Made by a program: the position numbers and the translations under genes. A DNA stretch of 64,000 nucleotides, taken from assembly GCA_035403965.1 (NCBI GenBank), contig DAONGE010000002.1:64466-128465 (forward strand), given 5' to 3'. This document shows, one piece after another, positions 1 to 64,000 of the stretch; the stretch's first letter is position 1; every line of letters begins with the position of its first letter. Source of the DNA: Candidatus Omnitrophota bacterium. Its GTDB lineage: Bacteria; Omnitrophota; Gorgyraeia; Tantalellales; Tantalellaceae. A model generated the notes under the pieces. The model had not been told where the DNA came from and searched no databases. It worked only from the letters and a program-made list of their open reading frames with translations.

Positions 1-1
1 C

Positions 2-1267
2 CTCTATTGCATTGTAGGCGGACTTATTTCCTGGCAGGCGTTCCTCATGAGCGTTATTGCCGGAGGTGTATATGTTTTTTTATCGAGGCACATGGTCCGG
101 AAATCAAGATCGATAGGCGAAGAGGGGGTTAAGTATACCAACGATGCCCAGCGATGTATCGTCGAGGATCTGAACGGCATAAAATTCATAAAAAGCAATG
201 CCCTGGAGGACCAAAGAAAAAAGACGCTTTTTGGTTTGATGACGGCGATCGGCACACTTGAGTTCAAAAGGGAGAAATATGCAGCTATCCTCGATACGAT
301 GCCGGAAGTTATGATGACCGCCGTCATGTGCGTTGTGTTCTATGTTTCTTATGTGCACCTTAAAGTCCCCGGCGAGAATCTTTTGGTGCTTCTTGCTGTA
401 CTTTACAGGTTCAACAGGCGAATAATGGCTTTGCAAACATTGCGTCAGCGCATTGTGAACTATATCCCATTCTATGAGTTGTGTTCCGAACTGGTAAGGA
501 CGGCGGGTCTGGCCAGGGAAGTGACCGGAACGGAAAAATTCGATGTGCTCAAGACCGGGATACGTTTCTCGTCAGTGGATTTTTCGTATTCCGAGGAGCA
601 TCCCGTACTTAGGGGGATAGACCTCTTTATCAAAAAGAACGAATTTGTGGCGTTCCTGGGCAAATCGGGCAGCGGGAAGACAACTATATTGGACCTTATA
701 ACAGGGTTGTTGAAGGCGCCCAAAGGGGGCGTGTCAATAGACGATATCCCGATAGGCAGATACGATATTTTTACATGGAGAAAAAAGTTGGGATATGTTT
801 CGCAGGACCCGTTTTTGGTAAACGGTACGATTGCCGACAATATACGCATGAGCGCTCTTTCAGTGAGCGATGAAGAGGTGCTTAACGTCGCAAAAATGGC
901 GTATGCGGACGAATTCATATGCCAGTTTCCGGACGGATACAGTACGGTCGTGGGCGATAGCGGCATGAAACTTTCGGGAGGGCAGAGACAGCGCATCGCT
1001 CTGGCCAGGGCACTTGTGCGCAAGCCACAGGTGCTGATACTCGATGAGGCGACAAGCGCGCTCGATAACAATTCGGAAAGTATGATACAAAGGGCGATAG
1101 ACGGGCTCAAGGGGCATCTTACGATAATAGTCGTCGCGCACCGTCTTGCCAGTATAAATTCGGCGGACAAGGTGTATCTTTTGCATGAAGGCAGGATCAG
1201 CAACAAGGGTACGCTTGAAGAGCTGAGAAAGAATTCCAGTGTTTTTCGGGAGTTGTATCATGGCTGA
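2..1267 (+). CDS. ABC transporter permease/ATP-binding protein, MsbA-like exporter (5' partial, runs off window start)
   Basis: The reading frame is open from base 2. A C-terminal TMD segment is followed by an NBD with Walker A GKSGSGKTT, signature LSGGQRQR and Walker B ILDEAT. Confidence 0.8.
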   Translation, partial: LYCIVGGLISWQAFLMSVIAGGVYVFLSRHMVRKSRSIGEEGVKYTNDAQRCIVEDLNGIKFIKSNALEDQRKKTLFGLMTAIGTLEFKREKYAAILDTMPEVMMTAVMCVVFYVSYVHLKVPGENLLVLLAVLYRFNRRIMALQTLRQRIVNYIPFYELCSELVRTAGLAREVTGTEKFDVLKTGIRFSSVDFSYSEEHPVLRGIDLFIKKNEFVAFLGKSGSGKTTILDLITGLLKAPKGGVSIDDIPIGRYDIFTWRKKLGYVSQDPFLVNGTIADNIRMSALSVSDEEVLNVAKMAYADEFICQFPDGYSTVVGDSGMKLSGGQRQRIALARALVRKPQVLILDEATSALDNNSESMIQRAIDGLKGHLTIIVVAHRLASINSADKVYLLHEGRISNKGTLEELRKNSSVFRELYHG

Positions 1268-2615
1268 AAACCGAAAAAACATCCTGTTCCTGGTGCATTC
1301 CAATAACGATATGGATTATTTCCTTCCCGTGATACATGGCATGAACGGAAAGGGCGATATGGCTCCGGTAGTTTTCTTTCTTGTATCGGAAGAGGAATCC
1401 CATATAAGCGCGGCGCATAAGTATCTTTTGGAGGAGCTGAATGTGCCGGTGTATTCGCTGAAAGGATCCGTCAAAAAAGGGTTTTTCGGAAGATGGTTAA
1501 CGGTTGTTTCGACCCGTTCTTTGAAATTATCCGGTACCGTGCCGATAAAGATGTTGTGCGGGTCCGGGGATGTGATGAGATCTTTCTGGAAAATGCTCTA
1601 TATAGTGGTCGAGCGGCTTTTCTCCGTTTTTCCGCAAATGTTTTTCCGAAAGGAGCATATCGCGGAGCTCATAGAAGGGGTGTCCCCGTCCCTTGTAGTT
1701 GTCGATGTCCAAAGGATAGAAAAGCATGCTCCTTTCAGCGACCTGAGATCGTATTGCAATTCCACAATCGTCGCATTCTGTAAAAGAAAAAAAATACCCG
1801 TTTTTATGATGGAGCACGGGGCGATCAGCATAGTGGATTTCGGCGACTTGAATAAATGCGTTTTTTTTCGGTTCGACAACGAAACATGTGATTTTGAGGA
1901 GAGATATTACAGGCCGGATATCATGGCGCTGAGCTTTGACCATGAACGTAAAGGTTATTCCAGGCTCATAGGGCCGGGAACCGTGGTAAAAGCTTTGGGA
2001 ACTGTACGGTACGACAGGGCATGGAACGAATATATTCAAGGCATTTCGGTCCGGATAGATAAAAGCGGTATCAGAAAAAATAAATTCACGGTGCTGTATG
2101 TCGTAGCCCCTCTAAGCAAAGAAGCGAACGAAGTGATGACCCCGGAGATACTTGCAATAGCCGAAAAATTCCCCGAAACGGAACTTTGGGTAAAGCTCCA
2201 TCCGAGATATCAGTGGGCGATCTCGGACGATATAAGTAAAGGCAGCGATAGAATAAGGTTGTTCCGCAACGACGTGGATATTAATGTTCTTTTGCACTAC
2301 GCGGATCTCGTCATATCTCCGCTCTCGAGCGTGCTTTTTCAGGCCATCATCGATGGCATACCCGTAATATTGTATGAGAGGTGGAAAAAGTTGATGAATT
2401 TTACCGGTAGGACGGCTTTCGAAGATACAGAGTGTATTTTTAGAGCATCCGAGCCCGAGATGTTGTACAATCATTGTTCAAGGGTAATTGCCGGGGAGAG
2501 ACCCTCAATGAGAGATTTTAGGGAGTTTTATAAGAAAAAGATATCGTCGGGCATTGATATGGACAAGAGCATGGTAGAGGGCTACCTAAAGGCTATTAGG
2601 GAGGCTTGCAGGTAA
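1260..2615 (+). CDS. CDP-glycerol glycerophosphotransferase (TagB/TagF)-like / capsule polysaccharide biosynthesis family protein
   Basis: The ATG at 1260 overlaps the upstream stop (ATGGCTGA). The C-terminal KLHPR and ISPLSSV motifs resemble the Glyphos_transf family. Confidence 0.4.
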   Translation: MAENRKNILFLVHSNNDMDYFLPVIHGMNGKGDMAPVVFFLVSEEESHISAAHKYLLEELNVPVYSLKGSVKKGFFGRWLTVVSTRSLKLSGTVPIKMLCGSGDVMRSFWKMLYIVVERLFSVFPQMFFRKEHIAELIEGVSPSLVVVDVQRIEKHAPFSDLRSYCNSTIVAFCKRKKIPVFMMEHGAISIVDFGDLNKCVFFRFDNETCDFEERYYRPDIMALSFDHERKGYSRLIGPGTVVKALGTVRYDRAWNEYIQGISVRIDKSGIRKNKFTVLYVVAPLSKEANEVMTPEILAIAEKFPETELWVKLHPRYQWAISDDISKGSDRIRLFRNDVDINVLLHYADLVISPLSSVLFQAIIDGIPVILYERWKKLMNFTGRTAFEDTECIFRASEPEMLYNHCSRVIAGERPSMRDFREFYKKKISSGIDMDKSMVEGYLKAIREACR

Positions 2616-2854
2616 AGATGGCATTGTGGAAAACAGGAAAAAGCATGGCAAGATAATCTGAGCGCTGGCGGGTCTGGGGATACGAGCTAAAACGCTGGTG
2701 TTTTTGGGATGTGAAATGAAATATTTCGGTTATGCCGGTGACGCGACCTGCTCGTTTTTTAATTTCAAAGGTGCAAAAAATTGCTTGATAGTTAGTCTCT
2801 AGAAATGGGGCGATTTCACCGTGTCAAAAATTAGGTGGAAGGATAGAGGGTGTT

Positions 2855-4300
2855 ATGAATAATAGGCCAGAAATATTAGACATGGTAGTTCCTAATGCAG
2901 GTAAAGTGCTCGATGTCGGATGTGCTGAGGGAGACGTTGGCAGTGCCTTAAAAAAGAGGACAAATTGTGAGGTAATTGGAATTGAACTAGATCCGGGAAA
3001 AGGTGAGATTGCAAAGAAAAAAATTGATAGGGTTATTATTGGAGACGTGGAAAAGTTGGTTATTGATTTCCCTGAGAAGTGGTTCGATTGTATAATTTTT
3101 GCCGATGTGCTTGAACATCTTAGAGATCCTTTGTCGGTTATTACCAAATATGGCAAGCACCTTAAAGATAGAGGGAAAATGATAGTTTGTATTTCAAACG
3201 TACGACATATAAGCATCATAGCGGATCTCCTTTTTTGGGGCAGATGGGAATGCAAAGAGTATGGTCTTATGGACTCAGGTCATATTAGGTTTTTTACACG
3301 AAAAAGTATATTGAGAATTTTCCAAAACGCAGGGTTTAGGGTTATTTCGAGTAAAAAGATACTGAGTTTGAAAGGTTCGGGAATGTTAAGTAAATTGACG
3401 TTTGGTATTTTTGACGAATTTCTTACGGCCAAGTATGTTTTTGAGATAGCTAAAATGGAATCGGTTTTCAAGGGATATAAAAAGGTTGATTCTATAACGC
3501 GTGAAGCATGGGGAGAGAACTGGCGCGACATAAGTATTGATAGAGTGATGGAGATTTTTGACTATACTAGGGTGAAAAGACTTTTGGAGACGATCAGGGC
3601 GGAATTGCCCGAAAAGGGTAAAATCCTTGAAGGAGGGTGCGGTCTTGGCCCCTGGCTTATAAAGCTGAGGTCTCTGGGATACGATATAGAAGGCGTTGAT
3701 TATGACGAGTCGAGTGTTGGCAAAATTAGGGCATTTGACAGTAGTATATCCGTATCAGTCGCGAATATCGAACAAATGCCCTTTCCTGACCGGTATTTTA
3801 GCGTGTACCTTTCTTTTGGGGTCCTTGAGCATTTCTACGAAGGGCCAGAAAAGGCAGTGAGAGAGGCGTGGCGAGTGCTTGAGGATGGGGGAAAATTCAT
3901 TATTTTTTTACCGCACATGAACTTTTTACTGGCTGTCAGATTCCCTTTTGAAAAGATGAAAAAGAACGTTTTCATACGGCGAATACTGGGTAAAAAAGAA
4001 AAAAATTTTTATTATGAAAAATATTTCAATCGAAGAGAAATATCTGGTATTTTGAGAAAGAACGGGTTTGATATAGAAAATATTAGGCCAGTTGATCATA
4101 TTTTCTCGTTTGTTCAGTTCTCTGCGATTTTCAGAGATAAGAATACTTACGATGGGGAGAATCGTATCGCCGTGAAGATATCAGACTCTCTAAAGGGGTT
4201 GTTCCCATGGGGAACTGCCGGGTCGATGATGATAATAGCAAAAAAAAGGTATAAAAGAGGGGCGGAGCATGAAACTTGTAATACAAATACCCTGTCATAA
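2855..4300 (+). CDS. Tandem class I SAM-dependent methyltransferase (two MTase domains)
   Basis: Two glycine-rich SAM motifs are present, VLDVGCAEGDVG and ILEGGCGLGPW. Each is followed by an acidic loop and FxxVLEH. Confidence 0.7.
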   Translation: MNNRPEILDMVVPNAGKVLDVGCAEGDVGSALKKRTNCEVIGIELDPGKGEIAKKKIDRVIIGDVEKLVIDFPEKWFDCIIFADVLEHLRDPLSVITKYGKHLKDRGKMIVCISNVRHISIIADLLFWGRWECKEYGLMDSGHIRFFTRKSILRIFQNAGFRVISSKKILSLKGSGMLSKLTFGIFDEFLTAKYVFEIAKMESVFKGYKKVDSITREAWGENWRDISIDRVMEIFDYTRVKRLLETIRAELPEKGKILEGGCGLGPWLIKLRSLGYDIEGVDYDESSVGKIRAFDSSISVSVANIEQMPFPDRYFSVYLSFGVLEHFYEGPEKAVREAWRVLEDGGKFIIFLPHMNFLLAVRFPFEKMKKNVFIRRILGKKEKNFYYEKYFNRREISGILRKNGFDIENIRPVDHIFSFVQFSAIFRDKNTYDGENRIAVKISDSLKGLFPWGTAGSMMIIAKKRYKRGAEHETCNTNTLS

Positions 4301-5216
4301 TGAGGAGAACACTTTACCTGTTACCCTGAGAGACCTGCCGAAAAAGATAGAGGGGGTAGATGTTATCGAGACACTTATTATCAACGATGGCTCGACCGAT
4401 GGAACGGTGGATACGGCCAAGAGCAACGGGGCGAACCATATCCTTAATATGCCGTCGAAAAGGGGCCTGGCCGAAGCTTTTAAAAAAGGGCTTAGCAGGG
4501 CGGTAGAATTGGGGGCCGATATCATTGTGAACACCGATGGGGATAATCAGTATAAGGGAGAGGATATCCCGCTTCTTGTGCGCCCCATCATAGAAAAACG
4601 TGCGGAGATAGTTGTGGGGTGCAGGGATATTTCCGCTATACAACATTTTTCTTTTATGAAAAAGATGCTTCAGAAATTCGGAAGCCATATGGTCAGAAAG
4701 TTCTCAAATACCGATATTCCGGACACAACAAGCGGATTCCGGGCATATTCTAGAGAGGCGGCCATGCAGCTTAATGTGTTTTCCGAATATACCTATACGC
4801 TTGAGACGATCATACAGGCCGGCAGAAAGGGGATACCGATCACACATGCGCAAATCAGGACGAACCCAAAATTGCGCGAATCCCGTCTGATAAAGAGCAT
4901 ACCTGCATATATAGGTAAGTCCGTGGCTACGATGCTCAGGGTGTATCTTATGTATGAACCGTTGAAATTCTTTACGCGTGTCGGTGGTTTTTTGCTCGCA
5001 CTGGGGGCGATAACCGGCGTACGGTACGCTTATTTCTTCTTCTTTGCGGCTAAAAAAGGCGGACATGTCCAGTCCCTGATCCTTGGATCGATATTGTGCA
5101 TAATCGGTTTTCTTGTCATAGTGATCGGTCTTTTAGGTGATATTATTGCCGCTAACCGGAAACTGAATGAGGAGACCCTTTATCGTATCCGGAAATTTGG
5201 GGGACAGGCAAAATAA
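4269..5216 (+). CDS. GT2 polyprenol-phosphate glycosyltransferase (ArnC/GtrB-like) with C-terminal TM helices
   Basis: The N-terminal GT2 region has IPCHNEE, INDGSTDGT and a DGD-type motif. The C-terminal TM pair (FLLALGAITGV...ILCIIGFLVIVIGLLGDII) is typical of the ArnC/DPM1 bacterial type. Confidence 0.65.
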   Translation: MKLVIQIPCHNEENTLPVTLRDLPKKIEGVDVIETLIINDGSTDGTVDTAKSNGANHILNMPSKRGLAEAFKKGLSRAVELGADIIVNTDGDNQYKGEDIPLLVRPIIEKRAEIVVGCRDISAIQHFSFMKKMLQKFGSHMVRKFSNTDIPDTTSGFRAYSREAAMQLNVFSEYTYTLETIIQAGRKGIPITHAQIRTNPKLRESRLIKSIPAYIGKSVATMLRVYLMYEPLKFFTRVGGFLLALGAITGVRYAYFFFFAAKKGGHVQSLILGSILCIIGFLVIVIGLLGDIIAANRKLNEETLYRIRKFGGQAK

Positions 5217-5219
5217 AGA

Positions 5220-6284
5220 ATGACCACATCGGATAAACAAAAAAGAATACTAATAGTTTCGCGAAAATATCCCCCGGCGATTGGCGGGATGGAAGCCTAT
5301 GCATTTTCATTTATTAAGTACATGTCCAAGATATACAGCGTGGAGAGCATCACACTGGGGTACGGACAAGTAAATTTATTATGGTTTCTTCCGTATGTGT
5401 TATTCCGGGTTGTTTTTTGCGCAAAAAGTTTTGACATTATTTATCTCTGTGACGCGTTGTTGTCTCCCGTGGGTGTTGTTGCAAAGATGTTTAGCCGTTC
5501 AAAGGTTGTTGTTACCGTGCACGGTCTCGATATTACGTATAGCGGGTTTTGTTATCAAAAGGTTATTCCAAAATGTGTCGCGGCGTTAGATAAAGTGGTT
5601 TGTGTAAGCCGCATGACTATGGAAGAATGCGCCAAACGAGGTGTACAGAGGGAGAAATGTCTGGTTATACCCAACGGAGTAGATGCCGATGTATTGGTCC
5701 GGGGTACGATCGAGAACGTTCCTGAAGATTTGCGTCATGTGGTTGATGCCACGTTCGGTAAAAAAATTATTATTACTGTCGGGCGACTTGTGAAGCGTAA
5801 AGGGGTAGAGTGGTTTATAGGCGAAGTCATGTCGGATATCCCGGACGATTATGTTTATTTCGTAATAGGAAGCGGTCCGGAGCGGAATAATATCCAAAGT
5901 GCTGTGGAACGCAAAGGTTTAGAGCGAAGGGTTTTTTTATTAGGGCAAGTCTCGGAACGAACGCTTGAATGGATATATGCCCATGCGGATGTTATGGTGA
6001 TGCCGAATAGAAAAATCGCAGGAGATCCGGAAGGGTTTGGCATTGTGGCGATATCGGCCGCTGTCAGAGGATTGCCGGTTGTCGCCAGTAATATTGACGG
6101 TTTACCGGATGCTGTAATAAATGGGAGGACAGGCTGGCTTGTTGATCCTGACGAGCGACGATCTTTTGTCGACAAGATAGTTAATCCCGGACTTGATAGG
6201 CGAACGGTTGCGGATTCATCTCGTGTTTTTTTCTGGGAACACGTCATTTTAAATTATCAGCAGATGATCGGCGGGGCGATATGA
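5220..6284 (+). CDS. Glycosyltransferase family 4 (GT1 clan)
   Basis: The C-terminal EGFGIV...GLPVVASNIDGLPDAV..GRTGWLV motif is the GT4 EX7E region. Confidence 0.7.
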   Translation: MTTSDKQKRILIVSRKYPPAIGGMEAYAFSFIKYMSKIYSVESITLGYGQVNLLWFLPYVLFRVVFCAKSFDIIYLCDALLSPVGVVAKMFSRSKVVVTVHGLDITYSGFCYQKVIPKCVAALDKVVCVSRMTMEECAKRGVQREKCLVIPNGVDADVLVRGTIENVPEDLRHVVDATFGKKIIITVGRLVKRKGVEWFIGEVMSDIPDDYVYFVIGSGPERNNIQSAVERKGLERRVFLLGQVSERTLEWIYAHADVMVMPNRKIAGDPEGFGIVAISAAVRGLPVVASNIDGLPDAVINGRTGWLVDPDERRSFVDKIVNPGLDRRTVADSSRVFFWEHVILNYQQMIGGAI

Positions 6285-7405
6285 GGATATTCACTGTAAA
6301 TATGGCCCCGGTTAATCCGCCGCATAACGACGGAGTGAAAAATATTCTTGTTAGTATATCTGAAAAAATAAAACGGCATGACTTTATCTTTGTTTCATCG
6401 GCATATGCAGGGGCATTTCCTTTGCGATCTAACGTGCGATACATAAGGTCTATCTTTGAAAAACCGGGGCGGCATAGCATGTCTGTCGGGCAGATCATGT
6501 TTGTTCTGATTGCGATGATGTTCAATCTGCCGGGAACGGATATTCTTCAGTTTTTTATAACTCCGAAACGCGGTTATACCGTTTTTTTGCGGGCTATTAC
6601 GAAATTATCTAATAAAAAATCGATCCAGGTCGTACCGTCGGTGCATACCTTGTTTGCGAACAATGATAAGGTGTCGGACGATATCTTTTTTGCCGACAGA
6701 GTAATAGTGCAATCGGATTATGCGATGTCAAAACTTTGTGCGCTTGGGGTAAAAAACGTGTCGCGGATATATCCGGGGATTAATACCGAGGAATATAAAT
6801 ACAGGCCCGATTGCCGGCGCGCTGCGAATAGGCGAAGGGTGATATATGCCGGCACATATAAGCTTATAGATACGGCTTATTCGCTCGAGGCTTTTCTGGA
6901 GATTGTGCGTGGCGTATGTGTTAAAGATCCGTCCGTGGAATTTGTTATGGCGTGCAGGCTGCGTACAAAAAAGGATATAGAACTTAAAGAAACATTCAAG
7001 CGTATGGTTTTGAAGTCTGATTTGGCGGACAGATTTCTGTACCTGGATAGGGTCGTCGATATGCCGGTGGTAATGAATACTTGTGATATAGGCATTATGC
7101 CGTGTAAACGTGTGATGCCCGGAGTTTTGGAAATACCTATGGCGCTTATAGAAGGGGCCGCTTCGGGGTTGGCTGTAATTTATGGGGATGTTCCTCCTCT
7201 TATGGAATTAGAAAAAAAAGGGATCGGAGTGATGTTGTCTTCTTCTTTGCCGTCGGACTACTCGCAAAAAATAATAGAGCTGCTGAATGATGCGTGCAAA
7301 ATAGAAGAGATACGTGAGAAATCCGGAAAAGCGGTTGTAGAATATTTTGATGTAAATAAAATGGCGGAAGAATATGGGCGGGTCTATGATTCGCTGCGGG
7401 AGTGA
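6281..7405 (+). CDS. Glycosyltransferase family 4-like
   Basis: It overlaps the upstream gene by 4 nt (ATGA). The C-terminal EGAASGLAVIYGDVPPLME fits the GT-B fold. Confidence 0.5.
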   Translation: MRIFTVNMAPVNPPHNDGVKNILVSISEKIKRHDFIFVSSAYAGAFPLRSNVRYIRSIFEKPGRHSMSVGQIMFVLIAMMFNLPGTDILQFFITPKRGYTVFLRAITKLSNKKSIQVVPSVHTLFANNDKVSDDIFFADRVIVQSDYAMSKLCALGVKNVSRIYPGINTEEYKYRPDCRRAANRRRVIYAGTYKLIDTAYSLEAFLEIVRGVCVKDPSVEFVMACRLRTKKDIELKETFKRMVLKSDLADRFLYLDRVVDMPVVMNTCDIGIMPCKRVMPGVLEIPMALIEGAASGLAVIYGDVPPLMELEKKGIGVMLSSSLPSDYSQKIIELLNDACKIEEIREKSGKAVVEYFDVNKMAEEYGRVYDSLRE

Positions 7406-7406
7406 A

Positions 7407-8900
7407 ATGGAAGAAAATGTCAGATATTTTCTGAACGATGACTATCCGGCTGACGATGTTACGGCATATACGCTTAAGCGGATGGCCGATGTCGATGGAG
7501 TCATAAAACCTGTGGTGGCCTTGCCGGATCTGCATTTTAAGGGGTCGTATCATACCCCTACGGGTGTTGTTGTTCTGACAAAAGATAAAATAATACCCAA
7601 GTTTCTGAACGCGAATTGTGGGATGAGTTTTGTGGTTACCACGCTAACGGTGGATGATATCGATAACGGAAAAATCGATTGTTTGTTCAATGCGCTCAAA
7701 AGACATATATCCGTAGCGCTAAGACTTTCCCCGGTAATAACCAGGTACGATCTGGGGAAAATCATAGAGACGGGGGCCGAATGGAGTTTCCGCAGGTTCG
7801 GTCTTGATGAGTCAAACTTGCAGAATATGGAAAACTGCGGGAATATATTTAAAGGGAAGAATATTGATCCGAATGATATCGATGCCAGTTTGCCGGATTT
7901 TATCAAAGACGTCGGGATGTTGAGTATGGGTGTACTGGGATATGGCAATCATTTTGTTGAAATGCAGGCGGTGGATAGCGTGATGGATGCGGAGGCGGCG
8001 AAAATGTTCGATTTGCCCACCGGCAGGATATGCTTTATGATACACGGGGATTCGCGTGGATTTGGCCAGTCGGTGATCGACCATTATTCCAAATATTCAA
8101 AAAAACTGCTGGGGTTACAGCAGGCGTATAAAAGGGTATATTATTCCATGCTGGCTAACAGGAATATCCCATCAGGCATTAAGATCTGTATGGATAGATT
8201 AAATGTTAATTTGAACCGGTATAAGTCGGTGGTGTTTTCCGGGAAGGGTGCAAAAATAAAACGGAGCGTAGAATATCGTTCGATGGATTTGTCGTCAACC
8301 GATGGACGCAGATATATGACGAGTAATTATTGCGCATTGAACTTAGGATATGCAAATAGGGCATATATAGCGGGGACCATTGCCGGGTCGTTACGGGAAA
8401 TTTTTAAAGATAAAAAAATGAATGTTACGATATTGAATGACGGGAATCATGATTCTCTTCAGGAAGAGAATATCGACGGGAAAAATTTTTTGGTGCACAG
8501 GAACGGTGCGGCAAGGGCTCTGCCGCCCGCATATTTTAACGACCATCCGATATTCGCGCGTACAGGCCAGCCGGTGCTCTTGCCTACCGCTCTTGGCAGG
8601 GATTCATATCTTTGTGCTGCAAGAGTGGGGTGTAAAGATTCCTGTTATTCCGCTTGTCACGGGACAGGCCGTCTTGTCGATAGGGGCGAAGCCAGGGGGG
8701 TTTTTACGGATGATGATGTTTACCGGGAAACAGAGGCGAAACGGATGAGAGTGTTCGATTACGGTAAAGGAAAGATATCAGAGGAAGCCCCGGCGGCTTT
8801 TAAAGATGCAAAAAAGATATTGGAAACCATGGAACGCTATAATATCGCCTGTCCGGTGGTTAAATTGCGGCCGGTGGCTGTACTCAAAGGGTGGAGATGA
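7407..8900 (+). CDS. RtcB-family 3'-phosphate RNA ligase homolog (divergent)
   Basis: Motifs were matched to RtcB from memory: ALPDLH, NANCGM (metal-binding Cys), GYGNHFVE, IHGDSRGFG, VHRNGAARA and CHGTGR. The ATG follows 2 nt after the upstream stop. Confidence 0.6.
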   Translation: MEENVRYFLNDDYPADDVTAYTLKRMADVDGVIKPVVALPDLHFKGSYHTPTGVVVLTKDKIIPKFLNANCGMSFVVTTLTVDDIDNGKIDCLFNALKRHISVALRLSPVITRYDLGKIIETGAEWSFRRFGLDESNLQNMENCGNIFKGKNIDPNDIDASLPDFIKDVGMLSMGVLGYGNHFVEMQAVDSVMDAEAAKMFDLPTGRICFMIHGDSRGFGQSVIDHYSKYSKKLLGLQQAYKRVYYSMLANRNIPSGIKICMDRLNVNLNRYKSVVFSGKGAKIKRSVEYRSMDLSSTDGRRYMTSNYCALNLGYANRAYIAGTIAGSLREIFKDKKMNVTILNDGNHDSLQEENIDGKNFLVHRNGAARALPPAYFNDHPIFARTGQPVLLPTALGRDSYLCAARVGCKDSCYSACHGTGRLVDRGEARGVFTDDDVYRETEAKRMRVFDYGKGKISEEAPAAFKDAKKILETMERYNIACPVVKLRPVAVLKGWR

Positions 8901-8901
8901 A

Positions 8902-9534
8902 ATGTTAATAGCGTTTTGCGGTCTGGATGGTGCGGGGAAAACGACTCAGGCTAATTCTGTCGTAAAAATGTTTGAGTCACGCGGCTTAAAATGCGGGTAC
9001 AGACATTTTATAAAAGGAACGTTGAGTTATTATCTGACGCACAATATAGTTGGAAAGGTTAGCATGGGTTTCCGCAGCAGCTTGGAACAAAAGTTGCGGA
9101 AAGAAAAGAAGGGCTTAGATTCTGTGCTTCTTTCCTGGGTGAAGAGGCTGCTTGTATTGGTCGATGTCGTTTATTTTAATCTGAGATACGGGAACCGCAA
9201 AGGGGATGTATTAAACAATATCGTCTGTGATCGATATTATTATGACGAATTGGTGCAATTAAACTACTTGGGGTTTAAGCTAGGAGTAATGGAGAAGTTT
9301 ATAAAACGGATCATGATAGAGCCTGACAGGATATTTTACATAGATATTCTTCCCGAAACGGCTTTTACGCGTAAATCCGAGGGGTTTTGTGAAGAGTATT
9401 TTAGGATCAAAAGTAAGAGATATAAAGACTATTTGCCAAAAAGCACTGTGTGTATACCGGGGGATGGGACCGAGGGTGAAATAAAAGATATTATTTTGTC
9501 AGAGATGAAAAAGTTCCTTCCCGGAGAGCATTAA
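8902..9534 (+). CDS. dTMP kinase-like P-loop nucleotide kinase
   Basis: The N-terminal IAFCGLDGAGKTTQ P-loop and a CDRYYYD (DRY) motif are characteristic of thymidylate kinase. The ATG follows 2 nt after the RtcB-like stop. Confidence 0.5.
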   Translation: MLIAFCGLDGAGKTTQANSVVKMFESRGLKCGYRHFIKGTLSYYLTHNIVGKVSMGFRSSLEQKLRKEKKGLDSVLLSWVKRLLVLVDVVYFNLRYGNRKGDVLNNIVCDRYYYDELVQLNYLGFKLGVMEKFIKRIMIEPDRIFYIDILPETAFTRKSEGFCEEYFRIKSKRYKDYLPKSTVCIPGDGTEGEIKDIILSEMKKFLPGEH

Positions 9535-9624
9535 GACATTTGGCCGGCGAAGAGGGCGGATCGGGCGTAGATCGAAAATCGTTTTTACAGGTGGATAACT
9601 AAAGTTGATAACGTCAGGCGGTAA

Positions 9625-10581
9625 TTGGTGATAAATATCTTTAATAAAAAAACATTCCAAGTGGCTTTTGTTGTTGTTGTCACGGTAGTGTTTATATTTT
9701 TTATCCAGTCGCATTTAGACTATTTAAAAAAAGCAGCGAGTATGAGCCCGCTGTTGATCGTTGCCGTGATAAGTATGGATATTCTTAGTAAGGCTTGCAG
9801 CGGGTTAAAAATAAAGATCGTTTTAAAAAAATTTGGCATCAGGCTTTCTTTTAAGGAATGGTATGGCCTGTCGTCCATGTCGGCGTATTACAATTATTTT
9901 TTTTCGAAAAGCGGCACAGTGTTAGCCGCCACATATGTCAGGAAGAAATACGGCTTTAATTATTCGAAATATGCGGGTTTTTTAATGGGAGATGTGGCTA
10001 CCGTAGTTATTGCGTCCGGAGTGTTGGGTACGGTTGCATCGTTGCTCTGGGAAAATTTTACAAAAAATTCCACGCACAGTATTGTTGTTGTGTCTTTTTT
10101 TATCTTGTTTGTCATGGCGTCCCTGGTTTTTTTCATTCCAAAGTTTAGATTGCCGAAGCGGGGAATAATGACAAAAATAAACAGCGCAATGGATGGTTGG
10201 TATTCGGTAAAAGCAAAACCGGACATTCTGGTCGCCATGTTTTTTTTGAATATGGCTATCATTGTCATATTTGCTATACGGTATTACGTGCTTTTTAGGG
10301 TTTTTTCTGATCCTGTCCCGTTCTCGATATGCTGCCTGGTCTCTCCGCTTGCAAATCTTACGCAGATATTAAGCGTGGTGCCATCGGCATATGGGCTAAG
10401 GGAAGCAGTGATGGGCGGTATGACTAAATTGTATGATTTTGGTTTTGTTTCCGGGGCGATAGTTTCTATAATAGACAGGGTGATCATGATGCTGGTCTTT
10501 TTTATTTTAGGCCCGCTGTTCACCTATATGTTGATGAAAAAGACGGGATATGACAGGGAAGATAGGAGGGATGCGGAGTGA
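9625..10581 (+). CDS. Polytopic membrane protein, flippase-like (LPG-synthase-TM/UPF0104-type)
   Basis: It has 6-8 predicted TM helices and an UPF0104-like sequence pattern. The start codon is uncertain (TTG/GTG). Confidence 0.35.
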   Translation: MVINIFNKKTFQVAFVVVVTVVFIFFIQSHLDYLKKAASMSPLLIVAVISMDILSKACSGLKIKIVLKKFGIRLSFKEWYGLSSMSAYYNYFFSKSGTVLAATYVRKKYGFNYSKYAGFLMGDVATVVIASGVLGTVASLLWENFTKNSTHSIVVVSFFILFVMASLVFFIPKFRLPKRGIMTKINSAMDGWYSVKAKPDILVAMFFLNMAIIVIFAIRYYVLFRVFSDPVPFSICCLVSPLANLTQILSVVPSAYGLREAVMGGMTKLYDFGFVSGAIVSIIDRVIMMLVFFILGPLFTYMLMKKTGYDREDRRDAE

Positions 10582-12098
10582 ATGGGAAAACAATGCCTTG
10601 CTACATTTTTTTGTTTTTCATGTCGCTTTATGCATTTTTTTCAATAGGGCATTTTGCCGGTGACGGGTACCAGGATTATCTTACAGCCGAAAGCATAGTT
10701 CTGGATGGCAACCTGACTTTAATGGACCGGCCCGATGATGTTGATCAGCTTGCTTATAAGACCAAGGTGGGAGTAAGAGGCGCCAACGGCGAATTATATT
10801 CATCCCGTGGATCGGTGGGTATGGCTTTATTGCTTGTGCCGTTCTATTTCGCTGGGCATATAGTGTCTTTTGTCGCCCGGAATGTGCCGCATGATTATGT
10901 TACACAATTATGCGTTTCTTTTGCGAATCCGTTTTTTACTGCGCTTAATTGTGTTTTGGTTTTTTTGTTGGGGAAAAGAATGAGGTTCGGAGATAGAACA
11001 TCGGTATGGATTAGCCTGCTTTTTGGCCTTTCGACCATGTGTCCGGTATACGCACGGACAGGGTTTTCTGAGCCGGCTATGATGTTTTTTACCATCTTTG
11101 CGGCATATTTTATTTTTCGATATAAAGAAACATGTGCGTTTTTTGATATTATGATGTCGGGGATGTCTCTGGGGTTAATAGCGGTAGTGAAATTCCAGGG
11201 AGTAGTTTTGTTGCCCGCATTTTTTATTTATTTCATATATTGCGCGCTTGAAAAAAAAGATTTTAAACGCATCGCTATACATTCTCTGGTGTTTGTTCTT
11301 ATGCCTATGTGTTTTGTCGGGTCGGTGATGTTGCTGAACAAGGTGATATATGGTAGTTTCCTTTCTTTTGGCGGGTATGATGCTGTTGAATTTACAAAAC
11401 GCGTGGCCGGATCGCCGCATGTAATAAAGGGGTTATATTATTACCTTTTTAGCACGGGTAAAGGATTCTTCTTGTTCAATATTCCGGTTGTTCTCGGCTT
11501 TTTGGTATTTAATAAAGCTTTGGCAAAGAGAAAAAAAGAGACTATATTCATAATGGCATTATTTTTGCTAAACCTTATATTCTATGTTAAATCTTTCAGG
11601 CGGGGGTCGCTTTTCTCATGGGGGCCGAGATATCTTATGCCATCCGTTCCTTTTCTTATGCTTTTGGCCGGGGTGTATATCGATGAGATCAAAAGCGCCG
11701 CCGGTAGAATCTTTTTGTACATATGTGCTGGGACCGGGATTCTTATCTCATTACCGTGCATGTTTGTGAATCAGGCAAAATATTATAATTTCATTGTAGA
11801 AAAATTTAAAATTGATGAGTATATGATAAATTTCATTCCAGATCTTTCTCCGATGGGTGGGGCGTGGCATATGTTCCTTGGTGCTATCGGCGTTATTTCG
11901 AAACACTTCACATATTCGCCCGATTATAGGTTTATCGATCCGCTCACTCAAAGTATGGAAGGGTATGCTTATGTGGACCTGTGGTCAGTGAAGATAATGG
12001 AATTGGCCCCACAGTACTCTTGGTTGGTGTTTATGGCGTTGTTCGGATTGCTTGTAATAACAGTGATTTCATTCTTAAAATTATGCAGAATAAAATAG
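10578..12098 (+). CDS. Large polytopic membrane protein, putative GT-C fold glycosyltransferase
   Basis: It has more than 10 TM helices and sits within a glycan cluster. Its start overlaps the upstream stop. Confidence 0.3.
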   Translation: MNGKTMPCYIFLFFMSLYAFFSIGHFAGDGYQDYLTAESIVLDGNLTLMDRPDDVDQLAYKTKVGVRGANGELYSSRGSVGMALLLVPFYFAGHIVSFVARNVPHDYVTQLCVSFANPFFTALNCVLVFLLGKRMRFGDRTSVWISLLFGLSTMCPVYARTGFSEPAMMFFTIFAAYFIFRYKETCAFFDIMMSGMSLGLIAVVKFQGVVLLPAFFIYFIYCALEKKDFKRIAIHSLVFVLMPMCFVGSVMLLNKVIYGSFLSFGGYDAVEFTKRVAGSPHVIKGLYYYLFSTGKGFFLFNIPVVLGFLVFNKALAKRKKETIFIMALFLLNLIFYVKSFRRGSLFSWGPRYLMPSVPFLMLLAGVYIDEIKSAAGRIFLYICAGTGILISLPCMFVNQAKYYNFIVEKFKIDEYMINFIPDLSPMGGAWHMFLGAIGVISKHFTYSPDYRFIDPLTQSMEGYAYVDLWSVKIMELAPQYSWLVFMALFGLLVITVISFLKLCRIK

Positions 12099-13000
12099 AT
12101 ATACTGATTTTGAATTATAATGGTAAGTCTCTTTTGGAATCGTATCTGGGCTCCGTGGTAGAGGCTGCATCTTTAGCGTCCGCTGAGTGTGGGGTTTATG
12201 TGGTGGATAATCGTAGTAGTGACGGAAGCGTGGAATATGTAAGGGCGAATTATCCGTCGGTAAAAGTGATAGTTGCTGCCGAGAACAAAGTCTTGATTTC
12301 ATATAATGACGTTGTGAAAGATTTGGCGAGTAACATTGTCATATTTTTAAATAACGATATGTCAGCTGACAAGGGTTTTATTGATCCGCTTGTCGCAGAA
12401 TTCAAGGACCCTAAAGTAATGTTTGCCGCTCCGAGGATAATGAATTTCGATGGCACATATAACGGCGGCAGATCATATATGAAATTGAGCGCGGGTGCGA
12501 TAAAAGTTGTTGTCGATGAGGGCAATTATATGAAGTCCGGAGAGACCTGTGCGATCTCAACCGGGGCTTTTCGACGGGAAATGTTCCTGGAGCTTGGCGG
12601 ATTTGACGATCTTTACTTGCCGGGGATATGGGAGGATGTTGATATTTGTTTTAGGGGATTAATCAAAGGATATAAGGGGAAGTACGTTCCGCAGAGTGTT
12701 ATATATCATGCTGAATCCACTACGTTTCATAGAGAATATGGTACGAGCAAAAAAATGGTGATCGCGCACAGGAATATGTTTCTGTTCTTATGGAAAAATA
12801 TAATAGATAAAAGGATATTATTGTCGAATATTTTCTTATCAGTACCGCGGGCCCTTTTTCTTTTTTTAAAAGGGAATCCGGAAATATTATATGGATTGTT
12901 TGCGGCAGTCTGGAAAATTAAAACTGTCATGACCAAAAGAAAGGAATGGTTGGCGGGAAGTCCTTTGCGGGTCATGAAAGATTCGGATCTGATAAAATGA
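12083..13000 (+). CDS. Glycosyltransferase family 2
   Basis: It carries ILILNYNG, YVVDNRSSDGS and an EDVD acidic motif. Confidence 0.65.
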   Translation: MQNKIDILILNYNGKSLLESYLGSVVEAASLASAECGVYVVDNRSSDGSVEYVRANYPSVKVIVAAENKVLISYNDVVKDLASNIVIFLNNDMSADKGFIDPLVAEFKDPKVMFAAPRIMNFDGTYNGGRSYMKLSAGAIKVVVDEGNYMKSGETCAISTGAFRREMFLELGGFDDLYLPGIWEDVDICFRGLIKGYKGKYVPQSVIYHAESTTFHREYGTSKKMVIAHRNMFLFLWKNIIDKRILLSNIFLSVPRALFLFLKGNPEILYGLFAAVWKIKTVMTKRKEWLAGSPLRVMKDSDLIK

Positions 13001-14688
13001 AAATCGCGCTTCTTACAAGTGACAATATAGACGGTTTGATAGTAAGCCATAGGCTTTTTGTGGATAAGATAGATCTTCAGGCGATCGTATATGAAAAAAA
13101 GAAAGTTACGGTTAAGGCTTTTGTTAAAAGGTGTGTTTATCTTTTTCTGGGACGTATCGGGAATATTGTTTTTTTCGGATACAATAAAATAAAGATCCAA
13201 TCCGTCGGAAATATCAATTCTGAAGAAACTATGGCAGTTTTGAGAGAAATAAGGCCGGATCTGATCATAGTCGTAGGCACGCGCAAGCTTGAACCGGCAA
13301 TATTTAATTTTCCCAAATACGGTACGATAAATCTCCATTCAGGGATCCTTCCTTATTACAGAGGTGCAGATTCGGAATTTTGGGCCATGTATAACGGGGA
13401 GATCGATAAAATAGGTGTTACCGTGCATTACCTGGATAAGGAGCTAGACTCAGGGGATATTATCCTTACTGAAAAACAGAAAGTCCTGGCCGTGGATAAA
13501 CATAATAATCTCAGAATGAAAAATCTTATTGTCGGCGCGGCTAAGATATCCGAGGCGGTGCGCAAAATAGAAAAAAACGAGATAACGAGATATAAACAGG
13601 ATACGAGTTTGGCTGTGACATATAAAACAGTAACTTCAAAAGAAATAGCAGGTTTTTACGCGTATAAAAGATCTTTCGAGAAAAGCCGTGTGTCTGTGAA
13701 AAAAAGTTTTGGTCCTGAAGGGATGACAGTGTCGGAAAATGTGGCAAAGAGGCCATCTTTGTTGCTTGAAAAACCGGGTGATGTCCGGGAATCCGGGATT
13801 TTTTGTCTCAGGATAGATGCCGACGAATACAGTGAAAATAATTTCCGCAGTTATTATCCTGTTTTCAAGCGATACAATAAAGCTACTTCCATATTTTTTA
13901 GCATAAATTCTTTCAAAGAGGCAAAAGGGGCGATCATTGACTGTAAAACGATGGGGGTGGATATAGGGTCGCACGGTTTTTATCATCATACTTATAACGA
14001 TTATGAGAGCAATCGATATAATCTGATCAGGGCCAGGGAGTTTTTAGAAGGGTTAGGCATAGATGCGAAAGGATTTGTCTCACCGATGGGGAAATGGAAT
14101 CGCGATCTGGCCAAGGCGCTTGAGGACGAAAAGTTTAAATATTCGTCCGAATTCGCCTACGATTATGCAGGATTCCCTAGTTACCCTATTATCGATGGAA
14201 GATATTCTGACGTACTACAGATCCCGGTGTTCCCGGTTGCGCCGGAATTGTTTTTTGAAAAAGGATATGCTCCGGGAAAAATAATAGAATATTATAAAGA
14301 AGCTATAGATATGATGAGGGCAAATGGGGTCCCGGTCATCATTTATGCACATACGAACCCGAAATTCCAACAGGTGCCGGATCTGCTCGCGAGAATATGT
14401 GAGTATGCTGTGGACCGGTCAGGATTAGAGCCGATATCAATGACCGGTTTTTTTGAAAAATGGACAAAAACAAATGAGACGTTTAGGATAAGACGCACGC
14501 CCGTATCTAGGGTCGTGAACGAGATGTTCGTCGGGGCGGAACTTCGCGAGAAAGCGTCTGAGCGCGTAAAAAAAGAGGTCAAAATTTTTTTGGATTATGA
14601 AATAATCACTCCGCCAGAAGAATTGCGGTGCGGGAAGTTGAAAAAGATGTTAAAATTATCTGCCAGAAGATTTTTTAAATATAATTGA
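12997..14688 (+). CDS. Fusion protein with an N-terminal formyltransferase domain (Fmt/ArnA-FT-like) and a C-terminal NodB-type polysaccharide deacetylase/deformylase domain (ArnD-like)
   Basis: The N-terminal motif HSGILPYYRGADSEFWA is a formyl_trans_N HxSLLPxxRG variant. The C-terminal motifs are LRIDADEY and DIGSHGFYHH (NodB motifs). ATGA overlaps the upstream gene. Confidence 0.55.
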   Translation: MKIALLTSDNIDGLIVSHRLFVDKIDLQAIVYEKKKVTVKAFVKRCVYLFLGRIGNIVFFGYNKIKIQSVGNINSEETMAVLREIRPDLIIVVGTRKLEPAIFNFPKYGTINLHSGILPYYRGADSEFWAMYNGEIDKIGVTVHYLDKELDSGDIILTEKQKVLAVDKHNNLRMKNLIVGAAKISEAVRKIEKNEITRYKQDTSLAVTYKTVTSKEIAGFYAYKRSFEKSRVSVKKSFGPEGMTVSENVAKRPSLLLEKPGDVRESGIFCLRIDADEYSENNFRSYYPVFKRYNKATSIFFSINSFKEAKGAIIDCKTMGVDIGSHGFYHHTYNDYESNRYNLIRAREFLEGLGIDAKGFVSPMGKWNRDLAKALEDEKFKYSSEFAYDYAGFPSYPIIDGRYSDVLQIPVFPVAPELFFEKGYAPGKIIEYYKEAIDMMRANGVPVIIYAHTNPKFQQVPDLLARICEYAVDRSGLEPISMTGFFEKWTKTNETFRIRRTPVSRVVNEMFVGAELREKASERVKKEVKIFLDYEIITPPEELRCGKLKKMLKLSARRFFKYN

Positions 14689-14745
14689 TCGTATCTCAGG
14701 GGGATAACGGGATAGGATCAATATCTTGATGGGGAATGATAAAGA

Positions 14746-15861
14746 ATGAAAATAGCGTTTGTATTTGGAACCAGACCGGAAATAATCAAGCTTAGCCCGG
14801 TGATACGTCTTGCGATTAAGGCAAAAGTGCCGTTCATCACTATACATACCGGCCAGCATTATTCCGATAACATGTCGAAATTTTTCATAAACGAACTTGA
14901 TCTGCCGCGACCGGATTATAATCTTAATGTCAGGTCAAAAGCCCCGTATATGCAGGGAGATCACACCGGGCGCATGATGATAAAACTGGAAGAGATACTT
15001 TTGAAAGAAATGCCGACTGACACTCTTGTTCAGGGCGATACTAATTCTACTTTGGCAGGGGCTTTGGTAACGTCAAAGATATCAACGACAAAGTCGTTCA
15101 CGGGGTTTGAGATAAAGCTCGGGCATATAGAGGCCGGGCTTAGAAGTTATGATAGAAATATGCCGGAAGAGATAAACCGTGTGATAACGGACCACTTGTC
15201 GGATTATCTTTTTGTGCCCACGGGTGAGTCCCGTGATATCGCGCTTTCTGAAGGGGTGGATAAGAAAAAGGTTTATATCACCGGGAATACTATTGTCGAC
15301 GCACTTTATGAATCGGTGGAAAGATCCAAAGCATACAGCGACATTATCGGGAGAAATAAGTTAAGCCGTGGCGGATATATGCTGTTGACCTTGCATCGGC
15401 AGGAGAATGTGGATAACAAAAAACGTGTCGTGAATATGATAGCGGGTATAAAAAAGATCAAGGCGAAGTACGGGCTTCCGGTTGTTTTTCCGATACATCC
15501 GCGTACGGTGAAGAAAATGGAGATGTTTGGTATTGATCCCTTGTCTTTCGCCACCGTGATCGAACCGACCGGATTCCTTGATTTTTTGGCTTTAGAAGAC
15601 AACGCCGCGCTTGTTATTACTGATTCGGGTGGACTCCAGGAAGAGTCGTGTGTATTGAAAGTGCCGTGTATTACGCTCCGGGATACTACCGAGAGGCCGG
15701 AGACCGTGACTGTAGGGGCTAATATGTTAGCCGGAGCGTGCCCCGATAAAATATTGGAATGCGCCAAAAAAATGATCTCTAAGAAAAGGAATTGGAAAAA
15801 TCCGTTCGGTAATGGTGACACTGCCAAACGTATAATGAAAATTTTGAAAGAAAGAGCATGA
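14746..15861 (+). CDS. wecB: UDP-N-acetylglucosamine 2-epimerase (non-hydrolysing)
   Basis: The motifs GTRPEIIKLSPV, HTGQHYS, HIEAGLRS and EEINRVITDHLSDYLF are the WecB/MnaA signature. Confidence 0.85.
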   Translation: MKIAFVFGTRPEIIKLSPVIRLAIKAKVPFITIHTGQHYSDNMSKFFINELDLPRPDYNLNVRSKAPYMQGDHTGRMMIKLEEILLKEMPTDTLVQGDTNSTLAGALVTSKISTTKSFTGFEIKLGHIEAGLRSYDRNMPEEINRVITDHLSDYLFVPTGESRDIALSEGVDKKKVYITGNTIVDALYESVERSKAYSDIIGRNKLSRGGYMLLTLHRQENVDNKKRVVNMIAGIKKIKAKYGLPVVFPIHPRTVKKMEMFGIDPLSFATVIEPTGFLDFLALEDNAALVITDSGGLQEESCVLKVPCITLRDTTERPETVTVGANMLAGACPDKILECAKKMISKKRNWKNPFGNGDTAKRIMKILKERA

Positions 15862-16913
15862 TGGGAAGAACTATGAGGGTAGCATTTTTTGTTTATCCTT
15901 CCGCTTTTCAGAATAAAGGCGGCGGAGAGATAGTCCTTGAAAAACACGAAGAGTATCTGCTTAAGAAAAACATCGATATTAAACGTTTCGATATGTGGAA
16001 CGACAAAATCCAGGATTTCGATATTCTTCATGTATTCGGGTCGGTGAAAGACTGCCTTCCGCTTATGCAGGTGGCAAAAGCCCGAGGTGTTAAGGTGGTG
16101 CTTGAATCCATATTCTGGTCGGATTTCAGGCGCGCTTTTTTCGAGGATGGAAGCGCTAAGGATAAAATGGAAAAAATCGTCAGGCATTTTATTAAAGTAG
16201 CTTTCCCGTTTTTCCCGTCCGGCCGAAAAAAGATGTTCGAAGTGGCTGATATGATAGTCCCGAATTCAATCAACGAAGGAAAGCAAATCGCAAGGCTTTT
16301 TAATGTCCCGATTTCAAAGATGTTCGTTGTTCCAAATGGAGTCGATTCTAAATTCGCATATGCTACAGCTGATATGTTCGAAAGACAATACGGAATGAAA
16401 GATTTTGTTTTGTCGGTTGGAAGGATCGAACCGAGGAAGAACCAGCTAAACCTTATTAAAGCCGTAAAGGGGCTTGATAAAGAACTTGCGATCATAGGGG
16501 CGCCGGTCAGCGGATATGAATGGTATTACGAGAGTTGTTTGAAAGAAGCGTCGGGAAATGTGAAATTTTTGGGCGCTATGTCCCATGAGTCCGATATGTT
16601 GACTTCGGCTTATGCGGCTTGCGACATTTTTGTATTGCAGGGTTGGTTTGAAACGCCCGGGCTTGCGGCGATGGAAGCGGCGCTTGCCGGGGCCAAGGTT
16701 ATCGCCACTTTAGGGGGGAGCACTAAGGAATATTTTTCGAACAAGGTGTTCTATCTTGATCCCAGTTCTCCTTCAGACATTAGGAGGAAGATAGGTTTGG
16801 CCGTATCGACGAACAAAAGTCCGGAATTGCGAAATTATATGATGAATAATTATACGTGGGAGAAAGTTGTGGATAAAATGATCGAAGGATATAGAAAGGT
16901 GATGGGAAAATGA
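15858..16913 (+). CDS. Glycosyltransferase family 4
   Basis: It has RIEPRKNQLNLIKA and ETPGLAAMEAALAGAKVIAT, consistent with a GT-B fold. Confidence 0.65.
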   Translation: MMGRTMRVAFFVYPSAFQNKGGGEIVLEKHEEYLLKKNIDIKRFDMWNDKIQDFDILHVFGSVKDCLPLMQVAKARGVKVVLESIFWSDFRRAFFEDGSAKDKMEKIVRHFIKVAFPFFPSGRKKMFEVADMIVPNSINEGKQIARLFNVPISKMFVVPNGVDSKFAYATADMFERQYGMKDFVLSVGRIEPRKNQLNLIKAVKGLDKELAIIGAPVSGYEWYYESCLKEASGNVKFLGAMSHESDMLTSAYAACDIFVLQGWFETPGLAAMEAALAGAKVIATLGGSTKEYFSNKVFYLDPSSPSDIRRKIGLAVSTNKSPELRNYMMNNYTWEKVVDKMIEGYRKVMGK

Positions 16914-17599
16914 AAGTTTCGGTTCTCATTCCGGTATATAACGAAAAAAAGACCATACTTGATCTTTTGGATCTTGTGAAACTCGTTTCGATGGATAAGG
17001 AAATAGTGGTTGTTGACGATTGCTCGAAAGACGGGACGCGCGAACTTCTTAAGAAACATTTTGGCGCTGAGGCCGGCGATATTAGGATATTTTATCATGA
17101 GGTTAATAAAGGCAAAGGAAGTGCCATCCGTACTGCGCTGAAGCATGCGGCAGGCGAATACGTCATCGTACAGGACGCGGATATGGAGTATTCTCCACAT
17201 GATATGCTCAAACTTGTGGAAGCAGCGGAAAAAGGGAATGCCGCTGTGTTCGGGTCACGGTTCCTAAAAACATGGAAAAGTACGTCCCTCCCGCATTATA
17301 TGGTTAATTTTTTTCTGACCGGATTGACCAATCTATTGTTCGGGGCCAGACTTACGGATATGGAAACATGTTACAAAATGGTTCGGACCGATATAATGCG
17401 TAGTCTCGATATCAAGGCCGATAAGTTCGAATTCGAGCCGGAGGTTACGGCGAAATTATTGCAAAACGGTATAAAAATAAAAGAAGTGCCGATATCTTAT
17501 CGTGGCAGGAGTTATGATGAGGGGAAAAAGATAACCTGGCGGGACGGAGTAGATACGGTTATGATCCTTTTTAAGCTGAAGTTTTTCAGAACGATCTGA
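16910..17599 (+). CDS. GT2 polyprenol-phosphate sugar synthase (DPM1/ArnC-like, soluble)
   Basis: It has VLIPVYNE, VVVDDCSKDGT and VQDADMEY (DxD). It lies immediately upstream of an ArnT-like GT-C gene. Confidence 0.65.
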   Translation: MKVSVLIPVYNEKKTILDLLDLVKLVSMDKEIVVVDDCSKDGTRELLKKHFGAEAGDIRIFYHEVNKGKGSAIRTALKHAAGEYVIVQDADMEYSPHDMLKLVEAAEKGNAAVFGSRFLKTWKSTSLPHYMVNFFLTGLTNLLFGARLTDMETCYKMVRTDIMRSLDIKADKFEFEPEVTAKLLQNGIKIKEVPISYRGRSYDEGKKITWRDGVDTVMILFKLKFFRTI

Positions 17600-17633
17600 A
17601 CGTGATGACCGATATATTTAATTTCGGTACGAT

Positions 17634-18989
17634 ATGAAAAAAGACATACTGATTCTAATCTTTTTATCTGCGATAATATTCCTTTCAGCTCTCGGGTCAG
17701 GGAGCTTGAGTTCGTGGGACGAAGCATTCTATGCCCAGGTTTCCAGGGAAATGTTCGAACGAGGCGATTGGCTCCATCTTTATTGGGGCGGGGCTTCATG
17801 GAATGATAAACCACCGATGTATATGTGGGTTACATGCGTTTTTTATGAACTATTCGGAGTAAACGAGTTTTCAGCGAGATTGTTTTCGGCATTGTCCGGT
17901 ACGGCACTGGTTGTTTTTACTTATTTGTTGGGGCTTAGATTTTTTGGGAGAAGAACAGGCTTTATAGCTGCCGTGATGATGATGTCGAGTTACCATTTTA
18001 TTTTGTTTGCGAAATCCGGAACGCTGGATGTGGCATCGGCAATGTTCATAACCGGGGCGATATATTTTTTGGGCAGAGATAAAGAGGCCGGTTGGCATAC
18101 GGTCACCGCTTTCATGCTTTTTAGTCTGGCTTTTCTTACAAAGAGTTTTGCCGCTCTTCTTGTCCCTGTTATCTTTACCGGGTATGTCGCAATTACGGGC
18201 AAATGGCGTCTCATATTCAATCGGTATGCGTTTGTTGGGGCGGTCATAAGCTTTTTAACCCTTGGGCTGTGGCATTACAGTGCATTTTCTTCAGATGGTA
18301 ATTTTGTGGGTGGATATTTTATTCAGCATTTGTTCCAGAGGACCACGCAGGCGATGGACGGGCATACAGGGAATTGGCTTACTTACATAAATGTTGTGTT
18401 GTATAAGGCTAAACCATGGGGATCCGTCGGGATCGTAGCGTTGCTTTTTTTTGTGATCTCCAGCATAAAGAAAAAAGAAACGGAAAAGTGGCTGTTTATC
18501 GTGTGGATAGTCGCGACATACGCGATATTTACAGCTGTGAAGACGAAACTACATTGGTACATAATCCCGGTATATCCCGCTATTTTTTTGGTCGCTGCGT
18601 GGGGGATGGAAAAATTATTGAGAAAATTTTCTTTGATAGTTGTTTTGGTGATTTCTATAGGCAGTGTATTGTATTTCGGGGCGAAAAAAGAGATTTTTTC
18701 TTTGGATTTCAATCATGATATTAAAAAATTCGCGTCTGAAATAGACCGGGCAACCGGGGCTGAACGGGTGTCGGGAGGGATATACGCGGTTGATGTCAGC
18801 GATCCCGGCCTAATGTTCTATATGTCGGGTATAGCTAAAAGAGTATCCCCCGATAACTATAAAAACATAACGTTGGGGAAGAAAAATTTTATAGCGGTAG
18901 GAAGAAACGAGACATTGGCCGCGCTCAAAATACAGGGGAAACGCATTTTGTCTTGTAGGAACGATTATTCGGCAGTGTTGGTTGAGTGA
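17634..18989 (+). CDS. ArnT/PMT-family GT-C glycosyltransferase (GT83/GT39-like)
   Basis: The first periplasmic loop carries SSWDEAFYAQVSREMFERGDWLHLYW...NDKPPMYMW, which is the ArnT/PMT signature. It has about 11 TM helices. Confidence 0.7.
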   Translation: MKKDILILIFLSAIIFLSALGSGSLSSWDEAFYAQVSREMFERGDWLHLYWGGASWNDKPPMYMWVTCVFYELFGVNEFSARLFSALSGTALVVFTYLLGLRFFGRRTGFIAAVMMMSSYHFILFAKSGTLDVASAMFITGAIYFLGRDKEAGWHTVTAFMLFSLAFLTKSFAALLVPVIFTGYVAITGKWRLIFNRYAFVGAVISFLTLGLWHYSAFSSDGNFVGGYFIQHLFQRTTQAMDGHTGNWLTYINVVLYKAKPWGSVGIVALLFFVISSIKKKETEKWLFIVWIVATYAIFTAVKTKLHWYIIPVYPAIFLVAAWGMEKLLRKFSLIVVLVISIGSVLYFGAKKEIFSLDFNHDIKKFASEIDRATGAERVSGGIYAVDVSDPGLMFYMSGIAKRVSPDNYKNITLGKKNFIAVGRNETLAALKIQGKRILSCRNDYSAVLVE

Positions 18990-19074
18990 TTTGATAAGTG
19001 GCGAAATATCAGAGCCAGATATCATTGACACCCTGGCGCCTTGAAGTTTTGATGTTTTACGGAAGGGTCGAGAC

Positions 19075-20205
19075 ATGTATGTATACAAAAAAAAGACGCT
19101 GAGGATATTGTTCACTATCGTTGACGCGATAGGAGGGGCTCTGTTTTTCTGTCTCAAACGCCGCAAGCCGGATACGTCGGCTATAAAAAAAATATTGGTA
19201 ATACGACTTGATCATATAGGCGATCTCGTGAATGCTTCCGTGGTTTTTGCTCCGTTGCGGAGGTATTTCCCGGGTTCAACTATTGAAATACTTTGTTCTC
19301 CCGCAGGGAAAGAACTTTATGGCTGTAATCCTGACATTGATAAGATAAATGTTTTCAAAGCGCCGTGGTTTAGCAGGGATAAGACAGGTTTTAAGGAAAC
19401 TTTACGGCAATTTTTTTTACTGGTGAAGATTATCCGGGAAGGGGAATATGGTCTTTGTTTTGACCTGAGAGGGGATTTTAGGCATATTCTTGCTATGTTT
19501 TTTTCAGGGGTCAGATGCCGGGTGGGTTACGGGATCACTGGCGGTGGTTTTTTGCTTACGCGGGAAGTGCCATATGCCGGGCTTGTTCATGAACAGGTAA
19601 GGAATTTGCGTTTACTCGGAGCCGTTGGTGTAAAAGAGGAAGAACCTAAAGTTGACATAAGGGCAGATGGCAATGGGGAAAAGAAAGCTAGAAATATAGC
19701 GATCGGATATTGTTCGGGAGAACAGTATTGTATAATTCACATGTTCCCGGGTCATCCAACAAAACGGTGGTCTTTGGATAGGTTCGCAGATATAATTAAA
19801 TATATAAAAGACGAAAAGAGGCTGATGCCGGTTCTGGTTGGAGCGGAAGCAGACCGTAAATATATGGAAGGTTTTCGGTCTAGGCCCGGATCGGACTATA
19901 TAGATGTTATCGGACACGCCGATCTTGGTACGGTATATCATTTGTGCCGTTGCGCCAGGATGTTTATCGGAGTGGATTCGGGTCCGGCGCATATCGCCGC
20001 TGCAAGCGGGGTCAGATGTATTGTTCTTTTTAGCGGGGTTAATGCTCCGGAAGAATGGGCTCCGTTGGGGACAAATGTCAGAGTGATCTGTCCCGGAAAG
20101 AACCGGGATTTGTCCGTGGTTCAGGTAAAGGAAGTGTGCGAGATAATTGATGAATATATCAACTTGTCAGAGAGAAGCCCCTCCAAGGACGGCATATTCC
20201 GTTAA
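19075..20205 (+). CDS. Glycosyltransferase family 9 (LPS heptosyltransferase-like)
   Basis: It has ILVIRLDHIGDLV and GVDSGPAHIAAASGV..IVLFSG. Confidence 0.75.
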   Translation: MYVYKKKTLRILFTIVDAIGGALFFCLKRRKPDTSAIKKILVIRLDHIGDLVNASVVFAPLRRYFPGSTIEILCSPAGKELYGCNPDIDKINVFKAPWFSRDKTGFKETLRQFFLLVKIIREGEYGLCFDLRGDFRHILAMFFSGVRCRVGYGITGGGFLLTREVPYAGLVHEQVRNLRLLGAVGVKEEEPKVDIRADGNGEKKARNIAIGYCSGEQYCIIHMFPGHPTKRWSLDRFADIIKYIKDEKRLMPVLVGAEADRKYMEGFRSRPGSDYIDVIGHADLGTVYHLCRCARMFIGVDSGPAHIAAASGVRCIVLFSGVNAPEEWAPLGTNVRVICPGKNRDLSVVQVKEVCEIIDEYINLSERSPSKDGIFR

Positions 20206-21709
20206 TTGCAGAGTACATAAAAAAATAAAAGAACTGGCAGTCGTATCGTTGCTGCTTATTATCGCATGTATTTTGATATTTACCAATCTTGACGGTCAAT
20301 ATTTATGTCAAGATGAAGGAAAAACGGCCGTATTGGCGGAACGGGTAATGGAATTCGGTTATCCGAAGGTCTATGACGGAAAAAATCTTGTCGATCCTGC
20401 GGTCAATTCCGGATATAGCAAAGATCGTGGGTGGAGAGATTATCCGTGGATACCATTTTATGTAACCGCGGTATCGTTCAAGATATTCGGGAGTAACGCC
20501 TGGAGCGCGAGATTTCCTTTTGCGGCAACAGGGGTCGTAAGCATATGTTTACTGTATCTGTTGGCCAGACAGGTGTTTAATGATAGCCTTGCGGCCGTAA
20601 TATCGTCAGTGCTGATCGTGCTTTCTGTTCCGTATATTCTTATGATGAGACAATGTGGGCATTACGCGCTTGTCTCTGCTCTGGTGCTTTTCATATTTAT
20701 ATTCTACAGGCGTTTTGTCGAAAGACCGGGATGGGGGGCTGCAGTATTGTGTTCCGGAGCACTTGTCCTGCTTGCATATTCCATGCATGTGATATTTATC
20801 TCCATATTTGTGGCGCTTGGATTCCACTTTCTTGTGTTTTGTCGTAAAAAAGAGTGTATTGTTCCGGTTGTATTTTGTGCTTCGGCGGTATTGCTTGCGG
20901 CACTGCCGTGGTTTTTATATTCGCATGGGGCGTGGTATGCTGCTCCGGTCACAAGGGGAAAAATAATGTCGAATATTAAATCTGATGTCGAAATGATGAA
21001 TAAATATGTTTTTCCAGTATTTTTTTTTGGAGTGGTATATATCGTAAGGGGTATGTGGAAGAGGAAATGGTCTTTATCTGTTCTTGATGGCGAAAGGAAT
21101 TATCTGGTTCTTCTGTGTACAGTCATTCTTGTCAGTGTCGCCACGCTTGCTGTTTCAGACGAAATGAATTTCAGCCATTTGGCGTTTCTTCTGCCGCTTT
21201 TAGCCATAGCGGAAGCGATGATACTGGTTCGCACATTCCGGTGGAATAGTTCGGTGTTTTATTCGTTCATGATTTTGTCTGTGCTTACTGGGGTTTTTAA
21301 TGTAGGACATCCGACATTCTGTTTTCCGAAATATCTTTATGATATGACGTATGAACACGACGGTCCAAGAAAAGAGGTAGTTAAATTCCTGAAGAAAAAC
21401 GCTATGCCGTCCGATATGGTTAAAATGAATCATGAAGATGCATCGGTTATGTTCTATACCGGGCTTAAAGTGGACAATTCAGGGATATATGACGATGCGC
21501 ATATGCCCGAATGGATAGTTTTTAGGCATGATTGTGGCGAGTCTTTGGATAGCCCCTATTATCAGAAAGTTCAAGCTGTGTATAATAGGTATGATGTTGA
21601 TTATGCCGATATCAAATGGGCGAATATGTCGGATGATATGGTATATAATAAACTGTGGACGGATGAATCCGATCCCGGAGTTATTATCTTCGGGAAGCGA
21701 AAGATTTAA
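20147..21709 (+). CDS. Polytopic membrane GT-C glycosyltransferase-like protein (ArnT/PMT_2-like)
   Basis: It has 12 or more TM helices and an ArnT-like loop QDEGKTAVLAERVMEFGYP. The annotated start overlaps the upstream gene by 59 nt, so the true start is uncertain. Confidence 0.45.
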   Translation: MMNISTCQREAPPRTAYSVNCRVHKKIKELAVVSLLLIIACILIFTNLDGQYLCQDEGKTAVLAERVMEFGYPKVYDGKNLVDPAVNSGYSKDRGWRDYPWIPFYVTAVSFKIFGSNAWSARFPFAATGVVSICLLYLLARQVFNDSLAAVISSVLIVLSVPYILMMRQCGHYALVSALVLFIFIFYRRFVERPGWGAAVLCSGALVLLAYSMHVIFISIFVALGFHFLVFCRKKECIVPVVFCASAVLLAALPWFLYSHGAWYAAPVTRGKIMSNIKSDVEMMNKYVFPVFFFGVVYIVRGMWKRKWSLSVLDGERNYLVLLCTVILVSVATLAVSDEMNFSHLAFLLPLLAIAEAMILVRTFRWNSSVFYSFMILSVLTGVFNVGHPTFCFPKYLYDMTYEHDGPRKEVVKFLKKNAMPSDMVKMNHEDASVMFYTGLKVDNSGIYDDAHMPEWIVFRHDCGESLDSPYYQKVQAVYNRYDVDYADIKWANMSDDMVYNKLWTDESDPGVIIFGKRKI

Positions 21710-21777
21710 TAATATAAGTAGCGTTGTGTACGATATTCTGATATTTTGACACTAAACTATGTTGTGTAAGGTGAAAA

Positions 21778-22872
21778 ATGCGAATAGGATTTGACGCGAG
21801 AATGATAAATCATCCGGGTATCGGACGATATATACGGTGTCTTTTACCCGAAATGTTCAAGTTGTCTCCGGACGATGAGTTTATTCTTTTGGGTAACCCG
21901 GTGGATCTTATAGCTTTTTCCGCCTATGAGAACGTGAACGTCCGGGAATGGAAAGCCCCGATTTATTCAGCGTTGGAGCAGTTTATCCTGCCGCATCTTA
22001 CGAAAGATATAGATCTTTTGCATGTGCCCCATTTTAATATCCCTATGAGCTACAGGGGGAAACTTGTTGTGACGATCCATGATCTGATATATATGATTTT
22101 CCCTGATTCGTTATCGTCTCCGGTGGCCAGGTGGTATGCTCGGTTTCTTATCAGTTCCGCTGTAGAAAAGTCGGAACGTATAATAGCGGTTTCGGAACAT
22201 ACGAAGAAAGATATAAAAAAGATTTTCGGTCCCGAACAGGAGAAAAAGATCGACGTTGTGTATGAAGCGGCCAGCAGCATTTTTAGAAGGGTCGAGGATA
22301 AAGCGCGAATCGCCGACGTGATATGCAGATATCGGCTTTCAGAACAGATAATTTTATATGTGGGGAGTATAAAACCGCATAAAAATGTCAGTACCCTTAT
22401 AGAAGTTTTTAATTTGCTTAAAAGTTGGGGCGTTCCGCATCAGCTTGTTATATGCGGTAAGTGGGATAAAAAAGAAGACAGACTGAAATTTATTTTGAGC
22501 GACAGGAATATCAGATACCTCGGAGAAGTTCCGACCGAGGATCTGATCGCCCTTTATAGTATGGCGGATATTCTTGTGCACTTGTCTCTTTATGAGGGAT
22601 TCGGTCTTACGGTACTTGAGGCAATGCAGTGTGGAACCCCGGTTGTAGTGTCAGAGGTATCGGCGCTTTCCGAAGTCGCCGGAGATGCGGCCTATGCCGT
22701 GCATCCGAAAAATGTGGATAATATCGCTGACACGATATATAACGTTTTAATAAACAGAGAGCTTAGGGATAAAATGGCCGAGTTTGGCCTGAAACATGTG
22801 CGGAAGTTTTCATGGGAATTCGCCGCGAATCACACGTTGGAAACATATAGGAAGACTTTGGGAAACCAATAA
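21778..22872 (+). CDS. Glycosyltransferase family 4
   Basis: The motif EGFGLTVLEAMQCGTPVVVSEVSALSEVAG matches GT4. Confidence 0.75.
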   Translation: MRIGFDARMINHPGIGRYIRCLLPEMFKLSPDDEFILLGNPVDLIAFSAYENVNVREWKAPIYSALEQFILPHLTKDIDLLHVPHFNIPMSYRGKLVVTIHDLIYMIFPDSLSSPVARWYARFLISSAVEKSERIIAVSEHTKKDIKKIFGPEQEKKIDVVYEAASSIFRRVEDKARIADVICRYRLSEQIILYVGSIKPHKNVSTLIEVFNLLKSWGVPHQLVICGKWDKKEDRLKFILSDRNIRYLGEVPTEDLIALYSMADILVHLSLYEGFGLTVLEAMQCGTPVVVSEVSALSEVAGDAAYAVHPKNVDNIADTIYNVLINRELRDKMAEFGLKHVRKFSWEFAANHTLETYRKTLGNQ

Positions 22873-22950
22873 AAGTGTCAAAGTGTCATGTATCATGCGT
22901 CAAGTATCATGACACATGATACAAAAGTGTAAAATAACCTTTGTATGACA
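22873..22950. promoter_or_regulatory. Operator-like cluster of TGTCA/TGACA half-sites and a 19-bp palindrome
   Basis: The sequence is aagTGTCAaagTGTCAtgtatcatgcgtcaagtatcaTGACAcatgatac...tgtaTGACAtaTGACAc. The palindrome gtatcatg-aca-catgatac lies at 22903-22921. Confidence 0.4.
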
Positions 22951-22951
22951 T

Positions 22952-24178
22952 ATGACACTTGAAAAACAGATAGGTGGATCGGTGTTAATAAAAAATGCTA
23001 AAGTTGCAATAGTTCACGACTGGCTTACCGGGATGCGGGGCGGAGAGAAATGTCTGGAAGTGTTCTGCGAATTATTCCCATCGGCTACGGTGTTCACACT
23101 TGTGCATAAGAAAGACAGCATGTCTCGGGTCATAGAAAATATGAATATAAGGACGTCTTTTCTTCAGAATATACCAGGCGTATCCGAAAACTACCGCAAT
23201 TTTTTACCGCTTTTTCCTTTCGCGATAGAGCGTTTTGATCTTTCGGGTTTTGATATCGTGATCACATCCAGCCATTGTGTGGCCAAAGGAGCCAGGTCTC
23301 CGGAAAAAGCCCTGAGGATCTGCTATTGCTATACTCCGGTGCGTTATGCATGGAAGTTCTTTGATGAATATTTCTCTTCCGTTAACCCCATAAAGAGGAT
23401 TGTTATTGCCGCGATACTTAAAGGTATTAAAAAGTGGGATCTTAAGGCCAATAAAAGGATTGATTATTTTGTGGCTATATCGGATAATGTTAAACAGCGG
23501 ATAAAAGAGTATTATTTGAGAGATTCAGACATAATTTATCCGCCTGTAAATCCTAATAAAGAAAATAAGATTAATATTAATATCTCGCGACCGTTGCAAC
23601 CGGCAGGAGAGGGGTATTTTCTTATTGTGTCGGCGCTAGTGCCGTATAAAAAGATCGATCTTGCTATCGAAGCTTTTAATAAAAGCGGTAGACGTCTAAT
23701 AATTATAGGGAAAGGCAACGACGAAGAACGGCTTAGACGTATGGCGGGTCCTAATATCAGTTTTTTAGGATGGGCCAATGACGGCGAGTTGTATGAATAC
23801 TATGCCGGGTGTAAAGCGTTGATATTTCCTGGTGAAGAGGATTTTGGGATTGTACCGTTGGAAGCAAATAGTTACGGTAAGGTGGTAATCGCTTATGCTA
23901 AAGGCGGGATCCTTGAAACAATGGTACCGTTCACCGGAAAAAATATAGAATGCGCCGGGTATCCGACTGCTGTTTTTTTTGATAGACAGACGGTTGAGGC
24001 GCTTAACGATGCGGTAGATGTTTTTGAACGAAATGTCGGGTGTTTTCTGGAAGATAAGATCAAGGCTAATGTTGGGCGTTTTTCGCGGGAGCGCTTCAAA
24101 AAAGAGGTCGCCGCGTATATCCTGGATAAATGGGAAGAGCGCGATAAAACGTTCAGCAAAGACGGTGAGCGGAACTGA
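22952..24178 (+). CDS. Glycosyltransferase family 4
   Basis: The motif EEDFGIVPLEANSYGKVVIAYAKGG is a GT4 EX7E variant. Confidence 0.7.
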   Translation: MTLEKQIGGSVLIKNAKVAIVHDWLTGMRGGEKCLEVFCELFPSATVFTLVHKKDSMSRVIENMNIRTSFLQNIPGVSENYRNFLPLFPFAIERFDLSGFDIVITSSHCVAKGARSPEKALRICYCYTPVRYAWKFFDEYFSSVNPIKRIVIAAILKGIKKWDLKANKRIDYFVAISDNVKQRIKEYYLRDSDIIYPPVNPNKENKININISRPLQPAGEGYFLIVSALVPYKKIDLAIEAFNKSGRRLIIIGKGNDEERLRRMAGPNISFLGWANDGELYEYYAGCKALIFPGEEDFGIVPLEANSYGKVVIAYAKGGILETMVPFTGKNIECAGYPTAVFFDRQTVEALNDAVDVFERNVGCFLEDKIKANVGRFSRERFKKEVAAYILDKWEERDKTFSKDGERN

Positions 24179-24181
24179 AAA

Positions 24182-25579
24182 ATGCGTATACGTAATGATG
24201 TGAGGCTTGGCTTAATACTTATGCTGGGGGATATGTTGGCTATAAATGCCGGCTTCTTGCTGTCGTATTGGGTCCGTTTTAATTCAGGATTGTTCAAAAT
24301 AACATACGGGGTTCCCCATATACATGCGTATCTGGAGGCCCTTCCGATACTTACTCTGATATTCATTTTTATAATGAGATTTGAACATCTATATGCGATA
24401 CGTGTACGGCTTTCGATAGTGGACGAATTTTTTCTTATAATGAAAGCCGATACGTTGAGCATCTTGCTTTTTATGGCGGGAACGTTCGTATATCGTGAAT
24501 ATTCGTTTTCACGAGGGATGCTCCTGATTTGCTGGATAGTTCTTCTTGTCTCTCTCGGTCTTTGGCGTTTTGCCGTGAATAGGGCGCGGTTTGTGGCTAG
24601 GAACAGATATATAGGCAAAAGACGGTTGATCGTGGTTGGTAACGGTGAGATGGCATGTCGTCTGGTCAGGCATATTACCGGTGATGCTCATTGGAACTAT
24701 GAGGTAGTAGGTATCGTCAAAATAAATGGGAACGGAAATAGTCTTTCTGAGTGTGGGGTTCCAGTTCTCGGTGATTTTAAAGATATGGTACGGATATTGG
24801 ATTCTGTGTCCGCGAATGAGATGATACTTACGGAATCGGAAATACCTCGTGACGAGATAATGAACATAATTTTTGAATGTGAAAAAAGAATGATCGAGTT
24901 CAGACTTGTGGCTGATATCCTTGGGATGATCACTTCCGAGGTTGATATGTGGACAATAGACGGTATTCCTCTGCTGGGGCTTAAAGAGACCCCGCTGGCG
25001 GAGGAATATAACCGTTTTATAAAAAGGACGGTCGATATAGTTGTTTCGGTGGGATTTATTTGTTTTTTTATGCCTGTTTTTATTGTTTTGGCTTTTCTTA
25101 TTAAGATATCATCGCCGGGGCCGGTATTCTATATGCAGAAAAGGGTCGGTGAGGACGGAAAACGTTTTACGATGATAAAATTCCGGACGATGATAAACAA
25201 CGCCGAAAAGGGAACTGGGCCTGTCTGGACAAAGGAAAATGATCCGAGAAGAACAGCTATCGGATGTTTTTTAAGGACTAGCAATCTTGATGAACTGCCG
25301 CAGCTTTTTAATGTGCTGAGGGGGGATATGAGTCTTGTCGGGCCGCGCCCGGAAAGACCTCATTTTGTCGGACAGTTTAAAGAGAATGTTCCGCGGTATA
25401 TGGCCAGGCACAAAATAAAATCCGGAATGACGGGCTGGGCGCAGGTGAACGGTCTTAGAGGGGATACGTCTATAGAAGAACGCACAAAGTACGACCTTTA
25501 TTATATTGAGAACTGGTCTATATGGTTTGATTTTAAAATAATGTTTATGTCGGCATTTGCGTTAAAAAATGCGTATTAA
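24182..25579 (+). CDS. Initiating polyprenyl-phosphate hexose-1-phosphate transferase (WbaP/WcaJ-type bacterial sugar transferase)
   Basis: N-terminal TM helices are followed by a C-terminal Bac_transf domain with KRxxDIVVS, PVFYxQxRVG, KFRTM and [21 protein letters not shown]. Confidence 0.85.
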
Positions 25580-25584
25580 AAAAT

Positions 25585-26790
25585 ATGGATAAAAACAGAA
25601 TAATTTCAGGATGCGATCATGCGATAGAATGGGGCTTTTATGTTCTTATCGTGGCGGCCGCGTTTTCGACTTCTCTTGTCGAATTGTCGGCCGGGGTGGT
25701 TATGTTGGGATGGATATTTAAAAAGCTATTAAAGTTCAGATTTGATGAATTTAAGATACCCGCGTTTTTTTTCTTGGGCGCGTTTGTTTTATGGTCTTTG
25801 CTTTCATGTTTTGACAGCTCATATCCCAAAGAAAGTTTTCGGGGTGTTTGTAAAGTTTTGGAATATGCGTTGCTTTTCATGTCGGTCGCGTTGGCGCTTG
25901 AGAATAAGAAAGTATGCGGCAGGTTCGCTAATATAATGTTGGTTGCTGTTTTTATCGTTTGCGTGGACGGATTTTATCAGTATTTCGCCGGAACGGATTT
26001 TTTGCGCGGCAGGGAACTTATACACGATGATTATATGCGTCGGGTGTCGGCATCCTTGATACATCCGAACGATTTCGGGGCGTATCTTGTTGTTGTGTGC
26101 ATGATACTTGTTTCGACCATATTGTCTAACTGGAAAAACATCAAATACCGGGTAGTCGCCGCGGTTGTGCTGGCCATGGCTCTTTTGAACTTATTCTTAA
26201 CTCAGTCTCGCGCGGCTTGGTTGTCTTTTGCCGTTGCCATGCTTTGCTACGGTTGGGTCCATGTGCGAAAAAGATTTGTAGTATTCATCATAGCGATAGT
26301 TGGAATATTGATTTTTATGCCGCAAACTGCAAAAGACCGAATGGTGAACACAATGAATTTTAAACTTGGCACTCCGTCCTGGGAACGGCTCAAATTGTGG
26401 CAGGCTACGGTAAGTATGATAAAGGATCGTCCTGTTCTGGGGATGGGCGTGAATACATATAGCCGCAATTTTCCGAAGTATAGACCGGCCGATTATCCGG
26501 ACGTAAGGTACGCGCATAATTCATATTTGCAAATAGCGTCGGAGGTCGGGATCCCCGGTGTTTTGTTGTTTTTGGCTTTTCTTGTGTCCGCTTTTTATTC
26601 GGCATTCAAACGTTCTGATCTTTTCTCAGGATATCGTACGGACATTTCGTATGGTCTTTTGTGGGGGCTTGTCGGTTTTGCGATAGCTAGTATGTTCGAT
26701 ACGCATATGCAGTCCGTTAGTCTTGTGGCGTTCTTTCACGCTTTATTGGGATACTGTTTTTCACTTAATCGGCGGAAAGATGTTAAATGA
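25585..26790 (+). CDS. O-antigen ligase / polymerase-like (Wzy_C domain) membrane protein
   Basis: It is polytopic and has the Wzy_C-like region LFLTQSRAAWLSFAVAML plus a large periplasmic loop. Confidence 0.6.
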   Translation: MDKNRIISGCDHAIEWGFYVLIVAAAFSTSLVELSAGVVMLGWIFKKLLKFRFDEFKIPAFFFLGAFVLWSLLSCFDSSYPKESFRGVCKVLEYALLFMSVALALENKKVCGRFANIMLVAVFIVCVDGFYQYFAGTDFLRGRELIHDDYMRRVSASLIHPNDFGAYLVVVCMILVSTILSNWKNIKYRVVAAVVLAMALLNLFLTQSRAAWLSFAVAMLCYGWVHVRKRFVVFIIAIVGILIFMPQTAKDRMVNTMNFKLGTPSWERLKLWQATVSMIKDRPVLGMGVNTYSRNFPKYRPADYPDVRYAHNSYLQIASEVGIPGVLLFLAFLVSAFYSAFKRSDLFSGYRTDISYGLLWGLVGFAIASMFDTHMQSVSLVAFFHALLGYCFSLNRRKDVK

Positions 26791-27823
26791 CCCAAAAAAA
26801 ATAGTTCTGATACGCACGGATAGGATCGGGGAAGTCCTTTTATCAAGCGTAGCGATAAACTGTGTTAAGTCCGACTGTCCCGGGGCCGCTGTCACATTTG
26901 TTACGTCAGCTTATTCTAAAGATCTAATTGACGGCCGTGAGGATGTTGACGAAGTTTTGATCGTTGATACTTTCATGTCAAAAGGCTGGATAGTAAGGGC
27001 TATAAAACTCGCCGTGGAACTCAGACGACGGCATTTTGATCTGGCCGTTGTAATGAATGCGCATAAGATGCTTCACTTGGCCGTATTTCTGGCGGGGATC
27101 CCTCTGCGTGTAGGTTACGGCAGAAAATGGGGATTTTTGCTAAATAAGACGATCGAGGACAGCCGGGATAAAGGGGAAAAACACGAAATTGAATATACGA
27201 TGGATCTTATGAATGCAGTCGGCATAAATGTCCCTCCGGTAGCGCCGTGTTTAACCGTCAAAAAAGAGAAAAAGAAAAAAGTTGAGGAAATGCTGAGGAA
27301 CTCCGGAATAGATATGATGGCGCCGATTATTGCGGTGCATCCGTCAAGCAGTAACCCAGGTAAATTGTGGCCGTGGAAAAAATACGCGGAACTTATAAAA
27401 ATGATCAAGAGTGAGATGAAGGCCGATGTTGTGATCATAGGTGACCGCGAGAGCGCGTTACTTGCTGACGATATCATTGCGATGTCCGGCGTGAGATCGG
27501 TGGGGAATTTTTGCGGCAAAATGGATCTCAAAGAATTAGCGGCGTTTTTAAGCATGTGCGCCTTATTTGTGGGGAACGATACAGGCCCTATGCATATGGC
27601 TGCCGCGGCCGGGATACCCGTCATAGCGATCTTTGGGAGGAACGTTCCGGGAGTAGGGCCCAAACGATGGCGGCCATGGGGCGTACGGCATGTGGTTTTT
27701 CACGAAGAACACGAATGCGCCATATGTCTTGACGGTGATTGTCCTTTTGATCACAGATGCCTCGCGGATATACAGACGGAAAAAGTTTTTGAGGCGGTAA
27801 AGGATATTTTGAACAAAAAGTGA
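26780..27823 (+). CDS. Glycosyltransferase family 9 (heptosyltransferase-like)
   Basis: It has KIVLIRTDRIGEV and GNDTGPMHMAAAAGIPVIAIFG. The ATG at 26780 overlaps the upstream stop. Confidence 0.7.
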   Translation: MLNDPKKIVLIRTDRIGEVLLSSVAINCVKSDCPGAAVTFVTSAYSKDLIDGREDVDEVLIVDTFMSKGWIVRAIKLAVELRRRHFDLAVVMNAHKMLHLAVFLAGIPLRVGYGRKWGFLLNKTIEDSRDKGEKHEIEYTMDLMNAVGINVPPVAPCLTVKKEKKKKVEEMLRNSGIDMMAPIIAVHPSSSNPGKLWPWKKYAELIKMIKSEMKADVVIIGDRESALLADDIIAMSGVRSVGNFCGKMDLKELAAFLSMCALFVGNDTGPMHMAAAAGIPVIAIFGRNVPGVGPKRWRPWGVRHVVFHEEHECAICLDGDCPFDHRCLADIQTEKVFEAVKDILNKK

Positions 27824-27827
27824 TCCG

Positions 27828-28913
27828 ATGAAAAAAATACTCATAGCGAATATTTTCGGGATAGGTGACGTGCTTTTTACGACGCCGCTTTTGGCGAATT
27901 TAAAAAAGGCGTTCCCGGACGCAGCCGTCGACTATATGTGTAACGCGAGGACGTGCCAGATACTGCGGAACGATCCTTTGATAAATAAGGTTTTTGTTTA
28001 TGAAAAAGACGAGTACGCGGAGATGTGGAAAAGGAGTAAAACGGAATTTTTTAAAAGAATATTCGCGTCTTTGTCTGAAATTAAAGGAAATAGATATGAT
28101 GCGGTTTTTGATTTTACTTTATCGAGGGAATTCAATGTTTTCTTTTTCGCGGCCGGGATAAAAAAACGCATAGGGTTTGATTATAAAAGGAGAGGGCTAT
28201 TCCTTACGCATAAGATGCGGATCCCTTGCTTTGCCGGCAGGCATGTGATCGAGCATTATCTTGATCTTCTAAAATATGCAGGTGTGGATCCGGAGATCAG
28301 GAATATGCGGATATCGGTGAATAAGGCCGCGGAGGAGTGGGCGGATGCATATTTTGCCGCGCACGGGTTAGATGGAAAAAAAACAGTGGCTGTTATTCCC
28401 GGCGGCGGCGCGAGTTGGGGAGGACATGCCGGCAGAAAAAGGTGGGGATCGGATAAATTTGCCTGTGTCGCGGATGATCTTGTGCAAAATTCTTATCAGG
28501 TCGCGGTGTTTGGTGACGCTAAAGAAAAGGAAATATGTGACGAAGTTGTCGCCGTGATGCGGCATAAAGGGATACCGGTCGAGACCGGAATGGATATAAA
28601 TAAATATATAGCGGTCCTTAATAAATGCCGGCTTGTTTTATGTAACGACGGAGGTCCTTTGCATATCGCCGTAGCTCTTGGAAAGAGCACGGTTTCTTTA
28701 TTTGGTCCCGTGGACCCAAATGTATATGGTCCATATCCGTGGGACGGGAATCATGTTGTCGTTACCAAAGGCGGTCTTGAGTGCAGGCCTTGTTACAGTA
28801 ATTTCAGGCTACCTCAATGTGACAAGGATATGATGTGCCTTAATGGGATAGATCCGGATCTTGTGGCCGAAGAAGTGAAAAGACTATTAAAAGTACATGC
28901 GGCGGGCAAATAA
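27828..28913 (+). CDS. Glycosyltransferase family 9 (heptosyltransferase-like)
   Basis: It has ILIANIFGIGDVLFTTP and CNDGGPLHIAVALGKSTVSLFG. Confidence 0.7.
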   Translation: MKKILIANIFGIGDVLFTTPLLANLKKAFPDAAVDYMCNARTCQILRNDPLINKVFVYEKDEYAEMWKRSKTEFFKRIFASLSEIKGNRYDAVFDFTLSREFNVFFFAAGIKKRIGFDYKRRGLFLTHKMRIPCFAGRHVIEHYLDLLKYAGVDPEIRNMRISVNKAAEEWADAYFAAHGLDGKKTVAVIPGGGASWGGHAGRKRWGSDKFACVADDLVQNSYQVAVFGDAKEKEICDEVVAVMRHKGIPVETGMDINKYIAVLNKCRLVLCNDGGPLHIAVALGKSTVSLFGPVDPNVYGPYPWDGNHVVVTKGGLECRPCYSNFRLPQCDKDMMCLNGIDPDLVAEEVKRLLKVHAAGK

Positions 28914-29896
28914 TGTATATATCATTCCTGAATAAAATAATGAGATCGGCGCAGAAGAAACACGCGGGGCGGTTATTTTATTTTCCGAATAAAATATCGA
29001 TAGAGCCGGGGAATATCTGCAATCTTAGATGTCCGCTTTGCCCGACGAATGATCCTGATAACGCGGATATAAAAAAAGGGATGATGTCTCTCGGCGATTT
29101 TAAGATCATATTCGATAAGATCAGTCCATTCGTAAAGACCATAGATCTTTTTAACTGGGGCGAACCGTTTTTAAATAAGGAAATAGGAGATATGGTCCGT
29201 TATGCGCGGGAGAGAAAACCCGGGATACGTGTTTTTATAGACAGTAATTTAAATATTATTAATGACGGACAAATCGACGCTATCGTGCGGTATGGTCTTG
29301 ACGTGCTGAAGGTTTCTTGCGACGGAGTGAGCCAGGCGGTATATGAAAAATACCGGCGTGGTGGGAATGTGAACGATGTTCTGGAAAATATAAAGAGGAT
29401 CATTCGAAAGAAGGAAGAACTTAAAATTGATAAGCCCCGGATCATATGGAAATATCTTGTGTTCAAACACAATATACATGAAGTCAATGAGGCGCGCCGC
29501 ATGGCCGGAGAACTTGGGATAGACCTTGAGGCGAGCGGAATGAGGATAAACTGCGGGAAAGAGATATTCGAGACCGTGGAGGAATCAGTGAGCCGTGACG
29601 CCGAATGGATCCCGTCCGGTACGGAATATGATAATTATAAGGATCTTGGAAAGAAAAAAGATACTTGTGAAAAACCGTGGAAGACAATGACGATAAATTG
29701 GGACGGTAGCGTAACCCCGTGCGGCGCCATTTATGACTGTGAAAAATATAATTTTGGGAATTTGATAAAAGAGAGCTTCGACGCTGTTTGGAACGGAAAG
29801 ATGTCCCGGACGGCCAGAGGCGTTATCGCGGATAAATGTGACGCGCCTGGGACTATCTGTTCTATATGTAAAAAGAACGGGTATCAATTTTTTTGA
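28913..29896 (+). CDS. Radical SAM protein with C-terminal SPASM/twitch-like Cys-rich domain
   Basis: It has a CNLRCPLCP (Cx3Cx2C) cluster. The C-terminal cysteines are CEKPW...CGAIYDC...CDAPGTICSIC. It overlaps the upstream stop by 1 nt. Confidence 0.6.
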   Translation: MYISFLNKIMRSAQKKHAGRLFYFPNKISIEPGNICNLRCPLCPTNDPDNADIKKGMMSLGDFKIIFDKISPFVKTIDLFNWGEPFLNKEIGDMVRYARERKPGIRVFIDSNLNIINDGQIDAIVRYGLDVLKVSCDGVSQAVYEKYRRGGNVNDVLENIKRIIRKKEELKIDKPRIIWKYLVFKHNIHEVNEARRMAGELGIDLEASGMRINCGKEIFETVEESVSRDAEWIPSGTEYDNYKDLGKKKDTCEKPWKTMTINWDGSVTPCGAIYDCEKYNFGNLIKESFDAVWNGKMSRTARGVIADKCDAPGTICSICKKNGYQFF

Positions 29897-29937
29897 GTTG
29901 CGGATGTGTGAGCAAAGAGTTCTGGGAGATTTGTTGA

Positions 29938-30078
29938 AGATGGCGTGCGGAAATCCGAGCATTGGAGAGAAAAGGCCACAATAGATAAAAGTAAATTACG
30001 CATCTACGCGAGGCAAACGCCGGGAGAATAAAAATAACAGGACTTTTCTCGAAACGCGCAGGATAACGCACGCCATCT
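29938..30078 (+). ncRNA. Candidate structured RNA / cis-regulatory leader element, copy A
   Basis: A perfect 12-bp closing stem (agatggcgtgcg / cgcacgccatct) encloses a core about 85% identical to copy B. The internal hairpin cgc-atcta-gcg is present. The strand is not determined. Confidence 0.4.
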
Positions 30079-30146
30079 AAGAGGTTGACACAACTATTCA
30101 TAGTGGGACGACGGGGTTGAGAAATTTAAGAGAAAGAGGATGAAAT

Positions 30147-31742
30147 ATGGTAGCAGATGGCAAATTTCCCTTATCGGTGGTGATAATCACCAAGAACGAG
30201 GAAAAACGTATCAAGGATTGTATCGAAAGTGTTAAATGGGCCGCTGAAATAATTGTTCTCGATGATTTCAGCAGGGACAGGACGGTCGATATCGCTAAGG
30301 AGCTTGGGGCGAAGGTTTATCAGAAGCAATGGACGAACGAAGGGGCCCACAGGAATTATGCGTATTCTCTCGCGACTAACGATTGGATACTCAGCCTTGA
30401 CGCGGATGAGCGCGTTACACCGGAACTGAAAGAGGAGATTGTTAGTACGCTGCAAAACGGCACGGATTGTAACGGTTTTGCTATCCCGAGAAAAAATTTT
30501 ATAGGCACATATTGGCTTCAGTATGGCGGATGGTATCCGAGCGCCCAGCTTCGTCTTTTCAGGCGCGGTGAGTTCAAGTATGAGGAAGTTGATGTTCATC
30601 CGCGCGCTTTCATGAAGGATCCGAGGGGAAATCTGAAAAATCCGATGCTTCATTATAGCTACAGGGACCTGGAAGATTTTGTGGCAAAGACCGACAATAT
30701 GACATCGCGCGAATGCGCGAAATGGATAGAGACGAAAGCCGAGATGCCTTTCGGCCGGGCGCTCAGGAGAAGCTTAGACAGGTTTTTCAGGGCGTATGGC
30801 CGAAAGCAGGGCAAGAAAGACGGGATGTACGGTTATATCGTGGCGATACTCGGCGGGTTTTACCAGTTTTTGAGTTATGCTAAATATTGGGAGAGAAAGC
30901 TTGGTGCCGCGTATCCTTATGATAATAAGTTGAAGGAACCTTTTGAGAAAATAGGCGCGAAGGATTGCGATAAGGAAAGAAAAAAATTATCCGTCGTCAT
31001 ACTGACCAAGAACGAAGAAGATAAGATTGCACATTGTCTGGCTACGCTTACATGGGCCGATGAAGTCGTACTTGTGGACGGTTTCAGTACCGATCTCACA
31101 GCTGAGATAGCCGAGAAATTCGGGGCGAAAGTGGTTCCACATAAATTCGAAGGGGATTTCGGTCTTGAAAGGAATATCGGTATAGAAAATTCATCGGGGG
31201 ACTGGGTGCTACAGCTTGACGCCGATGAAATGATGACCGCGGGTTTCAAGAAGAGGATCCTGTCTATCTTAAAAAAAGATGAAGGTTATGTGGCGTATAA
31301 ATTTATAAGGAAAAATTCTTTTCTCGGAAGATTCATGCGATATGGCGGATGGTATCATTATTCGCATCATTTTTTCAAAAAAGGGTTTGCGCATTACGAC
31401 GGCAGGGTGCACCATCAGCTTATCGTTGACGGCAAGCTTGGGGTTATTAAGGACGAACTTGAGCATTATCCGTTCCAGAGCATCGCGCAACTTGTTTCCA
31501 GACAGAATAGATACACGACCATAGAAGCCAGAGAGCTTATGGAACTTCGCGGGACGGTCAGCGATAAGGAATTCGCGTATAACATAAAAACTAAACCGCT
31601 GAAACTTTTCTGGAAGTTCTATGTTAAAAAGCAGGGATTCCGGGAAGGGATGCACGGGTTTATCTTTTCGGTATTATTTGCCTGGGTGCATTTTATAAAA
31701 TGGGCGAAGTATTGGGAAATGGCGCACGGAAAAGAGCAGTGA
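30147..31742 (+). CDS. Tandem-domain GT2 glycosyltransferase (two WaaE/KdtX-like GT2 domains)
   Basis: Two repeats of LSVVIxTKNEE...DDFS(T)D... are each followed by the DADE motif. Confidence 0.7.
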   Translation: MVADGKFPLSVVIITKNEEKRIKDCIESVKWAAEIIVLDDFSRDRTVDIAKELGAKVYQKQWTNEGAHRNYAYSLATNDWILSLDADERVTPELKEEIVSTLQNGTDCNGFAIPRKNFIGTYWLQYGGWYPSAQLRLFRRGEFKYEEVDVHPRAFMKDPRGNLKNPMLHYSYRDLEDFVAKTDNMTSRECAKWIETKAEMPFGRALRRSLDRFFRAYGRKQGKKDGMYGYIVAILGGFYQFLSYAKYWERKLGAAYPYDNKLKEPFEKIGAKDCDKERKKLSVVILTKNEEDKIAHCLATLTWADEVVLVDGFSTDLTAEIAEKFGAKVVPHKFEGDFGLERNIGIENSSGDWVLQLDADEMMTAGFKKRILSILKKDEGYVAYKFIRKNSFLGRFMRYGGWYHYSHHFFKKGFAHYDGRVHHQLIVDGKLGVIKDELEHYPFQSIAQLVSRQNRYTTIEARELMELRGTVSDKEFAYNIKTKPLKLFWKFYVKKQGFREGMHGFIFSVLFAWVHFIKWAKYWEMAHGKEQ

Positions 31743-31783
31743 GCTAAAGAGGTTGTTTTTGGGAAAAAATAAAGTTGTTTGAG

Positions 31784-31925
31784 GCGCCGGGCCGGGGTGT
31801 TCGAGCACTGGAGCGATTTTGAGGCAATAGATAAAAATAAATTACGCGTCAGCGCGAGTCGAACGCCGGGAGTATAAAAATAACACGAAAAATCGCGAAG
31901 CGCGCAGAATGCCCCGGCCCGGCGC
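31784..31925 (+). ncRNA. Candidate structured RNA / cis-regulatory leader element, copy B
   Basis: A perfect 14-bp closing stem (gcgccgggccgggg / ccccggcccggcgc) encloses the same conserved core (caatagataaaaRtaaattacgc...cgccgggagWataaaaataaca). The internal hairpin cgcg-tcag-cgcg is present. Confidence 0.4.
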
Positions 31926-31958
31926 GTGGCTAAAAAGTATTTTTAATGGGACAAGGAT

Positions 31959-33122
31959 ATGAGCGAGAAAGATAAAACGTGCGACATAGTGTTGTTGAGT
32001 TATGAGAACCCGGATCTTTTGGAGAAATGCGTAGTGAGTGTTCTTCATAATACGGATGTTCCGTCGCGTCTTATTATTGTCGATAACGCGAGTCGTAACG
32101 AGCGCGTGAAAAAATACATAAGTGATCTGGCGGGGAATGATGTTGTTTCTATCGAAAAAGTGTTTTGCGACAGGAATTATGGATTCGCCGGAGGTATAAA
32201 TAGAGGGATGCGGCTTTCGACATCCTCTTTTGTGTGCATACTGAACAATGATTGTATCGTGACGAAGTCATGGCTTTCGGAAATGATCAGTGTGGCCGTA
32301 AGTCAGAAAAATATCGGGCTTGTTAATCCGCAAAGCAGTACGTTCGGTTCTATCCCGTCTCCGGAAAAAGGGATCGAGAAGCACGCTGCCGAACTTTCAT
32401 GCCGTAAAGGGAAATATACGGAGCTTGGACATGCGATAGGTTTCGCGTGCCTTATAAAACGCGAGGTGATAGACAAGATTGGATATCTGGACGAGATATT
32501 TGAAGGCGTGTGCTATGAGGATACGGATTACTCCATGAGGGTGTTAAAGGCCGGATATATTTCGGTCATCGCCGAAGGGGCGTATGTTTTTCATCTGGAG
32601 CAGGCTTCGCGTAAAAATCTTAAGAACAGGGATGAAATATACGCGCGTAATTTATCATTATTTACAGAGAGATGGGGAAAGATACTGCGGGTATTGTATC
32701 TGGATCAGGGGCTCGATATCACTCAGACCGAATTTTTAAGAGAAGATTACGAGATGATGAGAGCGCTGTCCCGGCAAAGGGCTTTTGTGGATATGTGGGT
32801 CAAAGACAGTAAAAAACTGGTCACCCCTGGCGGCGCGTATGAATATCTTGGGGTTATACGCCATGCCGACGTTAATTTGAATGTGTTTTCGGACGCGTTT
32901 TACGGGATCCGTTTTCTGTGGAAAGTCCTTACAAAGAAGAAAAAGTATGACGCGGTTATTTTAAAGCAGGGTTTTTTATCCGGGATAGTTTCGTTTTTTG
33001 CGTTTACCGGTCGATATAAGGTCTTTATCCTGAACTACGATGATCGACTGATCGGGCCGGACGGAAAAATATTCGATCTTGTTGACGCCGTTGGATTAGC
33101 GGGGTATCTGAGGGGCGAATGA
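31959..33122 (+). CDS. Glycosyltransferase family 2
   Basis: It has IVLLSYEN, IIVDNASRNE and a YEDTD acidic motif. Confidence 0.65.
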   Translation: MSEKDKTCDIVLLSYENPDLLEKCVVSVLHNTDVPSRLIIVDNASRNERVKKYISDLAGNDVVSIEKVFCDRNYGFAGGINRGMRLSTSSFVCILNNDCIVTKSWLSEMISVAVSQKNIGLVNPQSSTFGSIPSPEKGIEKHAAELSCRKGKYTELGHAIGFACLIKREVIDKIGYLDEIFEGVCYEDTDYSMRVLKAGYISVIAEGAYVFHLEQASRKNLKNRDEIYARNLSLFTERWGKILRVLYLDQGLDITQTEFLREDYEMMRALSRQRAFVDMWVKDSKKLVTPGGAYEYLGVIRHADVNLNVFSDAFYGIRFLWKVLTKKKKYDAVILKQGFLSGIVSFFAFTGRYKVFILNYDDRLIGPDGKIFDLVDAVGLAGYLRGE

Positions 33123-33550
33123 TTAATTTTGGACTTGATAAAACGATCAAAGAGAAACTGCTGATAGTTTTTATATCGGCTTGGGTGATCATATGGGTGA
33201 TATTTCTTATACGTCCGGATAAAAAGGGGCAGTATCCTCTTTTGTTCAAGTTGTATGCTGCGCGGGGTGAGGAAAGGATCAGAACCGCTTTTGGGGCAGA
33301 TATGTACGATACGGTTATTTTTTGTAAAAACAATATGCGCCCTGGCGCCACATATCGTATGTATGGGTTCGAAAAATATTCTATTAACGAGGTTCGCGCC
33401 AGATATTTATTATGGCCGGCTAAATGTACCGGTGACGTTGAGCCTGATTATAAGATAGTTTTCGGAGGCGGGCTTGTGGACGAGAAAGGTTACCTGAGGA
33501 CGGATATCCCTGCCGGTAAAGGGTATCTATTGAGGAAAGAGCGATCATGA
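33119..33550 (+). CDS. Hypothetical small protein with N-terminal TM anchor
   Basis: It is translationally coupled on both sides (ATGA overlaps) and has one N-terminal TM helix. Confidence 0.4.
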   Translation: MINFGLDKTIKEKLLIVFISAWVIIWVIFLIRPDKKGQYPLLFKLYAARGEERIRTAFGADMYDTVIFCKNNMRPGATYRMYGFEKYSINEVRARYLLWPAKCTGDVEPDYKIVFGGGLVDEKGYLRTDIPAGKGYLLRKERS

Positions 33551-34920
33551 TGTTTTTGGTGGGAATAATATCTGTATTTGTTATGGGACTTGCCGTTGTT
33601 GCGATAATAGCCGCGGCAACCGGATATAGACCAAAATTTTTAGAAACGTTGGCGTTGTCTTTTTTTGCCGGTATGGGCGCGGTATCTCTTGCGTTGTTTT
33701 ATTGTGGGCTTATAGGAGTGCGTTATTCCATGGGTGTGTGCGTTGCTTTATTTATATTCGCGTTCGTCTTGATGGTATTTGGGTTTAGCCGGGGTTATTT
33801 GCCGCGGAATGTTGTTGGGGCTTTAAGATCGGGACGGGGTCTAAAGACGGTTGAAAAAATATTTATAGCCGGTATTTTTATCCAGGTTTTGTGGGTGTGG
33901 TTCCTGGTCGTTCCGTCCCCGGTGGAATCCCATGACGCGGTTGCGAATTACGCGCTGAAAGCAAAGATGTTTTACTATGATAAAGGTATCTCGTCCGGTT
34001 TCTTTAGATCGCAGGAGGCGACGGTGGCTCATCCGGATTACCCGCTACTTTTGCCGCTTTCCATGACATGGATATATCAATTCACCGGGTTCAACGATGT
34101 GATCATAACCCGCATAATGCCGGTATTTTACATGTGTGCTCTTTTGCTTATCTATTCATTGTCGCGGGCTTTTTTTAGCAGAACTTATTCGTTGATGGCG
34201 TTATTTGTCATGGCTACCGTCCCGCAATTTTTTGACTACGCTACAATAATACATACCGATATTATCCTGTCGGTTTTTATAGGCTGCGGTTTTATGTATA
34301 TGATGAAATATCTCTCCGGGCGACATGCGGGAGATATGGTTATTTCATCTGTTCTCATGGCGCTCGCGCTTTTTACGAAAAATGAAGCCGTACTTTTCTT
34401 TTTAATGTTCTTCGCTGTTCTTTCGATCGTTGGGGCGAGTACTCGGGCCTCGCGTTCGGTTATTAACTCGGCGCTAGTCGTAATATGCGTCATAGCAGGG
34501 CCGTGGTTCATAGTAAAACTATTTTTCGCCTCGGGGAATAACGATCTTGATATGGCGAAGATCACGCCGGGCAGGTTTTTTGAGAATATAAAATGTGTCC
34601 CGGCTGTTCTGGATATTTTTCAGCAGCAGGTATTTGGTCCGAAGAAATGGAATATTTTCTGGCCGCTTATTATCGGGAGCGTTATCCTTAAGTGGAAACA
34701 ACTTTTTTCGGAGAGCATCAGATGTATGACTATGTTCATTGTTTTTTGCGCCTTGGGATATTTCGCGGCTTATTTATTCATGACTGGTAACGATTCGGTT
34801 TATTTTTACGCAAATACGACGATGTCGCGTTTTATGCTTCACTTTACCGTATTATGCGGTTTTTATGCGGCGATGCTCCTTAAAAACGATATTGAGCCGT
34901 GTCTGGAAAAGTGGCGGTGA
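33547..34920 (+). CDS. Polytopic membrane protein, putative GT-C glycosyltransferase
   Basis: It has about 12 TM helices and a loop containing HPDYPLLLP. Its glycan-cluster context supports the call. Confidence 0.35.
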   Translation: MMFLVGIISVFVMGLAVVAIIAAATGYRPKFLETLALSFFAGMGAVSLALFYCGLIGVRYSMGVCVALFIFAFVLMVFGFSRGYLPRNVVGALRSGRGLKTVEKIFIAGIFIQVLWVWFLVVPSPVESHDAVANYALKAKMFYYDKGISSGFFRSQEATVAHPDYPLLLPLSMTWIYQFTGFNDVIITRIMPVFYMCALLLIYSLSRAFFSRTYSLMALFVMATVPQFFDYATIIHTDIILSVFIGCGFMYMMKYLSGRHAGDMVISSVLMALALFTKNEAVLFFLMFFAVLSIVGASTRASRSVINSALVVICVIAGPWFIVKLFFASGNNDLDMAKITPGRFFENIKCVPAVLDIFQQQVFGPKKWNIFWPLIIGSVILKWKQLFSESIRCMTMFIVFCALGYFAAYLFMTGNDSVYFYANTTMSRFMLHFTVLCGFYAAMLLKNDIEPCLEKWR

Positions 34921-34923
34921 TTA

Positions 34924-35511
34924 ATGAGAAAAAATATCATGGATAAATGTGTTTTTCTTGACAGGGACGGCGTGATAAATAAAGACGGTCACGGATGGAC
35001 CGAATATAGTTATATCACGCGCCCGGAGGATTTTTATTTTTTGAATAATGTGTTCAAGGCATTGAAGAAGTTTAGGGATCATGGGTATAAGTGTGTAGTG
35101 ATATCAAATCAGCAGGGTGTCGGCAAAGGATATTTCACCGAGAAGCAGCTCAAGGAAGTTACGGCATATATGATGGATAAAGTGGCGGAGAATGGCGGTA
35201 TGATAGACCGCGCGTATTATTGTATCCACACGAAAGAAGAAAAATGTAACTGCCGTAAGCCTGATACCGGGCTTTTTCTTAGGGCTGAGAAGGACCTAAA
35301 TATTCCGATCGTCTCAGGTGAATATTTTTTTGTGGGGGATACCGAACGGGATATGGAAGCCGGTAAAAAGGCCGGGCTCAGGACCGTTCTTGTCCTTTCC
35401 GGGAAGGCTAAGGCGGGGGACGAAGCGGAATGGGCGTTTAAACCGGAATTTGTCTGTGAGGATCTATTAGAGGCGTTCGATATCATAGAGAAAGAAGGGC
35501 AAAATAAATGA
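34924..35511 (+). CDS. gmhB: D-glycero-D-manno-heptose 1,7-bisphosphate phosphatase-like HAD-IIIA hydrolase
   Basis: It has FLDRDGVIN (DxDGT-type), VISNQQGVGKGYF, the Zn-binding CxC...CRKP pattern and FVGDTERDMEAG. Confidence 0.7.
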   Translation: MRKNIMDKCVFLDRDGVINKDGHGWTEYSYITRPEDFYFLNNVFKALKKFRDHGYKCVVISNQQGVGKGYFTEKQLKEVTAYMMDKVAENGGMIDRAYYCIHTKEEKCNCRKPDTGLFLRAEKDLNIPIVSGEYFFVGDTERDMEAGKKAGLRTVLVLSGKAKAGDEAEWAFKPEFVCEDLLEAFDIIEKEGQNK

Positions 35512-36638
35512 AAAAGATAATCATTATGTATTCAACGTCGGGACTTGGGCATAAATATACCGGAGAAGGCATATTGCAGGCTCTTCAGAAACGTGAAAAG
35601 GAGATAGACGTAAAATTCATTAATATCCTCGATTATGGGAATGGATTTTTTAAATTCCTTCATTTTAAATTTTATGTGACCTTGATGAAGTACGCTAAAA
35701 AACTGTGGGCGTTTCTGTATTATCTTTCGGATATGCCGGTGACTAGCACGATAATAAGGAAAACACTGCACGCGCTTGATAGTAAAAGCTGGCGCGGCCT
35801 TGAGGAACTTATGATAAAAGAAAAACCGGACGCGATAATAGCCACGCATTTTTTCCTGACCAGCATCGCGCATTCGATCAAATCCAATCCCGCGCTAAAG
35901 GTGAAACTGTATCTTATGGTTTCCGGGTTCGGCATGCATAATGTATGGTTTTCAAAAGATATCGATCATTTTTTTGTCGGTTCGGATGACGTGCAGAAAG
36001 ATCTTATGAAGCGCGGGATACATTATGAGGATATCACCGTGACTGGGATGCCGACAAAAGACGCGTTCAAAGCGCAAGGGGATGTGGTGAAGCTTCGGGC
36101 CGAATTTGGTCTGGACGCTGAGAAAAAAACAGTTCTTCTTTTAAGCGGCGGTTACGGGGTCGCTCCGATAGAGTCTATTCTCGGGTCCCTGAGATTGGTG
36201 AAAGCGCCGATACAGGTTATCGCGATATGCGGATATAATGAGGACGCGTACGCTAATGTGAATAAAAATAAGGATAAATACGGTTTCCCTGTTAAGGCCT
36301 TCGGTTTTACGGATAAAGTACCGGAACTTATGTCGGTGTCGGATCTCATAATCACTAAAGCCGGAACATCCAGCATCACTCAGGCTATGGCGATGTGTCT
36401 GCCGATGATATTGTTCTCGTATGTTCCCGGGCATGAAACGCCCACGGTGGAATATTTGCTTGAAAGCGGCGTGGCGCTTGAAGCCAGGAATATGGGAGAG
36501 ATCCCGGCGTTGGTGGATGATATCCTTCTTGATAAGGACCTGTATGACAAAATGAAAAAAGGGCTTGAGAAGATCAGGAAGCCGAACGCGGCCGATGAGA
36601 TAGTCGATATAGTGTTGGAAGATCTAGACCTTGTTTAA
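35508..36638 (+). CDS. GT28 MGDG-synthase/UgtP-like diacylglycerol glycosyltransferase, paralog 1
   Basis: The N-terminus SxGxGH (YSTSGLGHK) and the C-terminal TKAGTSSITQAMAMCLPMIL fit the MurG/MGDG family. Confidence 0.6.
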   Translation: MKKIIIMYSTSGLGHKYTGEGILQALQKREKEIDVKFINILDYGNGFFKFLHFKFYVTLMKYAKKLWAFLYYLSDMPVTSTIIRKTLHALDSKSWRGLEELMIKEKPDAIIATHFFLTSIAHSIKSNPALKVKLYLMVSGFGMHNVWFSKDIDHFFVGSDDVQKDLMKRGIHYEDITVTGMPTKDAFKAQGDVVKLRAEFGLDAEKKTVLLLSGGYGVAPIESILGSLRLVKAPIQVIAICGYNEDAYANVNKNKDKYGFPVKAFGFTDKVPELMSVSDLIITKAGTSSITQAMAMCLPMILFSYVPGHETPTVEYLLESGVALEARNMGEIPALVDDILLDKDLYDKMKKGLEKIRKPNAADEIVDIVLEDLDLV

Positions 36639-36661
36639 GTATCGTTCCAAAAGGAGAAAAA

Positions 36662-37786
36662 ATGAAAAAGGTGCTTATACTGTATTCTACCGGTGGGATG
36701 GGTCACAAAAAGGCCGCGATAGCTGTTTTTAAGGCGTTCCAGAAACGGGGAAATGCGGTAACGGCGCAGAATATCGATACGTTGGAATACGCGAATAAAT
36801 TCTATAAATTTGTTTATAATGAACTTTATGTGTTTCTTATGACATCCGGTAAAATGCTTTGGGGTTTTTTATATTATCTTACGGATCTGGGTCCGGTCGA
36901 CGCGTTCATGCGGCTTTTTAAAGGGAATACGGACATCAAGAATCTACCCGGCCTTGCCGAGATGATAACAAGAGAGAACCCGGACGCGATAGTGACCACG
37001 CATTTTGTACTCCCTTCGATATCCGAGATACTCAAGAAAAAAAACGATCTTTCGGCGAAGACATTTGTCGTTGTTACGGACTACGGTCCTCACGCGTTTT
37101 GGATCGCGAAAGACATTGATAGATATTTTATCGGCGCGGATGCCATGATGCCGGCTATGTTGAAAAAAGGAATACCGAAAGAAAAGATCACCGTGACGGG
37201 TATCCCGACCGTGGAAGAATTCACGCGCGAAATGAACTCCGCGGAATTAAGATCTAAATACGGTATACAGCCTGATCGAAAGACTATCTTTACGCTCAGC
37301 GGGGGTTTTGGTGTAGGGCCGACCGAAGAGATATTGAAAGAATTATGCGCGTGCAAAGAAAAGATACAGGTTATCGCCGTGTGTGGGCATAATAAGCAGG
37401 CGTACAGTAATATCGAGGCGATGCGTGATAAGTTGAATTATCCGGTGATACTTTTCGGTTTTACGGATAAGGTCGCCGAGCTTATGGCGGTGTCGGACCT
37501 TATGGTGACAAAAGCCGGTGGTATCAGCGTGACGGAGGCTTTGAATATGCGTCTTCCCATGATACTTTTTGAATCTATTCCGGGACAGGAAACGTGGAAT
37601 GAAAAACTTTTAGTTGAGGCGGGCGCGGCCAGAAAAGCGGCGAGTATAAAAGAGATCCCTGCCCTGGCTAACGCGATACTTTCGTCCCCGGTAGTTTACG
37701 ATTCTTTGAGGGCCGGGATAGAGAAGATTCGCAGACCGCGCGCGGCGGATGATATTGTTGATGCCGTGTTGAGGGATATTGCGTAG
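36662..37786 (+). CDS. GT28 MGDG-synthase/UgtP-like glycosyltransferase, paralog 2 (tandem duplicate)
   Basis: It has YSTGGMGHK and TKAGGISVTEALNMRLPMIL and is colinear with the upstream paralog. Confidence 0.6.
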   Translation: MKKVLILYSTGGMGHKKAAIAVFKAFQKRGNAVTAQNIDTLEYANKFYKFVYNELYVFLMTSGKMLWGFLYYLTDLGPVDAFMRLFKGNTDIKNLPGLAEMITRENPDAIVTTHFVLPSISEILKKKNDLSAKTFVVVTDYGPHAFWIAKDIDRYFIGADAMMPAMLKKGIPKEKITVTGIPTVEEFTREMNSAELRSKYGIQPDRKTIFTLSGGFGVGPTEEILKELCACKEKIQVIAVCGHNKQAYSNIEAMRDKLNYPVILFGFTDKVAELMAVSDLMVTKAGGISVTEALNMRLPMILFESIPGQETWNEKLLVEAGAARKAASIKEIPALANAILSSPVVYDSLRAGIEKIRRPRAADDIVDAVLRDIA

Positions 37787-37803
37787 ACAAATAGAAGTGC
37801 GAG

Positions 37804-37853
37804 GGATGTCATTGCAATGACATCCGTGTAGAGATTCGAAATTCGAGATTCGA
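37804..37853. promoter_or_regulatory. Perfect 22-nt palindrome followed by (g)agattcga direct repeats upstream of the UDG gene
   Basis: The palindrome is ggatgtcattgcaatgacatcc (37804-37825). It is followed by gagattcgaaattcgagattcga. Confidence 0.35.
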
Positions 37854-37887
37854 TTATACGGAATGGCAACATGGAACGAAAGGGATT

Positions 37888-38631
37888 ATGAAAAAAGAGA
37901 TAAAAAAAATATTGAACAGTGTGAAGGTGGCGGTCGAAACAGAGAGACTGTCGGGGATACAAGATATATGTTGTTGTGGGAAGATGTCAAAACGGCAGCT
38001 TTCCTGTGGGACCCCCTCTGGAAACTATCAACTCCAAAAGGGCACGGAGGCTCCCGGGATCGCTGTTAGGTCTCTGGACGGACTTAAAGAAGTTGTTTCC
38101 GCCTGCACGCGATGCGAATTATCCAAAACTAGGAAGAACGTTGTTTTTGGGGAAGGGAATGTTAAAGCTAAACTAATGTTCGTGGGAGAAGCTCCTGGCG
38201 CCGATGAAGACGAGCAGGCGAGGCCTTTTGTGGGGCGAGCGGGGCAGCTTCTTACAAAGATCATCGAGGCGATGGGGCTCAAGAGGGAGGATGTTTTTAT
38301 CGCGAATATCCTTAAATGCCGGCCTCCGGCGAACAGAAATCCGATGCCTGGCGAGATTGCCGTATGCAGTCCGTATCTGCATAAACAGATAGAATTAATA
38401 AAACCGTCCGTGATATGTGCGCTTGGTAAGTTCTCGGCTCAGACTTTGCTCGCGACGGAAACGCCGATAACGGCGCTTCGTGGTAATTTTTATGAATATA
38501 GAGGAATAAAATTAATGCCGACTTATCATCCTGCGTATTTGTTACGGAATTCTTCCGGTAAAAAAGACGTGTGGGAAGATATGAAAAAAATAGCCAAAGA
38601 ATTGGGCATAAAGATACCGGCTCAAAAATAA
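37888..38631 (+). CDS. Uracil-DNA glycosylase family 4
   Basis: It has GEAPGADEDEQARPFVGRAGQLL, NILKCRPPANRNP and the C-terminal HPAYLLRN. Confidence 0.8.
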   Translation: MKKEIKKILNSVKVAVETERLSGIQDICCCGKMSKRQLSCGTPSGNYQLQKGTEAPGIAVRSLDGLKEVVSACTRCELSKTRKNVVFGEGNVKAKLMFVGEAPGADEDEQARPFVGRAGQLLTKIIEAMGLKREDVFIANILKCRPPANRNPMPGEIAVCSPYLHKQIELIKPSVICALGKFSAQTLLATETPITALRGNFYEYRGIKLMPTYHPAYLLRNSSGKKDVWEDMKKIAKELGIKIPAQK

Positions 38632-38635
38632 ATAT

Positions 38636-40627
38636 ATGAAATATGTTGAGGTAGTCACATCATTGCCGATAGACCGTACGTTTCAGTACGCCGTTACCGG
38701 AAGGGAAAAGTTCCCGCCGGAGGTGGGAAAGCGTGTTTCTATCCCGTTCAGGGAAATGACGCGCATCGGTTATATCGTTGAAGTGGAAGACGAGCCAAAG
38801 GTCGCGGAACCTAAACCGGTCCTTGATATAATCGACGAGAAACCAGTGTTCACAAAAGAAGCGATAGAACTCGCTAAATGGATAAAGGAACGTTATTTTT
38901 GTTCATGGGGAGAAGCTCTTGAGGCGATGATACCGAGCGCAATGAAACATGGCAAAATATCCATGACGACACGGGTCTTGGAAGAAAAGGAGATAATCGC
39001 CGCGTCGAAACCGCATGTGCCGAACGCGGAACAGGAAGAAGTCCTGCGGAAAATAAATAAATGTATTGACGAAAAGAGGCACGAGGTTTTTCTTCTCCAC
39101 GGTATAACCGGGAGCGGAAAAACCGAGGTTTATCTGCAGGCCATGGACAATGTCCTCTCCAAAGGAAAAACCGGGATCATGCTTGTGCCCGAGATCTCTC
39201 TTACTCCGCAGACCGTAGAGCGTTTTGTCTCAAGGTTCGGGGAGAGGATAGCAATATTTCATTCTAAAATGCTGGAAAGCGCGCGTTTCAATGAATGGGC
39301 GCGTATCAAAGACGGAAGGGCAAGAATAGTTGTAGGTCCGCGTTCGGCGGTTTTCAGCCCGTTCAACGATCTGGGACTCGTGGTGATAGACGAAGAGCAT
39401 GAACCGAGCTATAAACAGGAGGATGTCCCGAGATATCACGCTCGCGAAGTTGCTATAGAACGTGCTCGCGTGGCCGGGGCCCCGGTCATTTTGGGCAGCG
39501 CTACACCGTCGCTCGAGTCTTTTCATAACGCCGTGAAAGGCGAATATCATCTTGTGGAGCTTACGCAGAGAATAAAAGATTACGAATTGCCACGCGTAAA
39601 AGTGGTGGATATGCGGATGGAGCTTGATACCCGGACCGGACGTGAAGTCATATCGCGCGTAATGTCTGAGGCGTTACGTGTTGATATCGAAAAAAAACAT
39701 CAGCAGGCGATTGTTTTCCTGAACCGCCGCGGATTTTCTACGTTCGTGAACTGCAGAAAATGCGGGCATGTGATAAAATGCAAAAAATGCGATACGACCT
39801 TGGTGTATCATGAAGAAAAGAAAGAGTTGATATGTCATTATTGTAACGTACGCGTGCAACCTCTAAAAATGTGCCCCGAATGTAAAGCCGACAATCTTAT
39901 GTATGGCGGAACCGGGACGCAGAAGATAGAGTCGGAACTGAAAAATCTTATGCCCAAGGCGCGGATAGCCCGTATGGACAGTGATTCCATGGCGAAGCGC
40001 GGTGCGCATGAACGTGTTCTGAAAGAATTCAAGGAACATAAACTTGATATAATCGTAGGGACACAGATGATAGCGAAAGGGCTGGATTTTCCGAAGGTGA
40101 CGCTTGTGGGGGTTGTGTCGGCCGACGCGAATTTGAACCTGCCGGATTTCAGGTCCGGGGAACGGACGTTCGATCTTATCACGCAGGTAGCCGGCCGTGC
40201 GGGGAGAGGAGACCTTGATGGAGAGGTTGTCGTGCAGACGTATACGCCGGATAATTACGCTATAAGTTTTGCCGCGAAACATGATTATCACGGGTTTTAT
40301 GATAGGGAGATAGAAGCCAGACGTCAGCTCGGTTTCCCGCCGTTCGTAAATTTAATAAAAATAACGTTGAGGTCACGGATAGAGGACCATGTGATAAAAA
40401 ATGCCGAGAATTTGGCGCAAAGACTAATGAAAATGATTCCGGGCGTAGATCTTATAGGGCCGGCGCCTTCTCCGATGACGAAGTTAAGAGGATATTACAG
40501 GTGGAACGTAATAATCAGGACGAAGGATATATGGAAGATGAACGCAGACCTTAAAAAAGCGCTTTCTGGATTCAGGAAAAGCGCGGGGGTTTTTGTCGCG
40601 GTGGACGTGGATCCGATGAATATGTGA
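38636..40627 (+). CDS. priA: Primosomal protein N' (replication restart helicase PriA)
   Basis: It has Walker A GITGSGKTEVY, DEEHE and Cys4 zinc fingers CRKCGH...CKKCD...CHYCN...CPEC. Confidence 0.85.
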   Translation: MKYVEVVTSLPIDRTFQYAVTGREKFPPEVGKRVSIPFREMTRIGYIVEVEDEPKVAEPKPVLDIIDEKPVFTKEAIELAKWIKERYFCSWGEALEAMIPSAMKHGKISMTTRVLEEKEIIAASKPHVPNAEQEEVLRKINKCIDEKRHEVFLLHGITGSGKTEVYLQAMDNVLSKGKTGIMLVPEISLTPQTVERFVSRFGERIAIFHSKMLESARFNEWARIKDGRARIVVGPRSAVFSPFNDLGLVVIDEEHEPSYKQEDVPRYHAREVAIERARVAGAPVILGSATPSLESFHNAVKGEYHLVELTQRIKDYELPRVKVVDMRMELDTRTGREVISRVMSEALRVDIEKKHQQAIVFLNRRGFSTFVNCRKCGHVIKCKKCDTTLVYHEEKKELICHYCNVRVQPLKMCPECKADNLMYGGTGTQKIESELKNLMPKARIARMDSDSMAKRGAHERVLKEFKEHKLDIIVGTQMIAKGLDFPKVTLVGVVSADANLNLPDFRSGERTFDLITQVAGRAGRGDLDGEVVVQTYTPDNYAISFAAKHDYHGFYDREIEARRQLGFPPFVNLIKITLRSRIEDHVIKNAENLAQRLMKMIPGVDLIGPAPSPMTKLRGYYRWNVIIRTKDIWKMNADLKKALSGFRKSAGVFVAVDVDPMNM

Positions 40628-40647
40628 TAAAGCAAGGTGGGCAAAAT

Positions 40648-41583
40648 ATGAAAATAATATTTTTTGGAACAGGCAAATTCGGGATACCGACGCTCAGAAA
40701 AATACTTAACGACCAAAAGTATCATGTTGAGTTGGTTGTAACGCAGCCCGATAGCAAAAAGGGCAGGGGAATGAACGTTGTCCCGACATATGTGAAGGCG
40801 TTCATCGAGCAGGCGTCCCCGGCTACGCCTGTTTCGCAGCCGGTCGATATTAAGGATCCGAGTTTCATCAAGGAGCTTAAAACGTTCAAGGCTGATGTTT
40901 TTGTCGTTGTCGATTATGGACAGATATTAAGGAAAGAGGTCTTGGCATCCCCGGCGAAATTTTGCATAAACCTACATCCGTCTCTTCTTCCAAAATACCG
41001 CGGCGCCGCGCCCGTTAATTGGGCGATCATGAACGGTGAGACGGAGACCGGTGTGACGGTGATAAAGATGGATGAAGGCATGGATTCAGGATCGATAATG
41101 GCGCAGGAAAAGATCCGGGTTTCCGACGATGAGAACGCGGAAAGGCTTTCAGAGAGACTGTCACAAAGCGGAGCGGATCTTATCATAAAAGTGCTTGGAC
41201 AAATATCGGAAGGTAAAGAGAATTTTACGGAACAGGACGCGAAGCGGGTCTCTTTCGCGCCGCGTTTGAAAAAACAGGATGGCGAAATAGATTGGAAGGC
41301 CCCAGCGATAATGATATTTAGAAAAATTATCGCGTTACAGCCCTGGCCGGGGGCTTATACCAAGATCAATGGTAAGGCCTTGAGGGTCATCGAAGCGCGT
41401 GTTACGGCGTCTCAGGAAAATGTTCCGCCCGGAACCGTGATAAGCGAAGAAGAATTTATAGTAAAAGCCGGGGAGAACGCCATTATCCTCGATACGGTAC
41501 AGCTTGAAGGTAAGAAAACAATGTCAAAATGGGAATTCCTGCGTGGGCATAAGTTGAACAAAGGTGTAGTTTTAGGCGCCTAA
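40648..41583 (+). CDS. fmt: Methionyl-tRNA formyltransferase
   Basis: It has MKIIFFGTGKFGIPTL, NLHPSLLPKYRGAAPVNWAIMNGE and the C-terminal Fmt domain. Confidence 0.85.
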   Translation: MKIIFFGTGKFGIPTLRKILNDQKYHVELVVTQPDSKKGRGMNVVPTYVKAFIEQASPATPVSQPVDIKDPSFIKELKTFKADVFVVVDYGQILRKEVLASPAKFCINLHPSLLPKYRGAAPVNWAIMNGETETGVTVIKMDEGMDSGSIMAQEKIRVSDDENAERLSERLSQSGADLIIKVLGQISEGKENFTEQDAKRVSFAPRLKKQDGEIDWKAPAIMIFRKIIALQPWPGAYTKINGKALRVIEARVTASQENVPPGTVISEEEFIVKAGENAIILDTVQLEGKKTMSKWEFLRGHKLNKGVVLGA

Positions 41584-41696
41584 TTTCTCTCCAATGTAAA
41601 ACTCAGGCTGTATTTTAAGTCCATCCCAAGCTAAATCGCATGCCATGGTCTAGAGTGCCGAACCATGTTAACTTTAAAAAAGTTTACACTGCAATG

Positions 41697-41725
41697 TTGA
41701 CATAAAAAGTAAATTTTTATAGAAT
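41697..41725 (+). promoter_or_regulatory. Sigma70-type promoter (TTGACA-17 nt-TAGAAT)
   Basis: A consensus -35 at 41697-41702 is separated by 17 nt from the -10 at 41720-41725. It lies about 40 nt upstream of the 41764 start. Confidence 0.6.
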
Positions 41726-41763
41726 TTACATAATAAACACAAATAGAATAGGAGAACAAAGAT

Positions 41764-44700
41764 ATGACAAAGCATTTCCTTTCTTCTAACCTGCCTAAAA
41801 AAACTGTATCTGTATTTGTGGTGTTGTCATTTTTGATCGGGCAAAGTTTATTTGGTAGTGAGGTTTTTGCCAGTGTTCCACAGCAAGATTGTCTGGCTGT
41901 ACCGAATACCAGTGATGATATTGTACCTGATCAGAGCGCTGCCGTTCGTGAAGAGATAATCCATTATTTGGAACCAGGCGCGTTCGGGAAAGGTTCACCT
42001 TTGCAGGCGCTTGTAAAACATAACCTTCCGGTGTCTTCGTCAGCCGAAAAAATAAATGCCGCCAGAGAAATGCTTGCCGAGGCGACGGATATAGCGATAC
42101 ATAAAGTTTTTGAGAATGGAGACAGAGTGGCGGAATCGTATCGCCGGGTGTTAGCTATGGCTTTGGACAATCTTATAGACCTGGAAAGTCGAATTGAAAA
42201 AGATACTTATATTTTTGATGCTGTTGTGACCGGACCGAATGATTATCTTTTTGATTTCAATCTTCTTCCATATGAGACATGTTATGGGTTTTCGTTCGAA
42301 ATTGTTGATTATCTGTATCGAAGATCGCCTGAACGGCTTGCGGAGTATGTATTCCGAAAAAGTTTACCTGAACATTATCGGGAAAAAAACCAGGCGGCTG
42401 ATGTGGCTGGGCAAAATTCAGATATTGAGGAAGACAAACGCCTTTATTATGAAAAGATGTGTAATGTTGTTTTGGTGGATATATTTGGGTTGAACGAAGG
42501 GGCCGGTTTCCGCTCGGATCTGCATGGTTTTTATGAAAGCATAATGTCCGGGACAAAAGAAAATGGACAGGTATGGTTGACCCCGGATGAAGCGACGGGA
42601 TATCTTAACGATCTTCCGAATATAGGGAGTTTTGAGAAACTTAAGAAGTTTTACCACATGGCCGAAAAGGAAAAAATATCTTACACGGAATTTCTCTCGC
42701 AACTCGCCCCGGAGCTGGGTGTAATGGCGGATATCCTGAGCCGGACAAAACCGCATGATGAACTTAACGCGCTTCTTGAAAAGGGGCAGAACATAACCAT
42801 AGAACAGCTGGATATACTTCGAAGTGCGGGCGAATTCGCGCTTCAGTTCATGGCGGAAAAGCAAGGTGTTGATAATAAAGAACGACTGAAACAGATAAAA
42901 GAAACGTTTGTAAAATATCCCGAGCTGTCAAAGTATTTCATATCATATTTTGAGACAAAATTCGATCCGGAAAAAGATCTTAATGCTCGCGGTGAAGCCG
43001 CCGGGGCGATAAGGGATGAAATGGTCAAATTGATGGATCAGGCGGGGATAAATTCTGAAGATATGCAGGTGTTCTATACGACGCTCGCCATGATGGTCTC
43101 GACTGTCAGAACGAATTATTATGTCCCAAAAAGAACAGAACTTACTTTTAGGATAGAGCCCCGTACTTTGGTGCTGGTTGACAGGAGTAAAGCGCTTATC
43201 AGGACGCCGCCTACCGCCATAATATGGGTGCATGTCCCGTATGGTGTATATGGTGCCCATTCGCGGTATAGCAATGTCGCGCGCGGTGGATTAAGATTTT
43301 TAAGGCCGGAACGTACTCAATTACGCAATAAAGTGCTTTCTGAATGCGTCGCGTTGTCGTTCACGCAGCATAAAAAACATATGGATATACCCGAAGGCGG
43401 CTCTAAAGGGGCTTTTATTTGCGAGGAAGGATTGAACCCTGTCGCCGCGTCGGTAGGATATGTTGATGGTTTGATAGAGTGCATGATGCCGAATAAAAGG
43501 ATAGTGGTCGGGGCCGGAGCGTCTGCCGTTGATCCGTTGGAATTAGGGCCGGATGAGGGAACGGCTGAGTTGGCAAATCTGATAACGGTACGCGCATGGA
43601 TGCTTGGGCTTAGCGATTGGCGGCTTTTAATGACCGGTAAGGCAGACGTTCTTTTCGGGGTTTCTCATATGAAAAACGATCTGCTGGATCCGCCGGAATC
43701 AGGGAACAGGGTAACGTCGCAGGGTGTTATCACGCATGCCGTGGAAATGGCGAGATATTTAAGGGATAAAGGTGTTATAACATCCAAAGAAAATGAGCCG
43801 ATCTTTTTTTCGATGACCGGAGGTCTGGATGGGGATGTCGGCAGCGGTAATGTGGAACGGCTTATGCATCACTACGGTGAAAATGCCAGGATACGGTCGC
43901 TGGTCGATATTTCAGGAGTGATGTTCGATCCGGAAGGGTTAGATCATCAGGCGCTTTACGAGATGTATAACAAAGGGATGCGTGCGGCAAGTTTTCCAAA
44001 AGAGAAATTGCATGAAGGAGGTTTTGTGGCGCGGGCTGTATCCGGTCCGGCAGAGGATAATTATATAGAGCTTGGTGAGGCGTCGCTTAAATACATGAAT
44101 GCGCGTGCTCTCGATCCTAAAACTTTGGAAGAGCTTGGCATTGACAAAATATATAAAAAACAAGCAGGGCTTAAAGAGGATGAGCCGCTTATAACGGTGC
44201 TTGAGAGGGGCGTGAACGGGGTTCCTGTCAGAATAAAAGTTCATGGCGTTTTTCTGCGGGACGCGCTTTTCTTTCTGACAAAAGCGGATATGTTGGTGCC
44301 CGGCGGTGGGGTTAAAGACGCGATAAACGAAAAAAATTGGAAGCTTTTTATCGATGAGAATGATTCCCCGGTGACAAAAAGTATAGTTTATGGGGCTAAC
44401 GTGTTTATGGAAAAAAGCGCCGGAGATAATTTGGAAAAGTTGGGAGTTGTGATCGAACCGGATGAGAAAGCTAATTCCGTCGGCGTTGAAATTTCCAGTC
44501 GCCAGGAGATAGATTCTAACCTTTTGTTCAGAGAATCTGAGCTGACAATCGATATTAAAAAAGAGTATTTTAGGCAAGTCCTCGCGAAATGTATCGCGAA
44601 CGCGAAGGAAAAATTCTGGGCATTGAGGATTGAGGCGGAAAAACAGCCGGATGTCCCGGTGGTGACCGGTATTTCGTCAAAGATGTCAGCCGAAGTGATA

Positions 44701-45825
44701 AGGCTTACGGAATCGATATTGAACTCGCCTTTGGTCGGAGAAAGAAAAGGAGATTATTCTCCTAAAGTATTATCCTATCTGAAAGAATATTTTCCAGATC
44801 TGTCACAGGTAGATAAAGGATATTCCACTACGATAGACCGTGTGTTTGATCGTATGCCGTCCGATCGCATAAAAGCGATAGTTGCGAAGATGATAGCGAA
44901 AGATGTTGTAATGTATCTCGGTATCGATGGTATTGCCGAGGCGTGTTCCAGGGCTAAGGCCGAAGAGTTAAAGGTCATTGAGGTGTTTCTTGAATATGCT
45001 CACGTTAACGGGCTTCATAAAAAAACCAAAGAAATAGTGGATAATAAGGAAGGCTTAAGCCCGTCTGAACAGATGTCAAAGCTTAGGGCCGTTCGAGAAG
45101 AGACCATGAATAGGGTTTACGCCCTTTTCTCGGACAAAGGCGAGAGTGATATTATTAAGTATGGAAGAGATGCTGAAACGGAGCGTGTCATAAACGGGAT
45201 TATTAAAGATGTCCCACTGAGGGCAAGGATATTTCTGGTCCATCTCGCGCGGGTAACGAAAAATAGTGACACATACCATTATCTGGGGATAGAGACCGGA
45301 TCGGATAGCCATCGAGAGGCAGTGCTGTCGTCTACAGTATACAAGGCATTGAAGAAACTTCAAGACGCGCGGGATGAAAATGGTGAATTGATGTTCCCAA
45401 AGTTGATCGTCGAGATAGGGACAAGCGATGTGTTGGTGAGAAATATCGGTGAACGTATGGACAAGGGCGAATTGAGCTCGGAGCAGGTCTTTATAAGCGC
45501 CTTGAGATCAAGCGTGGAGCATGCCGCATTTAAGAGCATTGAGGGAAGCGCTTGGATAGCGGCGATTGATGATTCAACCGGCATGAATTATATACCGGTC
45601 GTTGAGGCGGCTATTATCAATATGATGGCATATAGAGGCGCTGGATTGGCGCAGATAAAGAAGATCTATGACTCTATATCTAAAGAGCCTAAGACAATAC
45701 AAGAACTTGAAGATATGATAACAAAACGCGTGATATCCATTATCCCTAAAAGTGTTCCGATCAATTATGATGTGATGCGCGACATTTGTGATCTTATGGC
45801 TAAACAGATCGATTCGGCCGCGTAA
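41764..45825 (+). CDS. Large (1353-aa) protein with an N-terminal signal peptide/TM and a C-terminal region resembling glutamate dehydrogenase (ELFV/Bac_GDH-like) catalytic and NAD-binding domains
   Basis: GDH-like blocks are NVARGGLRF, DIPEGGSKG, the Rossmann motif GGLDGDVGSGNV, KADMLVPGG and IVYGANVFM...LGVVIEPDEKANSVGVEISSRQE (cf. EGAN.P.T.EA..IL..RG..PD..ANAGGV.VSYFE). The N-terminus is hydrophobic. Confidence 0.5.
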   Translation: MTKHFLSSNLPKKTVSVFVVLSFLIGQSLFGSEVFASVPQQDCLAVPNTSDDIVPDQSAAVREEIIHYLEPGAFGKGSPLQALVKHNLPVSSSAEKINAAREMLAEATDIAIHKVFENGDRVAESYRRVLAMALDNLIDLESRIEKDTYIFDAVVTGPNDYLFDFNLLPYETCYGFSFEIVDYLYRRSPERLAEYVFRKSLPEHYREKNQAADVAGQNSDIEEDKRLYYEKMCNVVLVDIFGLNEGAGFRSDLHGFYESIMSGTKENGQVWLTPDEATGYLNDLPNIGSFEKLKKFYHMAEKEKISYTEFLSQLAPELGVMADILSRTKPHDELNALLEKGQNITIEQLDILRSAGEFALQFMAEKQGVDNKERLKQIKETFVKYPELSKYFISYFETKFDPEKDLNARGEAAGAIRDEMVKLMDQAGINSEDMQVFYTTLAMMVSTVRTNYYVPKRTELTFRIEPRTLVLVDRSKALIRTPPTAIIWVHVPYGVYGAHSRYSNVARGGLRFLRPERTQLRNKVLSECVALSFTQHKKHMDIPEGGSKGAFICEEGLNPVAASVGYVDGLIECMMPNKRIVVGAGASAVDPLELGPDEGTAELANLITVRAWMLGLSDWRLLMTGKADVLFGVSHMKNDLLDPPESGNRVTSQGVITHAVEMARYLRDKGVITSKENEPIFFSMTGGLDGDVGSGNVERLMHHYGENARIRSLVDISGVMFDPEGLDHQALYEMYNKGMRAASFPKEKLHEGGFVARAVSGPAEDNYIELGEASLKYMNARALDPKTLEELGIDKIYKKQAGLKEDEPLITVLERGVNGVPVRIKVHGVFLRDALFFLTKADMLVPGGGVKDAINEKNWKLFIDENDSPVTKSIVYGANVFMEKSAGDNLEKLGVVIEPDEKANSVGVEISSRQEIDSNLLFRESELTIDIKKEYFRQVLAKCIANAKEKFWALRIEAEKQPDVPVVTGISSKMSAEVIRLTESILNSPLVGERKGDYSPKVLSYLKEYFPDLSQVDKGYSTTIDRVFDRMPSDRIKAIVAKMIAKDVVMYLGIDGIAEACSRAKAEELKVIEVFLEYAHVNGLHKKTKEIVDNKEGLSPSEQMSKLRAVREETMNRVYALFSDKGESDIIKYGRDAETERVINGIIKDVPLRARIFLVHLARVTKNSDTYHYLGIETGSDSHREAVLSSTVYKALKKLQDARDENGELMFPKLIVEIGTSDVLVRNIGERMDKGELSSEQVFISALRSSVEHAAFKSIEGSAWIAAIDDSTGMNYIPVVEAAIINMMAYRGAGLAQIKKIYDSISKEPKTIQELEDMITKRVISIIPKSVPINYDVMRDICDLMAKQIDSAA

Positions 45826-45877
45826 TATCCGCCAGTCAGGTATGGTATTTTATGCCCCATGGCCCGGTATTTTTCTG

Positions 45878-45906
45878 TTGCATATTCAGGAACAGAAGTA
45901 TATAAT
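45878..45906 (+). promoter_or_regulatory. Sigma70-type promoter (TTGCAT-17 nt-TATAAT) for gap
   Basis: The -35 lies at 45878-45883 and the -10 at 45901-45906, with an RBS AGGAGG before the ATG at 45986. Confidence 0.6.
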
Positions 45907-45910
45907 TTGA

Positions 45911-47050
<1,140 letters not shown>

Positions 47051-47075
47051 TAGCCTGTAAAATAGGGTGTTTGAA

Positions 47076-47108
47076 GGGGCGGTTCATCGGGAACCGCCCC
47101 TTTTTATT
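47076..47108 (+). terminator. Rho-independent terminator after gap
   Basis: A 10-bp GC stem (ggggcggttc/gaaccgcccc) with loop atcgg is followed by TTTTTATTT. Confidence 0.8.
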
Positions 47109-47146
47109 TAGTGGTCGGTTATTTTCGGATTTGTGGTCAGCTTGCA

Positions 47147-47352
47147 GTATAAAGTCCGAACGGTAAGATCCCTTCCCCCAAAATTTTTTAACGTATTTTT
47201 TATCGCTTTTCAGGGGGCATGCAAAAACTCGCCCCCCATGTGTTCCTATATCCGTCGGGGCTCAGACATTTGCATGCCTGTTTCCCTGAAAAGCTCAAAA
47301 AATACTAAAATTTTGAAGGGGCCCCTTGGATCTTGCCGTTTGGACTTTATTC
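47147..47352. repeat. Long imperfect palindrome (about 205 bp, MITE-like / long hairpin) element 1
   Basis: The outer arms gtataaagtccgaacggtaagatcc (47147-) and ggatcttgccgtttggactttat (-47350) are near-perfect reverse complements. Inner arm segments also match, with the centre near 47250. Confidence 0.55.
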
Positions 47353-47484
47353 CGCACCAGAACCCCCCAAACTCCGGTTGGGGGGTGAATAGGGATGCCG
47401 AACACATGGTGTTCGATGCGGGATTCCGCAATAAAAAGGAACTGCAGATTCCTGTTCGAGGGGCTCCATGATATGCGATGAGGT

Positions 47485-47718
47485 GGGGAGAAGGTTCAAT
47501 TTTGAAGTGAATACGATTTTCCCAAGAATTTTTTGACAATTTTGGGAACCCTTGGAATGGAAATGACAAGGGCGGCGAGGACTGTTTGAGGTTTAACGGG
47601 GTATGTGTTCTGCTAAAGAACATATATCCCGTTAAACCGAGTTCCGCAGACGCCAAAATTGGCGAGAAATTCTTGGGAAAAGAAAATCGTCTGAACGAAA
47701 AAATTGAACCTTCTCCCC
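47485..47718. repeat. Long imperfect palindrome (about 235 bp, MITE-like / long hairpin) element 2
   Basis: The outer arms are ggggagaaggttcaatttt...cgattttcccaagaatttt and gagaaattcttgggaaaagaaaatcg...aaaattgaaccttctcccc. A central 21-bp hairpin lies at 47590-47638. Confidence 0.55.
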
Positions 47719-47875
47719 ATTCGGCGGAAGAAAAGGCAAAATGGACAAAAGGGGGGGGACTATGGGCAAAAAACCTTTGCCTAAAGGGCGGAAGTATGCT
47801 ATAAATATTGACCTACGCAAGGGGCTTTTTCTGTGTAAAAACATTGCATAGCCCTATAATAATGGAGGGGGAAAC

Positions 47876-49054
47876 ATGAAGAAAACCGTTAAAGATGTGC
47901 AGATCAAGGGTAAAAGAGTGTTGATGCGCGTTGATTTCAACGTGCCTCTCGACGAAAAGAGAAATATAACGGATGACAGCCGTATAACGGCCGCTCTTCC
48001 GACGATAGAATACGTGCTCCAGAACGGTGGAAAACTTATATTGATGAGCCATCTCGGTCGTCCGGACGGGGAAGTTATGATGGAATATTCCATGGCCCCT
48101 GTCGCCGAAAGACTTTCCGAGCTTCTCAAACTGAACGTCAAGAAACTTGATGATTGCGTGGGAGAAGACGTTGAAGAAGCTGTAAGGCAGATGAAGGCAG
48201 GAGAAGTGGTTCTCCTTGAAAACCTGAGGTTCCATAAGGGCGAGACAAAGAACGACCCGGTTTTCGCGAAACAGCTAGCTTCTTTAGGCGACGTATTCGT
48301 TATGGATGCGTTCGGTACTTGCCACAGGGCGCATGCTTCTACCGAAGGTGTTACAAAATACCTTCCGAGCGTCGCGGGATTCCTGGTCGGCAAGGAAATA
48401 GAATATTTCGAAAAAGTCACGAAGAATCCAGAAAAGCCGTTCACCTTGATACTGGGCGGCGCGAAAGTTTCGGATAAGATCCCGGTCATTGAGAATATGC
48501 TGAAGAGAGTGGATTTTTTGCTTATCGGCGGCGCGATGGCATACACGTTTCTTAAGTCCAGAATGAAGGGCATAGGAAATTCCAAGGTGGAAGATAAAAT
48601 GCTTCCTACCGTTAATAAGATATTCGAGCTTGCCAGTGTGAATAAAGTCGGTATTTTCCTTCCGAAAGATCATGTTGTCGTGAAAGAGGTCAAAGAAGGA
48701 ACAAAGAGCAAGGTTGTTACAGAGCATATTCCGGATGGCTGGATAGGCCTTGATATCGGTCCCGAGACGATAAAAAGTTTTAAGTCTGTTCTTGAAGATT
48801 CCAAAACTATCGTTTGGAACGGTCCGATGGGGCTATTTGAAATGAAGCCGTTCGATGAAGGTACGAATGAATTGGCGAAATGCATGGCTAAACTTAAAGC
48901 CACTACCGTGATAGGCGGAGGCGATACGGCGGCCGCGGTAAATGAACTCGGGCTCGGCGATAAGATGTCGCATGTTTCGACCGGCGGCGGAGCTTCTCTG
49001 GAATATCTTGAAGGAAAGATCCTTCCGGGTATAGCGGCTTTGAACGATAAATAA
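47876..49054 (+). CDS. pgk: Phosphoglycerate kinase
   Basis: It has RVDFNVPLD, ILMSHLGRP, the hinge and the C-terminal GGGDT..A. Confidence 0.9.
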   Translation: MKKTVKDVQIKGKRVLMRVDFNVPLDEKRNITDDSRITAALPTIEYVLQNGGKLILMSHLGRPDGEVMMEYSMAPVAERLSELLKLNVKKLDDCVGEDVEEAVRQMKAGEVVLLENLRFHKGETKNDPVFAKQLASLGDVFVMDAFGTCHRAHASTEGVTKYLPSVAGFLVGKEIEYFEKVTKNPEKPFTLILGGAKVSDKIPVIENMLKRVDFLLIGGAMAYTFLKSRMKGIGNSKVEDKMLPTVNKIFELASVNKVGIFLPKDHVVVKEVKEGTKSKVVTEHIPDGWIGLDIGPETIKSFKSVLEDSKTIVWNGPMGLFEMKPFDEGTNELAKCMAKLKATTVIGGGDTAAAVNELGLGDKMSHVSTGGGASLEYLEGKILPGIAALNDK

Positions 49055-49082
49055 TTTAAGAAAAGATCGAGAGGAACATAAA

Positions 49083-49856
49083 ATGAGAAAACCTGTAATA
49101 TCCGGGAATTGGAAAATGTATAACGATATACCCGCGGCGGTAAGCCTTGTGGAAGGAATAAAGAAAGGCGTGACAGGAGTGAATAACGTAGAGATGATAG
49201 TTATTCCGCCTTATATCGATATCGCGTGTGTAAAAGAAGCCGTAAAAGGGAGCATGATAGGTTTCGGGGCGCAGAATCTACATTGGGAAGAGGAAGGCGC
49301 TTTTACGGGAGAGATCTCGGCGAAAATGCTGAAAAGCGCGGGATGCCAGTATGTGGTGATTGGGCACTCCGAAAGAAGAAAATATTTCGGTGAAACGGAT
49401 GAAACCGTGAACCGTAAAGTTAAAGCGGCCATTCAACACGGCATCATACCTATAATGTGTGTCGGGGAAACTCTTGAGGAAAGAGAATCCGGTAAAACGA
49501 TGAATGTGGTCAAACAGCAGGTAGAAGGCGGGCTAAAAGGGTTAGACGCTGATTTTCTTAAAACGTTGATCATTGCGTACGAACCTGTATGGGCGATTGG
49601 AACGGGAAAGACGGCAACTCCGGCCCAGGCGCAGGAAGTTCATGCTATGATAAGAAAACTGTTAGCTGCGCTGTATTCCGCGGGATTTTCCGCCGCATGC
49701 AGGATACTTTACGGCGGCAGTGTGAAACCTGATAACGTTGAATCGCTCATGAAAGAAGAAGATATAGACGGAGGATTGATCGGCGGAGCGAGTCTTAAAG
49801 CCGATAGTTTTATAGACATGGTAAAGACCACGTCAAAATTGTACGCAAACAAGTGA
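49083..49856 (+). CDS. tpiA: Triosephosphate isomerase
   Basis: It has ISGNWKM, VIGHSERR, AYEPVWAIGTGKTA and GGSV. Confidence 0.9.
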   Translation: MRKPVISGNWKMYNDIPAAVSLVEGIKKGVTGVNNVEMIVIPPYIDIACVKEAVKGSMIGFGAQNLHWEEEGAFTGEISAKMLKSAGCQYVVIGHSERRKYFGETDETVNRKVKAAIQHGIIPIMCVGETLEERESGKTMNVVKQQVEGGLKGLDADFLKTLIIAYEPVWAIGTGKTATPAQAQEVHAMIRKLLAALYSAGFSAACRILYGGSVKPDNVESLMKEEDIDGGLIGGASLKADSFIDMVKTTSKLYANK

Positions 49857-49868
49857 GGATAAAGAAAA

Positions 49869-50306
49869 ATGTATTATGTTCTGATAGCGATCCATGTTGT
49901 GGTTTGTATATTTCTGATTGCCGTTATTCTTCTCCAGGCGGGAAGAGGCGGCGGGCTTAACGAGGCTTTTGGCGGTGCTACCGAATCTATTCTTGGTACG
50001 CAGGCTCCGAATATGCTGAAGAAAGCTACCGAGATAGGAGCGATATTATTCATGGTTATATCGCTGCTTCTGGCTATAATGACTGCTCGAAGCGGTAAGT
50101 CGCTGTTCCAGCAGATGGGTGTTCCCGTATTGCCGCAGATGCCGGTTTCGGCTCCGGCGGCCGCGGGTTCGCAGCCGGCGCAATCGTCATCGGCCGGTCA
50201 GACACAGGCGGCTCCTGTACAACAGGCCGTACAGCAAGTCCCGGCGCCGGTTCAGGCTCCGGTTAAAGCCGCCCAACAGGCTCAGGCCCCGGTGGAGAAT
50301 AAGTAA
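49869..50306 (+). CDS. secG: Preprotein translocase subunit SecG with extended Pro/Ala/Gln-rich C-terminal tail
   Basis: The N-terminus has TM1 and LLQ.GRGGGL...FGG, typical of SecG. It follows gap-pgk-tpiA, the conserved operon arrangement. Confidence 0.75.
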   Translation: MYYVLIAIHVVVCIFLIAVILLQAGRGGGLNEAFGGATESILGTQAPNMLKKATEIGAILFMVISLLLAIMTARSGKSLFQQMGVPVLPQMPVSAPAAAGSQPAQSSSAGQTQAAPVQQAVQQVPAPVQAPVKAAQQAQAPVENK

Positions 50307-50322
50307 AGAACATAGACCTAAT

Positions 50323-51960
50323 ATGGTTTTATGTAAAAATATAAAGATAATAAAACGACCGTTGTTTGCTCTGCAGACAGCGGTCGTTTTATTGTTAGTA
50401 TCCTGTTCGCCGTTATATTCCCAGGAGAAAGAAGATGCTATCCCGCGAGACGCGTATGTTATTTCCAGTATAGGTGACGCGCGGGTTCTCCTCCCGATGC
50501 TTGCCGATGACGCTACATCGGCCGGCATATGCGGTCTTATTTATAACGGCTTAACAAAAATAGGGAGAGATCTTAATATCGTGGGAGATCTCGCTGAAAG
50601 ATGGGAGATCTCCGGTGACGGTCTTATTATAACATTTTATCTGAAAAAGAATGTGAAATGGCATGATGGCGCGGCCTTCACAGCGGACGATGTGAAATTT
50701 TCGTTTGAAAAAATATTGGACACTGCTTCAGGATCGCCGTATATTTCAGGATATACGGATATAAAAAAGATAGAGGTTGTTGATAAATACACGGTCCGCT
50801 TTGAGTATAAACAACCGTATTCGGGGGCATTGGTTAAACTCGGAATGGGGATAATTCCGAAACATATTTTTGAGAAAGAACCGGATATAAGAAGATCTGT
50901 TTACGCTCGGGCTCCTATCGGTACGGGACCTTATAGATTTTCAAAATGGGAGAGTGGGCAATACATGATCCTGGAGGCGAATGAAGGATATTTTGAGCAC
51001 GCGCCGGGGATAAAATATTATGTATTCAGGATAATACCCGATCAATCCGTTGAATTCCTGGAACTTGTCTCGGGTGGTATAGACGCGATGAGGCTCAATT
51101 CGTATCAATATAAATACCGGAGTGAGACCCCGGAATTTTCCGGGCGTATCAATAAATATTCCACGTTGGCCCCGACCTACACCTATATAGGATATAACCT
51201 GAAAGATCCGGTACTTTCGGATCTGAGGGTCAGGAAGGCGCTGAGTTACGCGATAAATAAAAAAGAGCTGATAGATGCGGCGCTTTTTGGTTTCGGAGAG
51301 CCGTGTACCGGCCCTTTTAGGAAAGATTCAGTTTATTATGATCAGTCGGTCACGATGTATGAGTACGATCCGGAAAAGGCAAAGACGCTCTTGGCCGAGG
51401 CGGGGTGGAAAGATACGGACGGGGACGGGATACTTGAAAAGGACGGAAAAGAGTTCCGTATCGAGCTTGTGACGAACCAGGGTAATCAGGAGAGGGAGGA
51501 CGTCGCGACGATAGTACAGCGGGAATGGGCTAAGGTTGGCGTTAAGATGGAAATTAAAGTCGTAGCGTGGGCGGCCTTTCTCGATCAGTTCATCGATAAG
51601 AAAAAATTCCAGGCCATACTACTCGCGTGGGTCATTCCGATAGATCCCGATCTTTACGCGGTGTGGCATTCGGATTCCATCGAGAACGGCGGGTTGAATT
51701 CTATTTCGTATTCGAATAAAGAAGTGGATAAGCTCATAGAGGCCTCGCGCAGAGAGCTTAACGTCGAGAAGAACGCGGCCATTTGTCACAAGATACACAG
51801 GATACTGGCCGAAGAAGCGCCGTATACGTTTTTGTTTTTCGGATATTCTCAGATAGGGATAAATAAGCGTTTTTCCGGCGTGGATCCTGCCCCGGCAGGA
51901 GTCGGATATAATTTTGAGGATTGGTATGTTGATGAAAAAGAAGTTAAATATAAATTTTAG
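50323..51960 (+). CDS. Peptide/nickel ABC transporter substrate-binding protein (family 5, OppA/DppA-like), probable lipoprotein
   Basis: The ATG at 50323 follows the secG stop. The signal peptide has an LLVSCSP lipobox, and the SBP_bac_5-like body is flanked by opp-type permeases. The 5' extension in the track overlaps secG and is rejected. Confidence 0.75.
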   Translation: MVLCKNIKIIKRPLFALQTAVVLLLVSCSPLYSQEKEDAIPRDAYVISSIGDARVLLPMLADDATSAGICGLIYNGLTKIGRDLNIVGDLAERWEISGDGLIITFYLKKNVKWHDGAAFTADDVKFSFEKILDTASGSPYISGYTDIKKIEVVDKYTVRFEYKQPYSGALVKLGMGIIPKHIFEKEPDIRRSVYARAPIGTGPYRFSKWESGQYMILEANEGYFEHAPGIKYYVFRIIPDQSVEFLELVSGGIDAMRLNSYQYKYRSETPEFSGRINKYSTLAPTYTYIGYNLKDPVLSDLRVRKALSYAINKKELIDAALFGFGEPCTGPFRKDSVYYDQSVTMYEYDPEKAKTLLAEAGWKDTDGDGILEKDGKEFRIELVTNQGNQEREDVATIVQREWAKVGVKMEIKVVAWAAFLDQFIDKKKFQAILLAWVIPIDPDLYAVWHSDSIENGGLNSISYSNKEVDKLIEASRRELNVEKNAAICHKIHRILAEEAPYTFLFFGYSQIGINKRFSGVDPAPAGVGYNFEDWYVDEKEVKYKF

Positions 51961-51972
51961 GATCCAGATATA

Positions 51973-52953
51973 ATGCGCAAGTACATAATAAAAAGATTGT
52001 TGTTGGTGATACCGATGCTGATCGGGATATCCTTCCTTCTTTTTCTTGTGATGCATCTTTCTCCGTCTGATCCGACCGCGGTGCGTTATGGATTGAACCC
52101 CGAGGTCTCTAATTCCGCGCGGGAGAATTTCAATAAACTTTACGGGTTGGACAAACCTTTTTTAGAACAATATCTGAACTGGATGGGGCGTTTTGCCCGT
52201 ATGGATTTTGGCAATTCTTTTATAGATGACGCGCCGGTCAGGGAAAAGATCTTATCGCGTCTACCGGCTACACTTCTGCTCGAGATGGTCTCGCTTTTCG
52301 TTATATTGCTGATCTCTCTGCCGCTCGGGATAACGAGTGCCGTGAAAAAAGGGACAAAGTTCGATAATATATCGACCATTACGGTCTTTATCGGTTATGC
52401 TATGCCGACCTTTTGGCTTGCGCTGGTCCTTATTTATATTTTCGGGTACAAACTTGAATGGTTCCCGATCTCAGGGATGAACCCTTGGTATTTTCAGTAT
52501 TTATCTGGTTTCGATAAGATCAAAGACGTTTTGTGGCATCTTGTGCTACCCGTGGCCGCGACGTCGTTCGGTTCTCTCGCTGTTCTGTCTAGATATTCTC
52601 GTTCAAGTATGATCGAGATCATGGAACAGCAGTACATAATGACAGCGCGCGCGAAGGGGCTTACTGAGAACCGCATCATATATGTTCACGCGCTGAAGAA
52701 CGCTTTATTGCCCGTAGTTACGATACTTGGGTTGTCGCTGCCGGGGCTCATATCCGGAAGTTTTATTTTTGAGACCATATTCGCGTGGCCTGGCATGGGG
52801 AGATTGGGATATGAGGCGATAATGAATTATGATTATCCGGTTGTAATGGGTGTTTCTGTCATGGCGACTTTGCTTACTTTATTCGGGATATTGATAGCTG
52901 ATATTACATACGCGTTCGTGGATCCAAGGATCAGATACGAAAGAAAAAAATGA
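51973..52953 (+). CDS. ABC transporter permease (OppB/DppB-like)
   Basis: It has six TM helices and the EAA-like motif region typical of BPD_transp_1. Confidence 0.8.
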   Translation: MRKYIIKRLLLVIPMLIGISFLLFLVMHLSPSDPTAVRYGLNPEVSNSARENFNKLYGLDKPFLEQYLNWMGRFARMDFGNSFIDDAPVREKILSRLPATLLLEMVSLFVILLISLPLGITSAVKKGTKFDNISTITVFIGYAMPTFWLALVLIYIFGYKLEWFPISGMNPWYFQYLSGFDKIKDVLWHLVLPVAATSFGSLAVLSRYSRSSMIEIMEQQYIMTARAKGLTENRIIYVHALKNALLPVVTILGLSLPGLISGSFIFETIFAWPGMGRLGYEAIMNYDYPVVMGVSVMATLLTLFGILIADITYAFVDPRIRYERKK

Positions 52954-52954
52954 G

Positions 52955-53788
52955 ATGAAGATAAGATTAATGTTCGGGATAGCGATAGTGATAATAATGG
53001 CCGCGGCGGCGGTGTTTGCGCCGTGTATCGCGTCACATAGTCCGGTGGATATGAACCTTTCGGCGGATAATGTTCTGCAGCCCCCGTCGGCGGAACATAT
53101 TTTCGGAACGGATAATCTCGGCAGAGATGTTTTCAGCCGTATGGTATACGGCGCTCGTGTATCGCTTAGCGTGGGATTCATCGCGGTGTTCATATCCCTT
53201 GTGGTCGGGGTTTTTCTCGGCGGACTTAGCGGTTATTACGGCGGGAAGATAGACGCCGTTATTATGCGTTTTGTGGAGATCATGTATTGTTTTCCGACAT
53301 TTTTTCTTATCATGATGATAATAAGTTTTCTGGGGCCGAATATCGTGAACGTCATGATAATAATAGGCCTTACCAGCTGGCCCGGGCTATGCCGACTTGT
53401 CAGGGCGGAGTTCCTGACTTTAAGGGAGAGAGAATTTGTTCAGGCCGCGCGTGTGCAGCGTGTTCCGGATCTCAGGATAATTTTCAGGCACATACTGCCG
53501 AACGCTATGGGGCCGGTCTATGTAAGCGCGACTTTAAGCGTAGGTTCGGCGATACTTGTAGAGAGCGCGTTAAGTTTTCTAGGTCTCGGGGTTCAGATAC
53601 CGTCTCCGAGTTGGGGGAATATCCTGACCGTCGGAAAAAATTATATCGACTACGCGTGGTGGCTGACGGTGTTCCCAGGGGTTTCTATATTGCTGACCGT
53701 GCTGAGTTTTAATCTGATAGGCGAAAGTTTGAGAGAGATGCTTGATCCTCGTTTAAAGGAACGCAAAGAGTTGGATGTGATTGTGTAA
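52955..53788 (+). CDS. ABC transporter permease (OppC/DppC-like)
   Basis: It has a BPD_transp_1 fold with an N-terminal OppC-type TM helix. Confidence 0.8.
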   Translation: MKIRLMFGIAIVIIMAAAAVFAPCIASHSPVDMNLSADNVLQPPSAEHIFGTDNLGRDVFSRMVYGARVSLSVGFIAVFISLVVGVFLGGLSGYYGGKIDAVIMRFVEIMYCFPTFFLIMMIISFLGPNIVNVMIIIGLTSWPGLCRLVRAEFLTLREREFVQAARVQRVPDLRIIFRHILPNAMGPVYVSATLSVGSAILVESALSFLGLGVQIPSPSWGNILTVGKNYIDYAWWLTVFPGVSILLTVLSFNLIGESLREMLDPRLKERKELDVIV

Positions 53789-53804
53789 TGTAATTTAGAA
53801 TATT

Positions 53805-53880
53805 AGTTGGGAGTTAGGAGCTAGGAGACGGGAGGGTTAAATCCCACCCCCTCCTGACTCCAAGCTCCAAACTACTAACT
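53805..53880 (+). promoter_or_regulatory. Intra-operon long stem-loop (GGAG-repeat arm pairing with CTCC-repeat arm)
   Basis: An imperfect inverted repeat of about 35 bp, agttgggagttaggagctaggagacgggagggtt ... accccctcctgactccaagctccaaactactaact, sits between the permease and ATPase genes. Confidence 0.45.
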
Positions 53881-53890
53881 AAAGTAGAAT

Positions 53891-54700
53891 ATGAATATTA
53901 TGTACAACATACTTGATGTAACAGATCTGACCATATCTATCGGTGGCCGGAAGGTCGTGGATAATGTAGGTTTTTCCGTTCCTCAGGGAGGGGTGCTGGC
54001 GCTTGTTGGTGAGTCCGGGAGCGGCAAGACCATGACAGCCATGGCGATATTAAAACTTCTGCCGCCCGCGGCTAAGATAGAAAAAGGTAAAATAATATTC
54101 CGCGGAGAAAATATTCTTGAAAAAAAAGAGCGCGATATGAGAGGAATACGCGGCAGACGTATCGGTATGGTTTTTCAGGAGCCCTTTACCGCGCTTAATC
54201 CGGTGATGCGCGCCAGTGATCAGATAGCAGAAACATTGATTGCGCACGGTATTTGTAAAAAACAGGATCTTAACGCGCGTGTGAATGATCTTCTGGGAAT
54301 GGTTAAGTTGCCGATAGAAGTGAGAGGAAAATATCCCCATGAATTGTCAGGTGGGATGAGGCAGCGCGTTATGCTCGCGATAGCGCTTTCGTGCGATCCG
54401 GAATTTCTTATACTGGATGAGCCTACCACAGCGCTGGACGTGATGCTTCAAAAACATATCTTGGATACTATAAAACATATACAGAGGGAGCGCAGAATAA
54501 CGACACTTTTTATCACGCATGATCTTTCGGTGGTGAATATGCTTGCCGATAATGTTTGCGTTATGAGGAACGGTCTTGTTGTCGAATCGGGGTCGCGTTT
54601 GGACGTATTAAAGTCGCCGCAGAAAAAATACACGCAGCATTTGATAAGCTGTATCCCGGTCCTGGGGGATAAAAGACGTCGTTTGCCGGTGGAAATATAA
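53891..54700 (+). CDS. ABC transporter ATP-binding protein (OppD/DppD-like)
   Basis: It has Walker A GESGSGKT, signature LSGGMRQR and Walker B ILDEPTTALD. Confidence 0.85.
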   Translation: MNIMYNILDVTDLTISIGGRKVVDNVGFSVPQGGVLALVGESGSGKTMTAMAILKLLPPAAKIEKGKIIFRGENILEKKERDMRGIRGRRIGMVFQEPFTALNPVMRASDQIAETLIAHGICKKQDLNARVNDLLGMVKLPIEVRGKYPHELSGGMRQRVMLAIALSCDPEFLILDEPTTALDVMLQKHILDTIKHIQRERRITTLFITHDLSVVNMLADNVCVMRNGLVVESGSRLDVLKSPQKKYTQHLISCIPVLGDKRRRLPVEI

Positions 54701-54709
54701 GGAAATTCA

Positions 54710-55435
54710 ATGATAAAGCTCGATAACGTAAAAAAATATTTCAGACAGAACACGATGTTCGGAACGGCCGCGAATATCGTGAAAGCTGTAGATGGCGTAA
54801 GCTTTTCTGTCGATAAGGGGAAAACATTCGGTCTTGTAGGCGAGTCCGGATGCGGGAAGACCACATTGTCGAAACTGATTACGGGGCTTATTGAGCCGGA
54901 TAGTGGTAGCGTAAAGGTGTCTGGAGACGTCGATATGGTTTTTCAGGATCCTTTTAGCTCTTTAAATCCGCGCATGACGATCGAGGAAATAATAGCTGAA
55001 CCTCTTCTTGTCAGGGGAATTAAACGGTCAGCCGCTTTGACAAAAGTCGCCGAAACGCTGAATATGGTGAAACTTGGCAGACGCAGCGTTCTTAAAGGAT
55101 ATCCGCATCAATTCTCTGGCGGCGAGCGACAGAGGATAGCTATCGCACGAGCGATTATACGCCGTCCGGCGGTGTTGATCCTGGACGAACCGGTATCGAG
55201 CCTCGATGTTTCGATACAGGCCAGCATACTGAATCTTCTTAAAGATATCCAGGAAGAATTGGCTCTAACATATATTTTTATTTCACACGATCTTCGTGTG
55301 GTTGAATTCATGTCGGATATCATCGGTGTGATGAAGGATGGAACGCTTATTGAGATTGCTTCGTGCGATGATATTTATAGCTCGCCGAAACATGAATATA
55401 CGCGTCGGCTTATAAGTGCAATCCCGACTATTTGA
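54710..55435 (+). CDS. ABC transporter ATP-binding protein (OppF/DppF-like)
   Basis: It has Walker A GESGCGKTT, signature FSGGERQR and Walker B ILDEPVSSLD. Confidence 0.85.
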   Translation: MIKLDNVKKYFRQNTMFGTAANIVKAVDGVSFSVDKGKTFGLVGESGCGKTTLSKLITGLIEPDSGSVKVSGDVDMVFQDPFSSLNPRMTIEEIIAEPLLVRGIKRSAALTKVAETLNMVKLGRRSVLKGYPHQFSGGERQRIAIARAIIRRPAVLILDEPVSSLDVSIQASILNLLKDIQEELALTYIFISHDLRVVEFMSDIIGVMKDGTLIEIASCDDIYSSPKHEYTRRLISAIPTI

Positions 55436-55590
55436 GCATGAAAGATTTTTGGCGTTTTTAATATAGGTATCATTTGATTTGCTGGAAAATAATTCTATTG
55501 TCTAAATATTTGTATAAATGATATAATGTGTTAGCTCAAATAACAGACAGTTTTAGATCTGAAATAAAAATGCGGTAACTGCGAAAAAAT

Positions 55591-58500
55591 ATGATGAGGA
55601 TTCCTCAATACATAAAGCAGGTAGTCCGAAAATGTGCGATATGTAGTATCGTTTTGATTTTTCCTTTCAGTAATTTTTGTCCTCCAAATCAAGTGTTTGC
55701 ACAGGAAAGCCGGAATGCGACCCTAAACATATGGACTTATACCCAGAATGCCCCGGTTGCGCGAGAATTTTTAGCGGACGAATATAAAAAAAGTGGTTTT
55801 TTCCGGGAAATAGAAGGTGCGACAGCCGAGACGGCAAGGTATAGTGAGTTGCTTGAAAACGGTGCTGTTGATGCCGTTCCAATGCCGTCAGGGGTATATC
55901 TTATACGCGGGAAAACCTTGTCGGAACCTTTGTCGTTAATACGTGCTGTCATATATGCGGATTATAAATTAATGACCGAAAGAGAGATGCGTGAGCATGC
56001 TGCAAGGTATGAGGAATTAGAGAGACACATCCTGATGTCTGAAGAATTCGAGGAAGCACGCGAACTGTATACAAAGATAGATCCCGCAACGAAACAGAAC
56101 GGTGATATTTGTTTAGCGAGATTTATCGCGAAGGCGTTTGAACTCGATATGCTTGTGACGAACCGGTTGATAGATCGGAAAGATCTCAGCATGGAAGAAT
56201 TGTCGTTTTTTGCGATGGTGGATCCTCTGCTTCGAGAGAAGGAGGAAAGTGGGGAATATAAAAATTTTCCGGCAATATTTTTCAATGCCGCGGAACGGAT
56301 GGAAAGCGTTCTGGGGCTGGCCGGAAGAGACTCGGATGTTGGCAGATACTTAGCCGGAAGGCCTAAACTGCCCAACATGATGATGGCGGTAAATTTGATG
56401 GATGTAGGGTCTGAGGTGATAGACGGGCAGGTCGTATACCGTAACAGTCTGCGTAAACTTAGGGCTATGTTGCCCGGATTCGCGGAGGACGGTTTTGAAA
56501 AGATATACATCTATGGTGGGCTTTATGAAATGGGGGAACTGTCGAGAAAAGTGCATCAGGTGCCTGATGAGAGTAGATATTTTATAAGGGACGGGAACGC
56601 TACTGTGATGGTCGAAAGATATCTGACCAAGCGGAAACAAATGGGGAATTTGACTCTCAAGGATTCTTTTGGCAATCCGTTCTCGATAAAAGGAATGGCG
56701 AAATGGAATGCCGGTCTTTCCGAAAGCAATGTAGAGAAGGATGTTAATGACCTGATGGAAACCGCACGTGCCCTTAAAATTAAAATGGTGGCGGATTTTA
56801 TCCCGTGGCTCTCGCCGGGCGCGATCAGCGTCGATAATTACAAGATGACTTTTTACAGCGAAATATCCGAGTATGAGAATAATGAATTTAGGAACATGTC
56901 GAATGAGGAAGAAAAAAGTAGATGGATCGAGCGTCTTCTGTCCAGAAATGGCGGGCGTTGTGCGGTAAGGATAACCGAGGGTGATGTAGAACGTGTGATA
57001 TTGGTACATCATCTAAGATTTTATGGAAGCCATAGTTCGGATCAGGTCATGTTAAATCCATATAGTTCCGCGGTAAGACAATATTATAAAGACTCATTGA
57101 AAAGATTTATAGACCTTGGTTTTGACGAAGTTCGTGTGGATCAAGCGGCGCTATTATTATCAAAAAACCTTTCGGAATATGGTATTTATGGACCGTGGCC
57201 GGTAACCGTAACCAATAATGATGAGATGTGGTGTGAAGTGATAAGTTTCGCTAAAGAATATGCGATGCGAAAAGGAAAAAGTATCAAGCTTAATATGGAA
57301 ACATACGATTCCTTTGAGCAAGGGGCGTTGCTCGGCATGGGGGCGGATCGTGTGTATGACGGTGATATATTCGACACATTTTATTATTTGGGTCGAGGGC
57401 ACGGATGCGCCAGGGCGTTGGATCTGCCCGTAAAAAAAGCGCTGGAAGACGGGGATAGAGATCTTATATATCCTACCAATTTTGATCAGATGTCACTTAA
57501 AGCCATCGGCGGCGCTACAAAAGGATTCACGATGCTTCTTATTGCTTTATCTCATCTTGGTGTGAATTCTATGGTGGATATGCGGGAATATCTTGGGGAG
57601 ATGGGGCACATTATACCCATTGTCGGGGGCAATAATTCCGGTAAGGATGGACATCCTTTTCTGGAGGAGACGGAGCTGGAGAGCAGACAGACTTTTGACG
57701 ATCTTATGAGACTTGCCCGTGAGTCGGAATGGAAACGGCTCGCTATGGAATTCAACCGTGCCGTGACAACGAGAGAAGGAACGGATATACGTACGCTGAA
57801 CAATTCGGATACGGAAAGATTTTTTTCCATAATATGGAAGACGGAAGCAAATACATGGCAAATGCTTACGATCGATACAGATCCCGCTAAGCCGAAAACG
57901 TTGGTAAAGGTCGAGCTTCCGCGCGATTATGTGAGAATTAACGGAGATAGCAGAAAAATATCGGCATTTTGCGCTATGCCGGACGGCGGTCATGCGGAAG
58001 CCGGACTTTCAAACTGGGGAGATGGGGAAAATCTTTCGGATGTGGTTGAAGTGCCGTTCGGAGAAAGAGAAGAATATAAACTTGTAACAGTCGTACAGGA
58101 TGATTCAGGGGCTTTTTACCGTATAAGGGCGCAAAATGACCGATCATTCAGTTTGATGGATGAAATAAAAAAGGCCGCGGAAAATCTCAGAAAAACGGTC
58201 AAAGAATCACTGATGTCATTTTCAGCTTCGTTCGGTGAGGTGCGGAAGCATATTTGTGAGGTCAACGATGTTTCAAAATTGAGTGTCTGTATGCCGATCG
58301 ATGTTTTGAAAAGGACCGTGGATATCCCAATGATGGCTCGTGGGAATATATTAATAGCCAGGACGCTTCAAAAAAAGAATATTTCCTTCGAGCTTGTTAT
58401 TACCGGAGTTGAAGAGACGGACATGGACAGCGTGACCGCTCTCGGTAAACAGCAAATAAAAAAGCTGCTTAATATCTCGGACGATTTTATTGTAAAGGTT

Positions 58501-58917
58501 GTTACCGAAAAAGAAATGGAAAGGATAGCCGAAGATTTTCCCAGCCATGGATATGATGCCAACACGGTTATTGGAAGGGCGCGTATTGTAAAAGATATGC
58601 ATGAAGGGAAACTGAAAAAAGGCGAATATATGGCCGTTGTCACGGATGACATGTCCGAACAGGAAGCGGACGAAGTTCGTGGTACCTTTATGCGAGAGGA
58701 AGCCGACAATAGCAGAATATCTTTTCTGCTGCCGGTCAGTAGCGACGGAGCAAGAATATTTCTGTTTTCGGATATGCTGAATGAATGGCTAAAAAAAGTG
58801 AATAAAGGTGATATATTCACGGTTCAGAAGATCATGCCGCCCATCTGCTCAAAAGAGGCCGCCAGGGCTGTAGAGCAGGCCGCGAAGAATCTATGGAAGG
58901 TTTTGTCCGCTGCATAA
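55591..58917 (+). CDS. Large secreted hypothetical protein (1108 aa) with weak TIM-barrel GH13-like motif
   Basis: It has an N-terminal signal peptide. The motifs IKMVADFIPW and GFDEVRVDQAA resemble GH13 regions I and II. It is preceded by an AT-rich 155-bp promoter region. Confidence 0.35.
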   Translation: MMRIPQYIKQVVRKCAICSIVLIFPFSNFCPPNQVFAQESRNATLNIWTYTQNAPVAREFLADEYKKSGFFREIEGATAETARYSELLENGAVDAVPMPSGVYLIRGKTLSEPLSLIRAVIYADYKLMTEREMREHAARYEELERHILMSEEFEEARELYTKIDPATKQNGDICLARFIAKAFELDMLVTNRLIDRKDLSMEELSFFAMVDPLLREKEESGEYKNFPAIFFNAAERMESVLGLAGRDSDVGRYLAGRPKLPNMMMAVNLMDVGSEVIDGQVVYRNSLRKLRAMLPGFAEDGFEKIYIYGGLYEMGELSRKVHQVPDESRYFIRDGNATVMVERYLTKRKQMGNLTLKDSFGNPFSIKGMAKWNAGLSESNVEKDVNDLMETARALKIKMVADFIPWLSPGAISVDNYKMTFYSEISEYENNEFRNMSNEEEKSRWIERLLSRNGGRCAVRITEGDVERVILVHHLRFYGSHSSDQVMLNPYSSAVRQYYKDSLKRFIDLGFDEVRVDQAALLLSKNLSEYGIYGPWPVTVTNNDEMWCEVISFAKEYAMRKGKSIKLNMETYDSFEQGALLGMGADRVYDGDIFDTFYYLGRGHGCARALDLPVKKALEDGDRDLIYPTNFDQMSLKAIGGATKGFTMLLIALSHLGVNSMVDMREYLGEMGHIIPIVGGNNSGKDGHPFLEETELESRQTFDDLMRLARESEWKRLAMEFNRAVTTREGTDIRTLNNSDTERFFSIIWKTEANTWQMLTIDTDPAKPKTLVKVELPRDYVRINGDSRKISAFCAMPDGGHAEAGLSNWGDGENLSDVVEVPFGEREEYKLVTVVQDDSGAFYRIRAQNDRSFSLMDEIKKAAENLRKTVKESLMSFSASFGEVRKHICEVNDVSKLSVCMPIDVLKRTVDIPMMARGNILIARTLQKKNISFELVITGVEETDMDSVTALGKQQIKKLLNISDDFIVKVVTEKEMERIAEDFPSHGYDANTVIGRARIVKDMHEGKLKKGEYMAVVTDDMSEQEADEVRGTFMREEADNSRISFLLPVSSDGARIFLFSDMLNEWLKKVNKGDIFTVQKIMPPICSKEAARAVEQAAKNLWKVLSAA

Positions 58918-59010
58918 TATCTTTCGAGCATAGTGCATCAGTCAGGTCGGTTCGCGTTTTTGGCAGTTGTTATCAACGTTCAAAATCATATGATCAAGTT
59001 TGTGTTACCA

Positions 59011-59075
59011 TGTGTTTGTAATATGCAATTCTAGCTTAAGGGGCGAGTGCCTGTCGCGGGAGGATATATGAAGAC
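59011..59075 (+). repeat. Duplicated copy of the 60076-60140 gene-leader (promoter-like + hairpin + RBS + ATG)
   Basis: It is about 80% identical to 60076-60140 over 65 nt, including gtaatRtRYaattctagcttaagggg...gggaggatatatgaag. Confidence 0.6.
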
Positions 59076-59088
59076 TCAAATCTTTTGT

Positions 59089-59241
59089 TTCACACGATCT
59101 TCGTGTGGTTGTATTCATGTCGGATATCATTGGAGTGATGAAGGATGGAGCGCTTGTTGAAATTGCTTCATGTAATGATATTTATAGCGCACCGAAACAT
59201 GGATATACATGTCGTCTAATTAATGCAATCCCGGGTATTTA
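59089..59241 (+). pseudogene. Remnant 3' end (51 codons) of a second OppF-like ABC ATPase gene, fused out of frame to a duplicated leader/start codon
   Basis: It is about 85% nucleotide identical to 55283-55435. The reading frame is intact but carries conservative substitutions (SHDLRVVVFMSDIIGVMKDGALVEIASCNDIYSAPKHGYTCRLINAIPGI*). There is no start codon, and the junction lies at atattttRtttcac. Confidence 0.6.
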
Positions 59242-59339
59242 ATTCAGGTGTTTCTAATTTATATTTGAATGGAATTGACAGTAAAAGCTTGGACTGTTAA
59301 AATCATCACAATGTTGATTTTAAAAAATAGGAGGGGTCA

Positions 59340-59870
59340 ATGAAAAAGGTGAATTTTTACATTATTTCGATGATATTAGTTTTATCAATAGCCTCGGTTG
59401 CGCATGCCGAAAAAAAATATTATAACGGACATTGGTATGAAACCGTTTATGCAGTAAATGGAGGGCTGGATCAGACATGGGATCAGTCCAGGTCTATGGC
59501 ACAAGCTCTGGGGGGAGATCTTGTCACAATAAACGATGCCGCTGAAAATGCTTGGCTTGTGGAGAATATGTTTAGCGGCACACACAGCACAATGTGGATA
59601 GGGATGTATCGTTATGGAAGCTTAAATGAATGGGCATGGGCCAGTGGGGATCCGATTAGTTATACACAGTTATCTTTTGAGGAAGTCCCGTATGATATGT
59701 ATTTGGGAAATTATGTTACATTGTTTGGAGATGGTAAATGGGGCGTAAGTGTAGGAAGTTATATCGGTGCCGGTATCGCCGAGGGGGCTGTTACTCCTGA
59801 GCCGGCATCAATGGCGCTTTTCGGTTTAGGGGCGTCTGCGTTGGCGTTTGTAAGGCGTAAAAAGAAATAA
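59340..59870 (+). CDS. PEP-CTERM-anchored C-type lectin-like domain protein (putative exosortase substrate)
   Basis: It has a signal peptide, a CTLD-like WIGMYRYG...EWAWASGDP region, and a C-terminal VTPEPASMALFGLGASALAFVRRKKK (PEP motif, TM helix, basic tail). Confidence 0.65.
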   Translation: MKKVNFYIISMILVLSIASVAHAEKKYYNGHWYETVYAVNGGLDQTWDQSRSMAQALGGDLVTINDAAENAWLVENMFSGTHSTMWIGMYRYGSLNEWAWASGDPISYTQLSFEEVPYDMYLGNYVTLFGDGKWGVSVGSYIGAGIAEGAVTPEPASMALFGLGASALAFVRRKKK

Positions 59871-59880
59871 TTTTGAAATT

Positions 59881-59920
59881 ATGATGGGGTGGGGATTTAA
59901 TCGCCACCCCATCATATTTA
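59881..59920 (+). terminator. Stem-loop terminator-like element after the lectin gene
   Basis: A 12-bp perfect stem (atgatggggtgg/ccaccccatcat) with an 11-nt loop is followed by ATTTA. Confidence 0.5.
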
Positions 59921-60136
59921 GTAAGTAAAAAATCCGGATCCCAGTCAGATGATTGGCGAGAGGGCATCATAGCCGCCATACAATTCTACATATTGGGAAT
60001 GTCGTGCTCCCTGCCGTTGCAGATTCATCAGATATAATTATTTATAAAGAACAAAATATAAATCGGATTTGTTCAACTATGTATTGGTAATGTATAATTC
60101 TAGCTTAAGGGGCAAGAACATGCCCCGGGAGGATAT

Positions 60137-60916
60137 ATGAAGGCACAGATATTTTATTTCACCGGTACCGGTAATTCGCTGAAAATAGCTAAAGATCTCG
60201 CGGACGAGCTCGGCGGCGCGGATGTGGTCAATATCGCGAAGATCAAAGACGTAGAAGTTTGTCTGTCCGGAGAAACGATAGGGATAGTATGCCCTGTTTA
60301 CGCGTTCGGATTGCCGTTCGCGGTGGTGGATTTCATTAAAAAAATAAAAGATTCTAAGGATAGGTACTTTTTTGCGGTAGTGAATTTCGGAGGCATGGGT
60401 GGCAGCGCGCTTCATATAATGGAAAAGACACTGGCCGAACGGGGGATCGCGTTGAGCTCCGGGTTCGGTATAAAAATGCCGGATAACTACATCCCCTGGA
60501 TGGGGGAAATAGATAAGGAAGGTAATGAGAAGATATTGGAACAGGAAGAACAAAGAATAAAACAAATAGCTTCTATTATAAAAGAGAAGAGAGAGCATAA
60601 AAAAGAATTCGGGAATGTTTTAACCAATGTTATTGGAAAGGCTGTTCATAGACTTTTTACTAAGCACATGAATCGCGCGGATAAAAAATTCTGGGTGAAC
60701 GATAAATGTAATAGCTGCGGCATATGTGCAAGGATATGCCCGTCGGATAATGTGAAATTGGAGAATGGCAAACCGAAGTGGGATCACAAGTGCCAATTTT
60801 GTCTTGCCTGTATACAATGGTGTCCGTCTTCCGCCATACAATATGGGGAGAAGTCTGTTGGCAAAGGAAGATACCATAATTCGAGAATTGACATTAAGGA
60901 AATGATGTTGTCGTAA
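60137..60916 (+). CDS. EFR1-family ferredoxin (flavodoxin-like N-domain + two 4Fe-4S clusters)
   Basis: The N-terminus (MKAQIFYFTGTGNS) is flavodoxin-like. Two Cys clusters are present, CNSCGICARICP and CQFCLACIQWCP. Confidence 0.65.
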   Translation: MKAQIFYFTGTGNSLKIAKDLADELGGADVVNIAKIKDVEVCLSGETIGIVCPVYAFGLPFAVVDFIKKIKDSKDRYFFAVVNFGGMGGSALHIMEKTLAERGIALSSGFGIKMPDNYIPWMGEIDKEGNEKILEQEEQRIKQIASIIKEKREHKKEFGNVLTNVIGKAVHRLFTKHMNRADKKFWVNDKCNSCGICARICPSDNVKLENGKPKWDHKCQFCLACIQWCPSSAIQYGEKSVGKGRYHNSRIDIKEMMLS

Positions 60917-60937
60917 CCGATAAAAACGGAGACCTGT

Positions 60938-61222
60938 ATGGACAAAGACGCTATCATCGAAGCCTCGATCCGTGAGATAAAAGTTTTCATGCCATTTTTT
61001 GTCTTTTTTATAGTGTTGAGCGTTTTTGGGGCCACAAGCCGAAATTCCATAGCCGGGAACCTTTACACGAAATTCTATCTTAGCCTTTTTTTACTGCATT
61101 TGTCGTCATGGATCATTATATATGTGATTTTTAGAAGCGTCATAGTGATAAAAAGGATGATGAAGGATGAACAGAAACAATTGCTTGGGAAACGGAAAGG
61201 ATCTGGTCCCTCCTCTCGTTGA
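60938..61222 (+). CDS. Small hypothetical membrane protein (2 TM)
   Basis: This ORF has two hydrophobic helices. It overlaps the annotated start of the downstream hydrolase, so one of the two starts is wrong. Confidence 0.25.
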   Translation: MDKDAIIEASIREIKVFMPFFVFFIVLSVFGATSRNSIAGNLYTKFYLSLFLLHLSSWIIIYVIFRSVIVIKRMMKDEQKQLLGKRKGSGPSSR

Positions 61223-62045
61223 ATGCGACGGTGTTTTGTGCAGGAAATGGGGGCTTGAGGACCCGGACTGCGTTTTGGTCTTAGTACACGGCATGGGTGC
61301 GCACAGCGCACGGTGGATGTTTCTCGCGGAAGCGATGCTGAAAAACAATGTTGCGTCTTATGCCATAGAGCTAGACGGGTTTGGAATGACTTCGGGGCAT
61401 AAAGGGTATGTGGATTCTTTCACGACATATTTCAAAAAAATAAAGGCCTTGGCGGAACTTGCCGCGAGCGAGAATAAGGGGAAAAAGATCTTTCTGGCCG
61501 GTGAAAGCATGGGAGGGTTGATATCTTTCTCAATGATAAAGGAAACGGATCTTTTCGGCGGGTTGATCTGTATCTCTCCGGCTTTCAGAAGCGGTATGAA
61601 AATGAACCTGGGGTTTTTGACGGAGATAATGCTTGCGGCCGTTTTTGATAAAAAGAAACAGTTCGAGATGCCGTTCACTTCGGCGATGTGTACTAAAGAT
61701 GTGTGGTATCAGGACGTGATGGATATGGAGCGGGCTGAACACAGGCTGGCGACGCCGACGTTATTGCTTGAGATATTAAAATATCAGTCGATGGCGTTCT
61801 CTCCGAAACATGAAATAAACGTGCCGGTGCTTTTTCTTTTGGCCGGAAGCGATAAACTTGTGGATGTGGAAGCCTCGGAAGATGTATATAAAAAAATGAG
61901 AACGAAGGACAAAGAAATAATAGAATATGACGGCGCGTATCACGCGTTGTCGATAGATACATGCCGGGAAAAAGTTTTCCGGGATATTATGGGATGGATA
62001 ACGCGGCATAAGAAGAACGACGCAGATTGGGAAACGTGTATATGA
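61167..62045 (+). CDS. Alpha/beta hydrolase (lysophospholipase / monoacylglycerol lipase family)
   Basis: It has an HGMGAHS oxyanion region, a GESMGG nucleophile elbow, and C-terminal Asp/His. The start is uncertain. Confidence 0.65.
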   Translation: MNRNNCLGNGKDLVPPLVECDGVLCRKWGLEDPDCVLVLVHGMGAHSARWMFLAEAMLKNNVASYAIELDGFGMTSGHKGYVDSFTTYFKKIKALAELAASENKGKKIFLAGESMGGLISFSMIKETDLFGGLICISPAFRSGMKMNLGFLTEIMLAAVFDKKKQFEMPFTSAMCTKDVWYQDVMDMERAEHRLATPTLLLEILKYQSMAFSPKHEINVPVLFLLAGSDKLVDVEASEDVYKKMRTKDKEIIEYDGAYHALSIDTCREKVFRDIMGWITRHKKNDADWETCI

Positions 62046-63523
62046 AATGTATACTTGCCATAGATCAGGGGACCACGGGAAGCCGGGCTATACTTTACGA
62101 TAAAAAAGGAAACAAAATAGCCAGCGCTTATGAGGAGTTTCCGCAGTATTTTCCTAAACCTGGCTGGGTTGAACATGATCCGGAAGAAATATGGGCCAGT
62201 GTTAATAATTCCATACAGAAGGTTATGTCGGAAACGAGAGACGCCGAAGTTCAGGCGATCGGAATAACTAATCAGCGGGAAACAACGGTGATATGGGACA
62301 GAAAGACGGGCGAACCCGTCTATCGGGCGATAGTGTGGCAGTGCAGAAGAACGGCCGGACGGTGCGATAAATTGAAAAAAGACGGGAGAATAGGCGGGTT
62401 CTTCAGGGAAAGTACGGGCCTTCCGATAGACGCGTATTTTTCGGCCACAAAAATAGAATGGATACTCCGCAACGTAAAAGATGCCGCCCGGCGGGCAAGG
62501 TCGGGCGAATTGTGTTTTGGCACAACGGATTCGTGGGTTTTATGGAAGCTTACCGGGGGAAGGGAGCATGCCACGGATTTTACCAACGCGTCGCGTACAA
62601 TGCTTTTTAATATAGAAAAAAAAGAATGGGACAAGAAGATCTTACATAAATTTAGGATACCGGAGCGGATGCTTCCGGATGTTAAAAGGTCTTCCGGTGT
62701 TTTTGGACGAACCGCGCGTATAGGAAAACTTCCGGCCGGGATACCTATATGCGGGATAGCCGGAGACCAGCAGGCCGCGCTTTTCGGGCAGGCGTGTTTT
62801 GAGCCGGGAAGTATAAAAAACACATATGGAACGGGATGTTTCGTGCTTCTTAACGCTGGAAAGAACAAGCCGTCAACGAAGCACGGTTTGATCATTACTT
62901 TAGGATGCGGGAAAAAGGGTGAACCTGTTTATGTGCTTGAAGGTTCTATATTCATCGGCGGGGCTGCTGTACAATGGCTGAGGGACGGTATTAAAATAAT
63001 AAATTCCGCAAAAGAAAGCAAAGGCATGTCCGAGAGTTTAACGGATAATGAGGGGGTTTATTTTGTTCCGGCTCTTGTTGGGCTTGGTGCGCCTTATTGG
63101 GACCAGAACGCACGCGGCGCGTTATTCGGCATAACAAGGGGGACCAGGAGAGAACATCTGGTCAGAGCTGCGGTGGAAGCTATGTGTTATCAGACCAAGG
63201 ATGTTATTGATGCTATGCGCAGGGATACAGGGCTTTCTATCGAGCAATTAAAGATAGACGGAGGCGCGTCGGCCGATGATTTTCTGTGCCAGTTCCAGTC
63301 CGACATTTTAAGGAAGAAAGTAGTACGTCCGGTAGTCATTGAAACTACATCTTTGGGGGCGGCGTATCTGGCTGGCCTGGCGGTAGGTTTTTGGCGCAAT
63401 ACTGATGAAATAAAAAAATGCTGGCATGTGGACCGGGTCTTTTCTCCGCGTATGAAAAAAGAAACCGCTGCGAAATTTTACGCAGCTTGGCATAATGCCG
63501 TCAAAAGAACTCTTTCGGTTTAA
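62042..63523 (+). CDS. glpK: Glycerol kinase
   Basis: It has MKCILAIDQGTTGSR, QRETTVIWD and FGTTDSW (FGGY kinase family). ATGA overlaps the hydrolase stop. Confidence 0.85.
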   Translation: MKCILAIDQGTTGSRAILYDKKGNKIASAYEEFPQYFPKPGWVEHDPEEIWASVNNSIQKVMSETRDAEVQAIGITNQRETTVIWDRKTGEPVYRAIVWQCRRTAGRCDKLKKDGRIGGFFRESTGLPIDAYFSATKIEWILRNVKDAARRARSGELCFGTTDSWVLWKLTGGREHATDFTNASRTMLFNIEKKEWDKKILHKFRIPERMLPDVKRSSGVFGRTARIGKLPAGIPICGIAGDQQAALFGQACFEPGSIKNTYGTGCFVLLNAGKNKPSTKHGLIITLGCGKKGEPVYVLEGSIFIGGAAVQWLRDGIKIINSAKESKGMSESLTDNEGVYFVPALVGLGAPYWDQNARGALFGITRGTRREHLVRAAVEAMCYQTKDVIDAMRRDTGLSIEQLKIDGGASADDFLCQFQSDILRKKVVRPVVIETTSLGAAYLAGLAVGFWRNTDEIKKCWHVDRVFSPRMKKETAAKFYAAWHNAVKRTLSV

Positions 63524-63534
63524 GCGGGATATCG

Positions 63535-63999
63535 ATGAAACAGTATGATGTGATAATAATCGGCGGAGGGGTCACTGGAAGCGCCATCGCGCGGGAACTG
63601 TCGCGTTATAGACTCAAAGTTGCTTTGCTTGAAAAAGAGATAGAACTTGCCTTCGGTGTGTCAAAATCCAATAGCGGGATAATACATCCCGGTACACAGA
63701 ATCCTCCTGGATCACTGAAAGCCAAATTGTGTGTTGAGGGGAACAAGCTTATCCGACAGGTCGCGAAAGAGCTCGGTGTTGATTTTAAAGAAGTCGGCGA
63801 GCTGGTCGTGGTTTTCAGCGAAGAAGATATCCCAAAATTGCATGAATTAAAAAAGGAAGCGGAGCTTATAGGGGTAGAAGGCGTAGAGGTAGTGGACAGG
63901 GATTGGCTTAAAAAGAACGAACCTAATCTCTCGGATGAAGTGGTCGCGGCGTTATACGCTCCCACCGCGGGAATAATCAGTCCGTACCGCCTTGTTTAC
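63535..63999 (+). CDS. FAD-dependent glycerol-3-phosphate dehydrogenase/oxidase-like oxidoreductase (3' partial, runs off window)
   Basis: It has YDVIIIGGGVTGSAIAREL (GxGxxG FAD-binding), and its glpK neighbour supports the call. Confidence 0.6.
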   Translation, partial: MKQYDVIIIGGGVTGSAIARELSRYRLKVALLEKEIELAFGVSKSNSGIIHPGTQNPPGSLKAKLCVEGNKLIRQVAKELGVDFKEVGELVVVFSEEDIPKLHELKKEAELIGVEGVEVVDRDWLKKNEPNLSDEVVAALYAPTAGIISPYRLVY

Positions 64000-64000
64000 G

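Follow-up and report, generated by a model that had tools for sequence, protein, structure and literature searches.

A copied EFR1 promoter and start fused to a copied oppF tail: a probable recombination relic in an Omnitrophota genome

The 260-base stretch at 58981-59242 is a copy of the promoter and start of an EFR1-family gene, fused to a copy of the tail of an oppF-like gene. Very probably it is a dead join point, left by microhomology-mediated illegitimate recombination, whichever of the routes discussed below was taken. The recombination is old, and the type of rearrangement is ordinary, neither a new system nor a new mechanism. All coordinates are positions in the window, i.e., the whole stretch of 64,000 nt (64 kb) that was analysed.

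The fused copies and their parent genes

The elements of the region, all on the plus strand, are as follows.

54710-55435 (+): oppF/dppF-like ABC ATPase gene, intact, which encodes 241 aa and closes the oppABCDF operon (Pfam: ABC_tran, 6.9e-32; oligo_HPY)
55276-55433 (+): repeat O, the final 158 nt of oppF upstream of its stop codon, the copy of parental type (87% ungapped to 59083-59240)
55276-55286 (+): microhomology TTTTATTTCAC inside oppF, identical to the 11-mer at 60152-60162
55436-55590 (+): AT-rich spacer; at 55498-55527 it offers the 1108-aa gene a promoter-like site, TTGTCT-18-TATAAT
55591-58917 (+): gene of the 1108-aa protein, in the first interval copy, with a signal-peptide-like N-terminus and no Pfam or NCBIfam family
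58981-59093 (+): repeat L', relic of the EFR1 promoter region and 5' leader with the RBS, the ATG and the first 26 coding nt (95 nt at 79%, E 9e-19, plus a gapped extension upstream; hairpin weakened)
59068-59160 (+): 30-codon ORF from the relic ATG, MKTQIFCFTRSSCGCIHVGYHWSDEGWSAC and stop, out of frame with the oppF-derived part
59083-59093 (+): join point, where L' and O' overlap, now TTTTGTTTCAC, which departs from the two parents at one base
59083-59242 (+): repeat O', relic of an oppF copy, of which the last 52 codons and the stop are left (matches the local OppF at 42/52 aa, and the oligo_HPY and OppF models at their C-terminal ends)
59275-59303 (+): promoter-like site for the lectin gene, downstream of the scar, TTGACA-17-TAAAAT, 11/12, TG-extended
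59340-59870 (+): gene of a 176-aa C-type-lectin-domain protein with a PEP-CTERM anchor, in the second interval copy (Lectin_C 3.2e-07; PEP-CTERM 8.6e-07, TIGR02595)
59877-59919 (+): terminator-like hairpin after the lectin gene, a 43-nt self-complementary stretch (88%)
60052-60162 (+): repeat L, working EFR1 promoter region, 5' leader, RBS GGAGG, ATG at 60137 and first 26 nt
60137-60916 (+): intact EFR1-family flavodoxin/ferredoxin gene, 259 aa (NCBIfam NF038196, 6.4e-82; cutoff 75)
60152-60162 (+): microhomology TTTTATTTCAC inside the EFR1 gene, read from the sequence

The left half of the scar reproduces the leader, the RBS, the ATG and the first 26 coding nucleotides of the EFR1-ferredoxin gene. 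The segments 58999-59093 and 60068-60162 align without gaps over 95 nt, with 75/95 identities (79%) and a blastn E value of 9e-19. A gapped upstream extension of ~30 nt, to about 58970-58981 and 60042-60052, is marginal (14/300 shuffles); the homology fades just upstream of the -35 region. The original prediction, which paired 59011-59075 with 60076-60140, was right about the duplication and about 4 nt out in its register, the true offset being 1069.

The right half, 59083-59240, matches the oppF tail at 55276-55433 over 158 ungapped nucleotides (137/158, or 87%, E 1e-47), while the tail of the paralogous oppD is only 56% identical to the same stretch. Both similarities are far beyond chance. 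That to oppF, put earlier at 153 nt and about 85%, stops exactly at the stop codon, with none downstream. The oppF-like gene itself is matched by the NCBIfam dipeptide/OppF models at 1e-70 to 1e-75. As anticipated, the oppF-derived piece retains an open frame, which starts at 59084, runs through 52 stop-free codons and ends at the homologous stop position, with TAA in place of the TGA of oppF. Judged from the sequence, both homologies therefore end at functional boundaries, i.e., the stop codon for O and O' and a point just upstream of the -35 region for L and L'.

The two halves overlap on an 11-nt microhomology at 59083-59093, the parental form of which, TTTTATTTCAC, occurs in both oppF and EFR1; the earlier placement of the join at a shared microhomology is thereby supported. 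The relic ATG at 59068 reads MKTQIFCFT..., compared to MKAQIFYFT in the real EFR1 gene, and the oppF-derived frame that begins at 59084 lies one base off it; the fusion is out of frame, in line with the original prediction. Slippage by +1 in the run of T at 59083-59086 could bring the relic ATG into the oppF frame; this idea was dropped, as nothing speaks for it. The fragment had also been described as lacking a start codon. An in-frame GTG (59105) and ATG (59117) do exist, and gene callers place ORFs of 45 and 41 aa on them, but neither is preceded by a GGAGG-type RBS.

The overall order is O - gene1 - L'::O' - gene2 - L, everything being on the plus strand. The head of EFR1, which is the end of the interval, is joined in direct order to the tail of oppF, which is its start, and this novel head-to-tail junction lies between the two parent genes, which bound the duplicated interval and are both intact. 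Together with the 11-nt identity, this is the arrangement to which a duplication-type illegitimate crossover leads.

The contents of the two interval copies are not related. No significant similarity was found between 55434-58980 and 59241-60051, i.e., the duplicated copies are not homologous throughout, and either a later replacement or a pre-existing difference between the copies is therefore needed. The spacer at 55436-55590 likewise has no homology to the sequence that follows O', an anchored extension being no better than 142/300 shuffles. In 55436-60136, long ORFs are confined to the 1108-aa and lectin genes, without any transposase or integrase domain, and neither segment is flanked by inverted repeats. 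A transposon, insertion sequence or integron cassette was rejected on account of the missing terminal inverted repeats and transposase/integrase. Sensitive blastn and tblastx searches of 55200-60300 found no further opp or EFR1 fragments.

Decay of the scar and kinship of the oppF fragment

In the working leader, the -10 box is TATAAT (60093-60098), followed by a 6-bp GC hairpin at 60109-60126 (-13.8 kcal/mol, z -1.8). The relic copy has TGCAAT in place of the former, the second-position A being gone, and its hairpin is weakened to a fold no better than that of shuffled sequences. Since the lectin gene has a strong promoter-like site of its own downstream, and in view of the frame shift, the -10 sequence and the weakened hairpin, the scar is most probably dead at present. 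The earlier description of a non-functional rearrangement relic agrees well with these defects and with the changes at invariant residues of the oppF-derived part.

Among 5.8 billion proteins, the closest relative of the fragment is the neighbouring oppF, with 42/52 identical residues, compared to 36/52 at most for the 119 other closest homologues. The fragment is therefore no member of a separate opp family; on these comparisons it belongs to the oppF lineage of the same genome, as a close sister rather than a distinct paralog. It retains the ancestral V (present in 93% of homologues) at a position where the local oppF has I. Three substitutions show that constraint on it has been relaxed and indicate that it is decaying: I to V and E to V at positions invariant in the 119 homologues, and R to C at a position occupied only by R or K. 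A complete nucleotide-binding domain is absent, as only the last 52 codons are present, without the Walker motifs and with model matches confined to the C-terminal end. By its sequence, the fragment is thus not a functional OppF/DppF ABC ATPase.

The databases contain no relative closer than 68% (oppF) or 48% (EFR1) in protein identity, and none of the 5.8 billion proteins falls between 69% and 99% identity to oppF. The closest oppF relatives keep the upstream order gap-pgk-tpi-secG-oppABCDF and have leuCDB downstream, not EFR1, so the ancestral oppF...EFR1 state is not recoverable from them. With the closest EFR1 homologue at 48%, there are no orthologous leaders to compare. A scan of genome contigs with the EFR1 protein returned one Oscillospiraceae locus, which at 35% identity is useless for synteny.

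The statistics on the divergence between the copies all rest on 21 + 20 differences. O and O' differ at 10 synonymous and 11 non-synonymous sites (dS 0.36), which gives a dN/dS of 0.27. According to binomial estimates, this value rejects both the case of two neutral copies and that of two constrained ones. A copy neutral from birth would predict about 0.5, from which 0.27 does not differ significantly (estimated p about 0.1-0.2). There is no indel in the 158 + 95 nt (253 nt), despite 41 substitutions. The mismatches between L and L' are clustered, two perfect runs of 18 and 17 nt, which include the RBS and the ATG, flanking the variable hairpin; the probability of a second-longest run of at least 17 is 0.008. 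The two halves of the scar have diverged to degrees that a single age would allow (Fisher p 0.12).

The low dN/dS, the absence of indels, the clustered leader mismatches and the end of the homology at the stop codon suggest that the copies may have diverged partly as working genes before they were fused. The evidence thus leans toward the earlier proposal of a once-functional second copy, as opposed to one dead from birth. Short-patch gene conversion is an alternative source of the clustered identity between the leaders.

Routes to the junction

We tentatively favour a crossover between two already diverged copies of the oppF-to-EFR1 interval that carried a different gene in each slot, a reading that seems to us plausible but slightly less than even. 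Before the joining, the slot between oppF and EFR1 would have held the 1108-aa gene in one copy and the PEP-CTERM lectin gene in the other. One illegitimate crossover at the 11-nt TTTTATTTCAC would then have joined the start of one EFR1 copy (promoter, leader, ATG and 26 nt) to the 158-nt tail of one oppF copy, resulting in a direct duplication of the interval from the oppF tail to the EFR1 head with the intact oppF and EFR1 outermost. Most simply, one of the two versions would have come from a related lineage and been integrated by homology-facilitated illegitimate recombination (HFIR), with one homologous and one illegitimate end; alternatively, the second version may have been an older duplicate within the same genome. 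After the fusion, the scar would have decayed to its present state, in which it does nothing.

Several observations weigh on the side opposed to this crossover between diverged copies. Neither oppF nor the leader turns up anywhere in a second version, which leaves the donor or duplicate hypothetical, and a donor with the oppF...EFR1 arrangement would have to be much closer than any sampled relative. The native composition of the 1108-aa gene fits a close donor and gives no positive sign of import. The differences are few (21 + 20), and the departure of dN/dS from 0.5 is not significant. We know of no documentation of DNA uptake in Omnitrophota.

The main rival is a one-step tandem duplication in situ, by unequal exchange or slippage between the oppF and EFR1 microhomologies of one genome, with a junction that was neutral from birth; one or both copies would later have had their genes replaced or new ones inserted. 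In a variant, only about 270 bp were duplicated across a short oppF-EFR1 spacer, and the 1108-aa and lectin genes were inserted later at the same homologous point. We regard this as a real possibility, though a doubtful one. It is the simplest known way to such a junction (PMC9997567), and it accommodates the adjacent oppF as the nearest relative of the fragment, the substitutions at invariant positions, the compatible ages of the two halves and the native composition of the 1108-aa gene. The one microhomology base that differs from both parents is also what decay after the event predicts. However, as the two repeats have nothing in common between them, one or two further events would be required, ending exactly at the stop codon and the promoter edge. 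If the perfect leader blocks are under constraint in L alone, a rough model predicts about 4.5 changes within them, whereas none is seen (P about 0.01). The dN/dS below the expected 0.5 and the lack of indels point in the same direction.

According to the original prediction, there was once a second, complete opp-like operon, whose oppF lost all but its final 158 nt when a segment with the 1108-aa gene, the lectin gene or both was inserted into it. An open frame, a low dN/dS and a stop at the conserved position do fit a once-functional gene. We nevertheless consider this version unlikely. Neither oppA-D nor the first 190 codons of oppF have left any remnant in 55200-60300, and, given the kinship with the adjacent oppF, the proposed lost paralog or second opp-like operon of a family of its own is not supported. 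The version also needs a second leader-EFR1 copy, which it leaves unexplained, and the coordinates on which it was based are no evidence for insertion over duplication. The foreign arrival of the 1108-aa or lectin gene that it implied finds no backing in composition, as the 1108-aa gene is typical of the window in its GC, its GC3 and its tetranucleotide signature. A full-length homologue of the 1108-aa protein lies in a different context, on a 3.8-kb contig.

It is quite improbable, taking its parts jointly, that the slot between oppF and EFR1 is a recurrent exchange site for surface or secreted accessory genes, with leader blocks that are perhaps still bound by a regulator or translated. If this were the case, the oppF tail and the EFR1 leader would serve as recombination flanks for swaps between lineages, and the scar would be a by-product that stacks two alternative cassettes in one genome.

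A templated patch is very unlikely. Here, a break between the 1108-aa and lectin genes would have been repaired by copying about 113 nt of the EFR1 leader and, after a template switch at the microhomology, 158 nt of the oppF tail before the return, neither gene ever having been duplicated. The enclosed genes would then need no duplication, and the microhomology would serve as the switch point. On the other hand, it would be a coincidence that the copied oppF piece ends exactly on a stop codon, no microhomology is seen at the two outer junctions, and a patch neutral from birth meets the same problems as the one-step duplication.

More improbable still is a scar that remains functional, either because the leader copy acts as a promoter/leader module or operator or because the 30-codon and 41-45-codon ORFs encode small proteins. 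The perfect blocks around the RBS and the ATG, and the ORF of 41/45 aa that gene callers place in the oppF-derived frame, could be taken in this sense. Against it stand the degraded -10 box and hairpin, the lack of a GGAGG-type RBS before the internal GTG or ATG, and the relic-ATG ORF itself, which reads oppF sequence out of frame. Within the 64-kb window, the leader core has just two copies at up to 3 mismatches, and an exact scan of metagenome contigs gave one unrelated chance match, in a collection evidently without contigs of this organism. Rfam gives no match at the gathering score on the whole window, and a permissive search of 58850-60250 matched neither leader copy at E <= 10. The idea of a portable promoter module is not upheld by these counts.

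Independent assemblies carry the same junction. Across it, nine contig stretches agree at 100%; they come from five samples and show three assembler naming styles. The identity extends over up to 10 kb in contigs of ERZ795026, GCA_035352475.1, JGI 3300025858, ERZ27257449 and JGI 3300009694. All the contigs being identical (clonal), there is no strain polymorphism at the scar. The repeat copies are 13-21% diverged, which a chimera would not yield, and share exact runs of at most 24 nt, which is short relative to the k-mer sizes used by assemblers at the final stage. Contig breaks fall inside the 1108-aa gene, never at the repeats. An assembly chimera at the repeats, conceivable for a metagenome-assembled genome, thus found no support and has next to no chance of being the explanation; to the extent that independent assemblies can tell, misassembly is ruled out.

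Comparison with known systems and significance

Crossovers between sister chromosomes occur at identities of 0-5 bp (PMC9997567), and the amplification of the cat gene in Acinetobacter baylyi is described there, with reference to Reams & Neidle, as a tandem duplication by illegitimate recombination. The scar resembles such join points in its head-to-tail, downstream-to-upstream junction, its short crossover identity and its intact outer genes. It differs in the unrelated material between the repeats and in the 11-nt microhomology, compared to 0-5 bp. Laboratory duplications are, moreover, recent, with identical copies that collapse readily, while the copies here are 13-21% diverged, with a dS of 0.36.

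HFIR, with illegitimate joins of 3-10 bp, is summarized in PMC6382021, which refers to de Vries & Wackernagel 2002, Prudhomme et al. 2002 and Meier & Wackernagel 2003 for its occurrence during the uptake of diverged DNA. The present case shares with it a single illegitimate join at a short microhomology (11 nt here), a different gene between conserved flanks with partial duplication of the recipient sequence, and a divergence between versions that falls in the range discussed for such events. Unlike in those cases, the event is inferred from a single genome, and for this organism neither a donor lineage nor a homologous anchor nor an uptake system is known.

As a 52-codon C-terminal remnant with substituted invariant residues and no evident translation signals, the oppF part is similar to gene-fragment pseudogenes such as truncated ABC ATPase relics. 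What sets it apart is the fusion to the copied promoter, leader and ATG of an unrelated gene, which records its mechanism. For annotation, the 41-45-codon ORF called at the scar should be taken as a relic.

The scar cleanly documents a natural microhomology-mediated join in the uncultured phylum Omnitrophota. As both parent sequences adjoin it, the crossover can be located with a precision of 11 bases, and the scar shows how two unrelated exported-protein genes came to lie in tandem downstream of a conserved opp operon.

Structure of the Scar and Its Surroundings

The scar is a composite of two copied pieces, located between the gene of an 1108-aa protein and a lectin gene, in a part of the window where one strand carries every gene:

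ends 55435, + strand, oppA-oppB-oppC-oppD-oppF
55591-58917, + strand, gene of the 1108-aa protein
59340-59870, + strand, C-type-lectin/PEP-CTERM gene (176 aa)
60137-60916, + strand, EFR1-family ferredoxin gene
3' of EFR1, + strand, hydrolase and glycerol-kinase genes

The leader copy, 58999-59093, matches the region 5' of EFR1 together with its first 26 coding bases (60068-60162) over 95 nt, ungapped, at 79% identity (blastn E 9e-19), with a marginal gapped extension to ~58970-58981. The oppF-tail copy, 59083-59240, matches the last 158 nt of oppF (55276-55433), ungapped, at 87% (E 1e-47). The two copies overlap at 59083-59093, corresponding to the 11-mer TTTTATTTCAC that is identical in both parents (oppF 55276-55286, EFR1 60152-60162), while the scar carries one base in this microhomology unlike either of them. 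A 30-codon ORF starts at the relic ATG (59068), and the oppF-derived frame, one base off, stays open for 52 codons and stops at the homologous position. Both homologies of the original prediction, a duplicated leader fused to an oppF tail, were found, with coordinates and identities slightly corrected.

A misassembly has a negligible probability, because contigs of five samples (ERZ795026, GCA_035352475.1, JGI 3300025858, ERZ27257449, and JGI 3300009694) encode exactly the same proteins. Over the parts of 54000-64000 that they cover, all nine contig stretches agree with the window at 100% identity, and those that reach the scar do so there too. In addition, the repeat copies are 13-21% diverged and have no exact run longer than 24 nt in common, and the contig breaks that do occur lie within the 1108-aa gene, around 57941-57975, and not at the repeats. 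The contig ends at this point come from two different samples (end of contig L009 at 57941; starts of L004 and L005 at 57964 and 57975) and coincide with a GC hairpin (57962-57981), a minus-strand terminator-like match; the position could mark a drop in coverage or a point that varies between strains.

The order gap-pgk-tpi-secG-oppABCDF is common to this genome and three relatives (OppF 66-68% identical), in which leuC-leuD-leuB-asd-truA follows, so that synteny here ends at the oppF stop codon (55435/55436). In Omnitrophota other than this genome (loci L012, L014, L015, and L016), the order runs on past truA to rplM-rpsI. The leu cluster is absent from the 15-17 kb downstream in contigs L001 and L003. 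The SecG-like ORF 5' of oppA (49869-50306, +) encodes 145 aa, vs 116-131 aa in relatives, with a long Ala/Gln/Pro-rich C-terminal tail. The longest oppA ORF (GTG 50119) overlaps it, and the true oppA start is therefore probably further downstream. By tetranucleotide signature, the 3.3-kb segments starting at 44501-48501 resemble the remainder of the window least (correlation 0.78-0.84 vs a mean of 0.90), and this low-correlation stretch (~44500-51500) contains a 38-nt inverted repeat pair (47484-47521 / 47682-47719).

Origin and Divergence of the Copies

Of its 52 residues, the fragment shares 42 with the local OppF and no more than 36 with any other homologue, and its DNA identity to the oppD tail is only 56%; it is thus a sister of the adjacent oppF, outside any other opp family. 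The source organism carries the label Candidatus Omnitrophota. The best non-self homologue of the local OppF among 5.8 billion proteins is 68% identical. The ten amino-acid differences from OppF include two at positions that never vary among 119 homologues (I to V and E to V) and one, R to C, at an R/K-only position, indicating relaxed constraint on the fragment. At one position the fragment has V, as do 93% of homologues, while the working oppF has I; both lineages have thus changed since the split.

The fragment and oppF differ by 10 synonymous and 11 non-synonymous changes (dS 0.36, dN 0.10, dN/dS 0.27). According to our own binomial estimates from the dN/dS site counts, neutrality of both copies is rejected (P about 0.01), as is constraint on both at omega 0.1 (P about 0.008), whereas a single constrained copy, the other having been neutral since its origin (expected ~0.5), is compatible with the counts (P about 0.1-0.2). 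The 253 aligned bases contain 41 substitutions and zero indels. The leader mismatches are clustered, with an uninterrupted run of 18 nt (AATTCTAGCTTAAGGGGC) on one side of a variable hairpin and one of 17 nt (CGGGAGGATATATGAAG) on the other; the chance of the second-longest run reaching 17 is 0.008. The homology edges are functional boundaries: on the oppF side the limit is precisely the stop codon (extension anchored there scores no better than 142/300 shuffles), and on the leader side the homology fades, with indels, just 5' of the -35 region. On account of the missing indels, the clustered mismatches, and these edges, we lean toward a time when both copies still functioned as genes.

Route of the Rearrangement and the Enclosed DNA

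The gene order (oppF ... EFR1-head::oppF-tail ... EFR1), with microhomology at the join and intact outer genes, matches the product of a duplication-type illegitimate crossover. In Acinetobacter, crossovers of this type have been documented between sister chromosomes at identities of 0-5 bp (PMC9997567). Whatever the route, the scar is very probably a non-functional join made by illegitimate recombination at a microhomology.

The two interval copies are unrelated in their DNA: one (55434-58980) encloses the 1108-aa gene, the other (59241-60051) the lectin gene, and each gene has a promoter-like site of its own. Neither inverted repeats nor transposase or integrase genes were found around either segment. 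The composition of the 1108-aa gene is ordinary for the window (GC 0.445, GC3 0.457, tetranucleotide correlation 0.899 vs a mean of 0.901). Its product (55591-58917, +) matches no family in Pfam or NCBIfam, and a word-indexed search matched only the protein itself; a full HMMER scan gave 180 relatives, of which the sole full-length one, protein P0242, is 43% identical and lies in a different gene context. The central module (~aa 255-780) is embedded in giant proteins of 2,000-7,546 aa, and the N- and C-terminal modules are also found separately. Very weak local matches of aa 484-519 to cyclodextrin glucanotransferases (E about 0.3) hint that this uncharacterised family may contain a divergent GH13-like domain. 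The ancestral oppF-EFR1 interval is unreadable from the available genomes, owing to the leu genes 3' of the relatives' oppF, the different context of the 1108-aa homologue, and the remoteness of EFR1 homologues (48% identity for the nearest; a single 35% match in the genome-collection scan).

Our leading, though tentative, candidate is a crossover of two already-diverged interval versions. Here, the two versions would first diverge, with a different gene in the slot of each, and a single crossover at the microhomology would then join them. The second version would come from related-lineage DNA by homology-facilitated illegitimate recombination, a textbook route (PMC6382021), or alternatively from an older duplicate within the genome. 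This one sequence of events would account for the junction and, with it, for the difference in contents, the placement of the boundaries, and the rate pattern. A one-step tandem duplication, somewhat less probable but quite possible, explains the junction; however, it requires one or two extra events for the unrelated enclosed DNA, whose ends must by chance coincide with the stop codon and the edge of the promoter, and it fits the rate pattern less well than the crossover of diverged versions. For a fragment that is sister to the adjacent oppF, a lost paralog in a second opp-like operon, as originally predicted, is an unlikely source. A templated patch is very improbable, and continuing function of the scar slightly more so: decay is visible in the -10 box (TGCAAT in place of TATAAT), in one microhomology base, and in the 6-bp GC hairpin, which in the real leader reaches -13.8 kcal/mol (z -1.8) and in the copy is no better than shuffles.

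The Leader and Significance of the Scar

The idea of the leader as a portable promoter module found no backing: its core is present only twice in the 64 kb when up to 3 mismatches are allowed, an exact search of the metagenome collection gave no further copy except one chance match, and Rfam gave no family match. Of the two perfect EFR1 leader blocks, between which the variable GC hairpin sits, the first (60096-60113; copy 59027-59044) directly follows the -10 box, and the RBS and start lie in the second (60126-60142; copy 59057-59073). The palindromes CTAG, AGCT, and CTTAAG occur in the first, which could be an operator.

The rearrangement scar is genuine and well preserved; its kind is known, and it is no new system. 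For annotation, a 41-45-codon ORF called at this place is a relic, and the scar serves as an example of a microhomology join in nature.
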